Assembly: GCA_964620475.1 (NCBI GenBank)
Contig: CAZUJN010000003.1
Coordinates: forward strand, 5,647-69,646
Origin: an uncultured Candidatus Saccharibacteria bacterium
GTDB lineage: Bacteria; Patescibacteriota; Minisyncoccia; Phycocordibacterales; CAIZLB01
Length of the DNA stretch: 64,000 bases
Direction: 5' to 3'
Below, one piece after another: positions 1-64,000 of this stretch. Numbering within the stretch: position 1 is the stretch's first letter; every line of letters starts with the position of its first letter. The position numbers and the translations under genes were made by a program. The notes below the pieces were generated by a model. The model did no database searches, was not told where the DNA came from, and was given only the letters and a program-made list of their open reading frames with translations.

Positions 1-266
1 TTTCTGAAAAAGCACATGAATACATTGATTTTGATAAAATGTATAAAAGGATAGATGATTTAAAAACAAAAGGTTTAGAAGAAATAATATTAGCCTTGAA
101 CGCAACCTCTGATGGAGATTATACTGTGAAAGTTTTAAAGGAAAATATAAGTAAGAAATTTCCTGAGATAAAAGTAACATTACTTGCACGTGGTATATCA
201 AATGGTGCTGAGATAGAATACGCCGATCAAGATACATTGAGAGAGGCGTTGAGGTTTAGACGATAA
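1..266 (+). CDS. recR: Recombination protein RecR, C-terminal part (5' end outside window)
   Basis: Frame continues from the window edge. Translation ends ...LLARGISNGAEIEYADQDTLREALRFRR, matching the RecR Toprim C-terminus (GIPxGGELEYADExTLxxALxGR). Confidence 0.7.
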   Translation, partial: SEKAHEYIDFDKMYKRIDDLKTKGLEEIILALNATSDGDYTVKVLKENISKKFPEIKVTLLARGISNGAEIEYADQDTLREALRFRR

Positions 267-273
267 CAAAAAA

Positions 274-296
274 CACCCTCTCGGGTGATTTTTTAT
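274..296 (+). terminator. Rho-independent terminator after recR
   Basis: Hairpin CACCCtctcGGGTG followed by a T-run. Confidence 0.5.
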
Positions 297-300
297 TATG

Positions 301-633
301 TTAGTTTATTGAATCTATCTTAACTTCGAAGTATGGTTGTCTGTGACCATTCTTTACGAAATATTTTGATTTTTGTTTGAACTTTCCTACTACAACTTTT
401 TTATGACGAGCTATGTCTGTTATAGTTGCTGTTACTTTAGAACCATTTATAGTTGGTGTACCTAGAGTTATAGCTGAACCATCATCTTTAAGTAATACCA
501 TATCAAATGTAACAGTATCACCGATATTAAAATCAGCACCTAGTTTTTCTATCTTTAGAGTTTCACCTGAAGATACTCTGTATTGTTTACCTCCTGTCTT
601 TATAACAGCTTGTGTTCCTTGTGTTTTAGCCAT
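301..633 (-). CDS. rplU: 50S ribosomal protein L21
   Basis: 110 aa; AVIKTGGKQYRV... is the typical L21 N-terminus. Confidence 0.85.
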   Translation of the reverse strand: MAKTQGTQAVIKTGGKQYRVSSGETLKIEKLGADFNIGDTVTFDMVLLKDDGSAITLGTPTINGSKVTATITDIARHKKVVVGKFKQKSKYFVKNGHRQPYFEVKIDSIN

Positions 634-681
634 GATTTACAAATAATAGCCTATTTTAAAGGAAATTGCAAGAGCCCAATA

Positions 682-1161
682 CTAAAGCTCAACCCCCTTC
701 TTACTCATCAAAAATACAGATATCATTGGTACCACCATACAAGTTAGATAGCCTAGATTACCTTGAAAAAACAACTCAAAAGGCTTATCTAAGTTGAAAA
801 CGTCTTTATCTGGTAATATATGAAAACATATACCTATAGTTAATAGAACTATACCTATAGACAATAATACTGATTCCATTACACCTTTAATATTATGATG
901 TATTCTATAGCTTTCTATAATACGATGCATAGCAATATAAACTGGAATCAGTATTATCAAAAATACAATTAGATTATTTAAAAACACACTTAGACCAAAC
1001 AAATCATCTATATTTTTCGGTTTAAAATATTCTAAAACAGCTTTATATATAACCATAGTTGGATAAGCCATGATTATTATTTTAAAAAGAAAATCCTTTC
1101 CGCGAACAAATGAAAATAGAATCAGAAACAATAATACTATGTATAGTGTTAAATATTGCAT
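682..1161 (-). CDS. Hypothetical polytopic membrane protein
   Basis: 159 aa with about 5 hydrophobic helices; no recognisable motif. Confidence 0.55.
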   Translation of the reverse strand: MQYLTLYIVLLFLILFSFVRGKDFLFKIIIMAYPTMVIYKAVLEYFKPKNIDDLFGLSVFLNNLIVFLIILIPVYIAMHRIIESYRIHHNIKGVMESVLLSIGIVLLTIGICFHILPDKDVFNLDKPFELFFQGNLGYLTCMVVPMISVFLMSKKGVEL

Positions 1162-1176
1162 AAAAATATTATATCA

Positions 1177-2256
1177 TTAATAACCCAACTTCTTCAATTT
1201 TTCTATAACATCTTTCACTTCCCCTCCAACTTTTTTTGGCATGTCAACTTTCAAAGTTATAAACATATCATCTCTTTTTTTATTAGACATGATTCCTCCT
1301 TTCTCTTTAGCTCTTAAAATATCACCATTAACTGATCCATGTGGAATCGTCAATATAAAATCATGATCAAATGAATGTATCTTCACATCTCCTCCACCTA
1401 TAGCAGTAGATAAAGGTATATGTTGAGTCATATAAACCTTTGTTCTGTCTTTTTTAAAATTAAGATCAGGCTTTATACTTATCTGTATATATAGATTACC
1501 ATCTACTCCACCCGCGATTGATTCACCTCTTCCTTGTACTCTAAGTTGTTCACCATTCTCTATACCACCAGGTATATGTATAGTTAATGATTCTTTTTCT
1601 TTCACGACACCCGCACCATGACATGTATGACATTTTTTAGATGGTATTTTTCCAGAGCCTTCACAATATTCACAAACATATTGTTGTTCCATAGCACCTA
1701 ATATAGTTCTTTGTATCTTCGTAACAAACCCTTGTCCGTCACAATGACTACATGTTTTCAAATCGGTACCTTTAGTTCCATGACATGTATTACATGTTTT
1801 ATGTCTGTTATACTCTATAGTCTTATCTACACCCAAAAGAGACTCTTTAAAAGATATTTGAACATTAACAGCTATATCTTGACCCCTCTTTTGTCTTGAT
1901 GAAGAACGTCTGCCCCTGCCCCCACCTCCAAACATAGAACCGAAAATATCTCCAAGATCAAATTCCATACCGGCCCCTTGATTGAATCCTGAAAAATCAA
2001 AACCATCGAAACCACCAAAACCACCTTGTTGACTGCCACCCATGTTTGGTCCAGCTGATCCAAAAGTGTCATATTGTTGTCTTTTTTTAGAATCAGACAA
2101 TACAGAATAAGCTTCATTTATCTCTTTGAACTTTTCATCCTTGCCACCATTTTTATCAGGATGATGTTCTAAAGCAAGCTTACGAAAAGCTTTTTTAATC
2201 TCATCCTGTGTAGCGTTTTTATCAACTCCGAGTGTTTTATAATAGTCTTTATTCAT
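1177..2256 (-). CDS. dnaJ: Chaperone DnaJ
   Basis: J-domain (YYKTLGV...HPDKN), G/F-rich linker, four CxxCxGxG zinc-finger repeats. Confidence 0.9.
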
Positions 2257-2344
2257 AATGATTTTTATATAATAACATATATGTCAATATTTTTGGAGGA
2301 TATTTTATAAGTATTTACTTTTATGTAAAATAGTTGTAAAGTTA

Positions 2345-2763
2345 CGAATGTTAAACCCTTTCCAAAATGAGAAAATTTCCTATTACCAGCATTATCCTGG
2401 AGACAGTCCGAAAGGTCCCATCTAGTAGACGAAACAGTCTACCTAAGACAGTACACGACTTTCAAACTTGGATACCGGGCATTCATTACAGTGAATCCTT
2501 CCTAACGGTTGGACATGAATGGATACGCATCGGGAGACAAAGATTGGAGTTTGATTCGGTTGAGGAATGCCTTTTACCGAGTCTAGAGAAGATTATTACG
2601 GTTAATGTGAGTGACTCCCTGAGACCTAACACAACAGCAACCCTCTATGTCCAAGCCTCTCTCAAGGATTTCATATCAGAATTCCATAACATTCAACTCG
2701 AACTGCGTCTCGACTTCGTATAGCGTGAAAACCACCAACCGGTTGGCTAGTAGCGCTTTTTTT
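2345..2763 (+). ncRNA. Unclassified GC-rich structured RNA candidate (~420 nt); size range of RNase P RNA or tmRNA
   Basis: A roughly 45% GC island in a ~30% GC context, between divergent dnaJ and a convergent M23 gene. It ends in a plus-strand hairpin (CCAACCGGTTGG...GCGC) plus T7 terminator. Internal perfect hairpins such as GTAGACgaaacaGTCTAC. The 118-aa ORF inside has no recognisable features. Confidence 0.3.
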
Positions 2764-2764
2764 A

Positions 2765-4054
2765 TTATCTCTTAGGCATATATGCAAGTGGATCTAGGTA
2801 CGCCGACACAGCAGCTATAGGCATATATAAATCACGTCCTGGACAAGATGCACTTGGACGAGAAGTTGCATTTACAGCGTCAGCTGGGTACATACTTACA
2901 TGAAGATGTGGGCCGGTTGAATAACCTGTATTACCACTAAAACCAACTACTTGCCCTGTGGTAACTCTAGTTCCAGCAGTCAATGAATGTTGAGAAAGAT
3001 GACCATAAGTTGAAGCTAATCCATTATCATATTTTATAAGTATCCATTTACCAAAAGAAACACCTCTACAGGTTGTATCTGTGTCACCCTGAGCAACCAA
3101 AATACCGTTGGCCATAGCTTTGACAGGAGTACCAACCTTAACACCAAAATCTACACCATTATGTGAACCTGATTTATATAATCTTTTTGATGCATTTGTA
3201 ACTCCGAATTGTTGAGTTATTCTTACATCATCAACAGGCCAATCAAGTGGAGATGATCCCGCTTTAGGTATTGATTTTGGATCAAGTATATACTTAAGTT
3301 TATTTTCATAATCAAACATTTCTTTCTCAAAAGCCTCTTTTTGTTTCTTTCTATCGGCTAAAAGCTTTTTATAAGTACTTTCTTGATTTTTAGTTATATC
3401 AAGCTCTTTTTTCTGTTCAGCCTTAACTATATTTAAAGATGTCTGTTTAGTTTTAAGCAAGGCTTTTTCTTTTTCTAAAGATTCTTTTTTTATTTGTTCT
3501 TCTGTTTTATCTTTTTCTAGGGCTTTCTTAATTTGTATTATATCTTTTACACTATCTTGTATTTTTTCTTGAACTATTTGCAAAAACCCTATTTCTTTAA
3601 CAGAAGATAAAACATTTCCATCTCTCAAAAAATTTTCAACTATACTGGTACCATCAAGCATATATTGACTATACAGACTTTCTCTCATACCTTGACGAAG
3701 CCTAAACATCTTTTCTTCATTGCCTGTTATTTGTGTAGAAATCTTATTTATCTCTAGATTTGTCTTATCTATAGATACCTGACTTTTTCTAATATCAGCA
3801 TCTATTGATTTAACCTGATTATCGAGCGTTTTTATATAATTACTCAAAGTTTGGGCTGACTTTGATGTCTTATCAGCTAACTCCGAATAAGTCTTAATCT
3901 CCTCCTCAAGTTTTTTTATAAGTTGAGCTCTCTCATTTATCTTGGTCTGTAATTCAGCTGAGCTATCTTCTGCTCTTGTATAATTTTTTAGACCAAATAC
4001 AGTCAATAAAATCAATACTGATAATAAAAAAAATCTGTGACTCCTAATAATCAT
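2765..4054 (-). CDS. M23 family metallopeptidase with N-terminal coiled coil (EnvC/NlpD-like murein endopeptidase)
   Basis: Signal/TM segment, long coiled coil, C-terminal LytM motifs (GVDFG...G.PV.A...G, HLHVSMY). Confidence 0.85.
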   Translation of the reverse strand: MIIRSHRFFLLSVLILLTVFGLKNYTRAEDSSAELQTKINERAQLIKKLEEEIKTYSELADKTSKSAQTLSNYIKTLDNQVKSIDADIRKSQVSIDKTNLEINKISTQITGNEEKMFRLRQGMRESLYSQYMLDGTSIVENFLRDGNVLSSVKEIGFLQIVQEKIQDSVKDIIQIKKALEKDKTEEQIKKESLEKEKALLKTKQTSLNIVKAEQKKELDITKNQESTYKKLLADRKKQKEAFEKEMFDYENKLKYILDPKSIPKAGSSPLDWPVDDVRITQQFGVTNASKRLYKSGSHNGVDFGVKVGTPVKAMANGILVAQGDTDTTCRGVSFGKWILIKYDNGLASTYGHLSQHSLTAGTRVTTGQVVGFSGNTGYSTGPHLHVSMYPADAVNATSRPSASCPGRDLYMPIAAVSAYLDPLAYMPKR

Positions 4055-4156
4055 ATACTGAATATTATATCACAGATCTCTTTATTAACGACGTAGGGTG
4101 AGAGAAATAAAAGTGTTTTCACTTTTATTTCCGAACCGAGGAGTTAAAGATGACAT

Positions 4157-4369
4157 CTATTTTCTTCTAATTATTTTTGGTTTACCACCGTAAGCATCTA
4201 ACTCAATCTCAACCTTATCACCAACATAAATACGTATACGATTATACTTCATTTTACCACTCATATAAGCTATTAACACATTCTCATCTTCTAGTTGTAC
4301 TCTAAAATGAGTATCGGGTAAGGCCTCGATAACTGTACCTATTAGAACTATTTTATCTTGATTTGACAT
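4157..4369 (-). CDS. infA: Translation initiation factor IF-1
   Basis: MSNQDKIVLIGTVIEALPDTHFRVQLEDENVLIAYMSGKMKYNRIRIYVGDKVEIEL aligns with IF-1; start taken at the internal Met. Confidence 0.9.
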   Translation of the reverse strand: MSNQDKIVLIGTVIEALPDTHFRVQLEDENVLIAYMSGKMKYNRIRIYVGDKVEIELDAYGGKPKIIRRK

Positions 4370-4472
4370 ATAGGAGGTATGATAGCACACTTGTTTATAA
4401 TTTTACAGTATATATTAAAACACCCCACCTCTCGGTTTGAGAAGCGGGATGGAGAAAATATCAACGAAGCGA

Positions 4473-5009
4473 TCACTTGACCAGTGTATTCAAAAGCCAA
4501 TCAGCGAACGGCCAGACCACATTCAAGTTGGTCTTTGGATCTTTGTGATGCAAGCGATGATGGTTGTTGATGAAAATGAACCAGCGACGGTTTTCAAACC
4601 ATCTACCTTTTGGATCATGCATACACCAGTGAAAATATTCATAGGTGCAGTAGTAAAGGAAGAAAACAATAGCTGTGACAATCAAAGGCCACCAAATCAT
4701 CAAAACAGCCGCACACACGAGAGCAACCGGCGATGTAGCGATGATCAGAAGAACTATCCAATTCCACCAAGCCATAGGTATAGTCTTCCTGTCGGCATCT
4801 TGTTTTTCTGGTTTATGATTTCTCAACTCATATGTCTTACCGGGGCCGAAGATGGAATGATGAATCTTATGGTGGGCATTATAAGCATAGCGAAAACCAA
4901 AAGGTATGTTGTGCATGACGTATTTATGTAGCAACCACTCAAAGAGTGAAGCGTACACAACAGAAAAAAGAACAACCACAATAACCGGCAGTATATTTAA
5001 AAGGTGCAT
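4473..5009 (-). CDS. Fatty acid hydroxylase / sterol desaturase family membrane protein
   Basis: Histidine boxes HHKIHH and HHRLHH in a polytopic membrane protein. Confidence 0.7.
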   Translation of the reverse strand: MHLLNILPVIVVVLFSVVYASLFEWLLHKYVMHNIPFGFRYAYNAHHKIHHSIFGPGKTYELRNHKPEKQDADRKTIPMAWWNWIVLLIIATSPVALVCAAVLMIWWPLIVTAIVFFLYYCTYEYFHWCMHDPKGRWFENRRWFIFINNHHRLHHKDPKTNLNVVWPFADWLLNTLVK

Positions 5010-5032
5010 GATATTATTATATCAGAATAAGA

Positions 5033-6292
5033 CTAAAATAGATCCACAAATATATTATCAACCTTACTTTCAACATCATTTAAAGAAACCTCATAAACCT
5101 CTCCTGTCTGTCTATTTTTTATTTCAAACACATTCTTAGATAAACCCTTATCGCCAACTATTATTTGTATTGGCATACCATATAGATCTGCATCAAAGAG
5201 TTTTGCCCCTGGACCAATATTATTTCTATCATCGAATAAAACCTCATATTTAGATTTTAATAAATTATAAACACTCTCGGCAACTTTATACGTATTATCA
5301 TTATCATCTTTATGTAAGGACACAACTTCTATATGATATGGTGCAATATTTTTTGGCCATATAAGACCTTTATCGTCAGCATATTTTTCGACAATAACAC
5401 CCATAACTCTAGTTATACCAACACCATAAGAACCAAGTATGACAGGCTTTTTATTACCCTCCTTATCCATAAAGTTTAAACCCATTTGTTCACATTTATC
5501 AGGCCCAAAAGAAAAAATGTTTCCAACCTCAGCAGTTACATGTTTTTCTAATTTACTTTTATCAATAGATTCATCTATGGCCTCTTCATTATAAACAACA
5601 TTATTTTCTTTATCTATATATATAACATCCTCCCCTGCATCACATATAGTTTGAAATTCATGAGATACATTTTTAGTAAATACACCACCAGTCGCTACTG
5701 TAACATAAGTGTCTTTTCCAAGACCGCATCTATTATAAATATTTTTATAAGCCTCTATCATACTGTTATAAAAGTCTTCATGTTGTTTCTCATCTTCAGA
5801 AAAAGAATATAAATCCTTCATCAAAAATTCTCTTCCACGCATAATACCACTTTTGGCACGAAGTTCATTACGAAGTTTTGTTTGAAATTGATAAACATAT
5901 ATAGGAAGCTCTTTATATGAGTTTATAAAATTCTTCATCATTTCTGCTATAGGTTCCTCATGAGACCAACCGAAGCCAACTTCTGTACCATTTTTTAATT
6001 GACTTTTAAACCATATATCTACAGTTTCATCATCCCAACGGCCTGTTTGTTCCCAAGTTTCTTTTTTCTGAAGAGAAGACATTATCATCTCCTGTCCATT
6101 AACTTTATTCATTTCGTCTCTAACTATAGACTTTATATTTTCCAGAACCTTTAAACCAAAAGGTAGATATGCATAAACACCGGCCATTTCTTTATGAACA
6201 TAACCAGCTTTTATAAGTATTTGGGCGTTTTTTGCTAACTCATCTTTTGGATATTCTTTACGAGTTTTGGTGAAAATATTTGTATGTCTCAT
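5033..6292 (-). CDS. proS: Prolyl-tRNA synthetase (short form without editing insertion)
   Basis: N-terminus FTKTRKEYPKDELAKNAQILIKAGYVHKEMAGVYAYLPFGLKVLENI is the ProRS signature; class II motifs present. Confidence 0.9.
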   Translation of the reverse strand: MRHTNIFTKTRKEYPKDELAKNAQILIKAGYVHKEMAGVYAYLPFGLKVLENIKSIVRDEMNKVNGQEMIMSSLQKKETWEQTGRWDDETVDIWFKSQLKNGTEVGFGWSHEEPIAEMMKNFINSYKELPIYVYQFQTKLRNELRAKSGIMRGREFLMKDLYSFSEDEKQHEDFYNSMIEAYKNIYNRCGLGKDTYVTVATGGVFTKNVSHEFQTICDAGEDVIYIDKENNVVYNEEAIDESIDKSKLEKHVTAEVGNIFSFGPDKCEQMGLNFMDKEGNKKPVILGSYGVGITRVMGVIVEKYADDKGLIWPKNIAPYHIEVVSLHKDDNDNTYKVAESVYNLLKSKYEVLFDDRNNIGPGAKLFDADLYGMPIQIIVGDKGLSKNVFEIKNRQTGEVYEVSLNDVESKVDNIFVDLF

Positions 6293-6314
6293 AAAGATGA
6301 TAATATCACAAAAA

Positions 6315-7490
6315 CTATTTAACCTCTACACTTATATGATCTTCATCTGAGACCTTACTCATCCAAAATGGAGAGTATTTAACAGTCATTTCCATGTTTT
6401 TAGCTATCTCATTCTTGATTTTCTTCATAGTCTCTTTTGAAAAACCTTTGAATACTGAGGCGACTTTATCTTTTTTAACCCGTGGAGTTATTTCAAGAGT
6501 TAAGTTTTTAAATGATATAGGTTGACCATTTATATCTTGAGCTAATTCATAATCATTTATATTTATCTCATATTCTATTAAGTCAGGAATTGTTGAAAAC
6601 ACTTTCACATATTCTTGTATAAGTTTACTATTATTATATAAAGCTTTTTCAAAATCTTTTTTATCTACAACAACTAAAGCATTTTGATTGGTATTGGTAT
6701 CATAGATGAGACTTTTCTTTAGTGGTATAAAATTATCTGGTATTAGAGATAAAACCTCGTCATTTGGAATATTGCTATTATTAGTCACAGTGGTAGAAGC
6801 CTCATCTTGAGATGTCTTGCTAATATAATCTATGGCATAAAATTTATCATACGCAGTTGTACCTTTCAAACCTATAACTTTATATCCAGACGTAGTAGTT
6901 GATAAATCTTTATCTGTTGTAGGTTTTACACTTGTTTTACCTTGTAAGTAATAAGTCTCTCCCCCAACATCAAATCTAGTGTTCTCACGAAGCGGCATTT
7001 CTGATCCAGTGTTATTTATGAATACAACTTTCTTAGCCGGTGATTTACTTGTTGTTGTTGCATTTAATATAAAATACTCAGCATTATTATTTACAACAAC
7101 TGAAGTACTAGCTACATCCTGTACAGGAGCAAATATATTTCTCTTTGTATCATTAACATATATTAAATTATATGAAAGTGTCGTACTCGCGTTTGAATTT
7201 TTCTCCGATAATATCATCGGTATATTATCCTTTACCTCTAGTATTACGGTCTTAGATTGAAATGATATAAATGTCTTGTTGTTAAATACGGAATAATAAA
7301 CAACAGACATAATAATCACAGTAATCAAAAACAATATGAGCGGGGTTTTACTACTTTTATCTTTACCATCTATGGTGTGATAAACTCTATTATTAAATGA
7401 AGGTTCACTCTTCAAAATACGTACCTCGTTTTCAGCTTTACGTGTTTTTATGAAGCTATTTTTTTTAGGTGGTACTATATCTCCGTACAT
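6315..7490 (-). CDS. Hypothetical membrane-anchored S/T-rich extracytoplasmic protein
   Basis: Single TM around residue 50; Ser/Thr/Asn-rich ectodomain. Confidence 0.55.
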   Translation of the reverse strand: MYGDIVPPKKNSFIKTRKAENEVRILKSEPSFNNRVYHTIDGKDKSSKTPLILFLITVIIMSVVYYSVFNNKTFISFQSKTVILEVKDNIPMILSEKNSNASTTLSYNLIYVNDTKRNIFAPVQDVASTSVVVNNNAEYFILNATTTSKSPAKKVVFINNTGSEMPLRENTRFDVGGETYYLQGKTSVKPTTDKDLSTTTSGYKVIGLKGTTAYDKFYAIDYISKTSQDEASTTVTNNSNIPNDEVLSLIPDNFIPLKKSLIYDTNTNQNALVVVDKKDFEKALYNNSKLIQEYVKVFSTIPDLIEYEININDYELAQDINGQPISFKNLTLEITPRVKKDKVASVFKGFSKETMKKIKNEIAKNMEMTVKYSPFWMSKVSDEDHISVEVK

Positions 7491-7504
7491 AGTTATATTT
7501 TAGT

Positions 7505-8566
7505 TTAAAATATTTTTTTAGTAAATATATTTAATTCATTTGTTAATAATTTACTCATCATATATACATCATTTTTGAAATTATCAGCCAATATTAAACC
7601 CAGAGTATAATAGGCATCTTCATCCAAGGTGTATATATTTATCTTTACGTCTTTAACTATGTTTTCCATATCTATAGAGTCTACAAAATTTCTTATTTGT
7701 ATTTTCATGAATTCAAGATTTAGATTTATTTGAATATTTATCTTTTCCTGAACCTCTGAATTTAAATCTGGCCATATATTATCTAGACTTTTCTCCAATT
7801 TATTAACATTCAAGGACTTTGACTTAAGTATTTTATCTAACATAATATCATCTATATGAAGAGCTTCTTTGATCTTTGTTTTTACATTTACACAACCACA
7901 GGGTATAAAAAGGGTTGAAACAATGCGACCACCGTGAACATATATCAAATCAATACTTTGATCTTCTATAATAATTCTAAGTTCATTACTCTCTTTATTA
8001 TCTCTGTTTAACTCATTTACATATGAATATATAGAATCTATTTTTATATTATGTAGATGGAAAATTGTCTCTAAAGTATTTTGTAATTTATTTAAAAAAT
8101 TTGTGGAAGAAAATATACTTAAATATTGTAAATGCAAAAATCTGGCTTTTTGATTATTCAAACTCTTAACACTATAACCGTTTAAGGAAATATTAAATAT
8201 ATCATTTTTAACAAGACTTAAATTATCATGTTGCTTGTGAACTATCATCTTTTCTATCATACGTTGATCAATGGTCTGATCTTTTTCAAAATCTTTTTCA
8301 AGATTAATAATCTCATATATACTCCAAGGATTTGTTAAAATAACCTTAATATCTTTGATATTTTTATGATTATTTTTAAAAATATCTGTCTTTATAAAAT
8401 CCTGACATATATCTTTACAAACAAAAACAACCCTATTTTCATAATCATCGTGGGATTCGTCTAATATATGAGAAAATTTCTGTGTACCTAAAATAGTGTA
8501 TGTATCATTATCAAATGAATACATACTTATTGCATACGGTCTGATTAAGAAAACTATTTGCATCAA
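7505..8566 (-). CDS. Hypothetical protein
   Basis: 353-aa ORF in an operon-like arrangement with the neighbouring gene; no motif recognised. Confidence 0.55.
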   Translation of the reverse strand: MMQIVFLIRPYAISMYSFDNDTYTILGTQKFSHILDESHDDYENRVVFVCKDICQDFIKTDIFKNNHKNIKDIKVILTNPWSIYEIINLEKDFEKDQTIDQRMIEKMIVHKQHDNLSLVKNDIFNISLNGYSVKSLNNQKARFLHLQYLSIFSSTNFLNKLQNTLETIFHLHNIKIDSIYSYVNELNRDNKESNELRIIIEDQSIDLIYVHGGRIVSTLFIPCGCVNVKTKIKEALHIDDIMLDKILKSKSLNVNKLEKSLDNIWPDLNSEVQEKINIQINLNLEFMKIQIRNFVDSIDMENIVKDVKINIYTLDEDAYYTLGLILADNFKNDVYMMSKLLTNELNIFTKKIF

Positions 8567-8612
8567 TTATATTATAGCAAATTTTATTCATTTTACTCAA
8601 TCAGAATTCGTT

Positions 8613-10436
8613 TTATTCCAACATTGCCTTTATTCTCCTCACACCCTGACTCACCGCCTCTTCTTTTACTATCTTGAAATGACCTAACTCTGAAGTATTT
8701 TCAACATGTGGACCACCACAAAATTCTTTTGAAAATGCATCATCCAATGAATCACCGATATAATAAACGTTTACCATATCACCATATTTATCAGCAAAGA
8801 AATGAAGAGCCCCTGATTCTATTGCTTTTTCTTTTGGTAAAATCTCCATCTTTACAGGTAAAGCAGCTTGTATTTTTTCATTTACAATATCTTCTACTTT
8901 TTGTTTTTCATCATCTGTTAGTTTTCTATCATATGAAAAATCAAAGCGCATTCTTTCTGTTGTTATATTTGAGCCTTTTTGACCAACCGTCTCACCTAAC
9001 ACTTGTCTTAAGGCCTGATGAAGTAAATGTGTAGCTGTATGATAACGAGTTTCTATCACACCATCACCCGAAAGCCCTCCTTTAAACTTCTTTTCTGCTC
9101 CAGCACGAGAGTTTTCTTGATGTATAGCGAACAGTTGATCAAATTCTGTTCTATTTATAGATAATTTATTTTCTTTGGCTAATTCTTCAATCATCTCAAT
9201 AGGAAAACCATATGATTCAAACAATGTAAAAACTTTTTGTGAATCTATCATTTCTATATTACCTTCTTTGTTTGATTCTATTATTTTATTAAATTCTTTT
9301 ATACCTTGTATAAGAGCTTTTCTGAACTTTTTTTCTTCTGCGTTTATCGCTACTTTTATAGTCTCTTTTTGACGAGCGATATTTTCATAGATATCTTTAT
9401 AATAATCTGTAAAAGTGTCAGCTATCATATATAGAGAATTTTCAGGAAGTTTTAATACATCAGCATGACGAAGGGCACGACGTATTAGACGACGAAGTAT
9501 GTAACCTTGATCTGTATTAGAAAATTCTACACCATCAGCCAACATAATAACCGCGGTTCTAACATGATCAACTATAATACGAGTTGATTTTACTTGTTCA
9601 AATTCTGCTATATTAATATCTTCTGATTTCAAAGATTGAACTTTATCTATAGCGGGTTTAAATATATCAGTTTCAAAAACAGAATTTACACCTTGTACCA
9701 TCATGACTATTCTTTCAAAACCTGAACCTGTATCTACGTTTTTATTTTTAAGTTTATCAACAATCTTCCCATCTTTTTTCAAATATTCCATAAACACATC
9801 ATTCCAAACCTCGACAACTTCTCCTCTGTCATCTTTCTCTATATATTCATCGAATGACAAACCTTCTGTATATTTACCTGTTGTATCATAAAACATCTCA
9901 GTATCTGGTCCACAAGGTCCATTATCTCCCGCACTCCACCAATTATTTTTCTTTGGCAAGAAATATATACGATTTGTTGACATACCATTTTTCTCAAATA
10001 TATTTTTCCATATCTCTGCTGATTCTTCATCTTTTGGAGCATCTTCATCACCCTCAAAACAAGTTACATATAGACGATTTGCGTCTAAACCAAAACCATA
10101 TTCTTTATTTGTTAATAAATCAAAACTCCATTCTATAGCCTCTTTTTTAAAATAATCACCCAAAGACCAATTTCCCATCATTTCAAAGAAAGTAAGATGT
10201 CTATTATCGCCAACATCTTCTATGTCGATTGTCCTGATACATTTTTGTATAGAACAAAGTCTGCGACCATGTGGATGCTCTTGACCCAATAGATACGGCA
10301 CAAGTGGTTGCATACCGGCTATATTAAAAAGCACTGATGAATCGTTTTCGGGGATGATCGGTGCTGAATTTAATATATGATGATTTTGATTTTTGAAAAA
10401 ATCTAGGAATTTTTGTCTTATTTCATGAGACGACAT
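8613..10436 (-). CDS. alaS: Alanyl-tRNA synthetase (C-terminally short form)
   Basis: MSSHEIRQKFLDFFK... class II AlaRS catalytic and editing cores. The ORF extends to 10601 but the conserved N-terminus begins at the internal Met, so the start is taken near 10436. Confidence 0.85.
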   Translation of the reverse strand: MSSHEIRQKFLDFFKNQNHHILNSAPIIPENDSSVLFNIAGMQPLVPYLLGQEHPHGRRLCSIQKCIRTIDIEDVGDNRHLTFFEMMGNWSLGDYFKKEAIEWSFDLLTNKEYGFGLDANRLYVTCFEGDEDAPKDEESAEIWKNIFEKNGMSTNRIYFLPKKNNWWSAGDNGPCGPDTEMFYDTTGKYTEGLSFDEYIEKDDRGEVVEVWNDVFMEYLKKDGKIVDKLKNKNVDTGSGFERIVMMVQGVNSVFETDIFKPAIDKVQSLKSEDINIAEFEQVKSTRIIVDHVRTAVIMLADGVEFSNTDQGYILRRLIRRALRHADVLKLPENSLYMIADTFTDYYKDIYENIARQKETIKVAINAEEKKFRKALIQGIKEFNKIIESNKEGNIEMIDSQKVFTLFESYGFPIEMIEELAKENKLSINRTEFDQLFAIHQENSRAGAEKKFKGGLSGDGVIETRYHTATHLLHQALRQVLGETVGQKGSNITTERMRFDFSYDRKLTDDEKQKVEDIVNEKIQAALPVKMEILPKEKAIESGALHFFADKYGDMVNVYYIGDSLDDAFSKEFCGGPHVENTSELGHFKIVKEEAVSQGVRRIKAMLE

Positions 10437-10568
10437 AGTTTCTTTCATAGATTTATGATTATACATGATTTTATGGGTTGTGTCGACAGGTTTTAAGGTT
10501 TGTGTTGATGTTTCGTAACAGTTCTTGGTTACACTTGACTTTATCTGTAGTTGTGATATATTACAAAA

Positions 10569-10680
10569 GTCATGAGTCAGAGATCTCTGCTGCGGACGCA
10601 TCCTTCTGGGAGGTGGGATGATAGCTACAGAAAGATCTCAAAAAGCCGGTCCCGTGTAAACGCGGGTCCGGCGATTTTTT
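10569..10680 (+). ncRNA. Candidate small RNA (~110 nt, GC-rich) with its own promoter and terminator
   Basis: TTGACT (10535-10540), 16-nt spacer, TGaTATATT (-10 at 10557-10562). A 110-nt GC-rich segment with the palindrome CAGAGATCTCTG, ending in a hairpin plus T7 (10646-10680). Confidence 0.25.
10646..10680. terminator. Bidirectional rho-independent terminator (pepF on the minus strand; sRNA candidate on the plus strand)
   Basis: GCCGGTCCCGtgtaaaCGCGGGTCCGGC hairpin flanked by A-runs and T-runs on both sides. Confidence 0.5.
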
Positions 10681-10683
10681 TAT

Positions 10684-12462
10684 TTAAAACAACTTCTCCA
10701 CTTCACTCAAATCCTTCTCTATTTTCTTTAAACCTTTTAAGAAGAAATCTGGTTTCGTTGTGTCTATACCAATACTTTTAAATATATCTTCAGGTGACAT
10801 AGATCCGCCAGCACTTAAAAACTTTTTAATTTTCTCTACAAACTTTTTATCTTTTTTATATTCTTCATATAAAGCATTAGATATAAGTTGACCATAAGCA
10901 TATGTATATACATAGAAAAATACACGAAAATGAGATATATAAACATAGGCATATCCATCCAAGTTATTTACATCCACAGCATCACCAACATAAGAACGAC
11001 GACAGTCAGCAAACATCTCAGCTAATTCTTCATGTGATACATAACCTTTTTTATTTATTGCTTCATGTATTTTTTCTTCATATTTAAAATATGCTATTTG
11101 AGCAAATATTGAAAACACATTGTCTTGTATCTTTGTAATCATCAAATCTCTTTTTTCTTCAGGCTTAGCTATTTCTAATAGATTATCAAATAATACATTT
11201 TCAAAAAAAGTCGATGCCACTTCAGCTACTGATATAGGATATTCTTGATAAACAGGATCTTGTTTTTTTGATAAATCAGAATGTATAGCATGACCCATCT
11301 CATGAGCAAGTGTAGCCACATCGTTCAATTTATTTGTATGATTCAACATCACATATGTAGGCACACCTGTCATAGGTGAACAAAACGCACCACTACTCTT
11401 ACCCACCCTTGGATAAACATCTATTTGTCCATTTTCTAGATAGGAATCCAATATCTTGGCAAATTCAGGATCTATTTGATTAAATGAATTTCTAACCAGT
11501 TCAACAGCTTTATTAAAATCAATCTTGGTCTTAGCGCCTTTAGCTGTAGATAATCCTGTGGCTAATTCGGCTATAGTTATTTTCTTATCTTCACTTTTTT
11601 CTAAAGTATTTAATATTTTAGCTTTAAGTTTAAAAAATCTATGAGATATGTGATTGTTTTTAGTCACTACATTTACCAAGTTTTCTATAGATTTTTTATC
11701 ATTTCTAAAATCCATAATAGTGCCCTCATATGGCTTAGTAAAACCACGAAGATTATCATCTATCTTTTTATTTTGTATAACAGCATTTAACTCTGCTTCA
11801 GCCACAAAAGAGATTTCTTTATATTTTTCCATCACCAATTTATGTAACGCTCTTCTATCTTTTCGAGGAAGATCTGCTTTTATACCCATAGCCTCAGACA
11901 ATGATAAAGTCTTACCTTTGAATGCTACAGTTTGAGCGTTTCGATTCTTGTTAGCAAAATCTTCCCAAGAACTATGAGCCACCCTAGCTTTATCTGTTAA
12001 AATCTTTTCTTCATTCTCAGATAGCATGTGTTTACCTTGTTCAAAACGAGTTTTCAAAAGATAATGATACTTACTTAAAGTTTTATCCCTTAAATATTTA
12101 TCTTGTAAATTTTTATCCATCTTTGATAAAGCTAAGTCGAAGAACAAAACTTTTTTATAACTTTTCAAATATTGATCTGAAAATTTATTCATCTTAGCTT
12201 GAATATCATTGTTGGCTGTATTGATAGCCTGTTCAAGGTGTAAATACCATAGAGGTATGGTAGAACAACTCAAGGCTGTGTCATTATAATCATTTAAAGC
12301 CTTAAGTAATGTTTTTGAAGATTTGATAAATTTTTTATCTTGATATTTTTTGGCAAAATCAGAAAGTATTTTATCTATCTTTTTTATATCCCTTTCTATT
12401 TTAGGATCATTTATACCTTTATATATTTTTGAGAAGTCCCACTCTGTTTTGATATTTGTCAT
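10684..12462 (-). CDS. pepF: Oligoendopeptidase F (M3B family)
   Basis: HEMGHAIH zinc motif; size and overall sequence typical of PepF. Confidence 0.85.
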   Translation of the reverse strand: MTNIKTEWDFSKIYKGINDPKIERDIKKIDKILSDFAKKYQDKKFIKSSKTLLKALNDYNDTALSCSTIPLWYLHLEQAINTANNDIQAKMNKFSDQYLKSYKKVLFFDLALSKMDKNLQDKYLRDKTLSKYHYLLKTRFEQGKHMLSENEEKILTDKARVAHSSWEDFANKNRNAQTVAFKGKTLSLSEAMGIKADLPRKDRRALHKLVMEKYKEISFVAEAELNAVIQNKKIDDNLRGFTKPYEGTIMDFRNDKKSIENLVNVVTKNNHISHRFFKLKAKILNTLEKSEDKKITIAELATGLSTAKGAKTKIDFNKAVELVRNSFNQIDPEFAKILDSYLENGQIDVYPRVGKSSGAFCSPMTGVPTYVMLNHTNKLNDVATLAHEMGHAIHSDLSKKQDPVYQEYPISVAEVASTFFENVLFDNLLEIAKPEEKRDLMITKIQDNVFSIFAQIAYFKYEEKIHEAINKKGYVSHEELAEMFADCRRSYVGDAVDVNNLDGYAYVYISHFRVFFYVYTYAYGQLISNALYEEYKKDKKFVEKIKKFLSAGGSMSPEDIFKSIGIDTTKPDFFLKGLKKIEKDLSEVEKLF

Positions 12463-12503
12463 AAGGCTGATTTTAGCATGTTTTTAAGGGTTTTTTAAAC
12501 CAC

Positions 12504-12532
12504 TTGCATGATTTAATATATGGTGGTATATT
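12504..12532 (+). promoter_or_regulatory. Sigma70-like promoter (TTGCAT, 17 nt, TGgTATATT)
   Basis: -35 TTGCAT at 12504-12509; extended -10 at 12524-12532. Confidence 0.35.
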
Positions 12533-12539
12533 ATTGAAG

Positions 12540-12851
12540 TCACTGTAGACAAACTGAACTTAACCCCAATTGCAACATGAACCAGAAATTCCGTATCCTC
12601 AATACCTCACCTTACCTCGCCGCCGGCACCGCCGCCTTGAACACCAAGAAATCATCGACCTCGTTCTGCGGCACCGGTACGGCCCCGTCCGAACACTCTG
12701 GCTGCTCCTGCGGCGGTTCCGGGTGCTCCCGGTGCCAATGCAACGGCTAACGGTCATCAAGGCCGACAAGCCGAAAGGCATTGGAGAAATCCACAACGAC
12801 CTCACGGTCAAACCCCACGTGTGGGATCCTCGGATCCCCACGCTTTTTTTA
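12540..12851 (+). ncRNA. Unclassified ~300-nt GC-rich (about 60% GC) structured RNA candidate upstream of xth
   Basis: Compositional island with long-range complementary segments (GGCACCGG...CCGGTGCC). Ends in a GTGGGATCCtcGGATCCCCAC hairpin plus T7 terminator at 12821-12851. The ORF finder fuses it in frame to xth only because the GC-rich sequence lacks stop codons. Confidence 0.3.
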
Positions 12852-12878
12852 TTTCCTAAATATAGTAAACTTAAATCC

Positions 12879-13646
12879 ATGAAAATAATCACATGGAATG
12901 TTAATGGTCTACGTGCTGTATGGCGTAAAGGAGAATTTCAAAACCTTATCAAAAAACAAAAACCTGATATACTCGCCATACAAGAAACTAAATCTCACAT
13001 AGAACAACTTGAAGATGACACAAAAGATCATGCTGGATATTATTCATACTTTGAATCAGCAACTATGAGAAAAGGATATTCTGGTGTGGCTATATATTCC
13101 AAAGAACATGCCAAGAAAGTAACAGGCACATTGGGTGACAAAAATTTTATAGACGATGAAGGCAGAACAATTATAGCTGAATATGAAAAATTTTATTTAA
13201 TGAATTGTTATTGGCCAAATGGCGGAAAATCTCCTGAACACTTTCAATACAAACTTGATTATTATGATAAATTTTTAGCCTTGGCTAAAAAACTTGAAAA
13301 GAAAAAACCTGTAATATTTTTAGGTGATATAAATGCAACTGTTGCCGACATAGATCTAGCTCGTCCAAAAGAAAATAAAGGACAGCTTGGATGTACCGAC
13401 GATGAGAGAAATAGACTCGCAAAATATTGCAAAGATTTTATAGATGTATATAGAGATAAATATCCCGAAAAGCAGGAATACACTTGGTGGGATATGAAGA
13501 CTAGAAGTCGTGAGAAAAATGTAGGTTGGCGTATTGATTATATTTTCATAAGTAAAAGTTTAAAAAATAAAGTTAAAAGTATAAAAATACTTGGAGATAT
13601 GATGGGATCTGATCACTGTCCGGTGATGTTAGATATAGAGTTATAA
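12879..13646 (+). CDS. xth: Exodeoxyribonuclease III (AP endonuclease)
   Basis: MKIITWNVNGLRA...ILAIQETK... and C-terminal SDHCPV are ExoIII motifs; start placed at the conserved Met. Confidence 0.9.
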   Translation: MKIITWNVNGLRAVWRKGEFQNLIKKQKPDILAIQETKSHIEQLEDDTKDHAGYYSYFESATMRKGYSGVAIYSKEHAKKVTGTLGDKNFIDDEGRTIIAEYEKFYLMNCYWPNGGKSPEHFQYKLDYYDKFLALAKKLEKKKPVIFLGDINATVADIDLARPKENKGQLGCTDDERNRLAKYCKDFIDVYRDKYPEKQEYTWWDMKTRSREKNVGWRIDYIFISKSLKNKVKSIKILGDMMGSDHCPVMLDIEL

Positions 13647-13666
13647 TGTAAGGGTTTTTATATTAC

Positions 13667-13696
13667 TTGACAATAGTATATATTATGTGCTATAAT
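13667..13696 (+). promoter_or_regulatory. Near-consensus sigma70 promoter (TTGACA, 18 nt, TGcTATAAT)
   Basis: -35 at 13667-13672; extended -10 at 13688-13696; predicted TSS about 13703. Confidence 0.6.
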
Positions 13697-13702
13697 ATAT
13701 AC

Positions 13703-13903
13703 ATGTTCAGAACCCTTACATTGATTGTGGTCTTAGCAGCAACTGCCCAGGCCATCGCCATCATCGGAGAGTCTAACCGCTCTCCACAAAACCAAACCGG
13801 GTCCGTGGACCCAATCAATGCCCACTTCAACATGGGCAAACTCTGGGACCAACAATAGTCCCAAAAACCAACCTCGACACCCCCCGGTCGACGGTTTTTT
13901 TTA
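13703..13903 (+). ncRNA. ~200-nt GC-rich transcript: either a structured sRNA (6S-sized) or a leaderless mRNA for a 51-aa signal-peptide protein (MFRTLTLIVVLAATAQA...)
   Basis: Strong promoter directly upstream; the ATG sits at the predicted TSS. Four or more local hairpins (GGAGAG..CTCTCC, GGGTCC..GGACCC, GCCCA..TGGGC, GGGA..TCCC). Terminator hairpin plus T8 at 13873-13903. Confidence 0.3.
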
Positions 13904-13904
13904 T

Positions 13905-14420
13905 TTATGCCTTCCTCGTATCATAAGCCCAGTGAAGTAATGCCTGCCTTTGTCTTCTTCTACAATTCACATCCCCTACTCTACAATTATGAACTATCTG
14001 TGCTAAATGCCTTCGCATCATTTTCCATCTTTTTATTTGTCTTTGATCTTCATCAGGAATTCTTCTACCCATATAATATCGACAATACCACTGAAACCAA
14101 CCTCGAGGATCTTCTTCATATATCCAACCTTTTTCTCTCCATACTTTTAAAGGTTGACTAGCATTAACTTTGAAATAATTAATATCTTTATCACGTTTAT
14201 TACTTTTATCATCAACAAACTTAGCCTTTTCAAACCAATCTTTAGGAAATTCTTTTTTACAATCACGCATATATATACCACCAAATACACCTAAACTTAA
14301 CATCTCTTTCGGCGTTAATTGGGGTCGAAAATCTTTATCAAAATTTTTACCAATTTCTTCTGTTAAAAAATATTGATAATTTTTCTGCATTTTATCATTT
14401 ACAATGACTTTCTTTTTCAT
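13905..14420 (-). CDS. Hypothetical protein (W/Y/R-rich conserved core)
   Basis: 171-aa ORF; the 3' end overlaps the GC-rich terminator region. Confidence 0.55.
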   Translation of the reverse strand: MKKKVIVNDKMQKNYQYFLTEEIGKNFDKDFRPQLTPKEMLSLGVFGGIYMRDCKKEFPKDWFEKAKFVDDKSNKRDKDINYFKVNASQPLKVWREKGWIYEEDPRGWFQWYCRYYMGRRIPDEDQRQIKRWKMMRRHLAQIVHNCRVGDVNCRRRQRQALLHWAYDTRKA

Positions 14421-14668
14421 ATATTTATATTAAATATTTTATCACGATTTGTTGATCCCGAAATTAATTCTATATTAGATTTTGATGTATTAAAATATTT
14501 AGCCAATGCTTTTATAACAGCCTCATTGGCTTTACCATCTTCTGGAACCTCTTTTATCCAAACTTTATATGTATCCATTTTATTTTCTAAAAAATCAAAT
14601 CCTTCTTGTGGGATTTTTTCAACTTTTTCTTCTTTTGAAAATGGTTTTGCTTTAACTAGGATTTTCAT
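14417..14668 (-). CDS. DUF167/YggU-family small protein
   Basis: KVWIKEVPEDGKANEAVIKALAKYF...ISGSTNRDK resembles the UPF0235 pattern. Confidence 0.6.
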   Translation of the reverse strand: MKILVKAKPFSKEEKVEKIPQEGFDFLENKMDTYKVWIKEVPEDGKANEAVIKALAKYFNTSKSNIELISGSTNRDKIFNINI

Positions 14669-15221
14669 GTTTCTGATGTATCTTACCCCACACTATTAGC
14701 GGAATAATTATTATCACAGTTGATAATAATATAAACGGCATATTAATAACCAACTCTCCAAAATAATAAATCATGAACCCTAATGGTGCAGTCACAATCA
14801 AAGTCGCGAAGAAATAAGTTGAGTATTTTATCTTAGTTAATCCCGCTACATAATTTATAATGTCAAAAAATGGACTCGAAACGAATCTCAAAGTAATCAA
14901 GCCGAGAAACTTTTCTTTCTCAGAAAGTTTATCTTCGAATGAGTGTATTTGTTGTATGGGTATAAACTTCTTTAGAAATGGCTCTCTAAATCTTCTACCA
15001 ATATAAAATGAAATCATCGAGGCTATCATAATAGCAATCTCAGCCAATATAAATCCATAAAACCAGCCAAATATAGCTATACCTATGGTATCAAGTAAAA
15101 GTCCTGGTATAGGCGGAATAATAACTGGTATAGTTCTAACTATAATAAATATAACTGGTGCAGCTATAGGATAATCTATTAATATTTGTTTAAAAAATTC
15201 AAGCATAATTTTATTTATCAA
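14652..15221 (-). CDS. DedA/TVP38 (SNARE-associated) family membrane protein
   Basis: Polytopic; the RFVSSPFFDIINYVAGLTKI motif region. Confidence 0.65.
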   Translation of the reverse strand: MINKIMLEFFKQILIDYPIAAPVIFIIVRTIPVIIPPIPGLLLDTIGIAIFGWFYGFILAEIAIMIASMISFYIGRRFREPFLKKFIPIQQIHSFEDKLSEKEKFLGLITLRFVSSPFFDIINYVAGLTKIKYSTYFFATLIVTAPLGFMIYYFGELVINMPFILLSTVIIIIPLIVWGKIHQKHENPS

Positions 15222-16062
15222 ACATTGTTAATAAATATTGATCTATAAATTTTTGATCAAGATTATAAAAATATATTCCATCTTGATGAAGTTGTGTAGC
15301 TAAAGGTACACCAACGAAACGCCAATGCCACGGTTCATAAGCATAATAAGTATTGCCTTTTGGATATGACAATACAAATCCATATTTATATGCATTATTT
15401 TTCAACCATTCAAATTCTCTGGTTGTATCAAATTTATAATTAAGATTTGGCATAGATTTTGTAGCCAAATCAACAGTAGTACCAAGTTGATGCTCTGAAT
15501 AACCCTGCTCTGCTACAAAACGATTTGCAGTATTTGCTCCATAAGTCATCTTATTTTGAGTCTTAAGGGTTGCCTGTGTGCCAAAAGATCTATAAGCAGA
15601 AACAACAAGAGGTTCGACGCCTTCTTTTCTAGCATCATCTATCATTGAAGTTAAAAATGGTAATACATTTGTATGTAATTTATACTCAACATTTGTATTT
15701 AAAATATAATCGGAAGGTATTTTTTCGACACTAACAGGAGAATAATTTTCATTTAAAAAATAAACTTTGGAATATTTTTTTAGAAGTTGAGGATCTGATT
15801 TTGCAAGTTTGTCTAGATTTATAACTTTATCTTGTAAATCTTTATTCTTTTTACTTTCTTCAGCTATCACTCTTGATAATGTTGAATATAAATCATTAAA
15901 AGATTCTCTCGATGTGTTTGTTATATCATTTAATGATTTTATACTTTCCTCATATAAAGAAAGTTTTCTGGATAAAATTCCAGCACGATATTCATTAATG
16001 AAGATGTATGAGATAAGAAGCAACAAGATGATTATAGAAATAATTATTCTAGATTTTTTCAT
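15211..16062 (-). CDS. D-alanyl-D-alanine carboxypeptidase, VanY/M15B family
   Basis: SEHQLGTTVDLA (SxHxxGxAxD) and EPWHWRF motifs; N-terminal TM. Confidence 0.75.
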   Translation of the reverse strand: MKKSRIIISIIILLLLISYIFINEYRAGILSRKLSLYEESIKSLNDITNTSRESFNDLYSTLSRVIAEESKKNKDLQDKVINLDKLAKSDPQLLKKYSKVYFLNENYSPVSVEKIPSDYILNTNVEYKLHTNVLPFLTSMIDDARKEGVEPLVVSAYRSFGTQATLKTQNKMTYGANTANRFVAEQGYSEHQLGTTVDLATKSMPNLNYKFDTTREFEWLKNNAYKYGFVLSYPKGNTYYAYEPWHWRFVGVPLATQLHQDGIYFYNLDQKFIDQYLLTMFDK

Positions 16063-16085
16063 ATTATTTTATTATAGCAAATAGT

Positions 16086-16135
16086 GTAATAAAAAAGCAC
16101 ATGAACCCTTGTGGGGTGCATGTGCGTTTGACGGA
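16086..16135 (-). terminator. Terminator hairpin module, copy 1 of a duplicated ~45-bp element
   Basis: AAAAAGCACATGAACCCttgTGGGGTGCATGTGC; on the minus strand this reads as a hairpin plus T-run after gene 16153..16893. Confidence 0.6.
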
Positions 16136-16152
16136 CCAACCGTCATGACGAT

Positions 16153-16893
16153 TCACATCTTGGCATCTTCAATGGCGAGGCCGATAACCTCGATGTATTT
16201 CTTGAGGAGGTCTTCTCCTCCTTCCTTTAGGCGCCGCCCAGCGAACTTGGCGACGTCTTTATCCGGAAAAGCTTCGAAGACCTTATCCTCAAGATCCCAT
16301 TGATTTGGGGTCTTGGTGAGTTCACCGGCGCGGATGCGCTTGGCAATCTCATCAGCGGGCAAGTTATTCTCAAGCCAAATCTCGGCGAGACTAAAGTCTG
16401 AAACGATATCTCCCTCAAGCCACTTCTTGTATTTCTCCTGATTCTCCTTCTGGAGCATCAACTGGAAAGACACATTAATAGTGGAGAGAGTTCGACGAAG
16501 GTTATGCTGTTGTTCTTCGGGAAGTTTTTTGAATTCTTCCTTGAAACGAGGCTGGATTGCGAGGTAGGTATCCTTCAACTTAGAACCGTCGAAGAAGTAA
16601 CCCTTGATACGAGCGACAACAATGGTTCGACCTTGGAGATAGGATTCCCAGCCGTCTTTGTCCGTGACCCCGAGATTCTCATATGTCACATCACGGGCCG
16701 AATAATAGAGACCGTGCCCAGTCTCCTTCATTCCATACTCCTTTGCAGACTTCCAGAGTTCGTCGAACACCCGTTCGACTAGCAACTCTTTGACCGAGAA
16801 GGCCAAGAGTTTGCTAATGAGACCTTCGGCGATTTGCGCGCCGGTGACGGTGAGAACAAGAGCGGCAGTGATAGCGACAATCAGTTTTTTCAT
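16153..16893 (-). CDS. Secreted hypothetical protein encoded by a GC-rich (about 50% GC) gene
   Basis: Signal peptide MKKLIVAITAALVLTVTGA; its composition is clearly atypical for this genome. Confidence 0.65.
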   Translation of the reverse strand: MKKLIVAITAALVLTVTGAQIAEGLISKLLAFSVKELLVERVFDELWKSAKEYGMKETGHGLYYSARDVTYENLGVTDKDGWESYLQGRTIVVARIKGYFFDGSKLKDTYLAIQPRFKEEFKKLPEEQQHNLRRTLSTINVSFQLMLQKENQEKYKKWLEGDIVSDFSLAEIWLENNLPADEIAKRIRAGELTKTPNQWDLEDKVFEAFPDKDVAKFAGRRLKEGGEDLLKKYIEVIGLAIEDAKM

Positions 16894-16975
16894 GATAGTG
16901 GTTGGTTTTGGTTGTTGATGTTTCTGACTCTAATATTATACTATATTTAGAACCTAAAGTCAATAGTATAAACCC

Positions 16976-17218
16976 TTATAAAATAAAGAAAAAAGCACAT
17001 GAACCCTTATGGGGTGTATGTGCGTTTGAAGCGAGGACTGGCCATGAACACTTTGAGAAATGTTCCCAATCACTGTTATCTGTTCTGAGCTCCATTCTTT
17101 TGTTGACCTTGAAGAAGCGATAGCCTTGATACCAAATGACAGCGTGGGATTGCATGGTCGACGACAAAATCCAGATGAGGGCTAAGATGAGAGTTTTCAT
17201 ACCCTGTTTATATTGCAT
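16976..17218 (-). CDS. Small secreted hypothetical protein (start likely at the internal MKTLIL)
   Basis: Signal peptide MKTLILALIWILSSTMQSHA. The C-terminus runs into the terminator hairpin, so the true stop is uncertain. Confidence 0.35.
   Translation of the reverse strand: MQYKQGMKTLILALIWILSSTMQSHAVIWYQGYRFFKVNKRMELRTDNSDWEHFSKCSWPVLASNAHTPHKGSCAFFFIL
16985..17033 (-). repeat. Terminator hairpin module, copy 2 (near-identical to 16086-16135)
   Basis: AAAAAAGCACATGAACCCttaTGGGGTGTATGTGC; it overlaps the 3' end of ORF 16976..17218. Confidence 0.6.
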
Positions 17219-17488
17219 GAAAAGAGAAATAAAATCAATATTATAATAATATGACCAAATTTAGTAAATCCTTCTCGAGCACTTTCACCACCTCTCTCTA
17301 ATTGGTGAGCCTTCTCGTGATAGAACCAAGTGGTTCATTACCCAGTAAGGCTATTTTTAGTAATTTTTAGATATTGGATTGACCCTTCTCGGGAGGTATA
17401 AAAAGTGACAAAAGTGACACGGGATAGACTATAAAGTTACAGTTTGATGTCACAAAATAATAATTAAAAATATCTAATGTTTTAATTA

Positions 17489-18448
17489 TTACTGCATATT
17501 CTGAACACAGCTTATCATCCAACCACTATCATTTTTCCTTAAAGTTATCATCATTTTATCAGATACTTTTTCTTGATTTCCTAAAATCATTTGACCTGTA
17601 AGATGAACATAAGCCCAATCTTCATTTATACTTATATGTGTTATATTATTTTCTCCTTCAAATTTTATTTTATCAAAATTAATTCCAAACATCTCTTTGT
17701 CAAAATTATGATCTTCAGAATAGATATAATTTACAGTATCAGAACATACAGATTGTAATTTTTCAACATCTTTTTTGTTAAAAGCATCAAAATATAAATC
17801 AATGACCTTCTTAACTTGTTTTTTGTCATCAATATCTTTTTTGGACAAAATAATATATTCATATACATCAAGATTTGATATAGTGTCAATTTCTTTAACG
17901 TCTTCTTTATAATAAAGTTTTAATGTGTCTATATTAGATTTTGCCATATTAAAATATATACCTTTTTCACAGTGATTAAAAACTAAAAATTGAGTATCGT
18001 CGTTTAATTGTTCAATATATTGATGTATCAATACTACATTTACAGAACTATTTATAATTTTATTAAATATATCATCTTCATATTTCTGACAATCATCTAG
18101 TATCAGATATGTTTTTTCAGATAATTTGCCCGACTCTATCTTTGAAAGCATGAATTTATTTGCAAGTTTAATCGCCTCATCTTCACCTATTTTTCTTCTG
18201 TCAAAAACAATGTGCAGATTTTTATTTTCAATATAGGTATTTTTTATATCATCTTCGTTTTCTATATATACTTTTTCTAATAGATTTGAATCCACGACAA
18301 TGTCATCAAAAGCTGAAAGGTATATAACATTTTTATTATTTTTAATAATTTCTTCAATTTGATTTTTTACAAAATAAGTTTTACCGGTACCAGCCCTTCC
18401 CATTATGTGTGTAAGTTTACTATTTAATAGTGATTGATTTGTTTGCAT
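17489..18448 (-). CDS. P-loop NTPase fused to a C-terminal NTF2-like (SnoaL/DUF4440-like) domain
   Basis: Walker A GRAGTGKT, Walker B YLILDD. The C-terminal ~110 aa has a hydrophobic alpha+beta cone pattern (DLYFDAFNKKDVEKL...DWAYVHLTG...DSGWMI). Confidence 0.65.
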   Translation of the reverse strand: MQTNQSLLNSKLTHIMGRAGTGKTYFVKNQIEEIIKNNKNVIYLSAFDDIVVDSNLLEKVYIENEDDIKNTYIENKNLHIVFDRRKIGEDEAIKLANKFMLSKIESGKLSEKTYLILDDCQKYEDDIFNKIINSSVNVVLIHQYIEQLNDDTQFLVFNHCEKGIYFNMAKSNIDTLKLYYKEDVKEIDTISNLDVYEYIILSKKDIDDKKQVKKVIDLYFDAFNKKDVEKLQSVCSDTVNYIYSEDHNFDKEMFGINFDKIKFEGENNITHISINEDWAYVHLTGQMILGNQEKVSDKMMITLRKNDSGWMISCVQNMQ

Positions 18449-18469
18449 GTGTTTATTATAACATTTTTA

Positions 18470-18479
18470 CCCCCCCCCC
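18470..18479. repeat. Homopolymeric C10 (G10 on the coding strand), 22-31 nt upstream of the ATPase-NTF2 start codon
   Basis: ACCCCCCCCCCA read directly from the sequence. Confidence 0.9.
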
Positions 18480-18602
18480 ACAAGTAAAAATTATATATAA
18501 TCAAATTAACTATTAAAAAATACCTTTTTCAAAAATTCTGTAAACGCATTCATTTCTTCTTGAAACTTATGTAGTCTTTCAGCAAATCTTTAGGTAATAA
18601 AG

Positions 18603-19244
18603 CTAAACTTTAATTTCTTGTATCGGTCCATAGAAACATTCTTGTCTATTTGTATACACTGCCCACATTCTATCTCCATAACAATAATGCCACCATTCAC
18701 CTGGATACCATACAAAACCAGCTCTTTCCATAGCTTCTCTCAATATTTTTCTATTTTGTTTTTGATCTTCATTTATATCTTCAGAAAACATTTTTGCAAG
18801 TTTGTAATTAGAAGATAATTGAATAACTGTACCCATATCAACAAATTCACCAGAATCTTTATATATCAAAGTTAAATCTATCGCCCCACCGCAATTATGA
18901 TTAGCCAGAGGTGATGGTTTAGCAACCAATAAACCTGTTTGTTTTTCCCAATAATCAATATCGCTATCTGGAAATTCTTTTTTCATATTTTCATAGCACA
19001 TATCCCATTGTTGTTTTTGTTTTTCAAGAGGTCTAACACCTTCAACTATATATAAGCAAAATTCATCAGGAAGATTATTTGATGCTTTTTCTAACATTTC
19101 TATTAGAGCTTTACGTATTTTTATATCAGAATTTGCAAGACATACCTTTGAAGTAGGTATAATATTTACAATATATTCATTGTTTTCATTAATGATTATA
19201 TTTTGCCATTTTTCTTTTGAAAGTGTATTAGAAACTTGATACAT
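18603..19244 (-). CDS. D-Ala-D-Ala dipeptidase, VanX/DdpX (M15D) family
   Basis: PSPLANHNCGGAIDLTL (SxHxxGxAxD) and PGEWWHY motifs. Confidence 0.8.
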   Translation of the reverse strand: MYQVSNTLSKEKWQNIIINENNEYIVNIIPTSKVCLANSDIKIRKALIEMLEKASNNLPDEFCLYIVEGVRPLEKQKQQWDMCYENMKKEFPDSDIDYWEKQTGLLVAKPSPLANHNCGGAIDLTLIYKDSGEFVDMGTVIQLSSNYKLAKMFSEDINEDQKQNRKILREAMERAGFVWYPGEWWHYCYGDRMWAVYTNRQECFYGPIQEIKV

Positions 19245-19300
19245 AGTAAAATTATATCACAACCATTACTGACTATACTCAAAAAGTTACAGTGGTGTAA

Positions 19301-19564
19301 TTATTTACCAAACACCTCTTTTCTTCTTCCGTTTGCAAATTCTATATAATCTCCCAAAGTATCCAATCCTATTTTTAAACGTCTTTCATTAACTGATTCA
19401 GGGTTTTCCAAATCAATAACCTCATAGGTTTGTTTTTCTTCATTGAAGGTTATTTGTGTACCATATAACTGTTGATCACCCTCTGCTATTCTTATCTTAT
19501 CTTCAAGATATGCCATATCTTTTTTATCAACTTCTTGATCTGAAAAATCTTTCATGTCTTCCAA
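19301..19564 (-). CDS. Hypothetical acidic small protein
   Basis: 87-aa ORF, operon-like with its neighbours. Confidence 0.45.
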   Translation of the reverse strand: MEDMKDFSDQEVDKKDMAYLEDKIRIAEGDQQLYGTQITFNEEKQTYEVIDLENPESVNERRLKIGLDTLGDYIEFANGRRKEVFGK

Positions 19565-19687
19565 AACTTTTTTCTTAAATTCAATATCTTGTGAATGTAA
19601 TAATACTGTAACAAAATGATGTGATGCTGATTTTCCAACTTTACTTATAGTCGGAAACCCTATTTGTTAATATATTGATTTTATCTT

Positions 19688-19813
19688 TTAAGAATTTTGA
19701 CTATCAATTTCTAAATCAAATTTGCCACCAGCTCGAGTTTCCTGATCTAACTTGTGTATTAATTCTATTTCGTCAGCAATGTCTTTATATGAGGGTATGA
19801 TTTCTTGATTCAT
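19688..19813 (-). CDS. Hypothetical 41-aa ORF (not in the ORF track)
   Basis: MNQEIIPSYKDIADEIELIHKLDQETRAGGKFDLEIDSQNS; it starts 10 nt after the upstream gene's stop. Confidence 0.2.
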   Translation of the reverse strand: MNQEIIPSYKDIADEIELIHKLDQETRAGGKFDLEIDSQNS

Positions 19814-19823
19814 AATGTTTTAA

Positions 19824-20204
19824 TTACCTATATTTTTTATAACCTTTTTTACTCATACAATTCATAACCTCTGTATTAAAACTTTGAGAATTTGTTTCTA
19901 TCAAACATTCTTCATTAGCAGTCATTCTTTTTTGCTCGGAATAATTTCCAGAAATCCATAGAATTAGTAACAAAAGAGCAAAAGCAATTAAACCTATAAA
20001 AAAATGCTTTGTACTTTTAAAAGAAAACCAAAGGATGTTTAAGATTAAATAAATTATGAGTAGTATAATTATTTGTATAGATAAAGTAAGGTTTCCAAGT
20101 ACCATATTTTGCAGACCTAATAGGTAAAGTATTGTTAGTGACAATACAATATAAGTAATTAGTTTTGATTTTGTAAAATAAAAAAATTGTTTTATTAAAT
20201 TCAT
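19824..20204 (-). CDS. Hypothetical membrane protein (3 TM)
   Basis: Hydrophobic helices; C-terminal basic tail. Confidence 0.5.
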   Translation of the reverse strand: MNLIKQFFYFTKSKLITYIVLSLTILYLLGLQNMVLGNLTLSIQIIILLIIYLILNILWFSFKSTKHFFIGLIAFALLLLILWISGNYSEQKRMTANEECLIETNSQSFNTEVMNCMSKKGYKKYR

Positions 20205-20514
20205 GGTGATAATTATACCACAACTATTAAGCCTTGATGTTAGCCGTGTTAGGGATTTTTCACATTTCTCATTTTAAATATTTTTTATACATATCAATAT
20301 AGCCATATAAACAAAGGTTCATATACACTTTACTCATAAAACATCAAAATCATTAATCGGAGCATTTGTATGTTGCTGATAAAATTTAATCGTACCCTTG
20401 AAAAGGGGTATAAAAAAATTGTCTAAACAATAATAAATTAACAATAAGCAAAAAAACAAAAACATGGAAAACAAAAATAAAACATAAATAAAAAAAATAT
20501 AAACAAACAAAATT

Positions 20515-21801
20515 ATGAGTAAAAAATTAAGCTGGACAACAACCCAAAAAACAATAAACGAATTAATCCCTCAAAAGATTAATCCCAGAACAATTACAGA
20601 AAAACAAATTTCCGATCTTACTAGAAGCTTGAAGAAGTATAACCTAGTAGAGATACCTGCTATAGACTTAGACGGGACAATACTGGCTGGTCACCAAAGG
20701 ATCAAAGTGATGAAGATACTCGGACGAGGTGATGAACTTATAGATGTCCGCATGCCAAATCGTAAATTAACAGAGCAGGAGTCAAATGAATACCTAATAG
20801 CTTCGAACAAACTCGGCGGAGACTGGGATTATGATCTGTTAAAGACATTTGAATTCGACACTCTTGAGTTTGCAGGATTCGACAAGATAGAACTTACTAA
20901 TATGTGGGATGGAGATAAGAAAGCTGAAGATGATGAATTTATCATAGAGAAAGAATTGAAAGAAATAAAGGTTCCAAAAACAAAGATTGGGGATATTATT
21001 AAACTTGGCAAGCATAAGATTATTTGTGGCGATTCCACTAAACAAGAAACACTCACAAGGCTTTTGGGTAATGAGAAGGTGTCAATGATTTATTCGGATC
21101 CAGTGTATAACATAAACGTGAACTATGGTGGTGGTATTGGAGGTCAACAAAATTATGGTGGTGATGTAAACGACTCAAGAACATTTGATGAGTACAGGAA
21201 GTTTTTAAAAAACAGTATCGAGTGTGCGTTGGCGGTATCCAAACAGCATACTCATATATTTTACTGGTGCGACCAGATATATATCGGAGTGGTGCAAGAT
21301 ATTTATAGATCATTAGGTATAGAGAATAAAAGAGTATGTCTATGGATAAAGAATAATCAAAACCCTGTCCCTACTGTAGCGTTTAATAAAGTGTATGAAC
21401 CAGTGGTTTATGGAGTTCGGGGAAAACCACATCTTACAAAAACCATCCAGAATCTAAATGAGGTGATGAACAAAGAACTAACCACAGGTAACAACCTACT
21501 GGAAGAAATAAATGACATATGGATAGCAAAAAGGCTTTCCTCAAAAGATTATGAACATGCAACATCTAAACCAATAGAACTTCATGAAAAAGCTATAAGA
21601 AGATGTAGTAAGATGGGTGATATTATCCTAGATAGTTTTCTTGGCTCTGGAAGCACATTGATTGCAGGAGAAGCTCTGGGTCGAAGAGTTTATGGGTGTG
21701 AACTTGAGCCAGTATTTTGTGATCTTATAATCCGTCGATACGAAAAACTTACTGGCACTAAAGCAGTGATAGAACACCATGAAGAAAAACAAGGTCTATA
21801 A
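20515..21801 (+). CDS. ParB-like nuclease domain fused to an N4/N6 DNA methyltransferase (phage-type orphan methylase)
   Basis: N-terminal ParB/Srx fold (LAGHQRIKVMK). DPVYNI lies at the position of the catalytic DPPY; C-terminal SAM motif DSFLGSGST (beta-class order). Confidence 0.8.
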   Translation: MSKKLSWTTTQKTINELIPQKINPRTITEKQISDLTRSLKKYNLVEIPAIDLDGTILAGHQRIKVMKILGRGDELIDVRMPNRKLTEQESNEYLIASNKLGGDWDYDLLKTFEFDTLEFAGFDKIELTNMWDGDKKAEDDEFIIEKELKEIKVPKTKIGDIIKLGKHKIICGDSTKQETLTRLLGNEKVSMIYSDPVYNINVNYGGGIGGQQNYGGDVNDSRTFDEYRKFLKNSIECALAVSKQHTHIFYWCDQIYIGVVQDIYRSLGIENKRVCLWIKNNQNPVPTVAFNKVYEPVVYGVRGKPHLTKTIQNLNEVMNKELTTGNNLLEEINDIWIAKRLSSKDYEHATSKPIELHEKAIRRCSKMGDIILDSFLGSGSTLIAGEALGRRVYGCELEPVFCDLIIRRYEKLTGTKAVIEHHEEKQGL

Positions 21802-22177
21802 AAATTTCTTAGAGGAATTAGAGAGAACACCTATAATTTCTATTGCCTGTGAAAAATCTAACATATCCAGAAATACCTTTTATCGTTGGATGAAGGAAGA
21901 TAAAAATTTTTCACTACTAGCAAATGAATCACTGAAAAGAGGTATTGATCTAGTTAACGACGTGGCTGAAAGTAATATCCTTAACGGTATCAAAAATCAG
22001 GATAGAAAATCAACCGAGTATTGGCTTAGTCATAGACACCCTGTATACAAAAAACAGAATTATTATCATAAGGAAGATACAAGAGCGTTGGATAAAAAAA
22101 ACCATGAACAAAAAATAGAAGAAGCAAGGCGAAGAATGACTGAGTTTCAAGATAAATGGTTTAAGAAAGGTAAATGA
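21779..22177 (+). CDS. Terminase small subunit-like / homeodomain-like HTH protein
   Basis: ISRNTFYRWMKEDKNF HTH region; overlaps the methylase gene by 23 nt. Confidence 0.5.
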   Translation: MKKNKVYKNFLEELERTPIISIACEKSNISRNTFYRWMKEDKNFSLLANESLKRGIDLVNDVAESNILNGIKNQDRKSTEYWLSHRHPVYKKQNYYHKEDTRALDKKNHEQKIEEARRRMTEFQDKWFKKGK

Positions 22178-22178
22178 T

Positions 22179-22637
22179 TTACGACCTAACCTTATCTTTC
22201 AATTCATCAATTCTCTTCTTTACATTATATGGAGATTCGATATTTTTGAGTACAATCTCTAAACTACCAGATCCTGCTGTGTTTATAGCAATAGCACCTG
22301 AATGGCTTATCACTCTATCAAAAAAAGGTTCTCTAACATGAACATCGGTTATTTTCTGATAATCAATACTTGTTGTATTTGTAGATAGCCAACCTTTGTG
22401 TATTAAAATTCTTTTGTTAGTAAGTGCATAAACATTTGCAACTTTTTGGTAAAAACGAAAATTAAATAGAGCAATAAGAAATACAATTATTCCCATACCG
22501 AATGCTGGTAATAAAAATACACTCACTATACCCCAGATTATTAATTGTACTTTTAAGTATCTTCTACCTAGAGAAAACTCCAATTCTACTTTTTCGTCTG
22601 CATTTAGGGTTTTATCCCAGATTTTTTCATTTGTCAT
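22179..22637 (-). CDS. Bacterial PH-domain (bPH_2, YdbS/YdbT-like) membrane protein
   Basis: Two TMs followed by ALTNKRILIHKGWLSTNTTSIDYQKITDVHVREPFFDR. Confidence 0.6.
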   Translation of the reverse strand: MTNEKIWDKTLNADEKVELEFSLGRRYLKVQLIIWGIVSVFLLPAFGMGIIVFLIALFNFRFYQKVANVYALTNKRILIHKGWLSTNTTSIDYQKITDVHVREPFFDRVISHSGAIAINTAGSGSLEIVLKNIESPYNVKKRIDELKDKVRS

Positions 22638-22989
22638 AATTTTGCTTGATCGGCTTTAAAATTATTTGATAATAATGATGTGTTTTCTGTTGTATACAAA
22701 AAGCCCATCACGGGTAAGAGCCGAAGCTCTTCGTACCAGTTTCCCGATACGGCGATCAAGCAAAACCCCATGACGGGTTCTTTACACTTGATCGACTTTA
22801 GACCATATCCTTTAAAGTTAATTAAAGGGGTTAGGTCACAATTTGGTTGTAATTCCATAATACTTTATTTCAAAGTATTAGTCTATATTATATCGCTGAT
22901 TATAGCTTTTGCTAAGCTATTACGACCATGTAATAAAACCGCTGTTTTGCATAGCTATGCACCTGTAATGGTTGCGACACAATTGATAT

Positions 22990-24261
22990 ATGCAAGACAC
23001 AGAACTTAAATATTGCTTATACGCACGTAAATCAACCGAGGGGGATGAAAAACAAGCTTTATCAATAGACTCTCAGATAAAAGAAATGTTACAGATTGCA
23101 GAACGTGAAAACCTAAAAATTATCGAGATCAGAAAAGAATCACACTCAGCGAAGGAATCTAGTCAAAGACCAGTATTTGAAGAAATTGTTAAAGATATAG
23201 ATGGTGGTATTTTTAACTCAATAATAACTTGGGCACCTGATAGACTTTCTCGTAATGCAGGGGACCTTGGAAAATTAGTAGATAGAATGGATCAAAAAAA
23301 ATTAATTCAGATTAAAACTTTTGGACAAAATTTCACAAACTCTCCAAGTGATAAATTCCTATTAATGATTTTATGTTCTCAAGCAAAGCTTGAAAATGAT
23401 AATAAGAGTATCAATGTGAAGCGAGGTATGAGAACTCGTTGTGAGATGGGTTTATGGCCAGCACAACCACCCACAGGCTATAGAAAAGTAAATGATAGAA
23501 CTGCTAAGTGTGAAGTAGAGATTGATCCAGATAGATACAACACCATAAGACAAATATTTGAAAAAATTGCATATGAAAAGTGGAGCGTGTCTAAAGTTCA
23601 CGCATGGTTAAGATATGATATTAATTTCAAAACACAACGTGGATATAACTTAAGTATTGGAAATGTTTTTAAAATAATTAATAACACTTTTTACTATGGT
23701 AGATTTGAATTTCCTCAAGGAAGTGGTATTTGGTATGAAGGTATACATAAACCAATAATAACAAAAGAATTATTTGACGAGACACGAAGTGCTGTGAAAT
23801 CTCAAGTTATAAAATCACAAGGTAAAGAATTTGCTTTTACTAGAATTATGAAGTGTGGGGTGTGCGGATCTGGAATTACCGCTGATGAGAAGTTTAAGAA
23901 GATAAAGCATGGTGGAGTTAACAGATATGTATATTACAGATGCACAAAAGCAAAAGATAGGAATTGTAAAAATCCTGCTTTAAACGAAACTGAATTAATA
24001 GAATCTTTTATTAGTATGATTAATAAACTTAATATCAACAAAGTTAAACTTACAACAAAACTTGATATCGAGATACAAAAGTTCAAGAAGTTGCAAGCAA
24101 TGTTTTTAGGTAGAAAGAAAACAGAGAAAATAGAATCTATAGATCTTAAGGATTATATGAAATTTGTACTCAAGGAAGGCTCTATTTTAGAGCAAAGGGC
24201 TGTGTTGGAGTGTATCGAAAGTGAATTATTTATGAATAATAAAAAGATAAGAACTGATTAA
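22990..24261 (+). CDS. Large serine recombinase (resolvase/integrase family with zinc ribbon)
   Basis: YARKSTEGDEKQALSIDSQ catalytic region, DRLSRN, CGVCGSG...YYRC zinc ribbon, C-terminal coiled coil. Confidence 0.85.
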   Translation: MQDTELKYCLYARKSTEGDEKQALSIDSQIKEMLQIAERENLKIIEIRKESHSAKESSQRPVFEEIVKDIDGGIFNSIITWAPDRLSRNAGDLGKLVDRMDQKKLIQIKTFGQNFTNSPSDKFLLMILCSQAKLENDNKSINVKRGMRTRCEMGLWPAQPPTGYRKVNDRTAKCEVEIDPDRYNTIRQIFEKIAYEKWSVSKVHAWLRYDINFKTQRGYNLSIGNVFKIINNTFYYGRFEFPQGSGIWYEGIHKPIITKELFDETRSAVKSQVIKSQGKEFAFTRIMKCGVCGSGITADEKFKKIKHGGVNRYVYYRCTKAKDRNCKNPALNETELIESFISMINKLNINKVKLTTKLDIEIQKFKKLQAMFLGRKKTEKIESIDLKDYMKFVLKEGSILEQRAVLECIESELFMNNKKIRTD

Positions 24262-24262
24262 C

Positions 24263-26482
24263 TTAATTAATACCAAAGGTATTATAATGATCTATATCGA
24301 CACTCTTAATTACATCAAAATAATTTTTAATTCTCTGTTTACAGCCCTGTAAGACTGCAATATCATACTTTTCAAGACCTAAAAATTCATGTGATCCATG
24401 ATTAATGAAACGATTCATAACCTTCTCTTCTTGACCTACTTCCTGTACTATAATATCTTTTTGTGCAGGGTCTGTTTTTTTTAGTCTAATATCTTTATAG
24501 TTTGTATACAGTTGTTTTAGTTTGCTTTTTAAATCTCCATGACCATACTTAAAATGTAGAAAAGTTTCAATTGATCGACGAAGTAAATTGGCTGCCAAAA
24601 TTGCATCATCTAAACTCGTACTATCTTTTATATCATTAAGTTTAGTAATCGCATACAAATAGTCCGATCTATAGTTTTTAAGACTTTCATCAAGTATTTT
24701 TATTGATGACCCGGCATTATTCATACTTATTTGATAAAAGTTGACTAAATCATATTTAATTGTTCCGTCAGGCTTTTTATAATCCTGAAGTAGGTGTCCA
24801 AAAAAATCTAAATTGTGTGTAAAAATAAAATATTGCCGATTATCATCCTGCTCAATCTCACCAGACAGAATAGCATATACTTGGAAAAGTGAATCAGAAT
24901 CTAGACTGGATACAGGATCATCAATAACAATAATTGCATCATTATCTAATTTATCATCTTCATCATTAATTGAAAGTAAAAAATAAGCAAGCGCTAAGAA
25001 ATTTCTTTCACCTTCACTCAAATTGTCTAAACTACACTTTACGCTGTCTCTTTTTAAAACGTATCCAACTTCTTCAGTGGAATCATCAAGCTCTATTTTT
25101 TTATATGGAAAAGTTGAAGCCAACAATCTATTTATTCGATCAGCTGGAATTTGAACATTTTTTGCTTCTTTTTTAAGATCTTTTAATTCTTGTTCAAGTT
25201 TTTTTATTTCATTGCTCTTATCTAATCTACTTTTTAAGCAATCTGTGTAGACTTTCTTTTTATCAAGATATTTTAAATATTCAATGGCAACATAATGAGT
25301 TTCAACGGACCATGCTGTTTTATTGACATCAAAGACCTCTTCATCAATAAAGAGATTATTAAACTCACAAGAATCTATCCCTTTAATTTTATTTTCTTTT
25401 TTGATTTTTATTTTTTCTTGTAAAGTGATAAAAAAAGTTTTCAAACTCTTTTTCTCTGAAGTGTAAAAAAATTCGCAGGAAATAATCTCATTTAAAGCAT
25501 CTTCAGTGCTTTTACTTAAAATGTCTAATATATTATTTAATTCAATAACATCATTAGAAAAATTTTTTAATAATTCATCTCTGTTTTGAATTTTCGAACC
25601 ACAAAAAAGACAGGTATCGAGCTTCTCGTCCTCATTATAAAGTTTATGTATATCTACACCCTTTCTAACCCAATCTTCTTCTTTACCTCCGTCAGGATAA
25701 CTACTCATTCTCATGGATTTTTCATAAACTGGAGTAAATTTTAAATATTTATTTATTTTTTCTAGATTTTCAATTACCCAATAATTCCATTTCTTGAGAA
25801 TTTTATATTCTCTTTCTTTTTCAGATAAATTTGAAAGTGTCGCTAATAGTTTTTTTAATTTATCGTCGTCTTTTATAAAGTTTTCTAATTGATTACCTCT
25901 ATTAATCTGTTTTGACAGCCAGTCCACCCTTACCTCAAAAGAACTTTTATCATATCCTGTGAAATTTCCAACTCCTCCAGTAGCAGGATCTTTTTTAATA
26001 TGACCAATACCAGGTAGCAATTTAATGAATTTAGAAGCATTTTGAGATATATCTTCATACTCATTCTTGCACTGAGGAAGTTTAAGAAGCTCGTCTCTAG
26101 CAATATCTAATTCTTTTTGTTTGTTAGAGAAATCAACCTCTGTGGCACCTATTGCAACGACATATTTTAAATGAGTTTGATCTATAATCTTTTTTATATA
26201 ATCTTCATTAAAAACACGAATTTTACTTTCATAACCAGAAAGTTCGTCTTGTTTTTTTGCACCCGTATCAAATCCTACAGTAAAATTTGCTCCACTTATT
26301 TTACTTCCACTCTCAATTATCCCTTTCTCATAAGATTGTAGAATTCTAGATATAATCGTTTTTCCACACCCGTTCCAACCTAATAAAATATTTACTTTAC
26401 TATGAAATTCTGGAATAGTTGTGTCCCATTGAAAGTTTTTAAATGTACCGAAATTAATTGATTGTATCTTTTTAATTTTCAT
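24263..26482 (-). CDS. RloC-like ABC-type ATPase with zinc-hook coiled-coil insertion and putative C-terminal HEPN-like anticodon-nuclease domain
   Basis: Walker A GWNGCGKT; ABC signature LSEGERNFLALAYFL; Walker B IVIDDPVSSLD. The coiled-coil insert has CLFCG (CxxC); the C-terminus has RRSIETFLH (Rx6H). It overlaps the upstream methyltransferase gene by 11 nt. Confidence 0.55.
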   Translation of the reverse strand: MKIKKIQSINFGTFKNFQWDTTIPEFHSKVNILLGWNGCGKTIISRILQSYEKGIIESGSKISGANFTVGFDTGAKKQDELSGYESKIRVFNEDYIKKIIDQTHLKYVVAIGATEVDFSNKQKELDIARDELLKLPQCKNEYEDISQNASKFIKLLPGIGHIKKDPATGGVGNFTGYDKSSFEVRVDWLSKQINRGNQLENFIKDDDKLKKLLATLSNLSEKEREYKILKKWNYWVIENLEKINKYLKFTPVYEKSMRMSSYPDGGKEEDWVRKGVDIHKLYNEDEKLDTCLFCGSKIQNRDELLKNFSNDVIELNNILDILSKSTEDALNEIISCEFFYTSEKKSLKTFFITLQEKIKIKKENKIKGIDSCEFNNLFIDEEVFDVNKTAWSVETHYVAIEYLKYLDKKKVYTDCLKSRLDKSNEIKKLEQELKDLKKEAKNVQIPADRINRLLASTFPYKKIELDDSTEEVGYVLKRDSVKCSLDNLSEGERNFLALAYFLLSINDEDDKLDNDAIIVIDDPVSSLDSDSLFQVYAILSGEIEQDDNRQYFIFTHNLDFFGHLLQDYKKPDGTIKYDLVNFYQISMNNAGSSIKILDESLKNYRSDYLYAITKLNDIKDSTSLDDAILAANLLRRSIETFLHFKYGHGDLKSKLKQLYTNYKDIRLKKTDPAQKDIIVQEVGQEEKVMNRFINHGSHEFLGLEKYDIAVLQGCKQRIKNYFDVIKSVDIDHYNTFGIN

Positions 26483-27461
26483 GACTCTTCAAATCTTTCA
26501 TTATTTTTTTTGCTAAAAAGTGTGCAAGGTTAACAGGTACAGCATTACCGATCATCTTATAGCCATTTGCCACATCATTATATTTAAAAATAAATGTATC
26601 AGGAAATGTCTGAACTCTTGCACATTCACGGACAGATAAACGACGATATAAATGTTCTTTTCCAGGAACAAATATTCTTTTATTTTGTTCAATAAATTTC
26701 ATTTTTGGAGCTTGTGGGTGGAGTGGAGCATGACGACCACCAGCCTGAATGGTAAAGGAAGGTTCATCCCAAGATCTAACACGATTTCTTGACATATATA
26801 TAGTCGAAAAACCACCAATCATGTACTCATGATTTGGAATTTTCAATTTATCACCATTAGTTTTATTTTTATCTTTTGCAGGTTTTGCTAATCGTAAATC
26901 GTAAATAGCATCCTTTAGAACAGGTTTATGCTTTTGAGGCTCAGGAAATTCAAATTTCTTTTTTAATTTTTTATGATATCCGACAATAATTACACGAAGT
27001 CTATCTTCAGGAACACCGTAATCATTTGCGTTTAATAATTTCCAAGAAATCACATACCCCGCACTCTCAAATGATTTAATTATGTTATTAAATGCATCTG
27101 CATGTTTTGGATGAAGTATACCTGAAACATTTTCTGCTAAAAAGAATTTTGGTTGTTTTTCTTTTAATAATCTAACATAATCAAAAAACAACTGACCTCT
27201 CTTATCATCTATACCACGACCAGCCCCGGCTTCACTCCAACTCTGACATGGTGGACCTCCAATAATTCCATCTACATCGGGTATATCTGAGTGGGATACG
27301 TTAACAATACTTCGTCGATCAAGTTTTGTTTTAGGAAAATTATGTTCAAAAGTCTCCCAAATAGTTGAATCATATTCATTAGCCCATACAACATGAAAAC
27401 CAGCCTTTTCAAAACCTAGATCGAGTCCTCCTGCACCAGTGAATAATGAAGCTATTTTCAT
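26472..27461 (-). CDS. C5-cytosine DNA methyltransferase
   Basis: Motif I FTGAGGLDLGF, motif IV GGPPCQSWS, motif VI ENV. Confidence 0.9.
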   Translation of the reverse strand: MKIASLFTGAGGLDLGFEKAGFHVVWANEYDSTIWETFEHNFPKTKLDRRSIVNVSHSDIPDVDGIIGGPPCQSWSEAGAGRGIDDKRGQLFFDYVRLLKEKQPKFFLAENVSGILHPKHADAFNNIIKSFESAGYVISWKLLNANDYGVPEDRLRVIIVGYHKKLKKKFEFPEPQKHKPVLKDAIYDLRLAKPAKDKNKTNGDKLKIPNHEYMIGGFSTIYMSRNRVRSWDEPSFTIQAGGRHAPLHPQAPKMKFIEQNKRIFVPGKEHLYRRLSVRECARVQTFPDTFIFKYNDVANGYKMIGNAVPVNLAHFLAKKIMKDLKSHEN

Positions 27462-27465
27462 AAAT

Positions 27466-28446
27466 TTAATCTTTACTTATATTTAGTGTATTTTTAAATA
27501 ATGTTTTTGGAGCTTTTATAAGGTTTATATCAAACTTTAAAGAAGACTCCACCCTAGAACTTGCATTGTGTATCCTAAATGAAAGTACCCAGTCATTGTT
27601 CATTGTAACAATAGCAGTTGTAATACTATCATTTTTAAAATCAACATCTAAAATTTCTGTTGGGAGCGGAACTTTAGGTGTTTTGTATTTTGGTTGAATA
27701 TCTTTAAAAGGAAGATTTAGTGTTCCATTAATATTATAAGCATGTATCTCAATTGAGTTTTTACCTTTTATAACTTTATAAAAATCTTTATTTCCAACTA
27801 AATACGCGACTAGATTAGATGCAACTTTTACAGGATCTTTTTCATATAGATCTTTTAATTCTTTTATAAATGCTTTCAAAATTGGAGTATATACAGAAGT
27901 GTGGTAGTCACCTAGTTCACTCCATTTTTTCTTAGCACCACTTTCTTTTCTAATATTTTCAAGATTTTGAAAAATAGGTGTTATTGTATTAAAATATTCT
28001 TTAGAATTTTTTATTCCTAACCACTTATCTCCAAAATCTATATTTGAAGAGAGCCTAGAGTGTTTAACTGCTTTATGATTATTTTTTGCAGATACCCCAA
28101 TTTCCCATTTTTGGAGGAGACGAATAGCTATGACATCACGGACATCTCCAGATTTACCATGATTATCTGATAAGATTTCAAGTTGTAAAATATCATCCTT
28201 ACCGATATCATTTGAAAGTCTAGGCTCTATATCAATTAAGAAATTTACAGCAAAACTTGCCGACAATAAATATTCACTTTTTTCACTATTTGTAACACTG
28301 TCAAAACAACTTTTAGCAACACTAAAAGCAGAATTTGTAATAATCTCTATATTTGTCTTATCCTTAAGCTTCTCTTCAAAGGAAATAAGAAGAGCGTATT
28401 CGAAGGATTTTCCTGTTGTCATCTGTTTTGAATTTGTACTTGCCAT
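27466..28446 (-). CDS. Type II restriction endonuclease, apparently HaeIII/NgoPII-like family (GGCC-type); partner of the m5C methylase
   Basis: Stops 4 nt before the methyltransferase start. Pattern GDVRDVIAIR...WEIGVSAKNNHKAVKHSRLS...KWSEL...FYKVI...LSFRIHNAS...SLKFDI recalled as HaeIII-family; this needs a database check. Confidence 0.5.
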   Translation of the reverse strand: MASTNSKQMTTGKSFEYALLISFEEKLKDKTNIEIITNSAFSVAKSCFDSVTNSEKSEYLLSASFAVNFLIDIEPRLSNDIGKDDILQLEILSDNHGKSGDVRDVIAIRLLQKWEIGVSAKNNHKAVKHSRLSSNIDFGDKWLGIKNSKEYFNTITPIFQNLENIRKESGAKKKWSELGDYHTSVYTPILKAFIKELKDLYEKDPVKVASNLVAYLVGNKDFYKVIKGKNSIEIHAYNINGTLNLPFKDIQPKYKTPKVPLPTEILDVDFKNDSITTAIVTMNNDWVLSFRIHNASSRVESSLKFDINLIKAPKTLFKNTLNISKD

Positions 28447-28546
28447 AATTATAACAGTGATTATATCACATTAATTTATGCATAACACTGACATGAAAAA
28501 CCTTATCATTTCGACCCTTCTCGAGTGCTCGAACTAGTGCTCGACA

Positions 28547-28621
28547 TGGTGACCCCACGGAGAGTCGAACTCCGGTTAACAGATTGAGAACCTGCTGTCC
28601 TAACCACTAGACGATGGGGCC
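28547..28621 (-). tRNA. tRNA-Glu (anticodon CUC), CCA encoded
   Basis: GGCCCCAUCGUCUAGUGGUUAGGAC...; anticodon loop UUCUCAA; T-arm CGGAGUUCGACUCUCCG; acceptor pairs; 3' CCA. Confidence 0.75.
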
Positions 28622-28665
28622 TATACACAAGAATATATCACATTATTTTATAAATAAAAACCCCT

Positions 28666-29349
28666 TTATTTCCCCCAACTCTCTGCCACCTCATCCAAAT
28701 CATCAGCTCTAAAAGTATCATTATAAACTTTATGCAGCGGTGGTCGCATCAAATAAACCCTTCTATTTTTAGTATCAAATAAAACATTGTCATATAGATA
28801 ACCAACTGATTTTGGACCGACCACAACAGGCTTAAAACCAGAAACTTCTTCTATTTGCTGTGATAATTTTGATACTGTGTCTGTATATAAATAGCTAACC
28901 CCATCATCAGTATTACCACCAACTAAGATTATATCTATACTCCCATCTACACTTCTAGATTTTAGTTCCTCTAAACGTCTTTTTATATCATTATCAAAAT
29001 TTTTATTTTTATTTATAGTGAAACCGTCCTGATGAGTTAAAAACGATATATTGTTACCGGTATCTTTATCAGCACCAACAGCTATCACACTAGTACAACT
29101 ATATAATTCTGTTGTATATTTATTATCTTGACTTATATTTGATATAACATAACCTCTTTCATCATCTTGAAGAGAACTTCCTCCCTCAGACTCATTTTTA
29201 TAATAATCCACACGTTCTGCCATACCCATCAAAGAATCATCATAATGATCTACATCATCAACACATATCATAATAGATTCAAAACCTGAAGCTAAATGCT
29301 CAGGTTTTAAATTATTGATTCTTTTTTCTATAGGGTTTGGATTTTCCAT
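28666..29349 (-). CDS. Hypothetical protein
   Basis: 227-aa ORF; no motif recognised. Confidence 0.55.
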   Translation of the reverse strand: MENPNPIEKRINNLKPEHLASGFESIMICVDDVDHYDDSLMGMAERVDYYKNESEGGSSLQDDERGYVISNISQDNKYTTELYSCTSVIAVGADKDTGNNISFLTHQDGFTINKNKNFDNDIKRRLEELKSRSVDGSIDIILVGGNTDDGVSYLYTDTVSKLSQQIEEVSGFKPVVVGPKSVGYLYDNVLFDTKNRRVYLMRPPLHKVYNDTFRADDLDEVAESWGK

Positions 29350-29350
29350 T

Positions 29351-30040
29351 TTACTTCAACAAAAACCTTAAAGTCGACACAACTCTAATCTTCTTATATT
29401 CAGGTGATCCTGGATCTTTATCTGTTATATCAAATACACCTTGATTTCCTCTTGTTACCGGACCAAGACTGGCACGAGATTCTTTAGCGAAACTTTTGGC
29501 TGTATCTTTAGCATTTTTTATACTCTCAGCCAACATCTCTGGTTTAACACTGTTTATATCTGAAAATTCAAAATTAATATTATTTTGATTTAAAGTAACA
29601 CCTCTCTTAACCAAAGTTAAAGTTTCTTTAGATGTTGATTTTACAAGATCAACTTTATTTGTATAAACAGACAATTGATTTGTCGCATTATATCTAAATG
29701 ATGCATCTTTATATGTATCTTGATAAATATTTATCGGAGCAACATTGATTTCACTATCTTCAAATCCTTTTTCCTTTAGAAAAGCTTTTATGGTGTTAAT
29801 ACTTCTTTCTGTATCAGCATATAACCCATCTATATCATTGGACTTTATATCAAAGTTGAGTGTCCATATAGCTGTATCAGCTTTAACGATCTTTTCTGAT
29901 AAACCTTTTACTTCTACATAAGCACCTTGATCAGAAAAAGATTTTGCTGAAACTAAAAATATTAAAGAGAAAAATACTATCACCGCACCTATAATGGTCG
30001 CTAATAATAATGTATTGTTGTTTTTGATTTTATCTAACAT
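29351..30040 (-). CDS. SIMPL/DUF541 family periplasmic protein
   Basis: TM/signal followed by a SIMPL-like pattern. Start moved to MLDKIKNN because the longer ORF would overlap tRNA-Thr. Confidence 0.65.
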   Translation of the reverse strand: MLDKIKNNNTLLLATIIGAVIVFFSLIFLVSAKSFSDQGAYVEVKGLSEKIVKADTAIWTLNFDIKSNDIDGLYADTERSINTIKAFLKEKGFEDSEINVAPINIYQDTYKDASFRYNATNQLSVYTNKVDLVKSTSKETLTLVKRGVTLNQNNINFEFSDINSVKPEMLAESIKNAKDTAKSFAKESRASLGPVTRGNQGVFDITDKDPGSPEYKKIRVVSTLRFLLK

Positions 30041-30064
30041 AGATATATTATACACCTCTATATG

Positions 30065-30137
30065 AGCCCCGCACAAGAATCGAACTTGCGACCTGCTCGT
30101 TACGAGTGAGCTGCTCTACCAACTGAGCTAACGGGGC
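30065..30137 (-). tRNA. tRNA-Thr (anticodon CGU)
   Basis: GCCCCGUUAGCUCAGUUGGUAGAGC...; loop CUCGUAA; T-loop UUCGAUU; one A-C mismatch at 31-39. Confidence 0.7.
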
Positions 30138-30151
30138 ATTTTCTTACAAGA

Positions 30152-30901
30152 TTATCTCATCTTATAGAAAATCTTGTCCATAAATCTAATATCAACATAA
30201 TCCAGAGCATTTAGATTTTCTTCATATTTATTCAAGAAAAAATTCATGTTTCTCATAGTCGTCGTGGCGTTATTAAGTGCCTTAATATCAAAACCATATT
30301 CTGTATTCATGGCCAACTCTTCACCATCTATCAAAACTTTCTTAATCTTATTCTTACTTAAGAATGATACAAAGTCATCTTCTATACACATATTTAAACA
30401 AGGAACTTTATCATAAAAATTCAAACTTTGAGTATTATCTTTTATACCCCAAACCGTAAACACGGCCCCAGTAAATTCAAAACTTTTTTTAAAAAGTATC
30501 CCCTCATCATCAAAGAAGAAACAATTTTGATCGCACCAAACACCGGTTGCTTTTCTGTCTTTAATCTTTATAACTATTTCTTTTTCAAAATTTTTATCTA
30601 TATAAACTTCTTCAACAGATGGATAAGTATTCAATATAAAATTTTTCAATTTCTTCTTTGATAAGAATAATATATGATCATTGGGTATGATAAACAACTG
30701 CTTCTTACTTAAAAAACTATCTATATCAGCCTTTAATTGATTAACATCCGTATGTTTAGCATTTAACACATCGACTTTTTTTATTTTCCAGACATTTGCA
30801 TATATAACCCAAAGAGTGAGAGATAAAACAACTATCGTAAATATTACAGATAGTATTTTATATAAAGTTTTTCCTTTTTTACTTGATGATTTTAACGCCA
30901 T
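30152..30901 (-). CDS. FtsQ/DivIB-like cell division protein (POTRA domain); tentative
   Basis: N-terminal TM, then an alternating hydrophobic POTRA-like pattern (IKKVDVLNAKH...VEEVYIDKNF...IKIKDRKATGVW). Confidence 0.4.
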   Translation of the reverse strand: MALKSSSKKGKTLYKILSVIFTIVVLSLTLWVIYANVWKIKKVDVLNAKHTDVNQLKADIDSFLSKKQLFIIPNDHILFLSKKKLKNFILNTYPSVEEVYIDKNFEKEIVIKIKDRKATGVWCDQNCFFFDDEGILFKKSFEFTGAVFTVWGIKDNTQSLNFYDKVPCLNMCIEDDFVSFLSKNKIKKVLIDGEELAMNTEYGFDIKALNNATTTMRNMNFFLNKYEENLNALDYVDIRFMDKIFYKMR

Positions 30902-32153
30902 TCATGTATGGAACAAGAACTTCTGGCACTATTATAGAACCATCCTCTTGTTGATTATTTTCTAATATACTAACAAGAACTCTGGGTGTAGCAATAGCTG
31001 TATTATTCAATGAGTGAGCAAATTTTAATTTACCGTCCTCATCTTTATATCGGATATTCAATCTTCTGGTTTGAAAATCATGGAAATATGAAGCTGAATG
31101 TGTCTCTCTATAAGTATTTTGACTTGGAACCCATGCTTCTATATCGTATTTCTTAACATGACCTAAACCTATATCTGCAGTACACATAAGTATAACACGA
31201 TATGGTAGATTTAGTGATTGCATTAAATCTTCTGTATTTTTCAAAAGCTCTTCATGAAAATCAACAGACAAATTATGACTAGCTTCACATAATATAACTT
31301 GTTCAAGTTTGAAAAATTCATGAACACGTATCAAGCCCTTTGTATCCTTACTATGACTTCCGGCCTCTCTACGAAAACATGGAGAAAATGCGATGATCTT
31401 TTTTGGTAATTCTGACTTATCTAGAACCTCACCAGCATAATAACTCATAGTAGCGACTTCACCTGTACCAGCAAGATAATCACCGTCCTGTGTTTTATAT
31501 AAATCATCTTCACCTTGTGGTATATATCCTGTACCTAATAAAGTCTCACGGCGAACTAGAGATGGAACTATCATCGGATTATAACCACGGTTTATAAGAA
31601 AATTCATAGTATATTGCCATAATGCAAATTCAAGTTGAGCTAAAGCACCTTTTAATATATAGCCACGGAAACCTGATATCTTCGCACCTCTTTCAAAATC
31701 AGCAATGTCTAATTTTTCACAAAGTTCTATGTGATTTTTTGGAGTAAATGAAAATTGTGGAATCTCTCCCCATGTACGAAGCTCTTGATTATCATCCTCA
31801 CTCTCACCTTCTGGAACAGACATGTCTGGAATGTTTGGAACCTGCAACATAAGTTCTTGCCAAGTTTTCATCACTTCACCTAACTCCTCCTCTTCTTTTT
31901 TTATCTCACCTTTCAAAACAGTCATCTGTTGTATCAATTCTTCTTTTTGATAATTTGATCCAAGATGTTGTGGATTTGCAATAAAAAGACTCATTTTGTT
32001 TTGCTCAGCCTTTTTGTTTTCAATACTTGTCAATAAAGTTTTTCTTTTATCATCAGCCTCTATCAAGGACTCAACTTCAAAAGAGAATCTCTTTTTTCTA
32101 GCAGCTTCCTTTATAAGATCTTTATGCTCTCTGATGAATTTGATATCTAACAT
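30879..32153 (-). CDS. serS: Seryl-tRNA synthetase
   Basis: N-terminal coiled-coil arm; class II motifs (FRREAGS, GLGHVKKYDIEAWVP). Confidence 0.9.
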   Translation of the reverse strand: MLDIKFIREHKDLIKEAARKKRFSFEVESLIEADDKRKTLLTSIENKKAEQNKMSLFIANPQHLGSNYQKEELIQQMTVLKGEIKKEEEELGEVMKTWQELMLQVPNIPDMSVPEGESEDDNQELRTWGEIPQFSFTPKNHIELCEKLDIADFERGAKISGFRGYILKGALAQLEFALWQYTMNFLINRGYNPMIVPSLVRRETLLGTGYIPQGEDDLYKTQDGDYLAGTGEVATMSYYAGEVLDKSELPKKIIAFSPCFRREAGSHSKDTKGLIRVHEFFKLEQVILCEASHNLSVDFHEELLKNTEDLMQSLNLPYRVILMCTADIGLGHVKKYDIEAWVPSQNTYRETHSASYFHDFQTRRLNIRYKDEDGKLKFAHSLNNTAIATPRVLVSILENNQQEDGSIIVPEVLVPYMNGVKIIK

Positions 32154-32237
32154 GATTTTATTCTTTATATTTTCTTTATGGTTTTTTTATATAGTCTTTA
32201 TGAGAATATGATAACAGAAAAGCTATGATATTTCTAT

Positions 32238-32939
32238 ATGAATACAATAGAAAATATAGAACAATTAAATGATTTAATCAACAACATACCCGATAAGCCC
32301 TCTAGATTATTTTATGAAGGCAATATCGATTTACTAAAAGATAAACACATATTCGTATGTATAGTTGGTCCCAGAAAGGCCTCCCCTTATGGCATACAAG
32401 TCACAGAGTATATTATAGAGTTCTTAAAAGATTTTAACGTTGTTACAGTTTCAGGAGCTGCATATGGTATAGATGGATTAGTTCACACCTTATCTATTAA
32501 AAACAATATTCCAACCATTGCTATACCTGGCAGTGGTATAAGTGATGATTATTTTTATCCTAGAGCACATCTTGATCTCAAACATGAGATTTTAGATCAT
32601 GGCGGACTTATCATAAATGAATTCGAGCCTGACACCCGTTCAAGTATATGGACTTTTCCTGTTAGAAATAGATTGATGGCCGGCATGTCACATATCACTA
32701 TAGTCATAGAAGCTGAAGAAAAATCAGGCACGCTTATAACAGCTAACTTAGCGACGGATTATAATCGCGAAGTTTTAGCTATACCTGGAAATATATTCTC
32801 TAGAAACTCTCAGGGTACAAATAGTTTGATAGATAAAGGCGCAAAAGTTTTTGTAAATATAGAAACATTGAGAGAAATGATTATGCAGCTTGGGGTTGTG
32901 TACGGGGTTGACGTGGGTAAAAAAGATGTTAATATTTAA
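32238..32939 (+). CDS. dprA: DNA processing protein DprA (Rossmann domain only)
   Basis: GAAYGIDG, RNRLMAGMS, EKSGTLITANLATDYNREVLAIPG, GTNSLIDKGA. Confidence 0.8.
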   Translation: MNTIENIEQLNDLINNIPDKPSRLFYEGNIDLLKDKHIFVCIVGPRKASPYGIQVTEYIIEFLKDFNVVTVSGAAYGIDGLVHTLSIKNNIPTIAIPGSGISDDYFYPRAHLDLKHEILDHGGLIINEFEPDTRSSIWTFPVRNRLMAGMSHITIVIEAEEKSGTLITANLATDYNREVLAIPGNIFSRNSQGTNSLIDKGAKVFVNIETLREMIMQLGVVYGVDVGKKDVNI

Positions 32940-32940
32940 C

Positions 32941-33060
32941 ATGCAGGCCATGATAGGTCCTGTGGTTCACTGCTGAAAGTCCTCGGTCGTGGCTGGTAAC
33001 CACGACCGAGGCATGCAGACCAGATTCCGTTTTTATACGGGTCTTTTTTATTTATATATT
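32941..33060 (+). repeat. GC-rich hairpin element A (12-bp perfect stem), doubling as the dprA terminator
   Basis: AAAGUCCUCGGUCGUGG-cugguaa-CCACGACCGAGGC, then a weaker hairpin plus T6. Shares the AAAGTCCTCGG..CCGAGGC frame with element B. Confidence 0.45.
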
Positions 33061-33093
33061 TATGATATTGTGAAGTTGTTAAACATTTTCAAC

Positions 33094-33450
33094 ATGAAAC
33101 CACACCTGAATATTGGAGTTATTGGTGGATTATCAACTCTAAGCCGACCACTTTTATCAGAATTAATTCTAGCTGCGGCCGCGAGAGAATTTCCGGATAA
33201 AGAGGTAAAAATCAACTGGATAGAACCCGAAGACCACGAAAAACTTCTTGAGAAAATTTTTCCCGAAGAGAAAGTCCGTCTCGAATACGAAATCACCGGG
33301 GGTATACCAGTGTTCGAAGGACTAGTACCTATCACATCGAAAAACCCACCAGTCCGGTCCAACTTCTATTTTCAAAAACCCAGAAAAAGTCAAAGATTTC
33401 AACAAGACCCAAAGTCCATTAAACTCAAGGCCAAACACCGTAAGCCTTGA
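33094..33450 (+). CDS. Hypothetical protein (about 118 aa from MKPHLNIGVIGG)
   Basis: The ORF has moderately higher GC; the stop codon overlaps the downstream -35 box. Confidence 0.4.
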   Translation: MKPHLNIGVIGGLSTLSRPLLSELILAAAAREFPDKEVKINWIEPEDHEKLLEKIFPEEKVRLEYEITGGIPVFEGLVPITSKNPPVRSNFYFQKPRKSQRFQQDPKSIKLKAKHRKP

Positions 33451-33479
33451 CTTTATGGGTCTGGTGTGATACCATCCTA

Positions 33480-33605
33480 TACGTAAGCGACCCGAGTCAA
33501 CGGCACGGGCGCTTCATGTAAGGGTTAAAAGTCCTCGGACCGGCAAGGGTGTGCACGGTCCGAGGCGACCCCTCACAAAACCTCCATTGGAGGTCTTTTT
33601 TTATT
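33480..33605 (+). ncRNA. GC-rich hairpin element B: candidate small RNA or topA leader element
   Basis: TTGACT-17-TACCAT at 33447-33475; AAAGUCCUCGGACCG-gcaagggugugca-CGGUCCGAGGC; terminator CCUCCAuuGGAGG plus T7 at 33583-33603. Confidence 0.3.
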
Positions 33606-33661
33606 ACCCAAACTTATCCCCAATTTGCAACACTCTATATATATATGTTATGACTATATGC

Positions 33662-35851
33662 ATGAGTAAACATTTAGTCATAGTGGAGTCACCATCAAAG
33701 ATCAAAAAACTAGAAGGGTTCTTGGATAAGGACTATATAGTTATGTCTTCAGTTGGTCATATCAGGGACCTACCTAAGTCAAACAAAAAAGCTATAGATA
33801 TAGAAGGTGGCTTTATTCCCCATTATGAGACCTCAAAAGGCAAAGAGAAGGTTATAAAAGATTTACAAAATGCTTTACATAAAGTTGATGACGTTTACCT
33901 TGCTTCCGATCCGGACCGTGAAGGTGAAGCTATAGCATGGCATCTAAAAGAAGCTTTGGGTCTAAAGAAACCAAAACGTATAACTTACAACGAGATCACC
34001 AAAGAGGCAGTATTAGATGCCATTAAAAACCCTAGAGATATAGATATGAATCTTTTCCGTGCTCAAGAAGCACGTCGTGTCTTGGACCGTTTGGTAGGAT
34101 ATGATTTATCAGGTTTGATTTGGAAAAAGGTTCGTTATGGTTTATCGGCAGGACGTGTTCAATCACCTGCACTTCGTATCATCATGGAACGTGAAAGAGA
34201 GATCAGAGCTTTTATACCAGAAGCATATTATGTTATATATGCAAATCTTTCTACACAAGATAATAAAAAAGAAGTTTTAAAATTTACATGTAATGAAGAA
34301 ATAAAAGATAAAGACAGAGCCGAAGAAATAATCAAGAAATCTGAAAATAAAAAAGATGATTGGTATGTTGTTGATATACAAAGTTCTGAAGTTAAAAGGT
34401 CTGCTCGTCCCCCATTTATTACTTCAACACTTCAACAAACAGCATCAACACGTTTAGGTTTTTCACCTTCTAGAACTATGCGTGCTGCACAAAAACTATA
34501 TGAGCACGGTGCTATAACATATATGAGAACAGATAGTACAAACTTGAGTAAACAAGCTATGGCCCAGATTGCTCAATTTGTGACAAAAAATTATGATGCA
34601 AAATATTTAGAAGTCAAAAACTTTGCTTCAAAAGTTAAAAATGCTCAAGAGGCCCATGAAGCTATTAGACCTTCTGATATTTTCAAAATAACCGCTGGAT
34701 CTACAGATGATGAGAAAAAACTTTATAGATTGATACACAATAGAACTGTTGCCTCTCAGATGTCTGATGCGTTAACTCTACGTACAAAAATAATTACATC
34801 TATCAAAAATTATGAGAAAGAAAATTTTCCAGAGTTCAATCTTAATGGTTCTAGAATAATATTTGACGGTTGGCTAAAAGCCGATCCTGATTCTCAAGGT
34901 GAAGAAGTTGCTGTTCCTAAAATAGACAAAGGTGCGGATCTGAACTTTATAGATATAGAAAATATTGAAAAATTCACTGAGCCGCCAAGTCGTTATACTG
35001 AGGCCGGACTTATTAAAGAACTTGATAAGAGAGGTATAGGACGTCCTTCCACTTTTGCATCCATCATGAGAACCCTCGAAGAAAGAGCTTATGTTGAAAA
35101 GGTTGGTCGTACACTTAAACCAACAGATACAGGAGATGTTGTATCTAGTTTCTTGGAGGAAAATTTTGCTGATTATATTAGTGACTCATTCACATCAGAG
35201 ATGGAAGATAAGCTTGATCTTATATCAAACGGTGAAGCAAAATATCTTGATACATTAAAAGATTTTTATGGACCATTTTCAAAAGATGTAAAATCAAAAT
35301 CAAATACTGCTAAGATTACAAATCTAGGTGATTCTCATTTTAAATGTCCAAAATGTGGAGGAGATATGACTGTTAAATTATCTAAAAATGGTAAATTCTT
35401 ATCTTGTTCCCGTTTTCCAGAATGTGATGGCGCATTAACAATAGACGGTGTTGAAATAAAAGCTGATGAACCTATAGGTGTTGATCCTGAAAGTAAACTT
35501 CCCATATTTGTTAAAACAGGTCGATTCGGTCCTTATGTGCAACTTGGTGAAAAAACTAAGGAAAATAAAAAACCTCGTATGGCTTCAATACCAAAAGAAG
35601 TAGATATATCAAATGTGACAGTTGAGCAAGCATTAACTTACCTTTCATTACCAAGAACACTTGGTATCAATCCCACAAACAATAAAGAGGTTATCGCCAA
35701 TAAAGGACGTTTTGGTCCATACGTTGGATGTGATGGAGACTTTAGATCATTGAAGACTGACGATGTTTATACAGTTACATTAGAACGTGCACTTGAGATC
35801 TTAAATACACCGAAAAAACCGAGAGGGTTTCAGAAGAAAGCGACTGCATAA
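33662..35851 (+). CDS. topA: DNA topoisomerase I
   Basis: Toprim IVESPSKIKK..., catalytic Tyr region, C-terminal zinc ribbon CPKCGG...CSRFPEC; start at MSKHLVIVESP. Confidence 0.9.
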   Translation: MSKHLVIVESPSKIKKLEGFLDKDYIVMSSVGHIRDLPKSNKKAIDIEGGFIPHYETSKGKEKVIKDLQNALHKVDDVYLASDPDREGEAIAWHLKEALGLKKPKRITYNEITKEAVLDAIKNPRDIDMNLFRAQEARRVLDRLVGYDLSGLIWKKVRYGLSAGRVQSPALRIIMEREREIRAFIPEAYYVIYANLSTQDNKKEVLKFTCNEEIKDKDRAEEIIKKSENKKDDWYVVDIQSSEVKRSARPPFITSTLQQTASTRLGFSPSRTMRAAQKLYEHGAITYMRTDSTNLSKQAMAQIAQFVTKNYDAKYLEVKNFASKVKNAQEAHEAIRPSDIFKITAGSTDDEKKLYRLIHNRTVASQMSDALTLRTKIITSIKNYEKENFPEFNLNGSRIIFDGWLKADPDSQGEEVAVPKIDKGADLNFIDIENIEKFTEPPSRYTEAGLIKELDKRGIGRPSTFASIMRTLEERAYVEKVGRTLKPTDTGDVVSSFLEENFADYISDSFTSEMEDKLDLISNGEAKYLDTLKDFYGPFSKDVKSKSNTAKITNLGDSHFKCPKCGGDMTVKLSKNGKFLSCSRFPECDGALTIDGVEIKADEPIGVDPESKLPIFVKTGRFGPYVQLGEKTKENKKPRMASIPKEVDISNVTVEQALTYLSLPRTLGINPTNNKEVIANKGRFGPYVGCDGDFRSLKTDDVYTVTLERALEILNTPKKPRGFQKKATA

Positions 35852-35899
35852 TAAAAAATAAGTCATTCTTTTTTGAATGACCTTATTTTTTATAAGATC

Positions 35900-36889
35900 T
35901 TACACAGAGAAATTCATCACACTATATATTTCCTGATCTTCTTCTTTATCCTGTTCAGTGGTTTCAATAGTTATAACATCACCATTTTCATTTACCAAGA
36001 CTTCCGCCCTACTTGTATCGTGTTCTGCATCCAGCTGTTCACTTTGCTCATTTTGAAGTTTATCAAGTATTTTTTTAAGATCCACTAGATCATAATAATC
36101 TATAGTAATCTTTCCACCATGTTCTTTTGTCTCTATATGAACTTTTGTACCTAGAACTTCATTAAATTTATGTTCAAATTCTATTATTTCAGGATTTAAT
36201 TCTTTTTCTTTCTTTCTTGCTCTATCTTTAGCAATACGGCGCGCGATCATTTCTGATTCACGAACATTAAGCTTACGAAGAAGTATGTCTTGAAATAAAG
36301 CCTCTTGTTCTTCTGGTCTATCGCTCAACATCAAGAGTGGACGTGTATGGCCTTCTGTTATCCTCTTTTCACCCAAAGCTTGCAGCATATGATCTGGAAG
36401 ATTTAAAAGTCTCATACTGTTTGTTACATATTCACGACTTTTACCCATCTTCTCAGCCACTTCAGCATGTTTAAAGCCAAACTCTTTTACAAGTTGCTCA
36501 AAAGCCTTAGCTCTATCTATAACATTAAGATCTTCTCTTTGTATATTTTCTATAATAGCGAGCTCAAGTTTTGTCCTTGCATCTTCCTCTTTGGCACGAA
36601 TAATAGCTGGAATTTGAGTCAAATTAGCAAGCTTGGCTGCACGTGTACGACGTTCGCCAGATATGAGTTCATAATGAACAGCCAACCCACCATCTTCCTT
36701 CAAAGTCTCAACACGAGTAACAGTTATAGGCTGAAGTAAACCATACATACGTATAGATTCTGATAAATCTTGAAGTGCAACAGGATCAAAATCCCTTCTG
36801 GGTTGATATGGGTTTGGTTTTATTTTATCTACATCTATCCAAAAGATAGCATCGCTATAGTATTGTGACATATGTTTGTATATTAACAT
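35900..36889 (-). CDS. parB: Chromosome partitioning protein ParB/Spo0J
   Basis: GERRTRAAKLA ParB box; HTH region; C-terminal dimerisation domain. Confidence 0.85.
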   Translation of the reverse strand: MLIYKHMSQYYSDAIFWIDVDKIKPNPYQPRRDFDPVALQDLSESIRMYGLLQPITVTRVETLKEDGGLAVHYELISGERRTRAAKLANLTQIPAIIRAKEEDARTKLELAIIENIQREDLNVIDRAKAFEQLVKEFGFKHAEVAEKMGKSREYVTNSMRLLNLPDHMLQALGEKRITEGHTRPLLMLSDRPEEQEALFQDILLRKLNVRESEMIARRIAKDRARKKEKELNPEIIEFEHKFNEVLGTKVHIETKEHGGKITIDYYDLVDLKKILDKLQNEQSEQLDAEHDTSRAEVLVNENGDVITIETTEQDKEEDQEIYSVMNFSV

Positions 36890-36968
36890 ATTCTTTTATA
36901 AAATTTTATATTTTCTTTATAAAAAATTTATGTTCGATTATACTTGACAACTTTGATATACTAAAAAC

Positions 36969-37667
36969 ATGACATCATTATTATATATATCTATATTGGC
37001 TTTTTCATCGACATTATTGGGTGGTTATGTGGCATTTAAATACAAAAAATTAATACATATATTCTCTGGATTAACCGCCGGTACATTACTTGGATTAATA
37101 TTCTTAGAAATAATTCCAGAAGTCACAGAATTAAATAATTCTCCATTTATATTATTATCTGTTATATCTGGATTTATTATTTTTCATATATTAGAAAAAA
37201 TATTTTCATTGCACAATCATCATGAGGATGATCATACAGGACATCATCATTTAAATTCTAAGAAAATAGGAGCTTGGGCTTTGATACTGCATTCTATGTT
37301 TGACGGTATAGCCATAGGTTTAGCATATATAATATCGCCTATATTTGGATTAATGATTGCTATTGGAGTTATCGCACATGATTTCTCTGATGGATTTAAT
37401 ACTGTTAGCTTAAGTCATTCTAAGAGATTATTATTTTTAGACGCTGTCGCACCGGTTGTTGGAATATTAATCGGTTTAATATTTGAATTTCCAGATAAAA
37501 TATTGGGTATCGTATTTGGTATATTTGCTGGGGTATTATTATATGTTTCTACGTCAGACATATTACCGGAAGCACATTGTGATAATAAAAAACACATGGC
37601 GCAAAACTTAATAGCCATGATACTTGGGGTACTATACATATCACTAATAGTTTATCTAAGTAAATAA
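36969..37667 (+). CDS. ZIP family metal (zinc) transporter
   Basis: 8 TM; His-rich loop HHEDDHTGHHH; HDFSDGF motif. Confidence 0.8.
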   Translation: MTSLLYISILAFSSTLLGGYVAFKYKKLIHIFSGLTAGTLLGLIFLEIIPEVTELNNSPFILLSVISGFIIFHILEKIFSLHNHHEDDHTGHHHLNSKKIGAWALILHSMFDGIAIGLAYIISPIFGLMIAIGVIAHDFSDGFNTVSLSHSKRLLFLDAVAPVVGILIGLIFEFPDKILGIVFGIFAGVLLYVSTSDILPEAHCDNKKHMAQNLIAMILGVLYISLIVYLSK

Positions 37668-37823
37668 AAAAAATGGGTCGCCACGCTGTCATCACGCGCG
37701 GCAACCCTGTAGGACACCCTTCTTTCCCCCCGGATTTCCCAGATGTCCACGTTTTTTATACTACAACCACCGACCCCCAATGTCAACTTCTCTATACCCT
37801 TTACAAATACTACAATTATATTC

Positions 37824-38249
37824 ATGATTAAATTCATACAAAAAAACATAATAAATATTATATTAATTCAAGTTACTGTGGCTATAATAGGTAGTCTATA
37901 TTTTAGTGATATAAAAGGATATGAACCATGTGTTCTCTGTTGGTATCAAAGAATATGCATGTATGCTTTGTTCCCTATTATAATTATCGCCGGGATAAGA
38001 AAAGAGAAAAAAATATACCAATATATATTACCTATTTCTATATTAGGTTGGATTATAGCCTTGTATCACAATTTACTTTATACAGGTTTTATAAAAATAG
38101 AATTTTGTACTACTGGAATATCATGTACTACAAAATACGTAGAATATCTAGGATTTATAACAATACCTTTTATGTCTTTTTTGGGTTTTACTTTTATAAT
38201 CATACTCGCATTATTAGACAGATATTATTCAATTAAATTAAATAAATAA
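37824..38249 (+). CDS. Disulfide bond formation protein B (BdbC/DsbB family)
   Basis: GYEPCVLCWYQRICMY closely matches the B. subtilis BdbC CxxC region; 4 TM. Confidence 0.7.
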   Translation: MIKFIQKNIINIILIQVTVAIIGSLYFSDIKGYEPCVLCWYQRICMYALFPIIIIAGIRKEKKIYQYILPISILGWIIALYHNLLYTGFIKIEFCTTGISCTTKYVEYLGFITIPFMSFLGFTFIIILALLDRYYSIKLNK

Positions 38250-38951
38250 ATGAGAACAGAAACAAAAATAATCACAGCCATATTAGCATTTACAGCCATA
38301 GTCATATTTGGTGGTATATTAGTAGTTAAAAATAACTTTGCTAATCAAAATCAACCTAAAGATTATTCAAAATACATAGAAACAGGGCTAAATTTAGATA
38401 AAACTAAAATAGCTAGAGAATATAACCCTAAAATAACAGGATCTGGAAAAACTACAGCAACTACAACAATACATATAACCGAATTTTTAGATTATGAATG
38501 TCCAGCATGTGCTACAAATGGAGAAATAATCACAAAGGCTTTACTCGCAACATATGGTCCTAATATAACAATCACAAGAAAGATATTCCCTGTTCACGGT
38601 CAAGCATCTATAGATGTAGCTTCTCTAGTACTAGCATCTCAAGTTCTTGGAGGTGAAGCGTATCAAAAAATCCATACAAAAGTATATGAAGAATTCAATA
38701 ATTGGTCTATACTTGGCAAAAAAGATAAAGATGAATATTTGAAAAAACTAATCACAGGCCTAGGATATGATTATGAAAAAATATTGACTGAAAGTAAAAA
38801 TGAAAAGTATATAAAACAAATAGAACAAGATAAACAAGATGCAGTAGATCTGGGTATAAAAGCCACACCGTCATTTGTTATAGAAAATCACACACGTATC
38901 ACAGGAGGCCTACCTCTAGAAGAAATATCAAAATACATTGACGCTAAATAG
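38250..38951 (+). CDS. Thiol:disulfide oxidoreductase DsbA/BdbD family
   Basis: N-terminal TM anchor; thioredoxin fold with CPAC active site. Confidence 0.75.
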   Translation: MRTETKIITAILAFTAIVIFGGILVVKNNFANQNQPKDYSKYIETGLNLDKTKIAREYNPKITGSGKTTATTTIHITEFLDYECPACATNGEIITKALLATYGPNITITRKIFPVHGQASIDVASLVLASQVLGGEAYQKIHTKVYEEFNNWSILGKKDKDEYLKKLITGLGYDYEKILTESKNEKYIKQIEQDKQDAVDLGIKATPSFVIENHTRITGGLPLEEISKYIDAK

Positions 38952-38973
38952 TATTATCGGTTATTATTGATTC

Positions 38974-39216
38974 ATGGACATTGATAAAAACCAGACGCTC
39001 ATTAGGAGAGGTCGGTTGTTTATCTTTACAACCAAACCTCACGGATGGGAGGATTACAGATTCTGGACAGATACAGGCCAAGAGCCTTCCTATCTTCCGG
39101 TTAGACTACCAAAGATCCCACCACCGAAACCAAAAATCAAAATCTATCCTCCTGATGACCCAATGGAAAGCATTGGTTATCAGCCCAGGAGACGATCACA
39201 TGGGTCAGAAGATTAA
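38974..39216 (+). CDS. Ambiguous GC-richer unit: Pro-rich 80-aa ORF (or the overlapping 88-aa frame), possibly noncoding
   Basis: Two overlapping frames are both open and no SD is visible. The unit ends with the terminator GGCCCGuaaaaCGGGCC plus T-run at 39239-39266. Confidence 0.2.
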   Translation: MDIDKNQTLIRRGRLFIFTTKPHGWEDYRFWTDTGQEPSYLPVRLPKIPPPKPKIKIYPPDDPMESIGYQPRRRSHGSED

Positions 39217-39291
39217 GTTCGATGACTACATCAATTTGGCCCCGTAAAACGGGCCATTTTCTTTTGGATAAATTAATTGTAAAATTAACAT

Positions 39292-39654
39292 ATGAATGAA
39301 AAATTTTTTGAAAGTTCAGGTGATGAACCAGATTATTATCCACCAGACCATAGAGGTCGAAAACATTTTATTAGTGGTGACAAACTACCCCAGATAGATC
39401 CAGAATCCATAAAATCATCTCCAGAACAAAAAGAAGTGTATGAATCATGGCTCAAAGATACCAAAGAAAAACTTGGTCAAATAGGAGATGAAAAATCTTT
39501 AGAACAAAAACAAAGAGAGTCCAGAGAAAGGAGTCAGCGTTTGGCTTTGATTAGAGGTATCGTTGATTTAAGTAAAAAATACGATACCAAACCACCTTCC
39601 CAAGAATCAAAACCATTAAGCCCTAGAGAAAGAGGCGAGTTACCTGATTGGTAA
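39292..39654 (+). CDS. Hypothetical acidic/charged protein
   Basis: 120-aa ORF followed by the terminator AAAATCCCCttatGGGGAATTTTTT. Confidence 0.5.
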   Translation: MNEKFFESSGDEPDYYPPDHRGRKHFISGDKLPQIDPESIKSSPEQKEVYESWLKDTKEKLGQIGDEKSLEQKQRESRERSQRLALIRGIVDLSKKYDTKPPSQESKPLSPRERGELPDW

Positions 39655-39680
39655 AACAAAATCCCCTTATGGGGAATTTT

Positions 39681-39902
39681 TTATTTACTATTTTTAATGG
39701 CATTAAATATTGCCACTAAATCTTGCCAAACCAATATCAGCATTTCTTTTACATAAGATATAAATTCCTGAACCCATTGTTTAGCTAAAATAGCATTTAT
39801 ATCTATATCCAAAAACTTTAATAATATAAGAGCGACCAAAATAATCACAATCAACTCAAGAAATCCTTTTTGTTTATTTTGTTGTAATCTATTTCTCATC
39901 AT
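39681..39902 (-). CDS. Small membrane protein
   Basis: 73 aa, one TM; overlaps the asnB start. Confidence 0.35.
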   Translation of the reverse strand: MMRNRLQQNKQKGFLELIVIILVALILLKFLDIDINAILAKQWVQEFISYVKEMLILVWQDLVAIFNAIKNSK

Positions 39903-41784
39903 TTATAAAAGTATTATACCATAGAGACAACATTAATAAAGTAAATATTCTTCTGCCTATAAATTTATCTTTTAAATTATTCTTGTTAAATAATTTTTCA
40001 ACATATTTTATATTACAAATATCATTTATGAGCTTATTTTCCAACACTATTTTACGAACATGATCAGAATCTTTTTGTAACCATATATGCCATGGGGTTG
40101 GAAAACCAAGTTTTGGTCTATCTTTTGTTTTCTTAGGAATATCTTGCGAAAATGCATCACGTAATATTTTTTTAGTTATACCATTTTCATATTTCCATTC
40201 ATCTTTTAATCCAATAGCAACCTTAGAAACCTCTATATCAAGAAAAGGCACACGAAGCTCTAGTGAATTGGCCATTGTCATCTTATCTGCTTTTTGTAAT
40301 ATATCTCCCCTCATCCAATTATGTATATCTACGAATTGCATATACTCAGATTCTGTCAATTTTGATAAATCCTGATCTTGTAAGTCTAATTTCTTTGTCA
40401 AGTCTTGACTTTGATAGTCTTTAAATAAAAGCTTCTTCTCCTTCTCTTTAAAAAGATTAGCATTACCTATATATCTATCTTGTACGGGGGTTAGAGCACG
40501 ATTCAAAAATGACACACCAGGAAAATTTTCTAAAAATGGAAATAATTTTACCTTAAAGTTCACTATAGCAAGCATAGGTCTTAAAAAATATTTTTTAAAC
40601 CACTCTGGCTGTGTAGATATAAGTTGTATATAACGATTATGAGGTTCTTCATAAATACCGTATCCACCAAACAATTCATCAGCTCCTTCTCCTGACATAA
40701 CAACTTTAACCTCTTTAGCAACTTCACGAGATAAAAGATATAAAGATATAGCTGAAGGATCTGCCACAGGTTCATCTAGATGCCAAACACATTTTTTTAA
40801 CGATTCAAAATAATCATCAAAAGTAACAATAATCTCTTTATGATCTGTTTTTAGAAAATCAGCATATTCTTTTACATCTTCTATCTCTGATTTTATATCT
40901 TTAAAACCTATAGTAAAAGTTTTCAAGTTCAGAGATTGATTTTTCATCTCTTGTTGTGCCAATAAGGCTATAATAGATGAATCAACTCCTGATGATAAAA
41001 AAGAAGCTACAGGCACATCTGCTATCATATGATGTTTTACAGAATCAATCAAAACATCTTTGATATCTAATCTGGTTTTTTCATAATCAGTATTCCTATC
41101 CGGTAAAAAATTCCATTGCCAATATTTAACTATATTGTATTTAGATGTATTTAAATCTATTTCTAAATAATGCCCGGGAGATAATTTGAAAATATTTTTA
41201 AAAAATGTTTCTTGGTTTGGATTATATTGAAAAGAAACATAATCATATATATATGATTTATTAATTTCTCTTTTTATATTCTGGTCTTCAAGTATGGATT
41301 TTATTTCTGAAGCAAAAGAAGTTATCTTTCCATTATCTAAATGATAATAAAGTGGTTTGATACCAAAGTTATCACGAACTATAAAAAGTCTGTCTGATTT
41401 TTTATCATATATAGAAAATGCAAACATACCGCGAAGTCTTTGTGGTAAAGATACCCCCCACTCTTCATATCCATGAACTAAAACCTCTGTATCACTATGG
41501 GTTTTAAAAATATGACCCTTATGCTCTAATTCAGCACGAAGCTCGAGATGATTATATATTTCACCATTAAAAACAACTGTAACAATGTCGTCTTCATTTG
41601 ATATAGGCTGCTTGCCTGCAGCTATATCAATGATGGATAAACGCCTCATACCCATAGAGAAAGTCTCAGCATAGAATGTGCCATCATCATCTGGTCCTCG
41701 ATGAGTGATGATGTCTAAAGATCTCTTTAAAAGCCCTTTATCTTGAGAGTTTTGATAATTTATAAAGCCAGATATTCCACACAT
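39889..41784 (-). CDS. asnB: Asparagine synthetase (glutamine-hydrolysing)
   Basis: N-terminal MCGISG nucleophile; SGGVDSS PP-loop. Confidence 0.9.
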   Translation of the reverse strand: MCGISGFINYQNSQDKGLLKRSLDIITHRGPDDDGTFYAETFSMGMRRLSIIDIAAGKQPISNEDDIVTVVFNGEIYNHLELRAELEHKGHIFKTHSDTEVLVHGYEEWGVSLPQRLRGMFAFSIYDKKSDRLFIVRDNFGIKPLYYHLDNGKITSFASEIKSILEDQNIKREINKSYIYDYVSFQYNPNQETFFKNIFKLSPGHYLEIDLNTSKYNIVKYWQWNFLPDRNTDYEKTRLDIKDVLIDSVKHHMIADVPVASFLSSGVDSSIIALLAQQEMKNQSLNLKTFTIGFKDIKSEIEDVKEYADFLKTDHKEIIVTFDDYFESLKKCVWHLDEPVADPSAISLYLLSREVAKEVKVVMSGEGADELFGGYGIYEEPHNRYIQLISTQPEWFKKYFLRPMLAIVNFKVKLFPFLENFPGVSFLNRALTPVQDRYIGNANLFKEKEKKLLFKDYQSQDLTKKLDLQDQDLSKLTESEYMQFVDIHNWMRGDILQKADKMTMANSLELRVPFLDIEVSKVAIGLKDEWKYENGITKKILRDAFSQDIPKKTKDRPKLGFPTPWHIWLQKDSDHVRKIVLENKLINDICNIKYVEKLFNKNNLKDKFIGRRIFTLLMLSLWYNTFINDEK

Positions 41785-41850
41785 ATGAGGTATATAATAA
41801 CAAAAAAACCGAGATTTATCATCTCGATTTTTTGTATGTGATATTTAAAT

Positions 41851-43743
41851 TTATTCTTTCACTTCCGCATCCTTTATATCACCCTCAGGTGCTTGACCTC
41901 CCTCTTGACTTGGACCAGCTTCCGGACCGGGTTGTGCAGCCCCTGATTTTGCTATCTCATCATGAACTTTTCCAAGTTCTGTAGACAAAGCATCTGTATC
42001 TGTTTTTATAGCCTCCAAATCATCTTTATCTTTTGTAAGTCGGAGTGCACCTATCTTAGTTTCAACCGAAGCAACAAGTTCAGCTGATAATTTATCTTTA
42101 TTTTCTCTTATAGTTTTTTCTGCTGTATATATAGCTTGATCAGCAGTATTTCTAGCATCTATAATCTCTTTTTTCTTTTTATCGTCAGCATCATGCATCT
42201 CGGCATCCTTTTTCATACGCTCTATATCATCTTGTGAAAGACCTGTATTTGCCTCTATACGTATAGTTTGTTCTTTACCTGAAGCTTTATCTTTGGCCTT
42301 AACGTTTAAGATACCGTTGGCATCTATATCGAAAGTAACTTCTACTTGTGGTATACCACGTGGCGCAGGTGGAATACCATCTAATATAAATCTTCCCAGA
42401 GACTTGTTATCCGCAGCCATAGCTCTTTCACCTTGAACTATATGTATCTCTACAGAAGTTTGATTGTCAGCTGCTGTTGAGAATACTTGCGAACGTGATG
42501 TTGGTATAGTTGTATTTTTCTCTACTAGATGTGTAGCAACACCTCCCATAGTTTCTATACCAAGTGAAAGTGGTATAACATCAAGAAGAAGTATATCTTT
42601 AACATCACCTGCCAATATACCACCTTGTACTGCAGCACCTAGGGCCACAACTTCATCTGGGTTTATTGATTGATTTGGTTCACGACCAAAAAGTTCTTTT
42701 ACAACTTCTTTGATCTTTGGCATACGAGTTTGACCACCTACTAGTATAACCTCTTGTATATCAGCTATCTTAAACGGTGACGCTTCTATAGCTCTTTTTG
42801 TTATCTGTATAGCTCTTGTGATAAACTCATCTGCAAGTTCTTCAAGTTTTGCACGAGTCATTTTCAAAACAAGATGTTTTGGACCTGTTGCATCTGAAGT
42901 TATGAAAGGAATATTTATCTCTGTTTCAACAGCTGATGAAAGCTCTATCTTTGCTTTTTCTGCTGCCTCATCAAGCCTTTGTAATGCTAGAGGGTCATTT
43001 CTAACATCTATACCTGATTCTTTTTTGAATTCATCGGCAATCCAGTGAATAATCTTTTGATCTATATCTTTTCCTCCAAGGTGAGCATCTCCATCTGTTG
43101 ATTTTACTTCAACTATATCTGCACCGACTTCAAGTATAGAGATATCAAAGGTACCACCACCAAAATCGAATACCGCTATCTTCTCATCTGCTTTTTTGTT
43201 GAATCCATATGCAAGAGCAGCAGCTGTTGGTTCATTGATAATACGTTTTACATCAAGACCCGCTATACGACCTGCATCTTTTGTAGCCTGTCTTTGTGCA
43301 TCATTGAAATATGCAGGAACTGTAATAACAGCCTCTGTTATCTTCTCACCTATACGAGCTTCGGCATCATTTTTCAGTTTTGTAAGTATCATAGCCGATA
43401 TTTCTTCAGGTGTATAAACCTTATCAGCCATAGTTATACCAACTCCACCATTTTCAGTTTTTGAAATAGCAAAAGGCACAGAATCTTTATCTTTTTGTAC
43501 TGCATTTTCGTCAAATGAGTGACCGATAAATCTTTTTATACCGAAAACAGTGTTCTTTGGATTTGTAACACCTTGTCTTTTTGCAAGCAAACCAACCAAT
43601 CTTTCATTTGTCTTAGATATAGCAACTATAGAAGGGGTTGTACGTGCGCCTTCTGCATTTTCTAAAATCTTTGGCTCACCTACTTCCATAATAGCTATAG
43701 CTGAGTTTGTTGTTCCTAAATCGATTCCTAATATTTTTGCCAT
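41851..43743 (-). CDS. dnaK: Chaperone DnaK (Hsp70)
   Basis: [18 protein letters not shown], and other Hsp70 signatures. Confidence 0.95.
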
Positions 43744-43822
43744 ATTGTTATTATTTTATATTATTTTTTAAATAAATTATTTATATATTTTTATTATACA
43801 GGGGTTGTCAAGTCCTATAAAA

Positions 43823-44425
43823 TTATTCAAAATGATATACCTTTACCAAGGCCGCCCTTATAACCTTATCATGCATCTTATAACCTTTTTGCATCACAAT
43901 AGCCACCTTGTGATCTTTATCTTTTTCGGTAGTTATCTCTTGTCCCAAGGCTTCATATATATTTGGGTCAAAATCATCTCCTTGAGCCCCATAAGCCTCT
44001 ACACCGGCTTTTTGTAACGCTCCGTATACTTTGTCTATAATAGCCTCTATACCCTTTCTCCAGGCCTCATCTACCCCCAACCATGATGGTTGTTGTTTGG
44101 CTTGTTCATAACCATCTATTATTGGTAATAAATCATTTATAAGAACTTGATTAGCAAACTTTATTACATCAGCCTTTGTTTCCTCGTCACGACGTCTAGC
44201 GTTTATAAATTCAGCTTTATCTTTTTGCCAATTTGTAAGCAAATCAGTCTTATCTTTTTTAAGTTGTTTGATCTCATCTTTAAGCTTTTTTATGTATGCT
44301 TTTGGGTTTTCTGTTTCTTCTTCGGAAACTATATCATCATCTAAAATCACCTCTTCATTTTCTATATCTTTATTCAAATCCTCTTCTAAATCTATTGTTA
44401 CATCATCATTATTATCGTTGTTCAT
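43823..44425 (-). CDS. grpE: Nucleotide exchange factor GrpE
   Basis: Acidic N-terminus, coiled coil, C-terminal GYKMHDKVIRAALV. Confidence 0.85.
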   Translation of the reverse strand: MNNDNNDDVTIDLEEDLNKDIENEEVILDDDIVSEEETENPKAYIKKLKDEIKQLKKDKTDLLTNWQKDKAEFINARRRDEETKADVIKFANQVLINDLLPIIDGYEQAKQQPSWLGVDEAWRKGIEAIIDKVYGALQKAGVEAYGAQGDDFDPNIYEALGQEITTEKDKDHKVAIVMQKGYKMHDKVIRAALVKVYHFE

Positions 44426-44497
44426 AGGCCTTATTATATACGTAAAAAAGAAAAAATACATTGTCGAATGTATTTTTTTCTTGTGTAATTGTATGAA

Positions 44498-44905
44498 TTA
44501 ACGCTTTGACCATTGTTTACTCTTACGAGCTTTCTTAAGACCGAATTTACGTCTTTCTTTAGCACGACCATCACGAGTTAGAAATCCTTCTTTTTTCAAA
44601 GCTGTGTGAAGTTCTTGATCAAAAACTTCTAGGGCACGAGCAAGACCTAATCTTATAGCTTCTGCTTGACCATTTATACCACCACCTGATACTTTAACTG
44701 TTATTTCAAAAGATTTATCTGGTGCTGTTTTTACAAGAGATTCTATAGATGTATCTTGTAATTCTTTTGTTTTAAAATAATCTGTATGTGGTTTTTCATT
44801 TACTACAACAGAGTTTTTTGAAGCTGGTGTTATACGTACACGAGCTGAAGATGTTTTTCTTCTTCCTACTGCTTCATAATATTTTGATGTTGATTTTGTT
44901 GCCAT
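44498..44905 (-). CDS. rpsI: 30S ribosomal protein S9
   Basis: C-terminal ...RRKFGLKKARKSKQWSKR. Confidence 0.9.
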   Translation of the reverse strand: MATKSTSKYYEAVGRRKTSSARVRITPASKNSVVVNEKPHTDYFKTKELQDTSIESLVKTAPDKSFEITVKVSGGGINGQAEAIRLGLARALEVFDQELHTALKKEGFLTRDGRAKERRKFGLKKARKSKQWSKR

Positions 44906-44919
44906 ATAATATTTTTATC

Positions 44920-45264
44920 TTATTTCTTTATTTCTATATTTAAAAGCATTCTATCTCTAAGTTTGTTCTTTGGTAACATTCTTGAAACGGCTCTTTTGAT
45001 TATTTCTTCAGGACCTTTTCTCATCAATAGACGACCTAAAAATTCTTTCTTTTGACCACCTGGAAAACCTGAATAATTTAGATAATATTTTTGATCTTTC
45101 TTTTTATCTTCTATATCCATTTGATCTGCATTTTCAACCACAACTGTAACATCAGCTACTGTATTTTTTGCAAAATTAACTGAATTTTTACCCATAAGAA
45201 CAATAGCTATTTCTGAAGCTAATTTTCCTAATCTTTTATTTTTTGCGTCTATTGTATGTTTCAT
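44920..45264 (-). CDS. rplM: 50S ribosomal protein L13
   Basis: Position upstream of rpsI and an L13-like N-terminus. Confidence 0.8.
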   Translation of the reverse strand: MKHTIDAKNKRLGKLASEIAIVLMGKNSVNFAKNTVADVTVVVENADQMDIEDKKKDQKYYLNYSGFPGGQKKEFLGRLLMRKGPEEIIKRAVSRMLPKNKLRDRMLLNIEIKK

Positions 45265-45286
45265 CTGTTTATTATTATTTTGTAAA

Positions 45287-45637
45287 TTATACTAATTCTA
45301 TTATTGCCATTTCAGCACCATCTGTTTGTCTTGGTCCTACTTTAACTATTCTTGTGTATCCACCGTTTCTATCCATGTATTTTGGAGCTATTTCAGCAAA
45401 TAATTTACCAACTATTTCATTGTTACCCATTCTTCTTGATACATCACGTCTTGAGGCCACAGAATCAACTCTAGCTTTAGTTATAAAATCTTCTGCATAT
45501 GGTCTAGCTTCTTTAGCTTTTGCTAAAGTTGTTTGTATTTTACCATGTAAAAATAACTCTCTTACCAAAGATCTTAGTAATGCTCTTCTCTGATTTCTAC
45601 TTCTACTAAATTTTCTGTTTGCGTTGTGATGTCTCAT
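45287..45637 (-). CDS. rplQ: 50S ribosomal protein L17
   Basis: MRHHNANRKFSRSRNQRRALLRSL... Confidence 0.9.
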   Translation of the reverse strand: MRHHNANRKFSRSRNQRRALLRSLVRELFLHGKIQTTLAKAKEARPYAEDFITKARVDSVASRRDVSRRMGNNEIVGKLFAEIAPKYMDRNGGYTRIVKVGPRQTDGAEMAIIELV

Positions 45638-45678
45638 AGTTTTGTAAATATAACTTAAAAATTGTTAAAAATCAAGGC

Positions 45679-46653
45679 TTATTCTTTTATTGATAAATCA
45701 AATTTTGCTAATATCTCTTTTAATTCATCAAGGCCTTTTTTGCCCATACCGTCTATATCGAGTAAATCTTTTTCTTTCTTTCTTATAAGACCCCCAATAG
45801 TTCTGATATTTGCTTCAATCAAAGCATTAATAGTTCTTTGACTAATATCCAATGATTCTATACGAGTCTTTAGAACATCATCCATAACATCTTTATCAAG
45901 TTTATTATCTGATGAATCCTTAACCTCTTCTTTAACTAATTCTACCTCTTTAACTTCTTCCACATCTTGAAAATCGATGATAGCTTTAAGTTGATGTATC
46001 ATTATCTCTATTGATTTCTCTAATGCTTCTTTTGGAGTTATAGAACCATCTGTTTCTATATTTAGAACAAGTCTATTAAAATCTGTTCTGTCGCCAACAC
46101 GCATTTGTTCAACATCATAAGATACATTAACTATTGGTGAGAATGAAGCATCTAAAGCTATAGTCTCAACAGGCACTCTCTCTTTTTGTAATACCTCACG
46201 AGATACATATCCTATACCGTTTGATACTGTTATTTCCATCTGTAGAACAGCATCTGATTCTGTGATGGTCGCTATATGTTGATCAGGAGTAAGTATTTCA
46301 ACTTGACCAGCAACATCTATATCAGACGCTACAACATCACCAACACCCTTTTTCTTCAAAGTTAATACAACTTCATCACCAGAAAGTATATTAAACTTAA
46401 TTTTTTTCAAGTTTAATATCATAGATATAACATCTTCTTTTACACCTTTGATAGTTGAGAATTCGTGTGGTATACCAGCTATTTTAATAGATGTTATAGC
46501 AGCACCAGGAAGTGAAGATAATATTATACGTCTAAGTGAGTTACCAAGTGTATGTCCATAACCTGGATACAAACCACCTATTTCATAACTACCTTTATTA
46601 CCAGATTCTTTAATAATTTTTGGTTTTGACGGTGAGACTATTGATGTGTTCAT
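45679..46653 (-). CDS. rpoA: DNA-directed RNA polymerase alpha subunit
   Basis: NTD and CTD patterns; conserved position in the cluster. Confidence 0.9.
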   Translation of the reverse strand: MNTSIVSPSKPKIIKESGNKGSYEIGGLYPGYGHTLGNSLRRIILSSLPGAAITSIKIAGIPHEFSTIKGVKEDVISMILNLKKIKFNILSGDEVVLTLKKKGVGDVVASDIDVAGQVEILTPDQHIATITESDAVLQMEITVSNGIGYVSREVLQKERVPVETIALDASFSPIVNVSYDVEQMRVGDRTDFNRLVLNIETDGSITPKEALEKSIEIMIHQLKAIIDFQDVEEVKEVELVKEEVKDSSDNKLDKDVMDDVLKTRIESLDISQRTINALIEANIRTIGGLIRKKEKDLLDIDGMGKKGLDELKEILAKFDLSIKE

Positions 46654-46689
46654 ATTTTTTATTTTATATTTGTTAATAATTAATAATGA

Positions 46690-47298
46690 CTATCTCTTAG
46701 CGAACTCTATCACTTGACCCAAATCAAATAATACTTCTTGACCTTCTAATGTAGGGAATTTCACCATTTTTCCACTCATTTTATCTAAATCAAATGATAG
46801 CCAATTTGGCGCTGTGTAGTTTTTGTGTATATCAGCCAAATCTTTAAAAGCTTTTGTATTTTTACTTCCTTCACGAACAGATATAACATCTCCCTCTTTA
46901 ACAATAGTTGATGGTATTGTGTTTTTAACTCCATTTAAAGTTATATGACCATGAGAAACTAATTGTCTAGCAAATCTTCTAGTATTAGCTAAACCTAGTC
47001 TGTACACAACATTATCTAATCTTGTTTCTAGTTTTTTATATAATTCTTCTGAACCATGAACTGTTTTAGAATCAATAACTTCTTTAATATATTTACCAAA
47101 TTGCTTTGCGGTTATACCATATGTAAATCTAGCTTTTTGTTTTTCTATAAGCTGAAGACCGTATGAACTTCTATTTTTTGAACCTTTTTTGTTTTTAGAA
47201 CTAGCCTCCATTTTTACTCTAAACTTTTGTGTTTGAGTTTTTTCAAACACAGGAGCTCCTAGTCTTTTAGCTATTTTAAATTTTGGACCGATTTTCAT
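46690..47298 (-). CDS. rpsD: 30S ribosomal protein S4
   Basis: MKIGPKFKIAKRLGAPVFEK... Confidence 0.9.
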   Translation of the reverse strand: MKIGPKFKIAKRLGAPVFEKTQTQKFRVKMEASSKNKKGSKNRSSYGLQLIEKQKARFTYGITAKQFGKYIKEVIDSKTVHGSEELYKKLETRLDNVVYRLGLANTRRFARQLVSHGHITLNGVKNTIPSTIVKEGDVISVREGSKNTKAFKDLADIHKNYTAPNWLSFDLDKMSGKMVKFPTLEGQEVLFDLGQVIEFAKR

Positions 47299-47342
47299 AT
47301 TTTTAAAATTATTTCTATTATTGAATTATTGATTATTAAATA

Positions 47343-47756
47343 TTATATTCTTCTTGGCTTCTTAGGCTTTGGACCATTATGAGGTACTGGGGTTCTATCC
47401 TTAATACTATCTATAGATATACCTTTTGAAATAAAAGATCTTACAACTGACTCACGACCTGATCCAGTTCCTTTTATTACAACACCTATCTCTTTCACAC
47501 CCATAAGTATAGCTTTATCGGCTAATACTTCACCGATCTTTGCGGCTGCGAAAGGTGTACCTTTCTTAGCACCATTAAAACCTAATGATCCTGATGATGA
47601 AGATGCTACAGGATTACCTTTTTCATCTGTTAGAACAGCTTTTGTGTTGTTGTATGTTGATTGAATATTTAAAATAGCAAATGCCATTTTTTTCTTACTC
47701 AATTTATTTGAAGACTTAGAATCTTTTGCTGATTTTTTGATTGTTTGTTTTGCCAT
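47343..47756 (-). CDS. rpsK: 30S ribosomal protein S11
   Basis: C-terminal PHNGPKPKKPRRI. Confidence 0.9.
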   Translation of the reverse strand: MAKQTIKKSAKDSKSSNKLSKKKMAFAILNIQSTYNNTKAVLTDEKGNPVASSSSGSLGFNGAKKGTPFAAAKIGEVLADKAILMGVKEIGVVIKGTGSGRESVVRSFISKGISIDSIKDRTPVPHNGPKPKKPRRI

Positions 47757-47775
47757 AATATTATAATTTTAAATT

Positions 47776-48153
47776 TTATTTCTTACTATCTTTTTTCTTA
47801 CCAGAACCCATAGTCTTTTTAACACCCTTTAGAGTACGAGCGTTTGTTTTTGTTCTTTGACCACGAACAGGTAATTTTCTAGCATGTCTAACACCACGAT
47901 AAGCTTTAATATCTTTTAATCTTTTAATATTTGTTCCTATCTCTCTTTTAAGATCGGCCTCAAGTTTAAAGGCTTCAACCTCTGTACGAATTTTATTTTC
48001 TTCATCAGCTGTTAAATCTTTTGGCTTTACACCGTAGTCAATACCAGCCTTATCTAGGATAAGATGAGCTCTTGATCTACCTATACCATAAATGGCTGTT
48101 AAGGCCATTTCTATTCTTTGATTATCATTAAGATTGATACCTAATATACGCAT
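47776..48153 (-). CDS. rpsM: 30S ribosomal protein S13
   Basis: MRILGINLNDNQRIEMALTAIYGIG... Confidence 0.9.
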   Translation of the reverse strand: MRILGINLNDNQRIEMALTAIYGIGRSRAHLILDKAGIDYGVKPKDLTADEENKIRTEVEAFKLEADLKREIGTNIKRLKDIKAYRGVRHARKLPVRGQRTKTNARTLKGVKKTMGSGKKKDSKK

Positions 48154-48234
48154 GAAATTTGTTTGAAATGTGTGATTTTTATTAATTAATTATTAGTAAG
48201 AAAAGCATAGCATAAAACCCCTTGATAATCAAGT

Positions 48235-49287
48235 TTATTTTTGCTCTATTACATGATACTTGCCAGAAGAATCCTTTTTAAAGGCATTTGAGTTTTGTAA
48301 ATTAACTAATATAGTATTTTCTTTTACATATCTCTCCTTCATAACTTTATCAAATATCTCTTCTCTGGTCATAGGGCCGTATTTATTTAAAACCTTTATT
48401 ATAACGTCTTTTACTACCCCTGAAACATAGCCCCACTCTGCTAAAGCATATAGACCACGTCCAACCAATACAAAACGATCATCTTTTATAAGCTCATTAT
48501 GTGTTGTAGCTTCATGAGCTCTTTTACCAAATACGTTTTGTATAAGTTTGGCTATTTCTTTAAAGTGTACAGGTGATCCATGCTTTCTCATGGCTAGATA
48601 TGCATAATCTCTAATACCCTTAACCTTAACATTGGTTGATGCTGCTTTACCCCACTCTCCTAATGGGTTTTTATCTATATGTTTAGATATACGCAACCAT
48701 CTCTTTGATATCTCCTCATTTTTAAGCTCTTCTGACACATCCTTTATATTATCCATAAAAGCTTTTATCATCTCATTCTCAGGTATCAATGAATTATCAT
48801 CAAGATTTGAATAAAGCTTTCTTAAGGCTTCATGTATCTTTTTTGATAAATCATTATCCACATGCCATCTATGATGAAATTCATCAGTTTCTTTCTCTTT
48901 TTTAAATTGATCGCCTATAATCAATAAAAAGTGAAAATGATTTTGTGTAGATTTATCGCGTGACAAATGACTTAATAGGTCATGTTCGGCCACAATACCT
49001 CCAAGTTTTTTTACATATAGAGCAAGCTCTTCAAAAACATGAGCCTCCTCTTTAAAAGCTTGTGACTTTCTAATAGTTATAACTGAGTTAGCCTCTATCT
49101 GTCTAACTCTTTCTCTTGTTATATCATAGGTCTCACCAATAGCTTCAAGTGTCATCTTTTCTGTATTTCTATCCAATCCGAAACGATGAGCTAAGATAAC
49201 TCTTGAGCGCTCAGGTATAGCACCTAATAATTTTTTTGTAACATTCTTCACCTTAAATGAGAATGTTGGGGTTGAAGTATTAGCCAT
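48235..49287 (-). CDS. Sigma-70 region 4-like HTH domain protein (350 aa) inserted in the ribosomal cluster
   Basis: N-terminal ILAHRFGLDRNTEKMTLEAIGETYDITRERVRQIEANSV equals the sigma region 4.2 HTH; the remainder is unknown. Confidence 0.5.
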   Translation of the reverse strand: MANTSTPTFSFKVKNVTKKLLGAIPERSRVILAHRFGLDRNTEKMTLEAIGETYDITRERVRQIEANSVITIRKSQAFKEEAHVFEELALYVKKLGGIVAEHDLLSHLSRDKSTQNHFHFLLIIGDQFKKEKETDEFHHRWHVDNDLSKKIHEALRKLYSNLDDNSLIPENEMIKAFMDNIKDVSEELKNEEISKRWLRISKHIDKNPLGEWGKAASTNVKVKGIRDYAYLAMRKHGSPVHFKEIAKLIQNVFGKRAHEATTHNELIKDDRFVLVGRGLYALAEWGYVSGVVKDVIIKVLNKYGPMTREEIFDKVMKERYVKENTILVNLQNSNAFKKDSSGKYHVIEQK

Positions 49288-49470
49288 ATGTGTTTTATAT
49301 TTTTATCATGTTTGTTGATATAAGTCAAATATTAGTCAAGTATATTGTCAAGGACACAAGGGGTTTAATATTATAGGACATTATTCACTGATATAAATAT
49401 AAAAGACATTGTTTTAGCCTTATTTAACAATGTCTTTTATAAATATGTCTTATAAACAAAAACAAGGTTT

Positions 49471-49593
49471 TTACCCTTGTTTTGCATTTCTCTTACGGTT
49501 AGCTTTATTAATACGATATAGATGCTTTCCACGACGTACGATAAATTCACCTTGACGAAGATCTTGTTTTTTAAGTGATGATACTAATTTCAT
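49471..49593 (-). CDS. rpmJ: Ribosomal protein L36-like, cysteine-less (zinc-independent) form; absent from the ORF track
   Basis: MKLVSSLKKQDLRQGEFIVRRGKHLYRINKANRKRNAKQG aligns with L36 (MKVRASVKKICRNCK..RQG), with all Cys residues replaced. Confidence 0.45.
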   Translation of the reverse strand: MKLVSSLKKQDLRQGEFIVRRGKHLYRINKANRKRNAKQG

Positions 49594-49632
49594 AATACAT
49601 AGAATATAACATTAATCATCACTTATTACAAG

Positions 49633-50085
49633 TTATCTGGTAACAGATATGTTGCCCTGTATTTCACCTATAGCAGACACTGTTAAGCGACCGTTATTAA
49701 TGACTAGGTTATACCCAGTATTATAATCGTCTTCACTATTATAATAAGTATTATTACCTTTTGGATCATATGGTAACTTAGATATATAATCCGGCACTAA
49801 ACATGAAGATATATCTTGACCCGTAGAGCTGATAACCTCTAAGACCCCTTCAGTTAAAGTCTTAACTGATCCATCACAAAATAGGTTACCCTCATGATCT
49901 GCTATATTCTGACCCAATGCATTTAATATGGTGTTAACATTAGCAACACGCTGTGAATCCCTAGCTTGTTTAAACTGCCTATTAGGATTGACGGCCACCA
50001 AAACAACAGTGGCCAATATCCCTATAATACCTATAACCACTAATATCTCTATAAGGGTAAACCCTTTATTTTTTTGTATTTTCAT
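49633..50085 (-). CDS. Type IV pilin (prepilin-type N-terminal cleavage/methylation domain)
   Basis: KGFTLIEILVVIGIIGILA class III signal peptide. Confidence 0.75.
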   Translation of the reverse strand: MKIQKNKGFTLIEILVVIGIIGILATVVLVAVNPNRQFKQARDSQRVANVNTILNALGQNIADHEGNLFCDGSVKTLTEGVLEVISSTGQDISSCLVPDYISKLPYDPKGNNTYYNSEDDYNTGYNLVINNGRLTVSAIGEIQGNISVTR

Positions 50086-50138
50086 ATGTTTATTTTTGTT
50101 TAAATTATTGATAATACATGTATCTTATAAAAAACACA

Positions 50139-50549
50139 TTAAATTAATTCCCAAGGTTTTTTAAAGTCCAAAAAACCGTTTTTAAACTGATATTTAAATA
50201 ATCTATGATCAATCTTAAAATCAACTTCGTGAATATTTATACCTTCATAAAAATATTTGATATCTGAAATATGACAAATATAATCGTCTTGAAAATCAAA
50301 ATTCCTATTAAAACTATAGCTATTATTAATAAAATCTATATTAAAATCAGATTTTATTAGATTATTCATAAAAACATCAGCACATATAGAAAGATTTTGT
50401 ACATATGATCTATTTTTATAAAAATCCTTTTTTACATCTATATAATTAAATACCCTCTCAGAGCTAAGATATGTATAAAATATTAAAGTTATAGATATAC
50501 TCAATATTAAAAATAAAGCTATAAAACCATCCTGTTTAACTTTCTTCAT
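50139..50549 (-). CDS. Hypothetical protein with N-terminal TM
   Basis: 136 aa, adjacent to the pilin gene; could be a minor pilin-associated protein. Confidence 0.45.
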   Translation of the reverse strand: MKKVKQDGFIALFLILSISITLIFYTYLSSERVFNYIDVKKDFYKNRSYVQNLSICADVFMNNLIKSDFNIDFINNSYSFNRNFDFQDDYICHISDIKYFYEGINIHEVDFKIDHRLFKYQFKNGFLDFKKPWELI

Positions 50550-50671
50550 ACAATTTAAGTTAACATATTGATTTTAAATTCTTTATTAAGAAAGAATAAA
50601 ATTTTCATAAAGTTAATAATGCTATTGATTTATTAATCAAAAAATAGTATATTATATCTCATACAAACATT

Positions 50672-50744
50672 GGGCCCGTAGCTTAGTTGGTAGAGCGCCT
50701 CATTTGCACTGAGGAGGTCAGGAGTTCGAATCCCCTCGGGTCCA
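50672..50744 (+). tRNA. tRNA-Ala (UGC)
   Basis: GGGCCCGUAGCUUAGUUGGUAGAGC...; loop UUUGCAC; GUUCGAAUC T-loop. Confidence 0.8.
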
Positions 50745-50770
50745 CTAGCCTTATTGAGATTTGGTATTAA

Positions 50771-50843
50771 CCGCCTATAGCTCAGTCGGTAGAGCAGTCG
50801 CCTCTTAAGCGAACGGTCATAGGTTCGAATCCTATTAGGCGGA
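50771..50843 (+). tRNA. tRNA-Lys (CUU)
   Basis: Loop CUCUUAA; T-arm AUAGGUUCGAAUCCUAU; acceptor CCGCCUA/UAGGCGG (C1-G72). Confidence 0.65.
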
Positions 50844-50858
50844 CAAGATTGAAAAAAT

Positions 50859-50943
50859 GGGCAAGTGGCGGAATTGGTATACGCGCTAGTCTTAGGAACT
50901 AGTTCTTCACGGATTGAGGGTTCGAGTCCCTCCTTGCCCACCA
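50859..50943 (+). tRNA. tRNA-Leu (UAG), long variable arm, CCA encoded
   Basis: GGGCAAGUGGCGGAAUUGGUA...; loop CUUAGGA; GGGUUCGAGUCCC; CCA present. Confidence 0.8.
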
Positions 50944-50947
50944 GAAC

Positions 50948-50980
50948 ATAAAACACCAGATACATAGTATTTGGTGTTTT
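50948..50980 (+). terminator. Terminator after the tRNA cluster
   Basis: AAACACCAgatacatagtatTTGGTGTTTT. Confidence 0.45.
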
Positions 50981-50990
50981 ATGCTTCTTG

Positions 50991-51076
50991 GCGAGGTGGG
51001 ACGAGAAAGACGGAGCCGGTTTACAGTCTGGAGACTGTCGACGAAAATAAAAGACCTTTTAAAAGGTCTTTTATTT
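50991..51076 (+). ncRNA. Small GC-rich unit (~80 nt) with its own terminator; unclassified
   Basis: GCGAGGUGGGACGAGAAAGACGGAGCCGGUUUACAGUCUGGAGACUGUCGACG, then AAAAGACCUUUUAAAAGGUCUUUU. Confidence 0.2.
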
Positions 51077-51080
51077 TTAA

Positions 51081-51575
51081 TTATAGTCCGAAATGCGGCA
51101 CATCTACACCTTTCGTATCTATTTGTGTACCCCGCTCAATTAATATAAGATATTTTTCTCTACTTTTATTTTCGTTGGGAAAAAACCACATTGGATGACT
51201 GGAGTGAGCATAAAACTGACATAAACTATCCTTGCCCGCAGCTTCATGTTCATTCACCCAGTAACTTTTATGATCCTTAAATAAATTTCTGTTTTTAAAA
51301 TATATAGAATAAATCTCTGGCAAAGTTAATAATCTATATCCAGGAAACATATGTAATTTATCCAAAATATGACTTGATTCTATTGGTTCGTCAAAAACCT
51401 TTAGATAGTCCAAGCTTTCTAAACCTATTTCATCTTCTCTTTCATTTGTTATATCAAAAGGCATCATACCTTCTTCCATGTTTTCCATATTCATATATAT
51501 ATTATATACGTTTTTTGAGAAAAATGTAGATATTATACTTGACTTTATCTTATATATATGATATACTATATACAT
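51081..51575 (-). CDS. Hypothetical protein
   Basis: 164-aa ORF. Confidence 0.5.
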   Translation of the reverse strand: MYIVYHIYKIKSSIISTFFSKNVYNIYMNMENMEEGMMPFDITNEREDEIGLESLDYLKVFDEPIESSHILDKLHMFPGYRLLTLPEIYSIYFKNRNLFKDHKSYWVNEHEAAGKDSLCQFYAHSSHPMWFFPNENKSREKYLILIERGTQIDTKGVDVPHFGL

Positions 51576-51627
51576 AAAATCTGGCTATAAAGAAAAGCCG
51601 GAAGAAACTTTAACCAAACAAAACATA

Positions 51628-52395
51628 ATGAGACGCTTCATTATACCTACTATCTATCACCTTGTCCTTTTCGGAACCCTGCTGTTGCTGTGTCTGTGGC
51701 TGGACCAATTCACCCTGATGCTCAAAGGAGGACCATTCAATGTCCTCGGACGCATCGGATGGATCATCAGGTTCATCCTGTGGACATCACTTGTCGTCAC
51801 ACTGATCTTCTCGGTGGCACAAGAGTTCCCTGTACACAGACTCCGTACTGTGTGTGCCTGGTGTTTCTCCATCTTGGCCACGCTCTGCATTGGCTGGGAA
51901 TTAAAGCTGACCCCCTCATCGGGATCAGGAAGTTCCGGTACAGGTGATGGTTCGAACATCACTACCGGATACAGCTTCCCCGGCTGGCAGCCTGCAGGCA
52001 TGTCAACTGAAGGATGGCAATGGTTTAAACCCAACGCTGTCGATCAGGCGACGTCCGAAGTGGACATCACCCGTAAAGTGGTAACATATCGTATCTGGAA
52101 CGATGCGGTGTGGGAACTCAGGTTGAAAGACGGGTCAACTATATCCCTCTTCAACAAGGCTGATGAACGTACAAAGTTCAAGGCCGGTCCCGAGGGGTTT
52201 TCCAAAACCCCTATGACAGATCAAGAGTTCAAGGACTTGATAAATAACCAAGCGGTGGCAATCAAGTTCAAACCCTTGCCGGGTAAAACCCTCGACATGA
52301 AGATCGGGGTCAGGGATACAAAATGCCCTGATAGACGGAATAGGAGTGCCGTCAACGTCAAGACTCCTAAAAAGCCGCGACCTTATCACAGGTAG
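51628..52395 (+). CDS. Membrane-anchored hypothetical protein encoded by a strongly GC-rich (about 58% GC) gene
   Basis: 3 N-terminal TMs, a G/S linker, and a ~150-aa ectodomain. Its composition is foreign relative to the ~30% GC flanks. Confidence 0.6.
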   Translation: MRRFIIPTIYHLVLFGTLLLLCLWLDQFTLMLKGGPFNVLGRIGWIIRFILWTSLVVTLIFSVAQEFPVHRLRTVCAWCFSILATLCIGWELKLTPSSGSGSSGTGDGSNITTGYSFPGWQPAGMSTEGWQWFKPNAVDQATSEVDITRKVVTYRIWNDAVWELRLKDGSTISLFNKADERTKFKAGPEGFSKTPMTDQEFKDLINNQAVAIKFKPLPGKTLDMKIGVRDTKCPDRRNRSAVNVKTPKKPRPYHR

Positions 52396-52409
52396 CGGCA
52401 TTTTTTTAT

Positions 52410-52706
52410 TTAATTATTTATATCGATAACCCTCTCAACATTTGTTTTAGTTCTCTCACCTGCTGGAACTGTGTTTAACAAAAACCTAAATATCCCGAAA
52501 ACCGAAATCATAATAAACATACCAACTATACCCCAAAGCATATGATTAGTACCTGTTTTTATTTGCTGAGGATTTGATCTAGATTTCCATATATATTCAA
52601 AGACACCATAAAGAAATACAACTAACGCAACACCGAAAGCTAATAATATCAGCGGATTTATTATTATAGTATTTATGTTTGATAATATTTGATAGACTTT
52701 TTGCAT
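52410..52706 (-). CDS. VirB2/TrbC-like small two-helix membrane protein, paralog 1
   Basis: LVVFLYGVFEYIWKSRS...MLWGIVGMFIMISVFGIF hairpin topology. Confidence 0.6.
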   Translation of the reverse strand: MQKVYQILSNINTIIINPLILLAFGVALVVFLYGVFEYIWKSRSNPQQIKTGTNHMLWGIVGMFIMISVFGIFRFLLNTVPAGERTKTNVERVIDINN

Positions 52707-52770
52707 AAATATAATTATATAATAAAAAAAACCCTGAAGCCATAAGATCTCAGGATTTTTTTAAATTTAT

Positions 52771-53154
52771 CTAGCCTTGTCTAGGTAGAGATGGAGAAGA
52801 TGGGATGTTTGAATTATCTAAGTTAAAAGTATTTCTCAATAAATTAACCAAGCCCCAAACTGATACCATAACGAATAGTGCTACTATACCCCATAGTATG
52901 AATTTACCAGCTTCACCTCTATCACCTCCGCCCCAGAAGAATCTTTTAACGATACCATATAGGAATAATACCAATGCTAATATTATCAATATAGGTATAA
53001 CAGTTGAAGATAATGTCACTATCCAACCTAAGAAGTTACCCACTGATCTACCAGCAGCATTTGTTTGATCATCTAGACCACCTGGCATAGGAGCCCCAGC
53101 AGCTAAAACTAAACCTGGTGCAAATGTTACTAATAATGATAGAATTTTTTTCAT
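52771..53154 (-). CDS. VirB2/TrbC-like pilin-like protein, paralog 2
   Basis: Signal peptide; LVLFLYGIVKRFFWGGGDRGEAGKFILWGIVALFVMVSVWGLV. Confidence 0.6.
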   Translation of the reverse strand: MKKILSLLVTFAPGLVLAAGAPMPGGLDDQTNAAGRSVGNFLGWIVTLSSTVIPILIILALVLFLYGIVKRFFWGGGDRGEAGKFILWGIVALFVMVSVWGLVNLLRNTFNLDNSNIPSSPSLPRQG

Positions 53155-53203
53155 ATTTGTAATTTTATGATTTTTATTAATTTATAATTATATTTATATT
53201 ATA

Positions 53204-53740
53204 CTATTTTAATTGTGGAATAGTCAAAGGACTTCCATTAAAAAATGTATTTTGTAAAAATTGAACCAGACCCCAAACTGATACCATAACGAATAGTGCT
53301 ACTATACCCCAAAACATAAACTTTCTGGCTTGCTCTCTAGCTTCTGGCTTTTGACCATCCACAAAAGCTAATTTGAAAACCCCAAACAAAAATACAACGA
53401 GGGAGGCACTAATGATCAAATATATGACATTTGTCATTAAACCAGTTGTCCAATCTACAAAACCCGCTAAAGATAATTTAGGTACACCTATATCACTTTT
53501 CCAATTATTTGAGTTATTATTACCAGAACCAGGAAAACCCGATCCTGAACCAGAACCTGATTGATTTGATGTACCCTGATTACCACTTTGATTCGAAGTA
53601 CCTTGATTGCCTGATTGATCGGAAGTGCCTTGATCTTGTGTACTTGAATTAAGACCTGAACCTGTTGCTGTTGTAGCAGCATTAACATTAAAACCAACCA
53701 TGGCTGTTAATATTAATGTTGATATTATAATTTTTTTCAT
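53204..53740 (-). CDS. VirB2/TrbC-like pilin-like protein, paralog 3, with a low-complexity (SGNQGTSNQ)x3 region
   Basis: Signal peptide, a Q/G/S/N repeat region, then LVVFLFGVFKLAFVDGQKPEAREQARKFMFWGIVALFVMVSVWGLV. The C-terminal helix is near-identical to paralog 2. Confidence 0.6.
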   Translation of the reverse strand: MKKIIISTLILTAMVGFNVNAATTATGSGLNSSTQDQGTSDQSGNQGTSNQSGNQGTSNQSGSGSGSGFPGSGNNNSNNWKSDIGVPKLSLAGFVDWTTGLMTNVIYLIISASLVVFLFGVFKLAFVDGQKPEAREQARKFMFWGIVALFVMVSVWGLVQFLQNTFFNGSPLTIPQLK

Positions 53741-53756
53741 ATTTTATATTTTTATT

Positions 53757-54113
53757 TTAATTACCTTTAAATACTTCTTTAACGGTATCACCTATACCAT
53801 AAGCTATAACTTCAGCACATAACACAAGTGCAGCACCTATCATACCCCAAAATAGTGCATTTCTAGCTTTCTTAATCTTTTCAGGATCACCTCTAGCTAT
53901 CACAAACATAAGACCAGCATACATAAGATATAGAACAGTGATCATTATAACTATAGTCTGTGCTATATCCACAACATTCATAAATATAGTCTTAAGATCT
54001 GAACCTTCAGCACCTTGACCAAGCGGTGATGTTAAACCAGTAGATGTATTAGTTGCAGCTAAAACAAGTGTTGGTATTATTGATAATATTATTGCTGTAA
54101 TTTTTTTCTTCAT
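53757..54113 (-). CDS. VirB2/TrbC-like pilin-like protein, paralog 4
   Basis: Signal peptide; ITVLYLMYAGLMFVIARGDPEKIKKARNALFWGMIGAALVL. Confidence 0.6.
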   Translation of the reverse strand: MKKKITAIILSIIPTLVLAATNTSTGLTSPLGQGAEGSDLKTIFMNVVDIAQTIVIMITVLYLMYAGLMFVIARGDPEKIKKARNALFWGMIGAALVLCAEVIAYGIGDTVKEVFKGN

Positions 54114-54122
54114 ATATTTATT

Positions 54123-54482
54123 TTATCTTTTTGGTAATGCACCTTGTCTAAATTCATCAGTTACATTTAACACATTTAATGCAAAATCTACTATATAATA
54201 TGAACCTACTAATAATATCAATCCGATTATTATACCGAAAAATATTCTTTTGGCTTTACTACGAGAATCAGCAGAGCCCTGACCTGTAACTAAAACATAT
54301 CCTGCATAAAATATCATGATAATAGCTATGAAAACACCTAACAACAAAAGGTTTTGTAATATTTCATTTATAATAGGACCCACCTCTTTCCAACCACAAC
54401 CTCCTTTTAATAATATCTCTTTTCTTTGAGCATCGTTGGTTGCGTTACCAAAACATAAACTTAAGCTTTCGAATAATTGCAT
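54123..54482 (-). CDS. VirB2/TrbC-like pilin-like protein, paralog 5
   Basis: IIMIFYAGYVLVTGQGSADSRSKAKRIFFGIIIGLILLV. Confidence 0.55.
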   Translation of the reverse strand: MQLFESLSLCFGNATNDAQRKEILLKGGCGWKEVGPIINEILQNLLLLGVFIAIIMIFYAGYVLVTGQGSADSRSKAKRIFFGIIIGLILLVGSYYIVDFALNVLNVTDEFRQGALPKR

Positions 54483-54491
54483 ATACTTATT

Positions 54492-55823
54492 TTATCTGAT
54501 ATTAAATGCTCTGTCTAATCTATCTGATGCATCTATAATTGAATCTGTTATATTTTGAGTTCCTGATACTATAGAAAATATCATTTTTGATAATATATCA
54601 TCTGTAGTTTTATAATCTGGGTCTAACCATGTCTTAGCAAATATAGCTGAATTATTTATAACAGCTATATCAGCATTTGATTTAGCATCTTTTGATGTTG
54701 ATAACACATCACGTCTAGTAGAAGCTAACCCTAAAGCACTAGATAGATATTGATTGAATTGGTAATTACCGAAGAAAGTCATCACATTTTGATATGTTGC
54801 ATTTGGATTTTTGGATGTTATCAAAAAACCCATAGCATACACCTTACCTTTGGTTACTTTCTTATTATCATAAGCCTGAGGAATAGGTGCTATAGCAAAA
54901 TTTAGATTTGGATTACGTGTTCTAATATATTCAATCTCAGAACCTGGACCAAAATAAGTTGCAAGATCGCCTGACAAGAAAGATTCTCTCGATGATTTAA
55001 AAGATTTATTCCATGTGTATGATGATTTAGTTGGATTAGCAAATTCAGTATAATACAACAAAACATCTCTACTTAACTTACTTGCTGATTCTGAATTTGA
55101 TGTATTTTGAGATCTATTCAAACCAGATTGATATGTGGCAACATTTGCATCATATTGACTAAGATTAACACCCACCTGAGATAACATTGCAAAAATTATA
55201 TCTTTGGCATGATTTATATTGTCATATTCACCTAAAGCGGCGTAGGCCTTATCTATTATTCCATTATCTCTTCTTCTTACAACTTTTTCTGTTAAATTTG
55301 CAAATTCTGTCCAATCTTTTGGGGGTGTTAGAACATTTTCTGATGTAAACATATCTATGTTGTAATACATCACGAGTGGATCTATTATTAGAGGAAAGGC
55401 CTTTACACCATCTTGTACGGTAAATATATTGCCTATATCTAAATATGTTGACCTAAAAGATTCTGCTGAAACAGTGTCATTTGGTATAGTTAACAATCTT
55501 TTCATTTGACTATAATACATATAATCAGGAAATATTATTGCATCAGGTCCTTTACCTTCTGCTATGGCCTTAAGTAATACATTTTCGAATCCTTCTTCAG
55601 GGTATTCTACATATGTAAATGAAGGATCTTTACCTTGTATTCTAAAAGGTTGTAATGCTTCATCTATACTAGACTGAGGTAAGACACCCCAGATAACAGC
55701 CTGATATGAAGCTGATCCTTGTTTAACTTTACCTGTAGCAAAGAAAGCTATACCAATAATACCCATGACTAAGAACACAGCGATCAATACTATCTGAAAT
55801 ATATTTAGATCTTTACTAGTCAT
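54492..55823 (-). CDS. Extracellular solute-binding protein (ABC transporter SBP, family 1-like)
   Basis: N-terminal TM/lipo-anchor; 440-aa periplasmic-binding-fold-sized protein. Confidence 0.55.
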   Translation of the reverse strand: MTSKDLNIFQIVLIAVFLVMGIIGIAFFATGKVKQGSASYQAVIWGVLPQSSIDEALQPFRIQGKDPSFTYVEYPEEGFENVLLKAIAEGKGPDAIIFPDYMYYSQMKRLLTIPNDTVSAESFRSTYLDIGNIFTVQDGVKAFPLIIDPLVMYYNIDMFTSENVLTPPKDWTEFANLTEKVVRRRDNGIIDKAYAALGEYDNINHAKDIIFAMLSQVGVNLSQYDANVATYQSGLNRSQNTSNSESASKLSRDVLLYYTEFANPTKSSYTWNKSFKSSRESFLSGDLATYFGPGSEIEYIRTRNPNLNFAIAPIPQAYDNKKVTKGKVYAMGFLITSKNPNATYQNVMTFFGNYQFNQYLSSALGLASTRRDVLSTSKDAKSNADIAVINNSAIFAKTWLDPDYKTTDDILSKMIFSIVSGTQNITDSIIDASDRLDRAFNIR

Positions 55824-55866
55824 TTTATTTTTAAATTATATTTTTTATTTATTTTTATAATAGATA

Positions 55867-58353
55867 TTATACTCCTATTACTGACGCTAGACTATCTCCT
55901 TCACGTAATTTCATAACACGTACACCTTGTGTATCACGGCCAAGATTTGGAATCTCCTTCAATTCACATCTTATAACTTGACTCTTCTTACTTATAGCAA
56001 CTATCTCATCTATCTCCGGTGTCACAACTTGAGCTGCCATCAACTCACCTGTTTTATCTGTCACTTTAAATGTTTTTATTCCCGATCCTCCTCTTCCTTG
56101 TATTTTATATTCTGATAGAGAAGTTTTTTTACCATAACCATTTGCAGAAACAGTTAGAAGCTCTGCATCATCTTTTGAATCTGATCTAACTGGTATAGCA
56201 GCTACTATATTTACACCTTTATCAAGCTTCATAGCTCTTACGCCACCCGCTGCTCTACCCATCTCTCTAATCTCATCTATAGAGAATCTAATTGATTGTG
56301 CATCTGTTGCAACAAGTATCATAGAGTCTTTTCCACTTACAAATGAAGCTGATATTAAACCATCTCCATCATCAAGTGATATAGCTATAATTCCGCTTCT
56401 TCTAACATCTTTGAAACTATCTATAGCAACCCTTTTACCTGTACCCTGTCTTGTTATTAACATCAAAGATATATCATCACCTTTCTTAATCTCTTTTGGC
56501 ATAGGTAATATAGATGTAACTTTTTCATCTTGTGCCAATGATAAGAAGTTCATGATTGACTTACCGCGTGTAGCTCTCTTTCCTTCTGGAATATCATACA
56601 TCTTGATTTGATAGGCCTTACCTTTATCAGTAAAGAATAATAAATCGTTATGCATAGTTGCATATATAAGATGTGTTATAAAATCTTCCTCTTTTACATC
56701 AACATCAACAACACCCACTCCGCCTCTCTTTTGTTTTTTATATTCATCAGGATTTGTACGTTTTATATAACCACCAGCTGTTAACACAAGAACTGATTCA
56801 TTATCAGGAATAATATCTTCTACGCCGACGTTAGCAACACCACCTTTCACTATACGTGTACGTCTTTCATCACCAAACTTAGCTTTTATATCATTTAATT
56901 CATCTTTTATAATAGTTAATATTCTACCTGGGTTTTTCAATATATCTTTAAGGTCTTTTATAAGAGCTTGTATAGCTTTTAGTTCATCCTCAATCTTCTT
57001 TCTCTCAAGACCAGCAAGTCTTTGTAGTTTCATCTCCAATATAGCCGTTGCTTGTCTGTCTGAAAATTTGAATTCTTTCATTAAGTTTGCATGAGCTGTT
57101 GATGTGTCTTTACTCTTCTTTATAAGAGCAATAATCTCATCTATATGATCAAGAGCTTTTTTCAGACCAAGCAATATATGCTCTCTATCTTCAGCCTTTC
57201 TCAAGTCGAATTCTGTACGACGTCTAACAACAACTTTTCTATGGTCTATAAAGTTTTCAAGAGCTGATTTAAGAGAAAGTGTTTGCGGTACACCATCAAC
57301 AAGTGCAACTAAGTTGTAGTGGAAAGTTGATTCAAGTTGTGTGTGTTTATATAAATAATTCAAAATATTTTGTGGATATGTGCCACTTTTCAACTCTATA
57401 ACTATACGAACATCTGCAGTTGATTCATCCCTGATATCCTTTATACCTTCAACTTTTTTATCACGAACAAGATCAGCCATTGATTCTATCAATGATGATT
57501 TATTTACTCTATAAGGTATAGATGTGACAATAATCTTTGATTGACCAGCTTTTTCTTCCACTATCTCGGCTTCACCACGAACAACAACACCTCCACGACC
57601 ATGCATATAAGCATGTTCTATATCTTTCTGATTAAATGCTATAGCACCTGTAGGAAAATCTGGGCCTTTAACATATTGTAATAAATCCTGAATAGTAGCA
57701 TCCGGATTATCTATCATATGCACAGTTGCATCGACTATCTCACCCAAGTTATGCGGTGGAATATTTGTCGCCATACCCACAGCGATACCTAAAGTACCGT
57801 TCAATAAAAAGTTTGGTATTTGAGCAGGCAAAACGGTTGGTTCCTTTCTTTCACCGTTATATGTAGATTTGAAATCAACTGTATCTTTTTCTATATCAGC
57901 CAACATGGTCAAAGTCAGCTTATTCATCTTACACTCTGTATAACGATATGCCGCAGCTGAATAACCATCTATGTTACCAAAGTTACCTTGTGGCCAAACA
58001 AGAGGATATCTCATGTTAAAATCTTGTGCCATATTCACCATAGTTTGATAAATAGCCTGATCGCCATGAGGGTGATAATTACCCATAGTTTCTCCAACAA
58101 CAGTACCGGATTTTTTAAACTTACCTGTAGGCATCAAACCCATACGATTCATAACAAAAAGTATTCTTCTTTGTACAGGCTTCAAACCATCTCTCACATC
58201 AGGCAATGCACGGTCTGTAATAACACTCATAGCATAATCTATATATGCTTCCTGCATCTCTTCGACTATGTCTCTATCTATGATATTTTTATGTTCTAAA
58301 ACAACTTGATTCTCTTGATTATTTGAGTTTTCCTCTTTTTTTGACTTTGGCAT
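55867..58353 (-). CDS. gyrA: DNA gyrase subunit A
   Basis: AMSVITDRALPDVRDGLKPVQRRIL; catalytic Tyr region; C-terminal beta-pinwheel repeats. Confidence 0.95.
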   Translation of the reverse strand: MPKSKKEENSNNQENQVVLEHKNIIDRDIVEEMQEAYIDYAMSVITDRALPDVRDGLKPVQRRILFVMNRMGLMPTGKFKKSGTVVGETMGNYHPHGDQAIYQTMVNMAQDFNMRYPLVWPQGNFGNIDGYSAAAYRYTECKMNKLTLTMLADIEKDTVDFKSTYNGERKEPTVLPAQIPNFLLNGTLGIAVGMATNIPPHNLGEIVDATVHMIDNPDATIQDLLQYVKGPDFPTGAIAFNQKDIEHAYMHGRGGVVVRGEAEIVEEKAGQSKIIVTSIPYRVNKSSLIESMADLVRDKKVEGIKDIRDESTADVRIVIELKSGTYPQNILNYLYKHTQLESTFHYNLVALVDGVPQTLSLKSALENFIDHRKVVVRRRTEFDLRKAEDREHILLGLKKALDHIDEIIALIKKSKDTSTAHANLMKEFKFSDRQATAILEMKLQRLAGLERKKIEDELKAIQALIKDLKDILKNPGRILTIIKDELNDIKAKFGDERRTRIVKGGVANVGVEDIIPDNESVLVLTAGGYIKRTNPDEYKKQKRGGVGVVDVDVKEEDFITHLIYATMHNDLLFFTDKGKAYQIKMYDIPEGKRATRGKSIMNFLSLAQDEKVTSILPMPKEIKKGDDISLMLITRQGTGKRVAIDSFKDVRRSGIIAISLDDGDGLISASFVSGKDSMILVATDAQSIRFSIDEIREMGRAAGGVRAMKLDKGVNIVAAIPVRSDSKDDAELLTVSANGYGKKTSLSEYKIQGRGGSGIKTFKVTDKTGELMAAQVVTPEIDEIVAISKKSQVIRCELKEIPNLGRDTQGVRVMKLREGDSLASVIGV

Positions 58354-58419
58354 ATACCCGATATTATAGCATATTTTACATAGCTTTTAAAATAAAAATA
58401 TGCGATTATATTAGACAAC

Positions 58420-59637
58420 ATGAATGATAAAATTAAAATATTAAGCATAGAAACAAGTTGTGATGAGACAGCTGTTTCAGTTCTAGAATATGACCATAAT
58501 AATGGAAAATATTTGATTCTTGCTGATTCTTTGAATAGCCAAATAGATATACATAAAGAATATGGTGGAGTATTTCCTACTGTTGCCAAAAGAGAGCATG
58601 GCAACAATTTGTTAAGTTTATTGAAAAATTGTCTTGAGAAAATTGATACGTCTGGTATTGAGATTAATATCGAAAATATGGAAATAGAAATATTATCAAG
58701 AGAGGAGGACCTAAAGAAGCAAATAGAAAACATATTTAAAGATAATTCTACAAATATACTTAAAACCGTACCGCAAATAGACTATATAGCCGTAACAAGA
58801 GGACCGGGACTTGAACCTGCTTTATGGGTAGGTCTTAGTTTTGCTAAATTCTTAGCAAAATTGTGGCAAAAACCATTATTACCTATAAATCACATGGAAG
58901 GTCATATTTCATCTGTTTTATTAGAGAATAATGTTGAAGAATTCCCTACCTTAGCCTTACTCATATCTGGTGGCCATACAGAATTAGTTGATATGGAGAA
59001 TTGGGGTAAATATAGAATTATCGGCAAAACAAGAGATGATGCTATTGGTGAAGCATACGATAAAGTTGCAAGGATATTAGGATTACCCTATCCCGGTGGA
59101 CCAGAAATAGCCAAAAAGGCTCAATATATAAGAGATAATTTCTCTGTCGATCAAATAGATATCTTAAAAAATAAATATTCTATAAAATTACCTAGACCAA
59201 TGATTAATAGTCGAGATCTTGACTTATCATTCTCTGGTTTAAAGACAGCTGTTTTATACCTAGTTAGAGATATAGGTGAATTAAATGAAGAAATGATAAA
59301 CCTTATCAGTCATGAATTTGAAAATGCTGTTTTAGAAGTATTAATAAAAAAATTAAATTTTGCTCATAGAGAAAATGATCATAAATACAAAAATTTAATA
59401 GTAGCCGGTGGTGTTATAGCCAATGATTTTCTAAAAGAACATATAAATAAATGGTGTAATGAAAATGAATTGAATTTTCTAAAACCAGATAAAAAACTAG
59501 CAACCGATAATGCTGTCATGATAGGATTAGCGGCAATAATAGGTCTTTCACATAATTATGTAAAAATCTTAGACCCCAAATCAGAAGAATTTATTAATTT
59601 AAAACCTGATGGAGATTGGTCTATTGATAATATATAA
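58420..59637 (+). CDS. tsaD: tRNA N6-adenosine threonylcarbamoyltransferase TsaD (Kae1/Gcp) with an insertion
   Basis: ILSIETSCDETAVSVL, HMEGH, SGGHTEL, GGV.AN motifs. Confidence 0.85.
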   Translation: MNDKIKILSIETSCDETAVSVLEYDHNNGKYLILADSLNSQIDIHKEYGGVFPTVAKREHGNNLLSLLKNCLEKIDTSGIEINIENMEIEILSREEDLKKQIENIFKDNSTNILKTVPQIDYIAVTRGPGLEPALWVGLSFAKFLAKLWQKPLLPINHMEGHISSVLLENNVEEFPTLALLISGGHTELVDMENWGKYRIIGKTRDDAIGEAYDKVARILGLPYPGGPEIAKKAQYIRDNFSVDQIDILKNKYSIKLPRPMINSRDLDLSFSGLKTAVLYLVRDIGELNEEMINLISHEFENAVLEVLIKKLNFAHRENDHKYKNLIVAGGVIANDFLKEHINKWCNENELNFLKPDKKLATDNAVMIGLAAIIGLSHNYVKILDPKSEEFINLKPDGDWSIDNI

Positions 59638-59646
59638 TTATGTTAT

Positions 59647-60411
59647 ATGCATCCTCAATTCTCAGATATATTAAATATATTGAATAATAGCTTTATAATA
59701 TTTTTTTATGCATTATTTGCAGGGCTCATTCCTGCATTATTATGGTTATGGTTTTGGCTTCATGAAAAAGACAAACATAAAGAACCGGTTAAGGTTATAT
59801 TTATGGTCTTTTTATTAGGTATGCTTGGCGTCTTTGTATCATTTATATTACAAAAAGCTTTGGCTATTTATTTTGATTTTAAGATAAATGATATAGGTAA
59901 CTTCGTTCGTTCATCACAAAATCATCAAATTACCAACCTGATTTTTGTTATAATTGAAGAATTTATAAAATTCTTATGTGCATACACGGTTTTCTTCAGA
60001 ACTAAAGTTTTTGATGAGCCTATAGATGCATTTATATATTTGATGACCGCAGCTTTAGGCTTTGCCGCTATGGAAAATAGTTTGTATTTAGTTAACCCTC
60101 TAATAAACGGAGACACTATAAACGTTATAATAAATTCAAACCTACGATTTATAGGTGCAAATGTGTTACATGTTGCCTCAAGTGGATTATTGGCATTATT
60201 TATAGGCTACGCTTTCTATAAAGGAAAAATAATTAAAGAGTTGTATACATGGATTGGATTAATATTTGCTGTACTATTACATTGGATGTTCAATATATTA
60301 TTAATAAATCACTCAAACTCTACTTTATTTATATTTCTATCAGTTTGGGTTGTGATAATTTTTTTAATACTAAGTCTAGAAAAAATAAAAAACTTGCGTA
60401 TAAAGGCTTAA
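59647..60411 (+). CDS. PrsW-family intramembrane protease-like protein
   Basis: GLIPALLWLWF, EEFIKF, and AALGFAAMENSLY motif regions. Confidence 0.65.
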   Translation: MHPQFSDILNILNNSFIIFFYALFAGLIPALLWLWFWLHEKDKHKEPVKVIFMVFLLGMLGVFVSFILQKALAIYFDFKINDIGNFVRSSQNHQITNLIFVIIEEFIKFLCAYTVFFRTKVFDEPIDAFIYLMTAALGFAAMENSLYLVNPLINGDTINVIINSNLRFIGANVLHVASSGLLALFIGYAFYKGKIIKELYTWIGLIFAVLLHWMFNILLINHSNSTLFIFLSVWVVIIFLILSLEKIKNLRIKA

Positions 60412-60428
60412 ACATTTAAAATATACAC

Positions 60429-60959
60429 ATGACTAACACACGTAAATCATTTTTGCAAAGATTAACCGGTAGCTTTAAAGATGACGATCAAGAAGCTATA
60501 GAAAAAATGAAACAAGTAAATCGTAAATCACTTAGAAATCTAAAGGATTTCGATGATGAAGAATATGAAGATATGGATGATGAACCTTCAGAAATAGAAG
60601 ATGAAGAAGATATGGATGACACACCTGCAACCGTAGAAGGTCAACTTGGTATCGATCTGTTTGAAACACCGGTAGAGGTTATAGTTAAAACTATGATACC
60701 AGGTGTAAGAAAAGATGATATAGATATATCTCTATCACGTGATATGCTCACAATCAGAGGTGAAAGAAAGGACGAGAAAACCATAGCTGACGATGATTAT
60801 CATTATAGAGAATTATATTGGGGTGCATTTTCTAGAACAGTTAAACTTCCCCATGAAGTTGATATAGATAAAGCCGAGGCCACAGAATCACAAGGCATGC
60901 TTACACTTAGACTTCCAAGAGTCGATAAAGAAAGACAAACAAAAGTTAAATTAAAATAA
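60429..60959 (+). CDS. Hsp20/alpha-crystallin small heat shock protein with acidic N-terminal extension
   Basis: ACD pattern: IDLFETPVEVIVKTMIPGVRKDDIDISL...GMLTLRLPR. Confidence 0.8.
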   Translation: MTNTRKSFLQRLTGSFKDDDQEAIEKMKQVNRKSLRNLKDFDDEEYEDMDDEPSEIEDEEDMDDTPATVEGQLGIDLFETPVEVIVKTMIPGVRKDDIDISLSRDMLTIRGERKDEKTIADDDYHYRELYWGAFSRTVKLPHEVDIDKAEATESQGMLTLRLPRVDKERQTKVKLK

Positions 60960-60972
60960 ATAGATCTTAAAA

Positions 60973-61002
60973 TAAAAATAGTCACAACATTGTGACTATT
61001 TT
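60973..61002 (+). terminator. Terminator after the Hsp20 gene
   Basis: ATAGTCACAAcatTGTGACTAT plus T-run. Confidence 0.5.
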
Positions 61003-61012
61003 TATTTACCTA

Positions 61013-61030
61013 CTTTTGTGCCAAGGGCCG
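61013..61030. repeat. 18-bp direct repeat duplicating the 3' end of tRNA-Phe (candidate att scar)
   Basis: CTTTTGTGCCAAGGGCCG occurs at 61013-61030 and again at 61132-61149, where it overlaps the tRNA-Phe acceptor/T-arm. Confidence 0.7.
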
Positions 61031-61136
61031 AGATCTCGTTCCTTACTGGAACAGTACACCTTTACGGTTTTATTCGGATCAGAGATCCTCAAAAACATCG
61101 TCAAGCTTTTCTCGCCCTACAAAAGCTCCGCTTTTG

Positions 61137-61209
61137 TGCCAAGGGCCGGGCTCGAACCGGCGACCCCTTCCTCTTCAGGGAAATGCTCTACCAACTGAGC
61201 TACCTTGGC
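61137..61209 (-). tRNA. tRNA-Phe (GAA)
   Basis: GCCAAGGUAGCUCAGUUGGUAGAGC...; loop CUGAAGA; GGUUCGAGCCC T-arm. Confidence 0.8.
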
Positions 61210-61216
61210 GTCTGTG

Positions 61217-61513
61217 TTATTGTATCAACCCTTTTAGAGAGTTTAACAATGAACCAGCCTGTTGTTGTTGACCTGTAATAGTACCAGTTAAATCATTTAC
61301 CTGATTATACAAATCTATGGTTTTTTCTAAATAAGGCTTTGTGTAATAGAAGACACCAAATGTTAAACCTATAACTATGAACCATTTCAAAGCTCCAAAA
61401 ATCATAGCGATATACGCACGTCTCTGTATACTCTCGAGTATATCGCTGTTTTCTGCAACTTTTTCTTCTATAACTTTGAGTCGATTTAAAATCTCTTCAA
61501 ATTCTTGGTTCAT
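61217..61513 (-). CDS. Hypothetical membrane/coiled-coil protein
   Basis: 98 aa with an N-terminal coiled coil and one TM. Confidence 0.45.
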   Translation of the reverse strand: MNQEFEEILNRLKVIEEKVAENSDILESIQRRAYIAMIFGALKWFIVIGLTFGVFYYTKPYLEKTIDLYNQVNDLTGTITGQQQQAGSLLNSLKGLIQ

Positions 61514-61534
61514 AGGAGTTATATTAGCAGAATT

Positions 61535-63811
61535 TTATTGTTTTATCAATCTAGACACAGCGGCAACAAAATCACTTTGAACCTTAGTATTTAACTCACG
61601 AAAAGCCATAAGACCTTCCCTCTTATACTCAACTATAGGATCATGTTGACCGATAGCCCTAAAGCCAACTGAGGTTTGTAAATGAGCCATATTATCCAAA
61701 TGGGTCATCCAATAATAGTCATTTATTTGCAGCCATACCTGCTTAGATATCTTATAAAAATCTTCTGTTTTTTTAGATTCAGGTATATCCTGACCTATTA
61801 ACATATCATCGATAATATTTTTCAACTCATCACCTTCTGCAACTAAAATTTTTCTTCTCTTAGAATATATACTTTGTCTTTGTTGATTCATAACATCATC
61901 AAATTCCAAAATTCTTTTTCGGGAATCAAAATTGAAACCTTCTATTTTCTTTTGAGCTGATTCAAGAGATCTTGAAACAAGTTTATGTTCTATAGCCTCA
62001 TCTTCAGGAAAATTCATCTTACTCATTAAACCTCTAAGTGGAGTGTTTGCAAATATGCGCATCAAATCATCTTCCATAGATACATAAAACTGAGTCTCCC
62101 CTGGATCACCCTGACGACCAGATCTTCCTCTAAGCTGATTATCAACACGTCTTGAATCATGTCTTTCTGTACCTATAACATATAAACCTCCCAGATTTCT
62201 AATCTCATCCATTTCTTCTTTAGTTGAAGGATTACCTCCGAGTTTTATATCAACACCACGACCAGCCATGTTAGTTGCTATAGTTACAGCACCTTTTTTT
62301 CCGGCTTGAGCTATTATTTCACCTTCTTTTTCAGCTAATTCAGGTTTAGCATTCAAAAGATTATGCTTAACACCAGACACTTTAAGATACTGTGATAATA
62401 ATTCACTTTTTTCAACTGAAATAGTACCAACCAAAACAGGTTGCCCTTTTTGATTTAATTCTTTTATTTTTTTGGCAATTGATTTAAATTTACCAATCTC
62501 TGTCATGTATATAAGATCATTTTTATCTACACGAGCAATAGGTCTATGAGTAGGAACCTCTATAACATCCAATCCATAAACCTTAAGAAACTCCTCTCTA
62601 GAAGTTAATCCTGTACCTGTCATACCTGCGAGTCTATCATATAATCTAAACAGATTTTGATATGTTATAGAAGCTGCTGTCTTACTTTCTTTTTGTATAT
62701 TCAAACCTTCTTTAGCTTCAATGGCTTGATGTATACCATCTGACCAACGACGACCTGGTTGCAATCTACCTGTTGATGTATCAACTATAATAACTTCACC
62801 ATCCTTTATTAGATAATCCACATCTTTATGATATATAGCTTTAGCTTTTATAGCAGTTTCAAGATGATGAACAAGTTTTATATTTTGACTATTATATAGA
62901 TCTTGAATACCCAACTTTTTCTCTGCTAAATCTATACCTGCATCTGTGATCATTATAGATTTAAATTTTTCATCATATATGAAATGTTCATCTCTATTCA
63001 TGCCGCGAGCAATTCCAGCAAAAGTCTTATATATATCATCTGACTCGTCAGAGGGTTGTGACACTATCAGAGGACTACGTGATTCATCTATTAATATAGA
63101 ATCCGCTTCATCTATAATTGCATAATAATGATCTCTTTGTCTTAATTCTTCTTTTGAATGAGCGATGTTATCAAACAAATAATCGAAACCGAAAACTGAA
63201 TTTGTTCCATATGTTATATCAGCATCATAAGCTTCTTTTCTAGTACAAGGGCGTAAAAATTCATATTCAACCTTAAATGAGCCTGTTTCATCTTCTGCAA
63301 CATCTTGTTCTTTGGTTGTATGTGATGGATCATATATAAAAGATTTATCTTGCATTATCACAGAAGTTGATAAACCAAGCGCATAATATATTTGTCCCAT
63401 CCAAACAGCATCACGTGCTGACAAATAATCATTTACAGTTACAACATGCACACCACGACCAACAAGCGCATTTAAATATGTTGGTAATGTTGCCATTTGT
63501 GTTTTACCTTCACCTGTTTTCATTTCTGCAATATTTCCATCATGCAATATCATTCCACCCACAAGCTGTACATCATAATGACGTTGATTTAAAGTTCTCT
63601 TTGCAGCTTCGCGTACCAATGCAAAAGCCTCAGGAATTTTTTCATCCAATTTCTTCTTATCGGAATCTTTCAATAAAACTTTTAACTCCAATGATTTATT
63701 TTTCAATTCTTCATCAGAAAGCTTTACAATACTATCCTCTAAAGCATTGATTAATTTAACTTTATTTTGATATTTCTTTATAGGCGAACCTAGGAAATTT
63801 AAAAATGACAT
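61535..63811 (-). CDS. secA: Preprotein translocase ATPase SecA (short form)
   Basis: MSFLNFLGSPIKK... N-terminus aligns with SecA; DEAD motor motifs. The ORF extends 15 codons further upstream. Confidence 0.9.
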   Translation of the reverse strand: MSFLNFLGSPIKKYQNKVKLINALEDSIVKLSDEELKNKSLELKVLLKDSDKKKLDEKIPEAFALVREAAKRTLNQRHYDVQLVGGMILHDGNIAEMKTGEGKTQMATLPTYLNALVGRGVHVVTVNDYLSARDAVWMGQIYYALGLSTSVIMQDKSFIYDPSHTTKEQDVAEDETGSFKVEYEFLRPCTRKEAYDADITYGTNSVFGFDYLFDNIAHSKEELRQRDHYYAIIDEADSILIDESRSPLIVSQPSDESDDIYKTFAGIARGMNRDEHFIYDEKFKSIMITDAGIDLAEKKLGIQDLYNSQNIKLVHHLETAIKAKAIYHKDVDYLIKDGEVIIVDTSTGRLQPGRRWSDGIHQAIEAKEGLNIQKESKTAASITYQNLFRLYDRLAGMTGTGLTSREEFLKVYGLDVIEVPTHRPIARVDKNDLIYMTEIGKFKSIAKKIKELNQKGQPVLVGTISVEKSELLSQYLKVSGVKHNLLNAKPELAEKEGEIIAQAGKKGAVTIATNMAGRGVDIKLGGNPSTKEEMDEIRNLGGLYVIGTERHDSRRVDNQLRGRSGRQGDPGETQFYVSMEDDLMRIFANTPLRGLMSKMNFPEDEAIEHKLVSRSLESAQKKIEGFNFDSRKRILEFDDVMNQQRQSIYSKRRKILVAEGDELKNIIDDMLIGQDIPESKKTEDFYKISKQVWLQINDYYWMTHLDNMAHLQTSVGFRAIGQHDPIVEYKREGLMAFRELNTKVQSDFVAAVSRLIKQ

Positions 63812-63908
63812 GATTATATTTATAGCATAAATAAAGGTAAAATTGAACCTAAACACAAAAACGCATAGATTTCTCTACGCGTTTTCGTTTTGTGGAACAA
63901 AGTAGTAA

Positions 63909-64000
63909 TTATTTCTTTTTAGCTACTTTTTTTACAGCTTTCTTTACAGTTTTTTTAACTGCTTTTTTAGCTGGTTTTTTTGCAACTTTTTTAACTGCTT
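63909..64000 (-). CDS. 3' end of a gene encoding a Lys/Ala-rich tail (AKKAVKK repeats); 5' end outside the window
   Basis: The reverse strand reads ...KAVKKVAKKPAKKAVKKTVKKAVKKVAKKK, then a stop. Confidence 0.35.
   Translation of the reverse strand, partial: AVKKVAKKPAKKAVKKTVKKAVKKVAKKK

Follow-up and report, generated by a model that had tools for sequence, protein, structure and literature searches.

What does a Patescibacteria cell do with five small, related membrane proteins encoded one after the other, and to which apparatus do they belong? The window, i.e. the whole 64 kb stretch of DNA that was analyzed, is part of a low-GC Patescibacteria chromosome, probably of the Paceibacteria/Parcubacteria lineage. 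Its close relatives are labelled Parcubacteria or Paceibacteria, Paceibacterota or Nomurabacteria, and Patescibacteria group, and one MAG contig with an identical array bears the label Candidatus Saccharibacteria. The surroundings of the array are housekeeping genes, not phage genes, with a GC content of ~32%. An extension of ~4 kb past the first gene of the window holds L21 and DnaB. The array itself covers positions 52410-54482 of the minus strand and comprises five consecutive ORFs of 98, 127, 178, 118, and 119 residues, hereafter P1 to P5. P5 (54123..54482), which occupies position 1, is followed after 9, 16, 49, and 64 nt, respectively, by P4 (53757..54113, position 2), P3 (53204..53740, position 3), P2 (52771..53154, position 4), and P1 (52410..52706, position 5). 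An earlier note on this DNA had described five related minus-strand genes; all five are present at these coordinates, and their mutual relatedness is far above chance. Indeed, phmmer searches with each paralog against the six-frame ORFs of the window report matches confined to the other four paralogs, with none of the five queries recovering all four. P1, P2, and P3 match one another with E-values of 1e-9 to 1e-19, and P4 and P5 match the other paralogs with E-values of 1e-3 to 1e-5. Pairwise identities among the five range from 20 to 46%, P2 and P3 sharing 46% (E 2e-19). A terminator-like hairpin with a T-run (52375..52391, minus strand), located 19 nt past the P1 stop, is possibly the end of the transcription unit; it was returned by a consensus scan only, and the 4 terminator-like sites of the region, against 2.4 expected from shuffles, are weak evidence. 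The promoter scan of the AT-rich region reports no excess over shuffles.

Protein architecture and family assignment

In all five proteins, hydropathy analysis places two strongly hydrophobic segments within the C-terminal half, with a short loop rich in K, R, and G between them, besides extra N-terminal segments that are signal-peptide-like or flanking. The AlphaFold model of P4 is a helical hairpin (residues 40-72 and 77-116, pLDDT 81-90), and ortholog alignments identify the hairpin as the most conserved part of the array proteins. The motifs [LF][YF]G and [LF]WG[IM][IV], previously proposed for the whole set, hold strictly in P1-P3, but P4 exhibits MYAG/FWGMI and P5 FYAG/FFGII. The near-identity of the C-terminal helices of P2 and P3 was rightly noticed: 16 residues of the second helix (WGIVALFVMVSVWGLV) are identical, as are ~41 nt of the corresponding DNA (repeat D1; manual count on its two copies). 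Signal peptides had been assigned to four of the five proteins, but a canonical Sec signal is found only in P2, P3, and P4. P1 is devoid of a signal peptide and consists of two hydrophobic helices followed by a charged C-terminal tail that is conserved; a signal peptide is likewise missing from the position-5 protein in 29 of 30 related loci. The N-terminus of P5 (MQLFESLSLCFGNA) contains no basic residue, and its hydrophobic stretch is weak and short; position-1 proteins of more distant relatives possess a signal peptide in 24 of 30 cases.

According to the ortholog alignments, each paralog class carries its own conserved signature. Ahead of its hairpin, P5 carries a cysteine pair (C10, C29; 'GGCGW') that is conserved in 8 orthologs. 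P4, the orthologs of which are 59-99% identical according to the alignment tool and 60-99% according to BLASTP, contains a conserved segment 'PPLG..GSDLKTIF' and a conserved C-terminal 'GIGDTVKEVFKG'. In P3, the Sec signal is followed by ~70 low-complexity residues rich in S/G/N/Q, which include a tandem repeat (53555-53634, period 27 nt, 3 copies), and then by the hairpin; its orthologs comprise 150-233 residues, with species-specific repeats. The hairpin of P2 is followed by a Pro-rich C-terminal tail.

The proposal that these are VirB2/TrbC-like T4SS pilin paralogs is borne out by profile searches. All five match PF18895 (T4SS_pilin); P4 (45.1 bits), P3 (33.3 bits), P5 (28.6 bits), and P1 (26.7 bits) reach its curated gathering score of 26.6 bits, while P2 (23.4 bits) falls short. 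P5 also reports 27.3 bits with PF04956 (TrbC/VirB2; E 4.3e-6), just short of the gathering score of 27.9 bits, and the same profile search returns no match for P1, P2, P3, and P4. Among 150 array ORFs of related loci, 145 match PF18895 and 36 match PF04956 at E<=1e-3, the best scores of these relatives being E 1e-21 and E 5.9e-10, respectively. Within NCBIfam, the top match for all five proteins is the model 'Mbov_0395 pilin-like conjugal transfer protein' (NF045849, Mbov_0395 / MMCAP2_0565 family), with E-values of 4e-7 to 4e-4 over nearly the whole 80-position model and scores of 19.9-29.6 bits, all under the model cut-off of 40. This protein of Mycoplasma ICEs is VirB2-like too and belongs to a wall-less or monoderm lineage, but it is encoded singly on a mobile element as opposed to the chromosomal five-gene set described here.

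Comparison by hhalign with an alignment of six annotated VirB2/TrbC proteins from plasmids reports a moderate hit for the P5 class over the mature hairpin (Prob 56%, E 1e-4), in which it aligns with mature Agrobacterium VirB2 (residues 57-117). The P4 class (E 0.009) and the P1 class (E 0.028) come next, and the P2 and P3 classes gave nothing against this alignment. P5 is the paralog nearest to classical TrbC/VirB2. The classical VirB2/TrbC/TraA proteins (PF04956; T-pilus, RP4, and F pili) are likewise small pro-pilins with a signal peptide, a two-helix hairpin, and a basic loop; four of the five array proteins resemble them only at the limit of detection. Structural searches were uninformative: Foldseek with the monomer model returns a non-specific best E-value of 0.55 and no conjugative pilin in the top 50, and the family sequence profile against all PDB chains returns spurious membrane-helix matches only (chemokine receptors, cytochrome oxidase). 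None of the five proteins matches the PF07963 N_methyl / class III prepilin signal. On sequence grounds, all five can be placed in the VirB2-like T4SS_pilin family.

Probable relation to a type IV secretion system

The absence of VirB4 and VirD4 from the window, already stated in the earlier note, was confirmed by a Pfam scan of nearly all larger ORFs, which reports no VirB4, VirD4, VirB6, or PrgI in these 64 kb; in 80 related loci, no conserved neighbour of VirB4 size lies within ~8 kb. Because the window holds no VirB4-type gene and the related loci show none conserved nearby, the T4SS link is drawn from the family to which the proteins belong and from other lineages. In classical systems, one pilin gene is embedded in a virB/trb/tra operon of diderm bacteria, in contrast to the present array, around which the scan of the window reports no T4SS operon. 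In Candidatus Southlakia epibionticum ML1 (Saccharimonadia; Wang et al. 2023), six essential PF18895 genes, SEML1_0014-0019, belong to a VirB4/VirB6/PrgI cluster (PMC10633639). The two arrays resemble each other in that both encode tandem small divergent PF18895 proteins on a Patescibacteria chromosome (six of 103-185 residues in S. epibionticum), some members of which also match PF04956. However, the S. epibionticum array sits amid VirB6-like, PrgI, and VirB4-like genes and lacks a binding-protein gene, whereas the array described here stands apart from T4SS genes, comes after gyrA, and has a MalE-like gene joined to it. The survey of Quinonero-Coronel et al. 2025 lists 441 Patescibacteria VirB2 arrays, each with 2-11 pilin genes, the identities averaging 25% and reaching 54% at most, and a clade VirB4 carried by 2,407 Patescibacteria assemblies (PMC12102498); with five tandem genes of 20-46% identity, the present array is like those surveyed there. 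Tandem divergent VirB2-like pilin arrays are therefore already described in Patescibacteria (PMC12102498, PMC10633639), and the present array is an element of a known kind. In a monoderm lineage, VirB2-like pilins are regarded as exceptional (PMC12857230).

Other surface components had been connected with the array. The gene at 49633-50085 encodes a genuine N_methyl type IV pilin, the only such match in the window, but the tie drawn between it and the array does not hold: such a gene is found downstream of the array in just 2 of 21 related loci, and its proximity is therefore incidental. The BdbC/BdbD pair corresponds to a real DsbB/DsbA pair (37743-38951), which is however ~14 kb distant from the array. 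The suggested episymbiotic lifestyle fits, this being a Patescibacteria genome.

We consider it probable, at roughly 60%, that the array comprises the pilin genes of a chromosomal T4SS typical of Patescibacteria, pilus assembly being the predicted outcome. The proteins would span the cytoplasmic membrane, their two termini lying outside and the basic loop inside, and signal peptidase would cleave P2, P3, and P4. A VirB4/VirB6/PrgI-type machine encoded elsewhere in the genome would then extract the pilins and build from them a pilus or conduit where the cell touches its host. To our knowledge, no Patescibacteria VirB2-like protein has been seen as a filament.

The upstream binding-protein gene

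A MalE-fold solute-binding-protein-like gene (54492..55823, minus strand) ends 9 nt before P5 and is the first of a conserved six-gene unit. The earlier note had overlooked this conserved gene. Its product of 443 residues possesses an N-terminal transmembrane helix (residues 11-29) and matches SBP_bac_8 (64.2 bits, 2.1e-17) and SBP_bac_1 (42.1 bits, 1.4e-10), both over the cut-off. Foldseek analysis of its AlphaFold model (mean pLDDT 91) against the PDB reports maltodextrin-binding proteins (E 1e-19, TM 0.67-0.78, 13-17% identity), among them 1fqa and T. maritima MalE. The linkage with the pilin genes was examined on a sample of 70 distinct binding-protein clusters (median identity 40%). Among the 64 metagenome loci with a 32-37% identical binding-protein homolog and enough downstream DNA, 63 exhibit a pilin gene at most 120 nt from the binding-protein stop, with a 4-nt overlap in 20. 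Where the downstream DNA extends to 3 kb or more (36 loci), exactly five pilin genes are present in 32. The subfamily counts 743 representatives at E<=1e-30, and 2,442 at E<=0.001, among 1.84 billion proteins. In relatives, the conserved neighbours are gyrA, a SAM methyltransferase, and the pilin genes; ABC permease/ATPase genes were found neither among the window ORFs scanned nor as conserved genes near the loci of relatives. The gyrA gene lies upstream in 35 of 35 loci and accompanies the array no less constantly than the binding-protein gene does, so that conserved synteny alone is no proof of a functional tie between the binding protein and the array. The spacer from gyrA to the binding-protein gene measures 546 to 2083 nt and tolerates inserted genes.

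This partner gene opens the way to a reading without any T4SS, in which the hairpins would form a hetero-oligomeric ring/pore or docking platform and, together with the anchored MalE-like protein, would constitute an envelope module for host oligosaccharide uptake or sensing that replaces the missing ABC permease. We regard it as rather unlikely, the family being homologous to T4SS pilins and the only genetically tested lineage having its essential array inside a T4SS cluster that lacks a binding-protein gene. In its favour, the binding-protein gene is tightly joined to the pilin genes in 63 of 64 loci, but the co-location of gyrA shows that the synteny of this block is partly inherited. The confident maltodextrin-binding fold of the partner, its large and distinct subfamily (743 representatives at E<=1e-30 versus 2,442 at E<=0.001), and the fixed set of five, which suggests a defined complex, also point to such a module, as does the lack of an ABC permease/ATPase or VirB4 gene in the window or conserved nearby. 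Yet we know of no precedent for transport via VirB2-like hairpins without a T4SS.

If we return to the array as a set of T4SS pilin genes, the binding-protein-like partner would be expressed together with them and would probably cooperate with the filament or pilin platform, e.g. by capturing host-derived sugars or by helping assembly, which is the least secure step of the proposed mechanism. A more specific version, a stand-alone six-gene unit of a large Paceibacteria-type clade in which the anchored MalE-fold protein physically works with five VirB2-like subunits, handing over host oligosaccharides or priming assembly, is a distinctly doubtful proposition.

Differentiation of the five paralogs and its significance

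One-to-one positional orthologs are 53-74% identical, versus 20-46% for the paralogs. The gene order P5, P4, P2- or P3-like, P2, P1 is repeated across 34 non-redundant loci, and the five classes are kept even where the partner binding protein is only ~30% identical. Judging from these comparisons, the five are ancient, differentiated paralogs in the fixed order P5-P4-P3-P2-P1. Type IV pili and type II secretion, with a major and four minor (pseudo)pilins, likewise rely on five differentiated paralogs that form a fixed, jointly encoded set, some of them bearing extra domains. The resemblance is an analogy only, as those (pseudo)pilins belong to an unrelated family with other assembly machinery, and no N_methyl class III signal is found here. 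The passages of PMC12102498 considered mention no solute- or substrate-binding protein, and contain neither one-to-one orthology nor a fixed five-gene composition. In the literature searched, we found no report of the one-to-one orthology, of the binding-protein linkage at deep divergence, or of the distance to VirB4.

Within a T4SS pilus or conduit, the five proteins would have distinct structural roles and would not be interchangeable antigenic variants. Their variable N-terminal parts, in P5 the disulfide loop and in P3 the low-complexity repeats, would face outward, the P5 part being enlarged in relatives to Ig-like domains of up to ~650 residues. The position-1 proteins of relatives indeed comprise 101-743 residues, some with N-terminal Ig/FN3-like domains; DUF5018, FN3-like, or TSP1 domains are located at the N-terminus and the pilin domain at the extreme C-terminus. 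Such large domains mounted on a C-terminal hairpin, together with the long low-complexity N-terminal extension of P3 that varies by species, might also mean that the hairpins do not polymerise and are mere membrane anchors displaying variable N-terminal segments as surface adhesins. This seems improbable, P1, P2, and P4 being nearly devoid of an ectodomain and conservation being highest in the hairpin itself; moreover, modular pilins with extra domains still polymerise elsewhere, e.g. PilB of S. sanguinis (PMC8179133).

The paralogs could alternatively be recently amplified cassettes for antigenic or host-range variation, as proposed for the VirB2 paralogs of Bartonella and Anaplasma, a view that is very improbable and largely refuted by the one-to-one positional ortholog of every paralog and the persistence of the classes at ~30% partner identity. 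In its favour are the ~41 identical nt common to P2 and P3 and a P3-P2 chimera joined exactly at this shared stretch; the chimera is found on one metagenome contig at 2.5x coverage and may be an assembly artefact. P3 is also the most divergent array gene between strains at the nucleotide level, but these strain differences amount to 33 synonymous versus 4 non-synonymous codons, which indicates purifying selection. Diversifying selection on P3 was considered and is ruled out, the changes being mostly synonymous. Lastly, it is hardly credible that the five are unrelated small membrane proteins (holins, bacteriocin immunity) matching the pilin model through hydrophobic composition, a refutation that the earlier note had itself envisaged: the Pfam scores of P1 and P5 are near the cut-off, that of P2 is under it, and the PDB profile search shows how easily unrelated membrane helices are matched, but no holin, phage, or defence family is reported by PHROG (sole match P2, weak, E 4e-4, with a family of unknown function) or PADLOC (no match for any of the five), P4 reaches 45 bits, relatives score down to E 1e-21 against PF18895 and 6e-10 against PF04956, and the context is one of housekeeping genes, not phage.

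The role of the T4SS in Patescibacteria has been called completely unknown, though the system is essential in one tested species (PMC11665869, PMC10633639). Should the link to the binding protein be merely inherited synteny, the locus would be an ordinary member of a published class. Nevertheless, the five conserved, non-interchangeable pilin classes argue for a structured heteromeric assembly over antigenic variation, and the MalE-like partner is a testable lead towards a possible connection of the apparatus with sugar capture or pilus assembly. If true, the six-gene unit would tie the enigmatic, essential T4SS of Patescibacteria to nutrient acquisition, and a five-subunit VirB2-type assembly with an adhesin-bearing position-1 subunit would be the first heteromeric conjugative-type pilus.

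Family membership of the array proteins

Five minus-strand ORFs, P1 (52410-52706, 98 aa), P2 (52771-53154, 127 aa), P3 (53204-53740, 178 aa), P4 (53757-54113, 118 aa), and P5 (54123-54482, 119 aa), are present exactly where the earlier note had placed them. From P5 to P1, they are spaced by 9, 16, 49, and 64 nt, and a terminator-like hairpin, weak as evidence, lies 19 nt beyond the end of P1. Each protein exhibits a short K/R/G-rich loop between two strong hydrophobic segments, and the AlphaFold model of P4 is a helical hairpin (residues 40-72 and 77-116, pLDDT 81-90). Of the features formerly ascribed to the array, the two sequence motifs are strict in P1-P3 but not in P4 and P5, and the signal peptide reported for four proteins is canonical in three only (P2, P3, and P4), the N-terminus of P5 not being one and P1 being devoid of any. 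The common C-terminal helix of P2 and P3, WGIVALFVMVSVWGLV, is identical in both proteins, and its DNA is identical over ~41 nt, as counted from the two repeat copies. Phmmer analysis of each paralog against the six-frame ORFs of the window reports matches confined to the five, no query finding all four others; P1, P2, and P3 group closely (E 1e-9 to 1e-19), with P4 and P5 as distant members (E 1e-3 to 1e-5).

Pfam analysis reports hits with PF18895 (T4SS_pilin) for all five proteins (P1 26.7, P2 23.4, P3 33.3, P4 45.1, and P5 28.6 bits), P2 falling below the cut-off of 26.6 bits. The top NCBIfam model for all five is a Mycoplasma ICE "pilin-like conjugal transfer protein", with scores under its cut-off. 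Holins and other unrelated small membrane proteins had been named as the competing assignment; searches against PHROG and defence families returned neither a holin nor a defence match. Profile-profile comparison with six annotated VirB2/TrbC proteins, fetched from a plasmid collection with a VirB2 query sequence, aligns the P5 class to the mature VirB2 hairpin with moderate significance (Prob 56%, E 1e-4), and gives weak signals for P4 and P1 and none for P2 and P3. A structure search and a PDB sequence search with the pilin family were uninformative, the fold being too simple. Taken together, the Pfam, NCBIfam, PHROG/defence, and profile-profile results establish P1-P5 as PF18895 members, and the original reading as VirB2/TrbC-like T4SS pilins is essentially right. 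Against PF04956 (TrbC/VirB2) itself, P5 scores 27.3 bits, under the cut-off of 27.9, but the array ORFs of relatives reach a clearer E of 5.9e-10; homology to classical VirB2/TrbC is plausible, at the detection limit in the window copies and clearer in the relatives.

Linkage to a binding-protein gene

The gene upstream of P5 (54492-55823, minus strand, 443 aa), whose stop lies 9 nt from the P5 start, encodes a binding protein with a single membrane helix at its N-terminus and a confidently predicted maltodextrin-binding-protein (MalE) fold. The same arrangement is found in three distant Paceibacterota loci whose binding protein is ~30% identical. Scanning metagenome contigs with the binding-protein alignment returned 80 loci (70 clusters at 90% identity), 78 of them 32-37% identical to the query. 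Among the 64 loci whose downstream sequence extends for at least 500 nt, 63 have a pilin-like ORF at most 120 nt past the binding-protein stop, a result to be read as "this subfamily implies an array", and not the converse, since the loci were picked by binding-protein similarity. The two ORFs overlap by 4 nt in 20 of these 63 loci, exact gaps being approximate because ORFs were called as the longest reading frame. Where at least 3 kb is available downstream (36 loci), exactly five pilin ORFs are present in 32, four in 2, and six in 2, and Pfam confirms PF18895 for 145 of 150 array ORFs of related loci. The binding-protein gene belongs to the pilin unit. At E<=1e-30, a library clustered at 50% identity yields 743 representatives of the binding-protein subfamily, and our literature search found no paper tying a binding protein to these pilins. 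No recognisable Shine-Dalgarno sequence precedes any of the six genes in the unit (52410-55823), the 25 nt before each start codon being purely A/T-rich.

The conserved order around the unit is S1 protein, metallo-beta-lactamase-fold protein, gyrA, SAM methyltransferase, binding protein, and pilins, the methyltransferase being missing in the window. GyrA lies upstream of the unit in 35/35 loci, at 546-2083 nt with intervening genes inserted, unlike the junction between the binding protein and the first pilin, which is always tight. As gyrA is an equally constant neighbour, part of the linkage pattern is inherited gene order. Genes downstream of the pilins are variable among related loci, with no conserved VirB4-sized gene within ~8 kb, and family scans of the window ORFs found no VirB4, VirD4, VirB6, or PrgI, bearing out the earlier note for the first two.

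Contents of the window

The window (GC ~32%) carries housekeeping genes, namely gyrA, secA, dnaK/grpE/dnaJ, topA, alaS, rpoA with ribosomal protein genes, parB, and dprA. A MAG contig that bears the label Candidatus Saccharibacteria carries an array identical to P1-P5, and its closest relatives go under the labels Parcubacteria, Paceibacteria, Paceibacterota, or Patescibacteria; we take the window to belong to a Patescibacteria chromosome, probably one of Paceibacteria. Two neighbours had been enlisted as part of a surface-filament repertoire. The type IV pilin (49633-50085) is genuine but not a conserved neighbour (2/21 loci), and the BdbC/BdbD pair (DsbB/DsbA), equally genuine, lies ~14 kb from the array, its relevance being limited to the conserved cysteines of several pilin classes.

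A probably spurious 110-aa ORF (50633-50965) runs antisense across a tRNA-Ala, tRNA-Lys, and tRNA-Leu cluster (50672-50943, plus strand). ORFs of 136-391 aa at 51628-52395 (plus strand), and at 51081-51575, 50139-50549, and in the 6315-8566 region (minus strand), lack matches in Pfam, NCBIfam, PHROG, and PADLOC; one of them, 255 aa long, is a membrane protein whose gene converges on the array end. The segment 20515-28621, adjoining tRNA-Glu (28547-28621), looks like an integrated defence/mobile island. It encodes an N6/N4 DNA methylase (20515-21801), a bacterial PH-domain protein (22179-22637), a large serine recombinase (22990-24261), an AAA_13 ATPase matching the PADLOC candidate system PDC-S06 (24263-26482), and a C5 cytosine methylase with a HaeIII-type endonuclease (26472-28446). 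Immediately upstream of the recombinase gene, within this putative island, lies a full-length match to the LOOT RNA (Rfam RF03000; 22716-22837, minus strand; 77 bits for a gathering score of 46.4). The sign of the GC skew flips between 20 and 24 kb.

Differentiation and possible role of the pilins

MAGs whose binding protein is 68-73% identical have five pilin genes of similar sizes in the same order, and identities reach 53-74% between orthologs vs 20-46% between paralogs; the five paralogs are old. They fall into differentiated classes: P5 with a Cys pair ahead of the hairpin, P4 with "PPLG..GSDLKTIF" and a conserved C-terminus, P3 with a low-complexity repeat region differing by species (150-233 aa in total), P2 with a Pro-rich tail, and P1 with a charged tail and without a signal peptide. 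The order P5, P4, P2- or P3-like, P2, P1 recurs among related loci. About half of the position-3 proteins (many loci from L032 to L105) have five hydrophobic segments in ~240 aa, compatible with a tandem fusion of two pilin hairpins, P0021 alone having been inspected by eye; if so, such five-gene arrays would encode six pilin domains. At position 1, proteins of 287-743 aa in some related lineages carry large Ig/FN3-like N-terminal domains (DUF5018, Pur_ac_phosph_N, TSP1) and the pilin hairpin at their extreme C-terminus (L059 6980-9211, L090 9289-10596, L052 1644-2909, and similar loci).

Between two strains ~97.6% identical across the locus, the codons of P3 (53204-53740 vs L001 2973-3509) differ at 33 synonymous vs 4 non-synonymous positions. 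For comparison, P5 shows no differences and the binding protein, of 443 aa, shows 14, which suggests a recombination tract covering P3. On one metagenome contig (L109 2525-3076), the 183-aa protein P0017 joins the N-terminal part of P3 to the C-terminal tail of P2 at the stretch of ~41 nt (counted) identical in both genes (window 52825-52921 and 53243-53339), and the array is one gene shorter. With contig coverage of just 2.5x, this chimera could reflect either a genuine deletion variant or a collapse during assembly.

Quinonero-Coronel et al. 2025 (PMC12102498) used PF18895 and PF04956 to survey 3,035 Patescibacteria genomes, and describe 441 arrays, each of 2-11 pilin genes, from 383 assemblies (average identity 25%), pilin genes near virB4 in 1,135 of 1,948 assemblies, and the clade's VirB4 in 2,407 assemblies. 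Six essential PF18895 genes of S. epibionticum (SEML1_0014-0019) lie inside a T4SS cluster (Wang et al. 2023, PMC10633639); this Saccharimonadia array is devoid of a binding-protein gene, unlike the window unit. Therefore, the array as first reported is a member of a published class. The variant found here, in which a conserved five-gene set adjoins a MalE-like gene and lies away from virB4, was not found described.

We favour, at a probability of roughly 0.6, the reading of P1-P5 as pilins of a T4SS. After membrane insertion both termini would lie outside, a topology that fits the basic loops, the conserved Cys pair before the hairpin, the DsbB/DsbA genes of the genome, and the N-terminal ectodomains of relatives. 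A VirB4-type machine, encoded far away, would extract the pilins and build a pilus or conduit at host contact. It is rather unlikely that the binding protein and the hairpins form a module independent of any T4SS, and more doubtful still that the hairpins are pure surface anchors. The orthology pattern and the purifying selection visible in P3 largely rule out a recent amplification of cassettes for variation. Within a T4SS, the five pilins may have different structural roles, position 1 being a candidate tip or adhesin subunit, and the binding protein may participate in the same process. A possible pilus in these monoderm bacteria has been termed remarkable (2025 review, PMC12857230), and the function of the Patescibacteria T4SS is stated as unknown (PMC11665869). 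The conserved unit of five pilin genes and a MalE-like gene offers a testable lead on this function.
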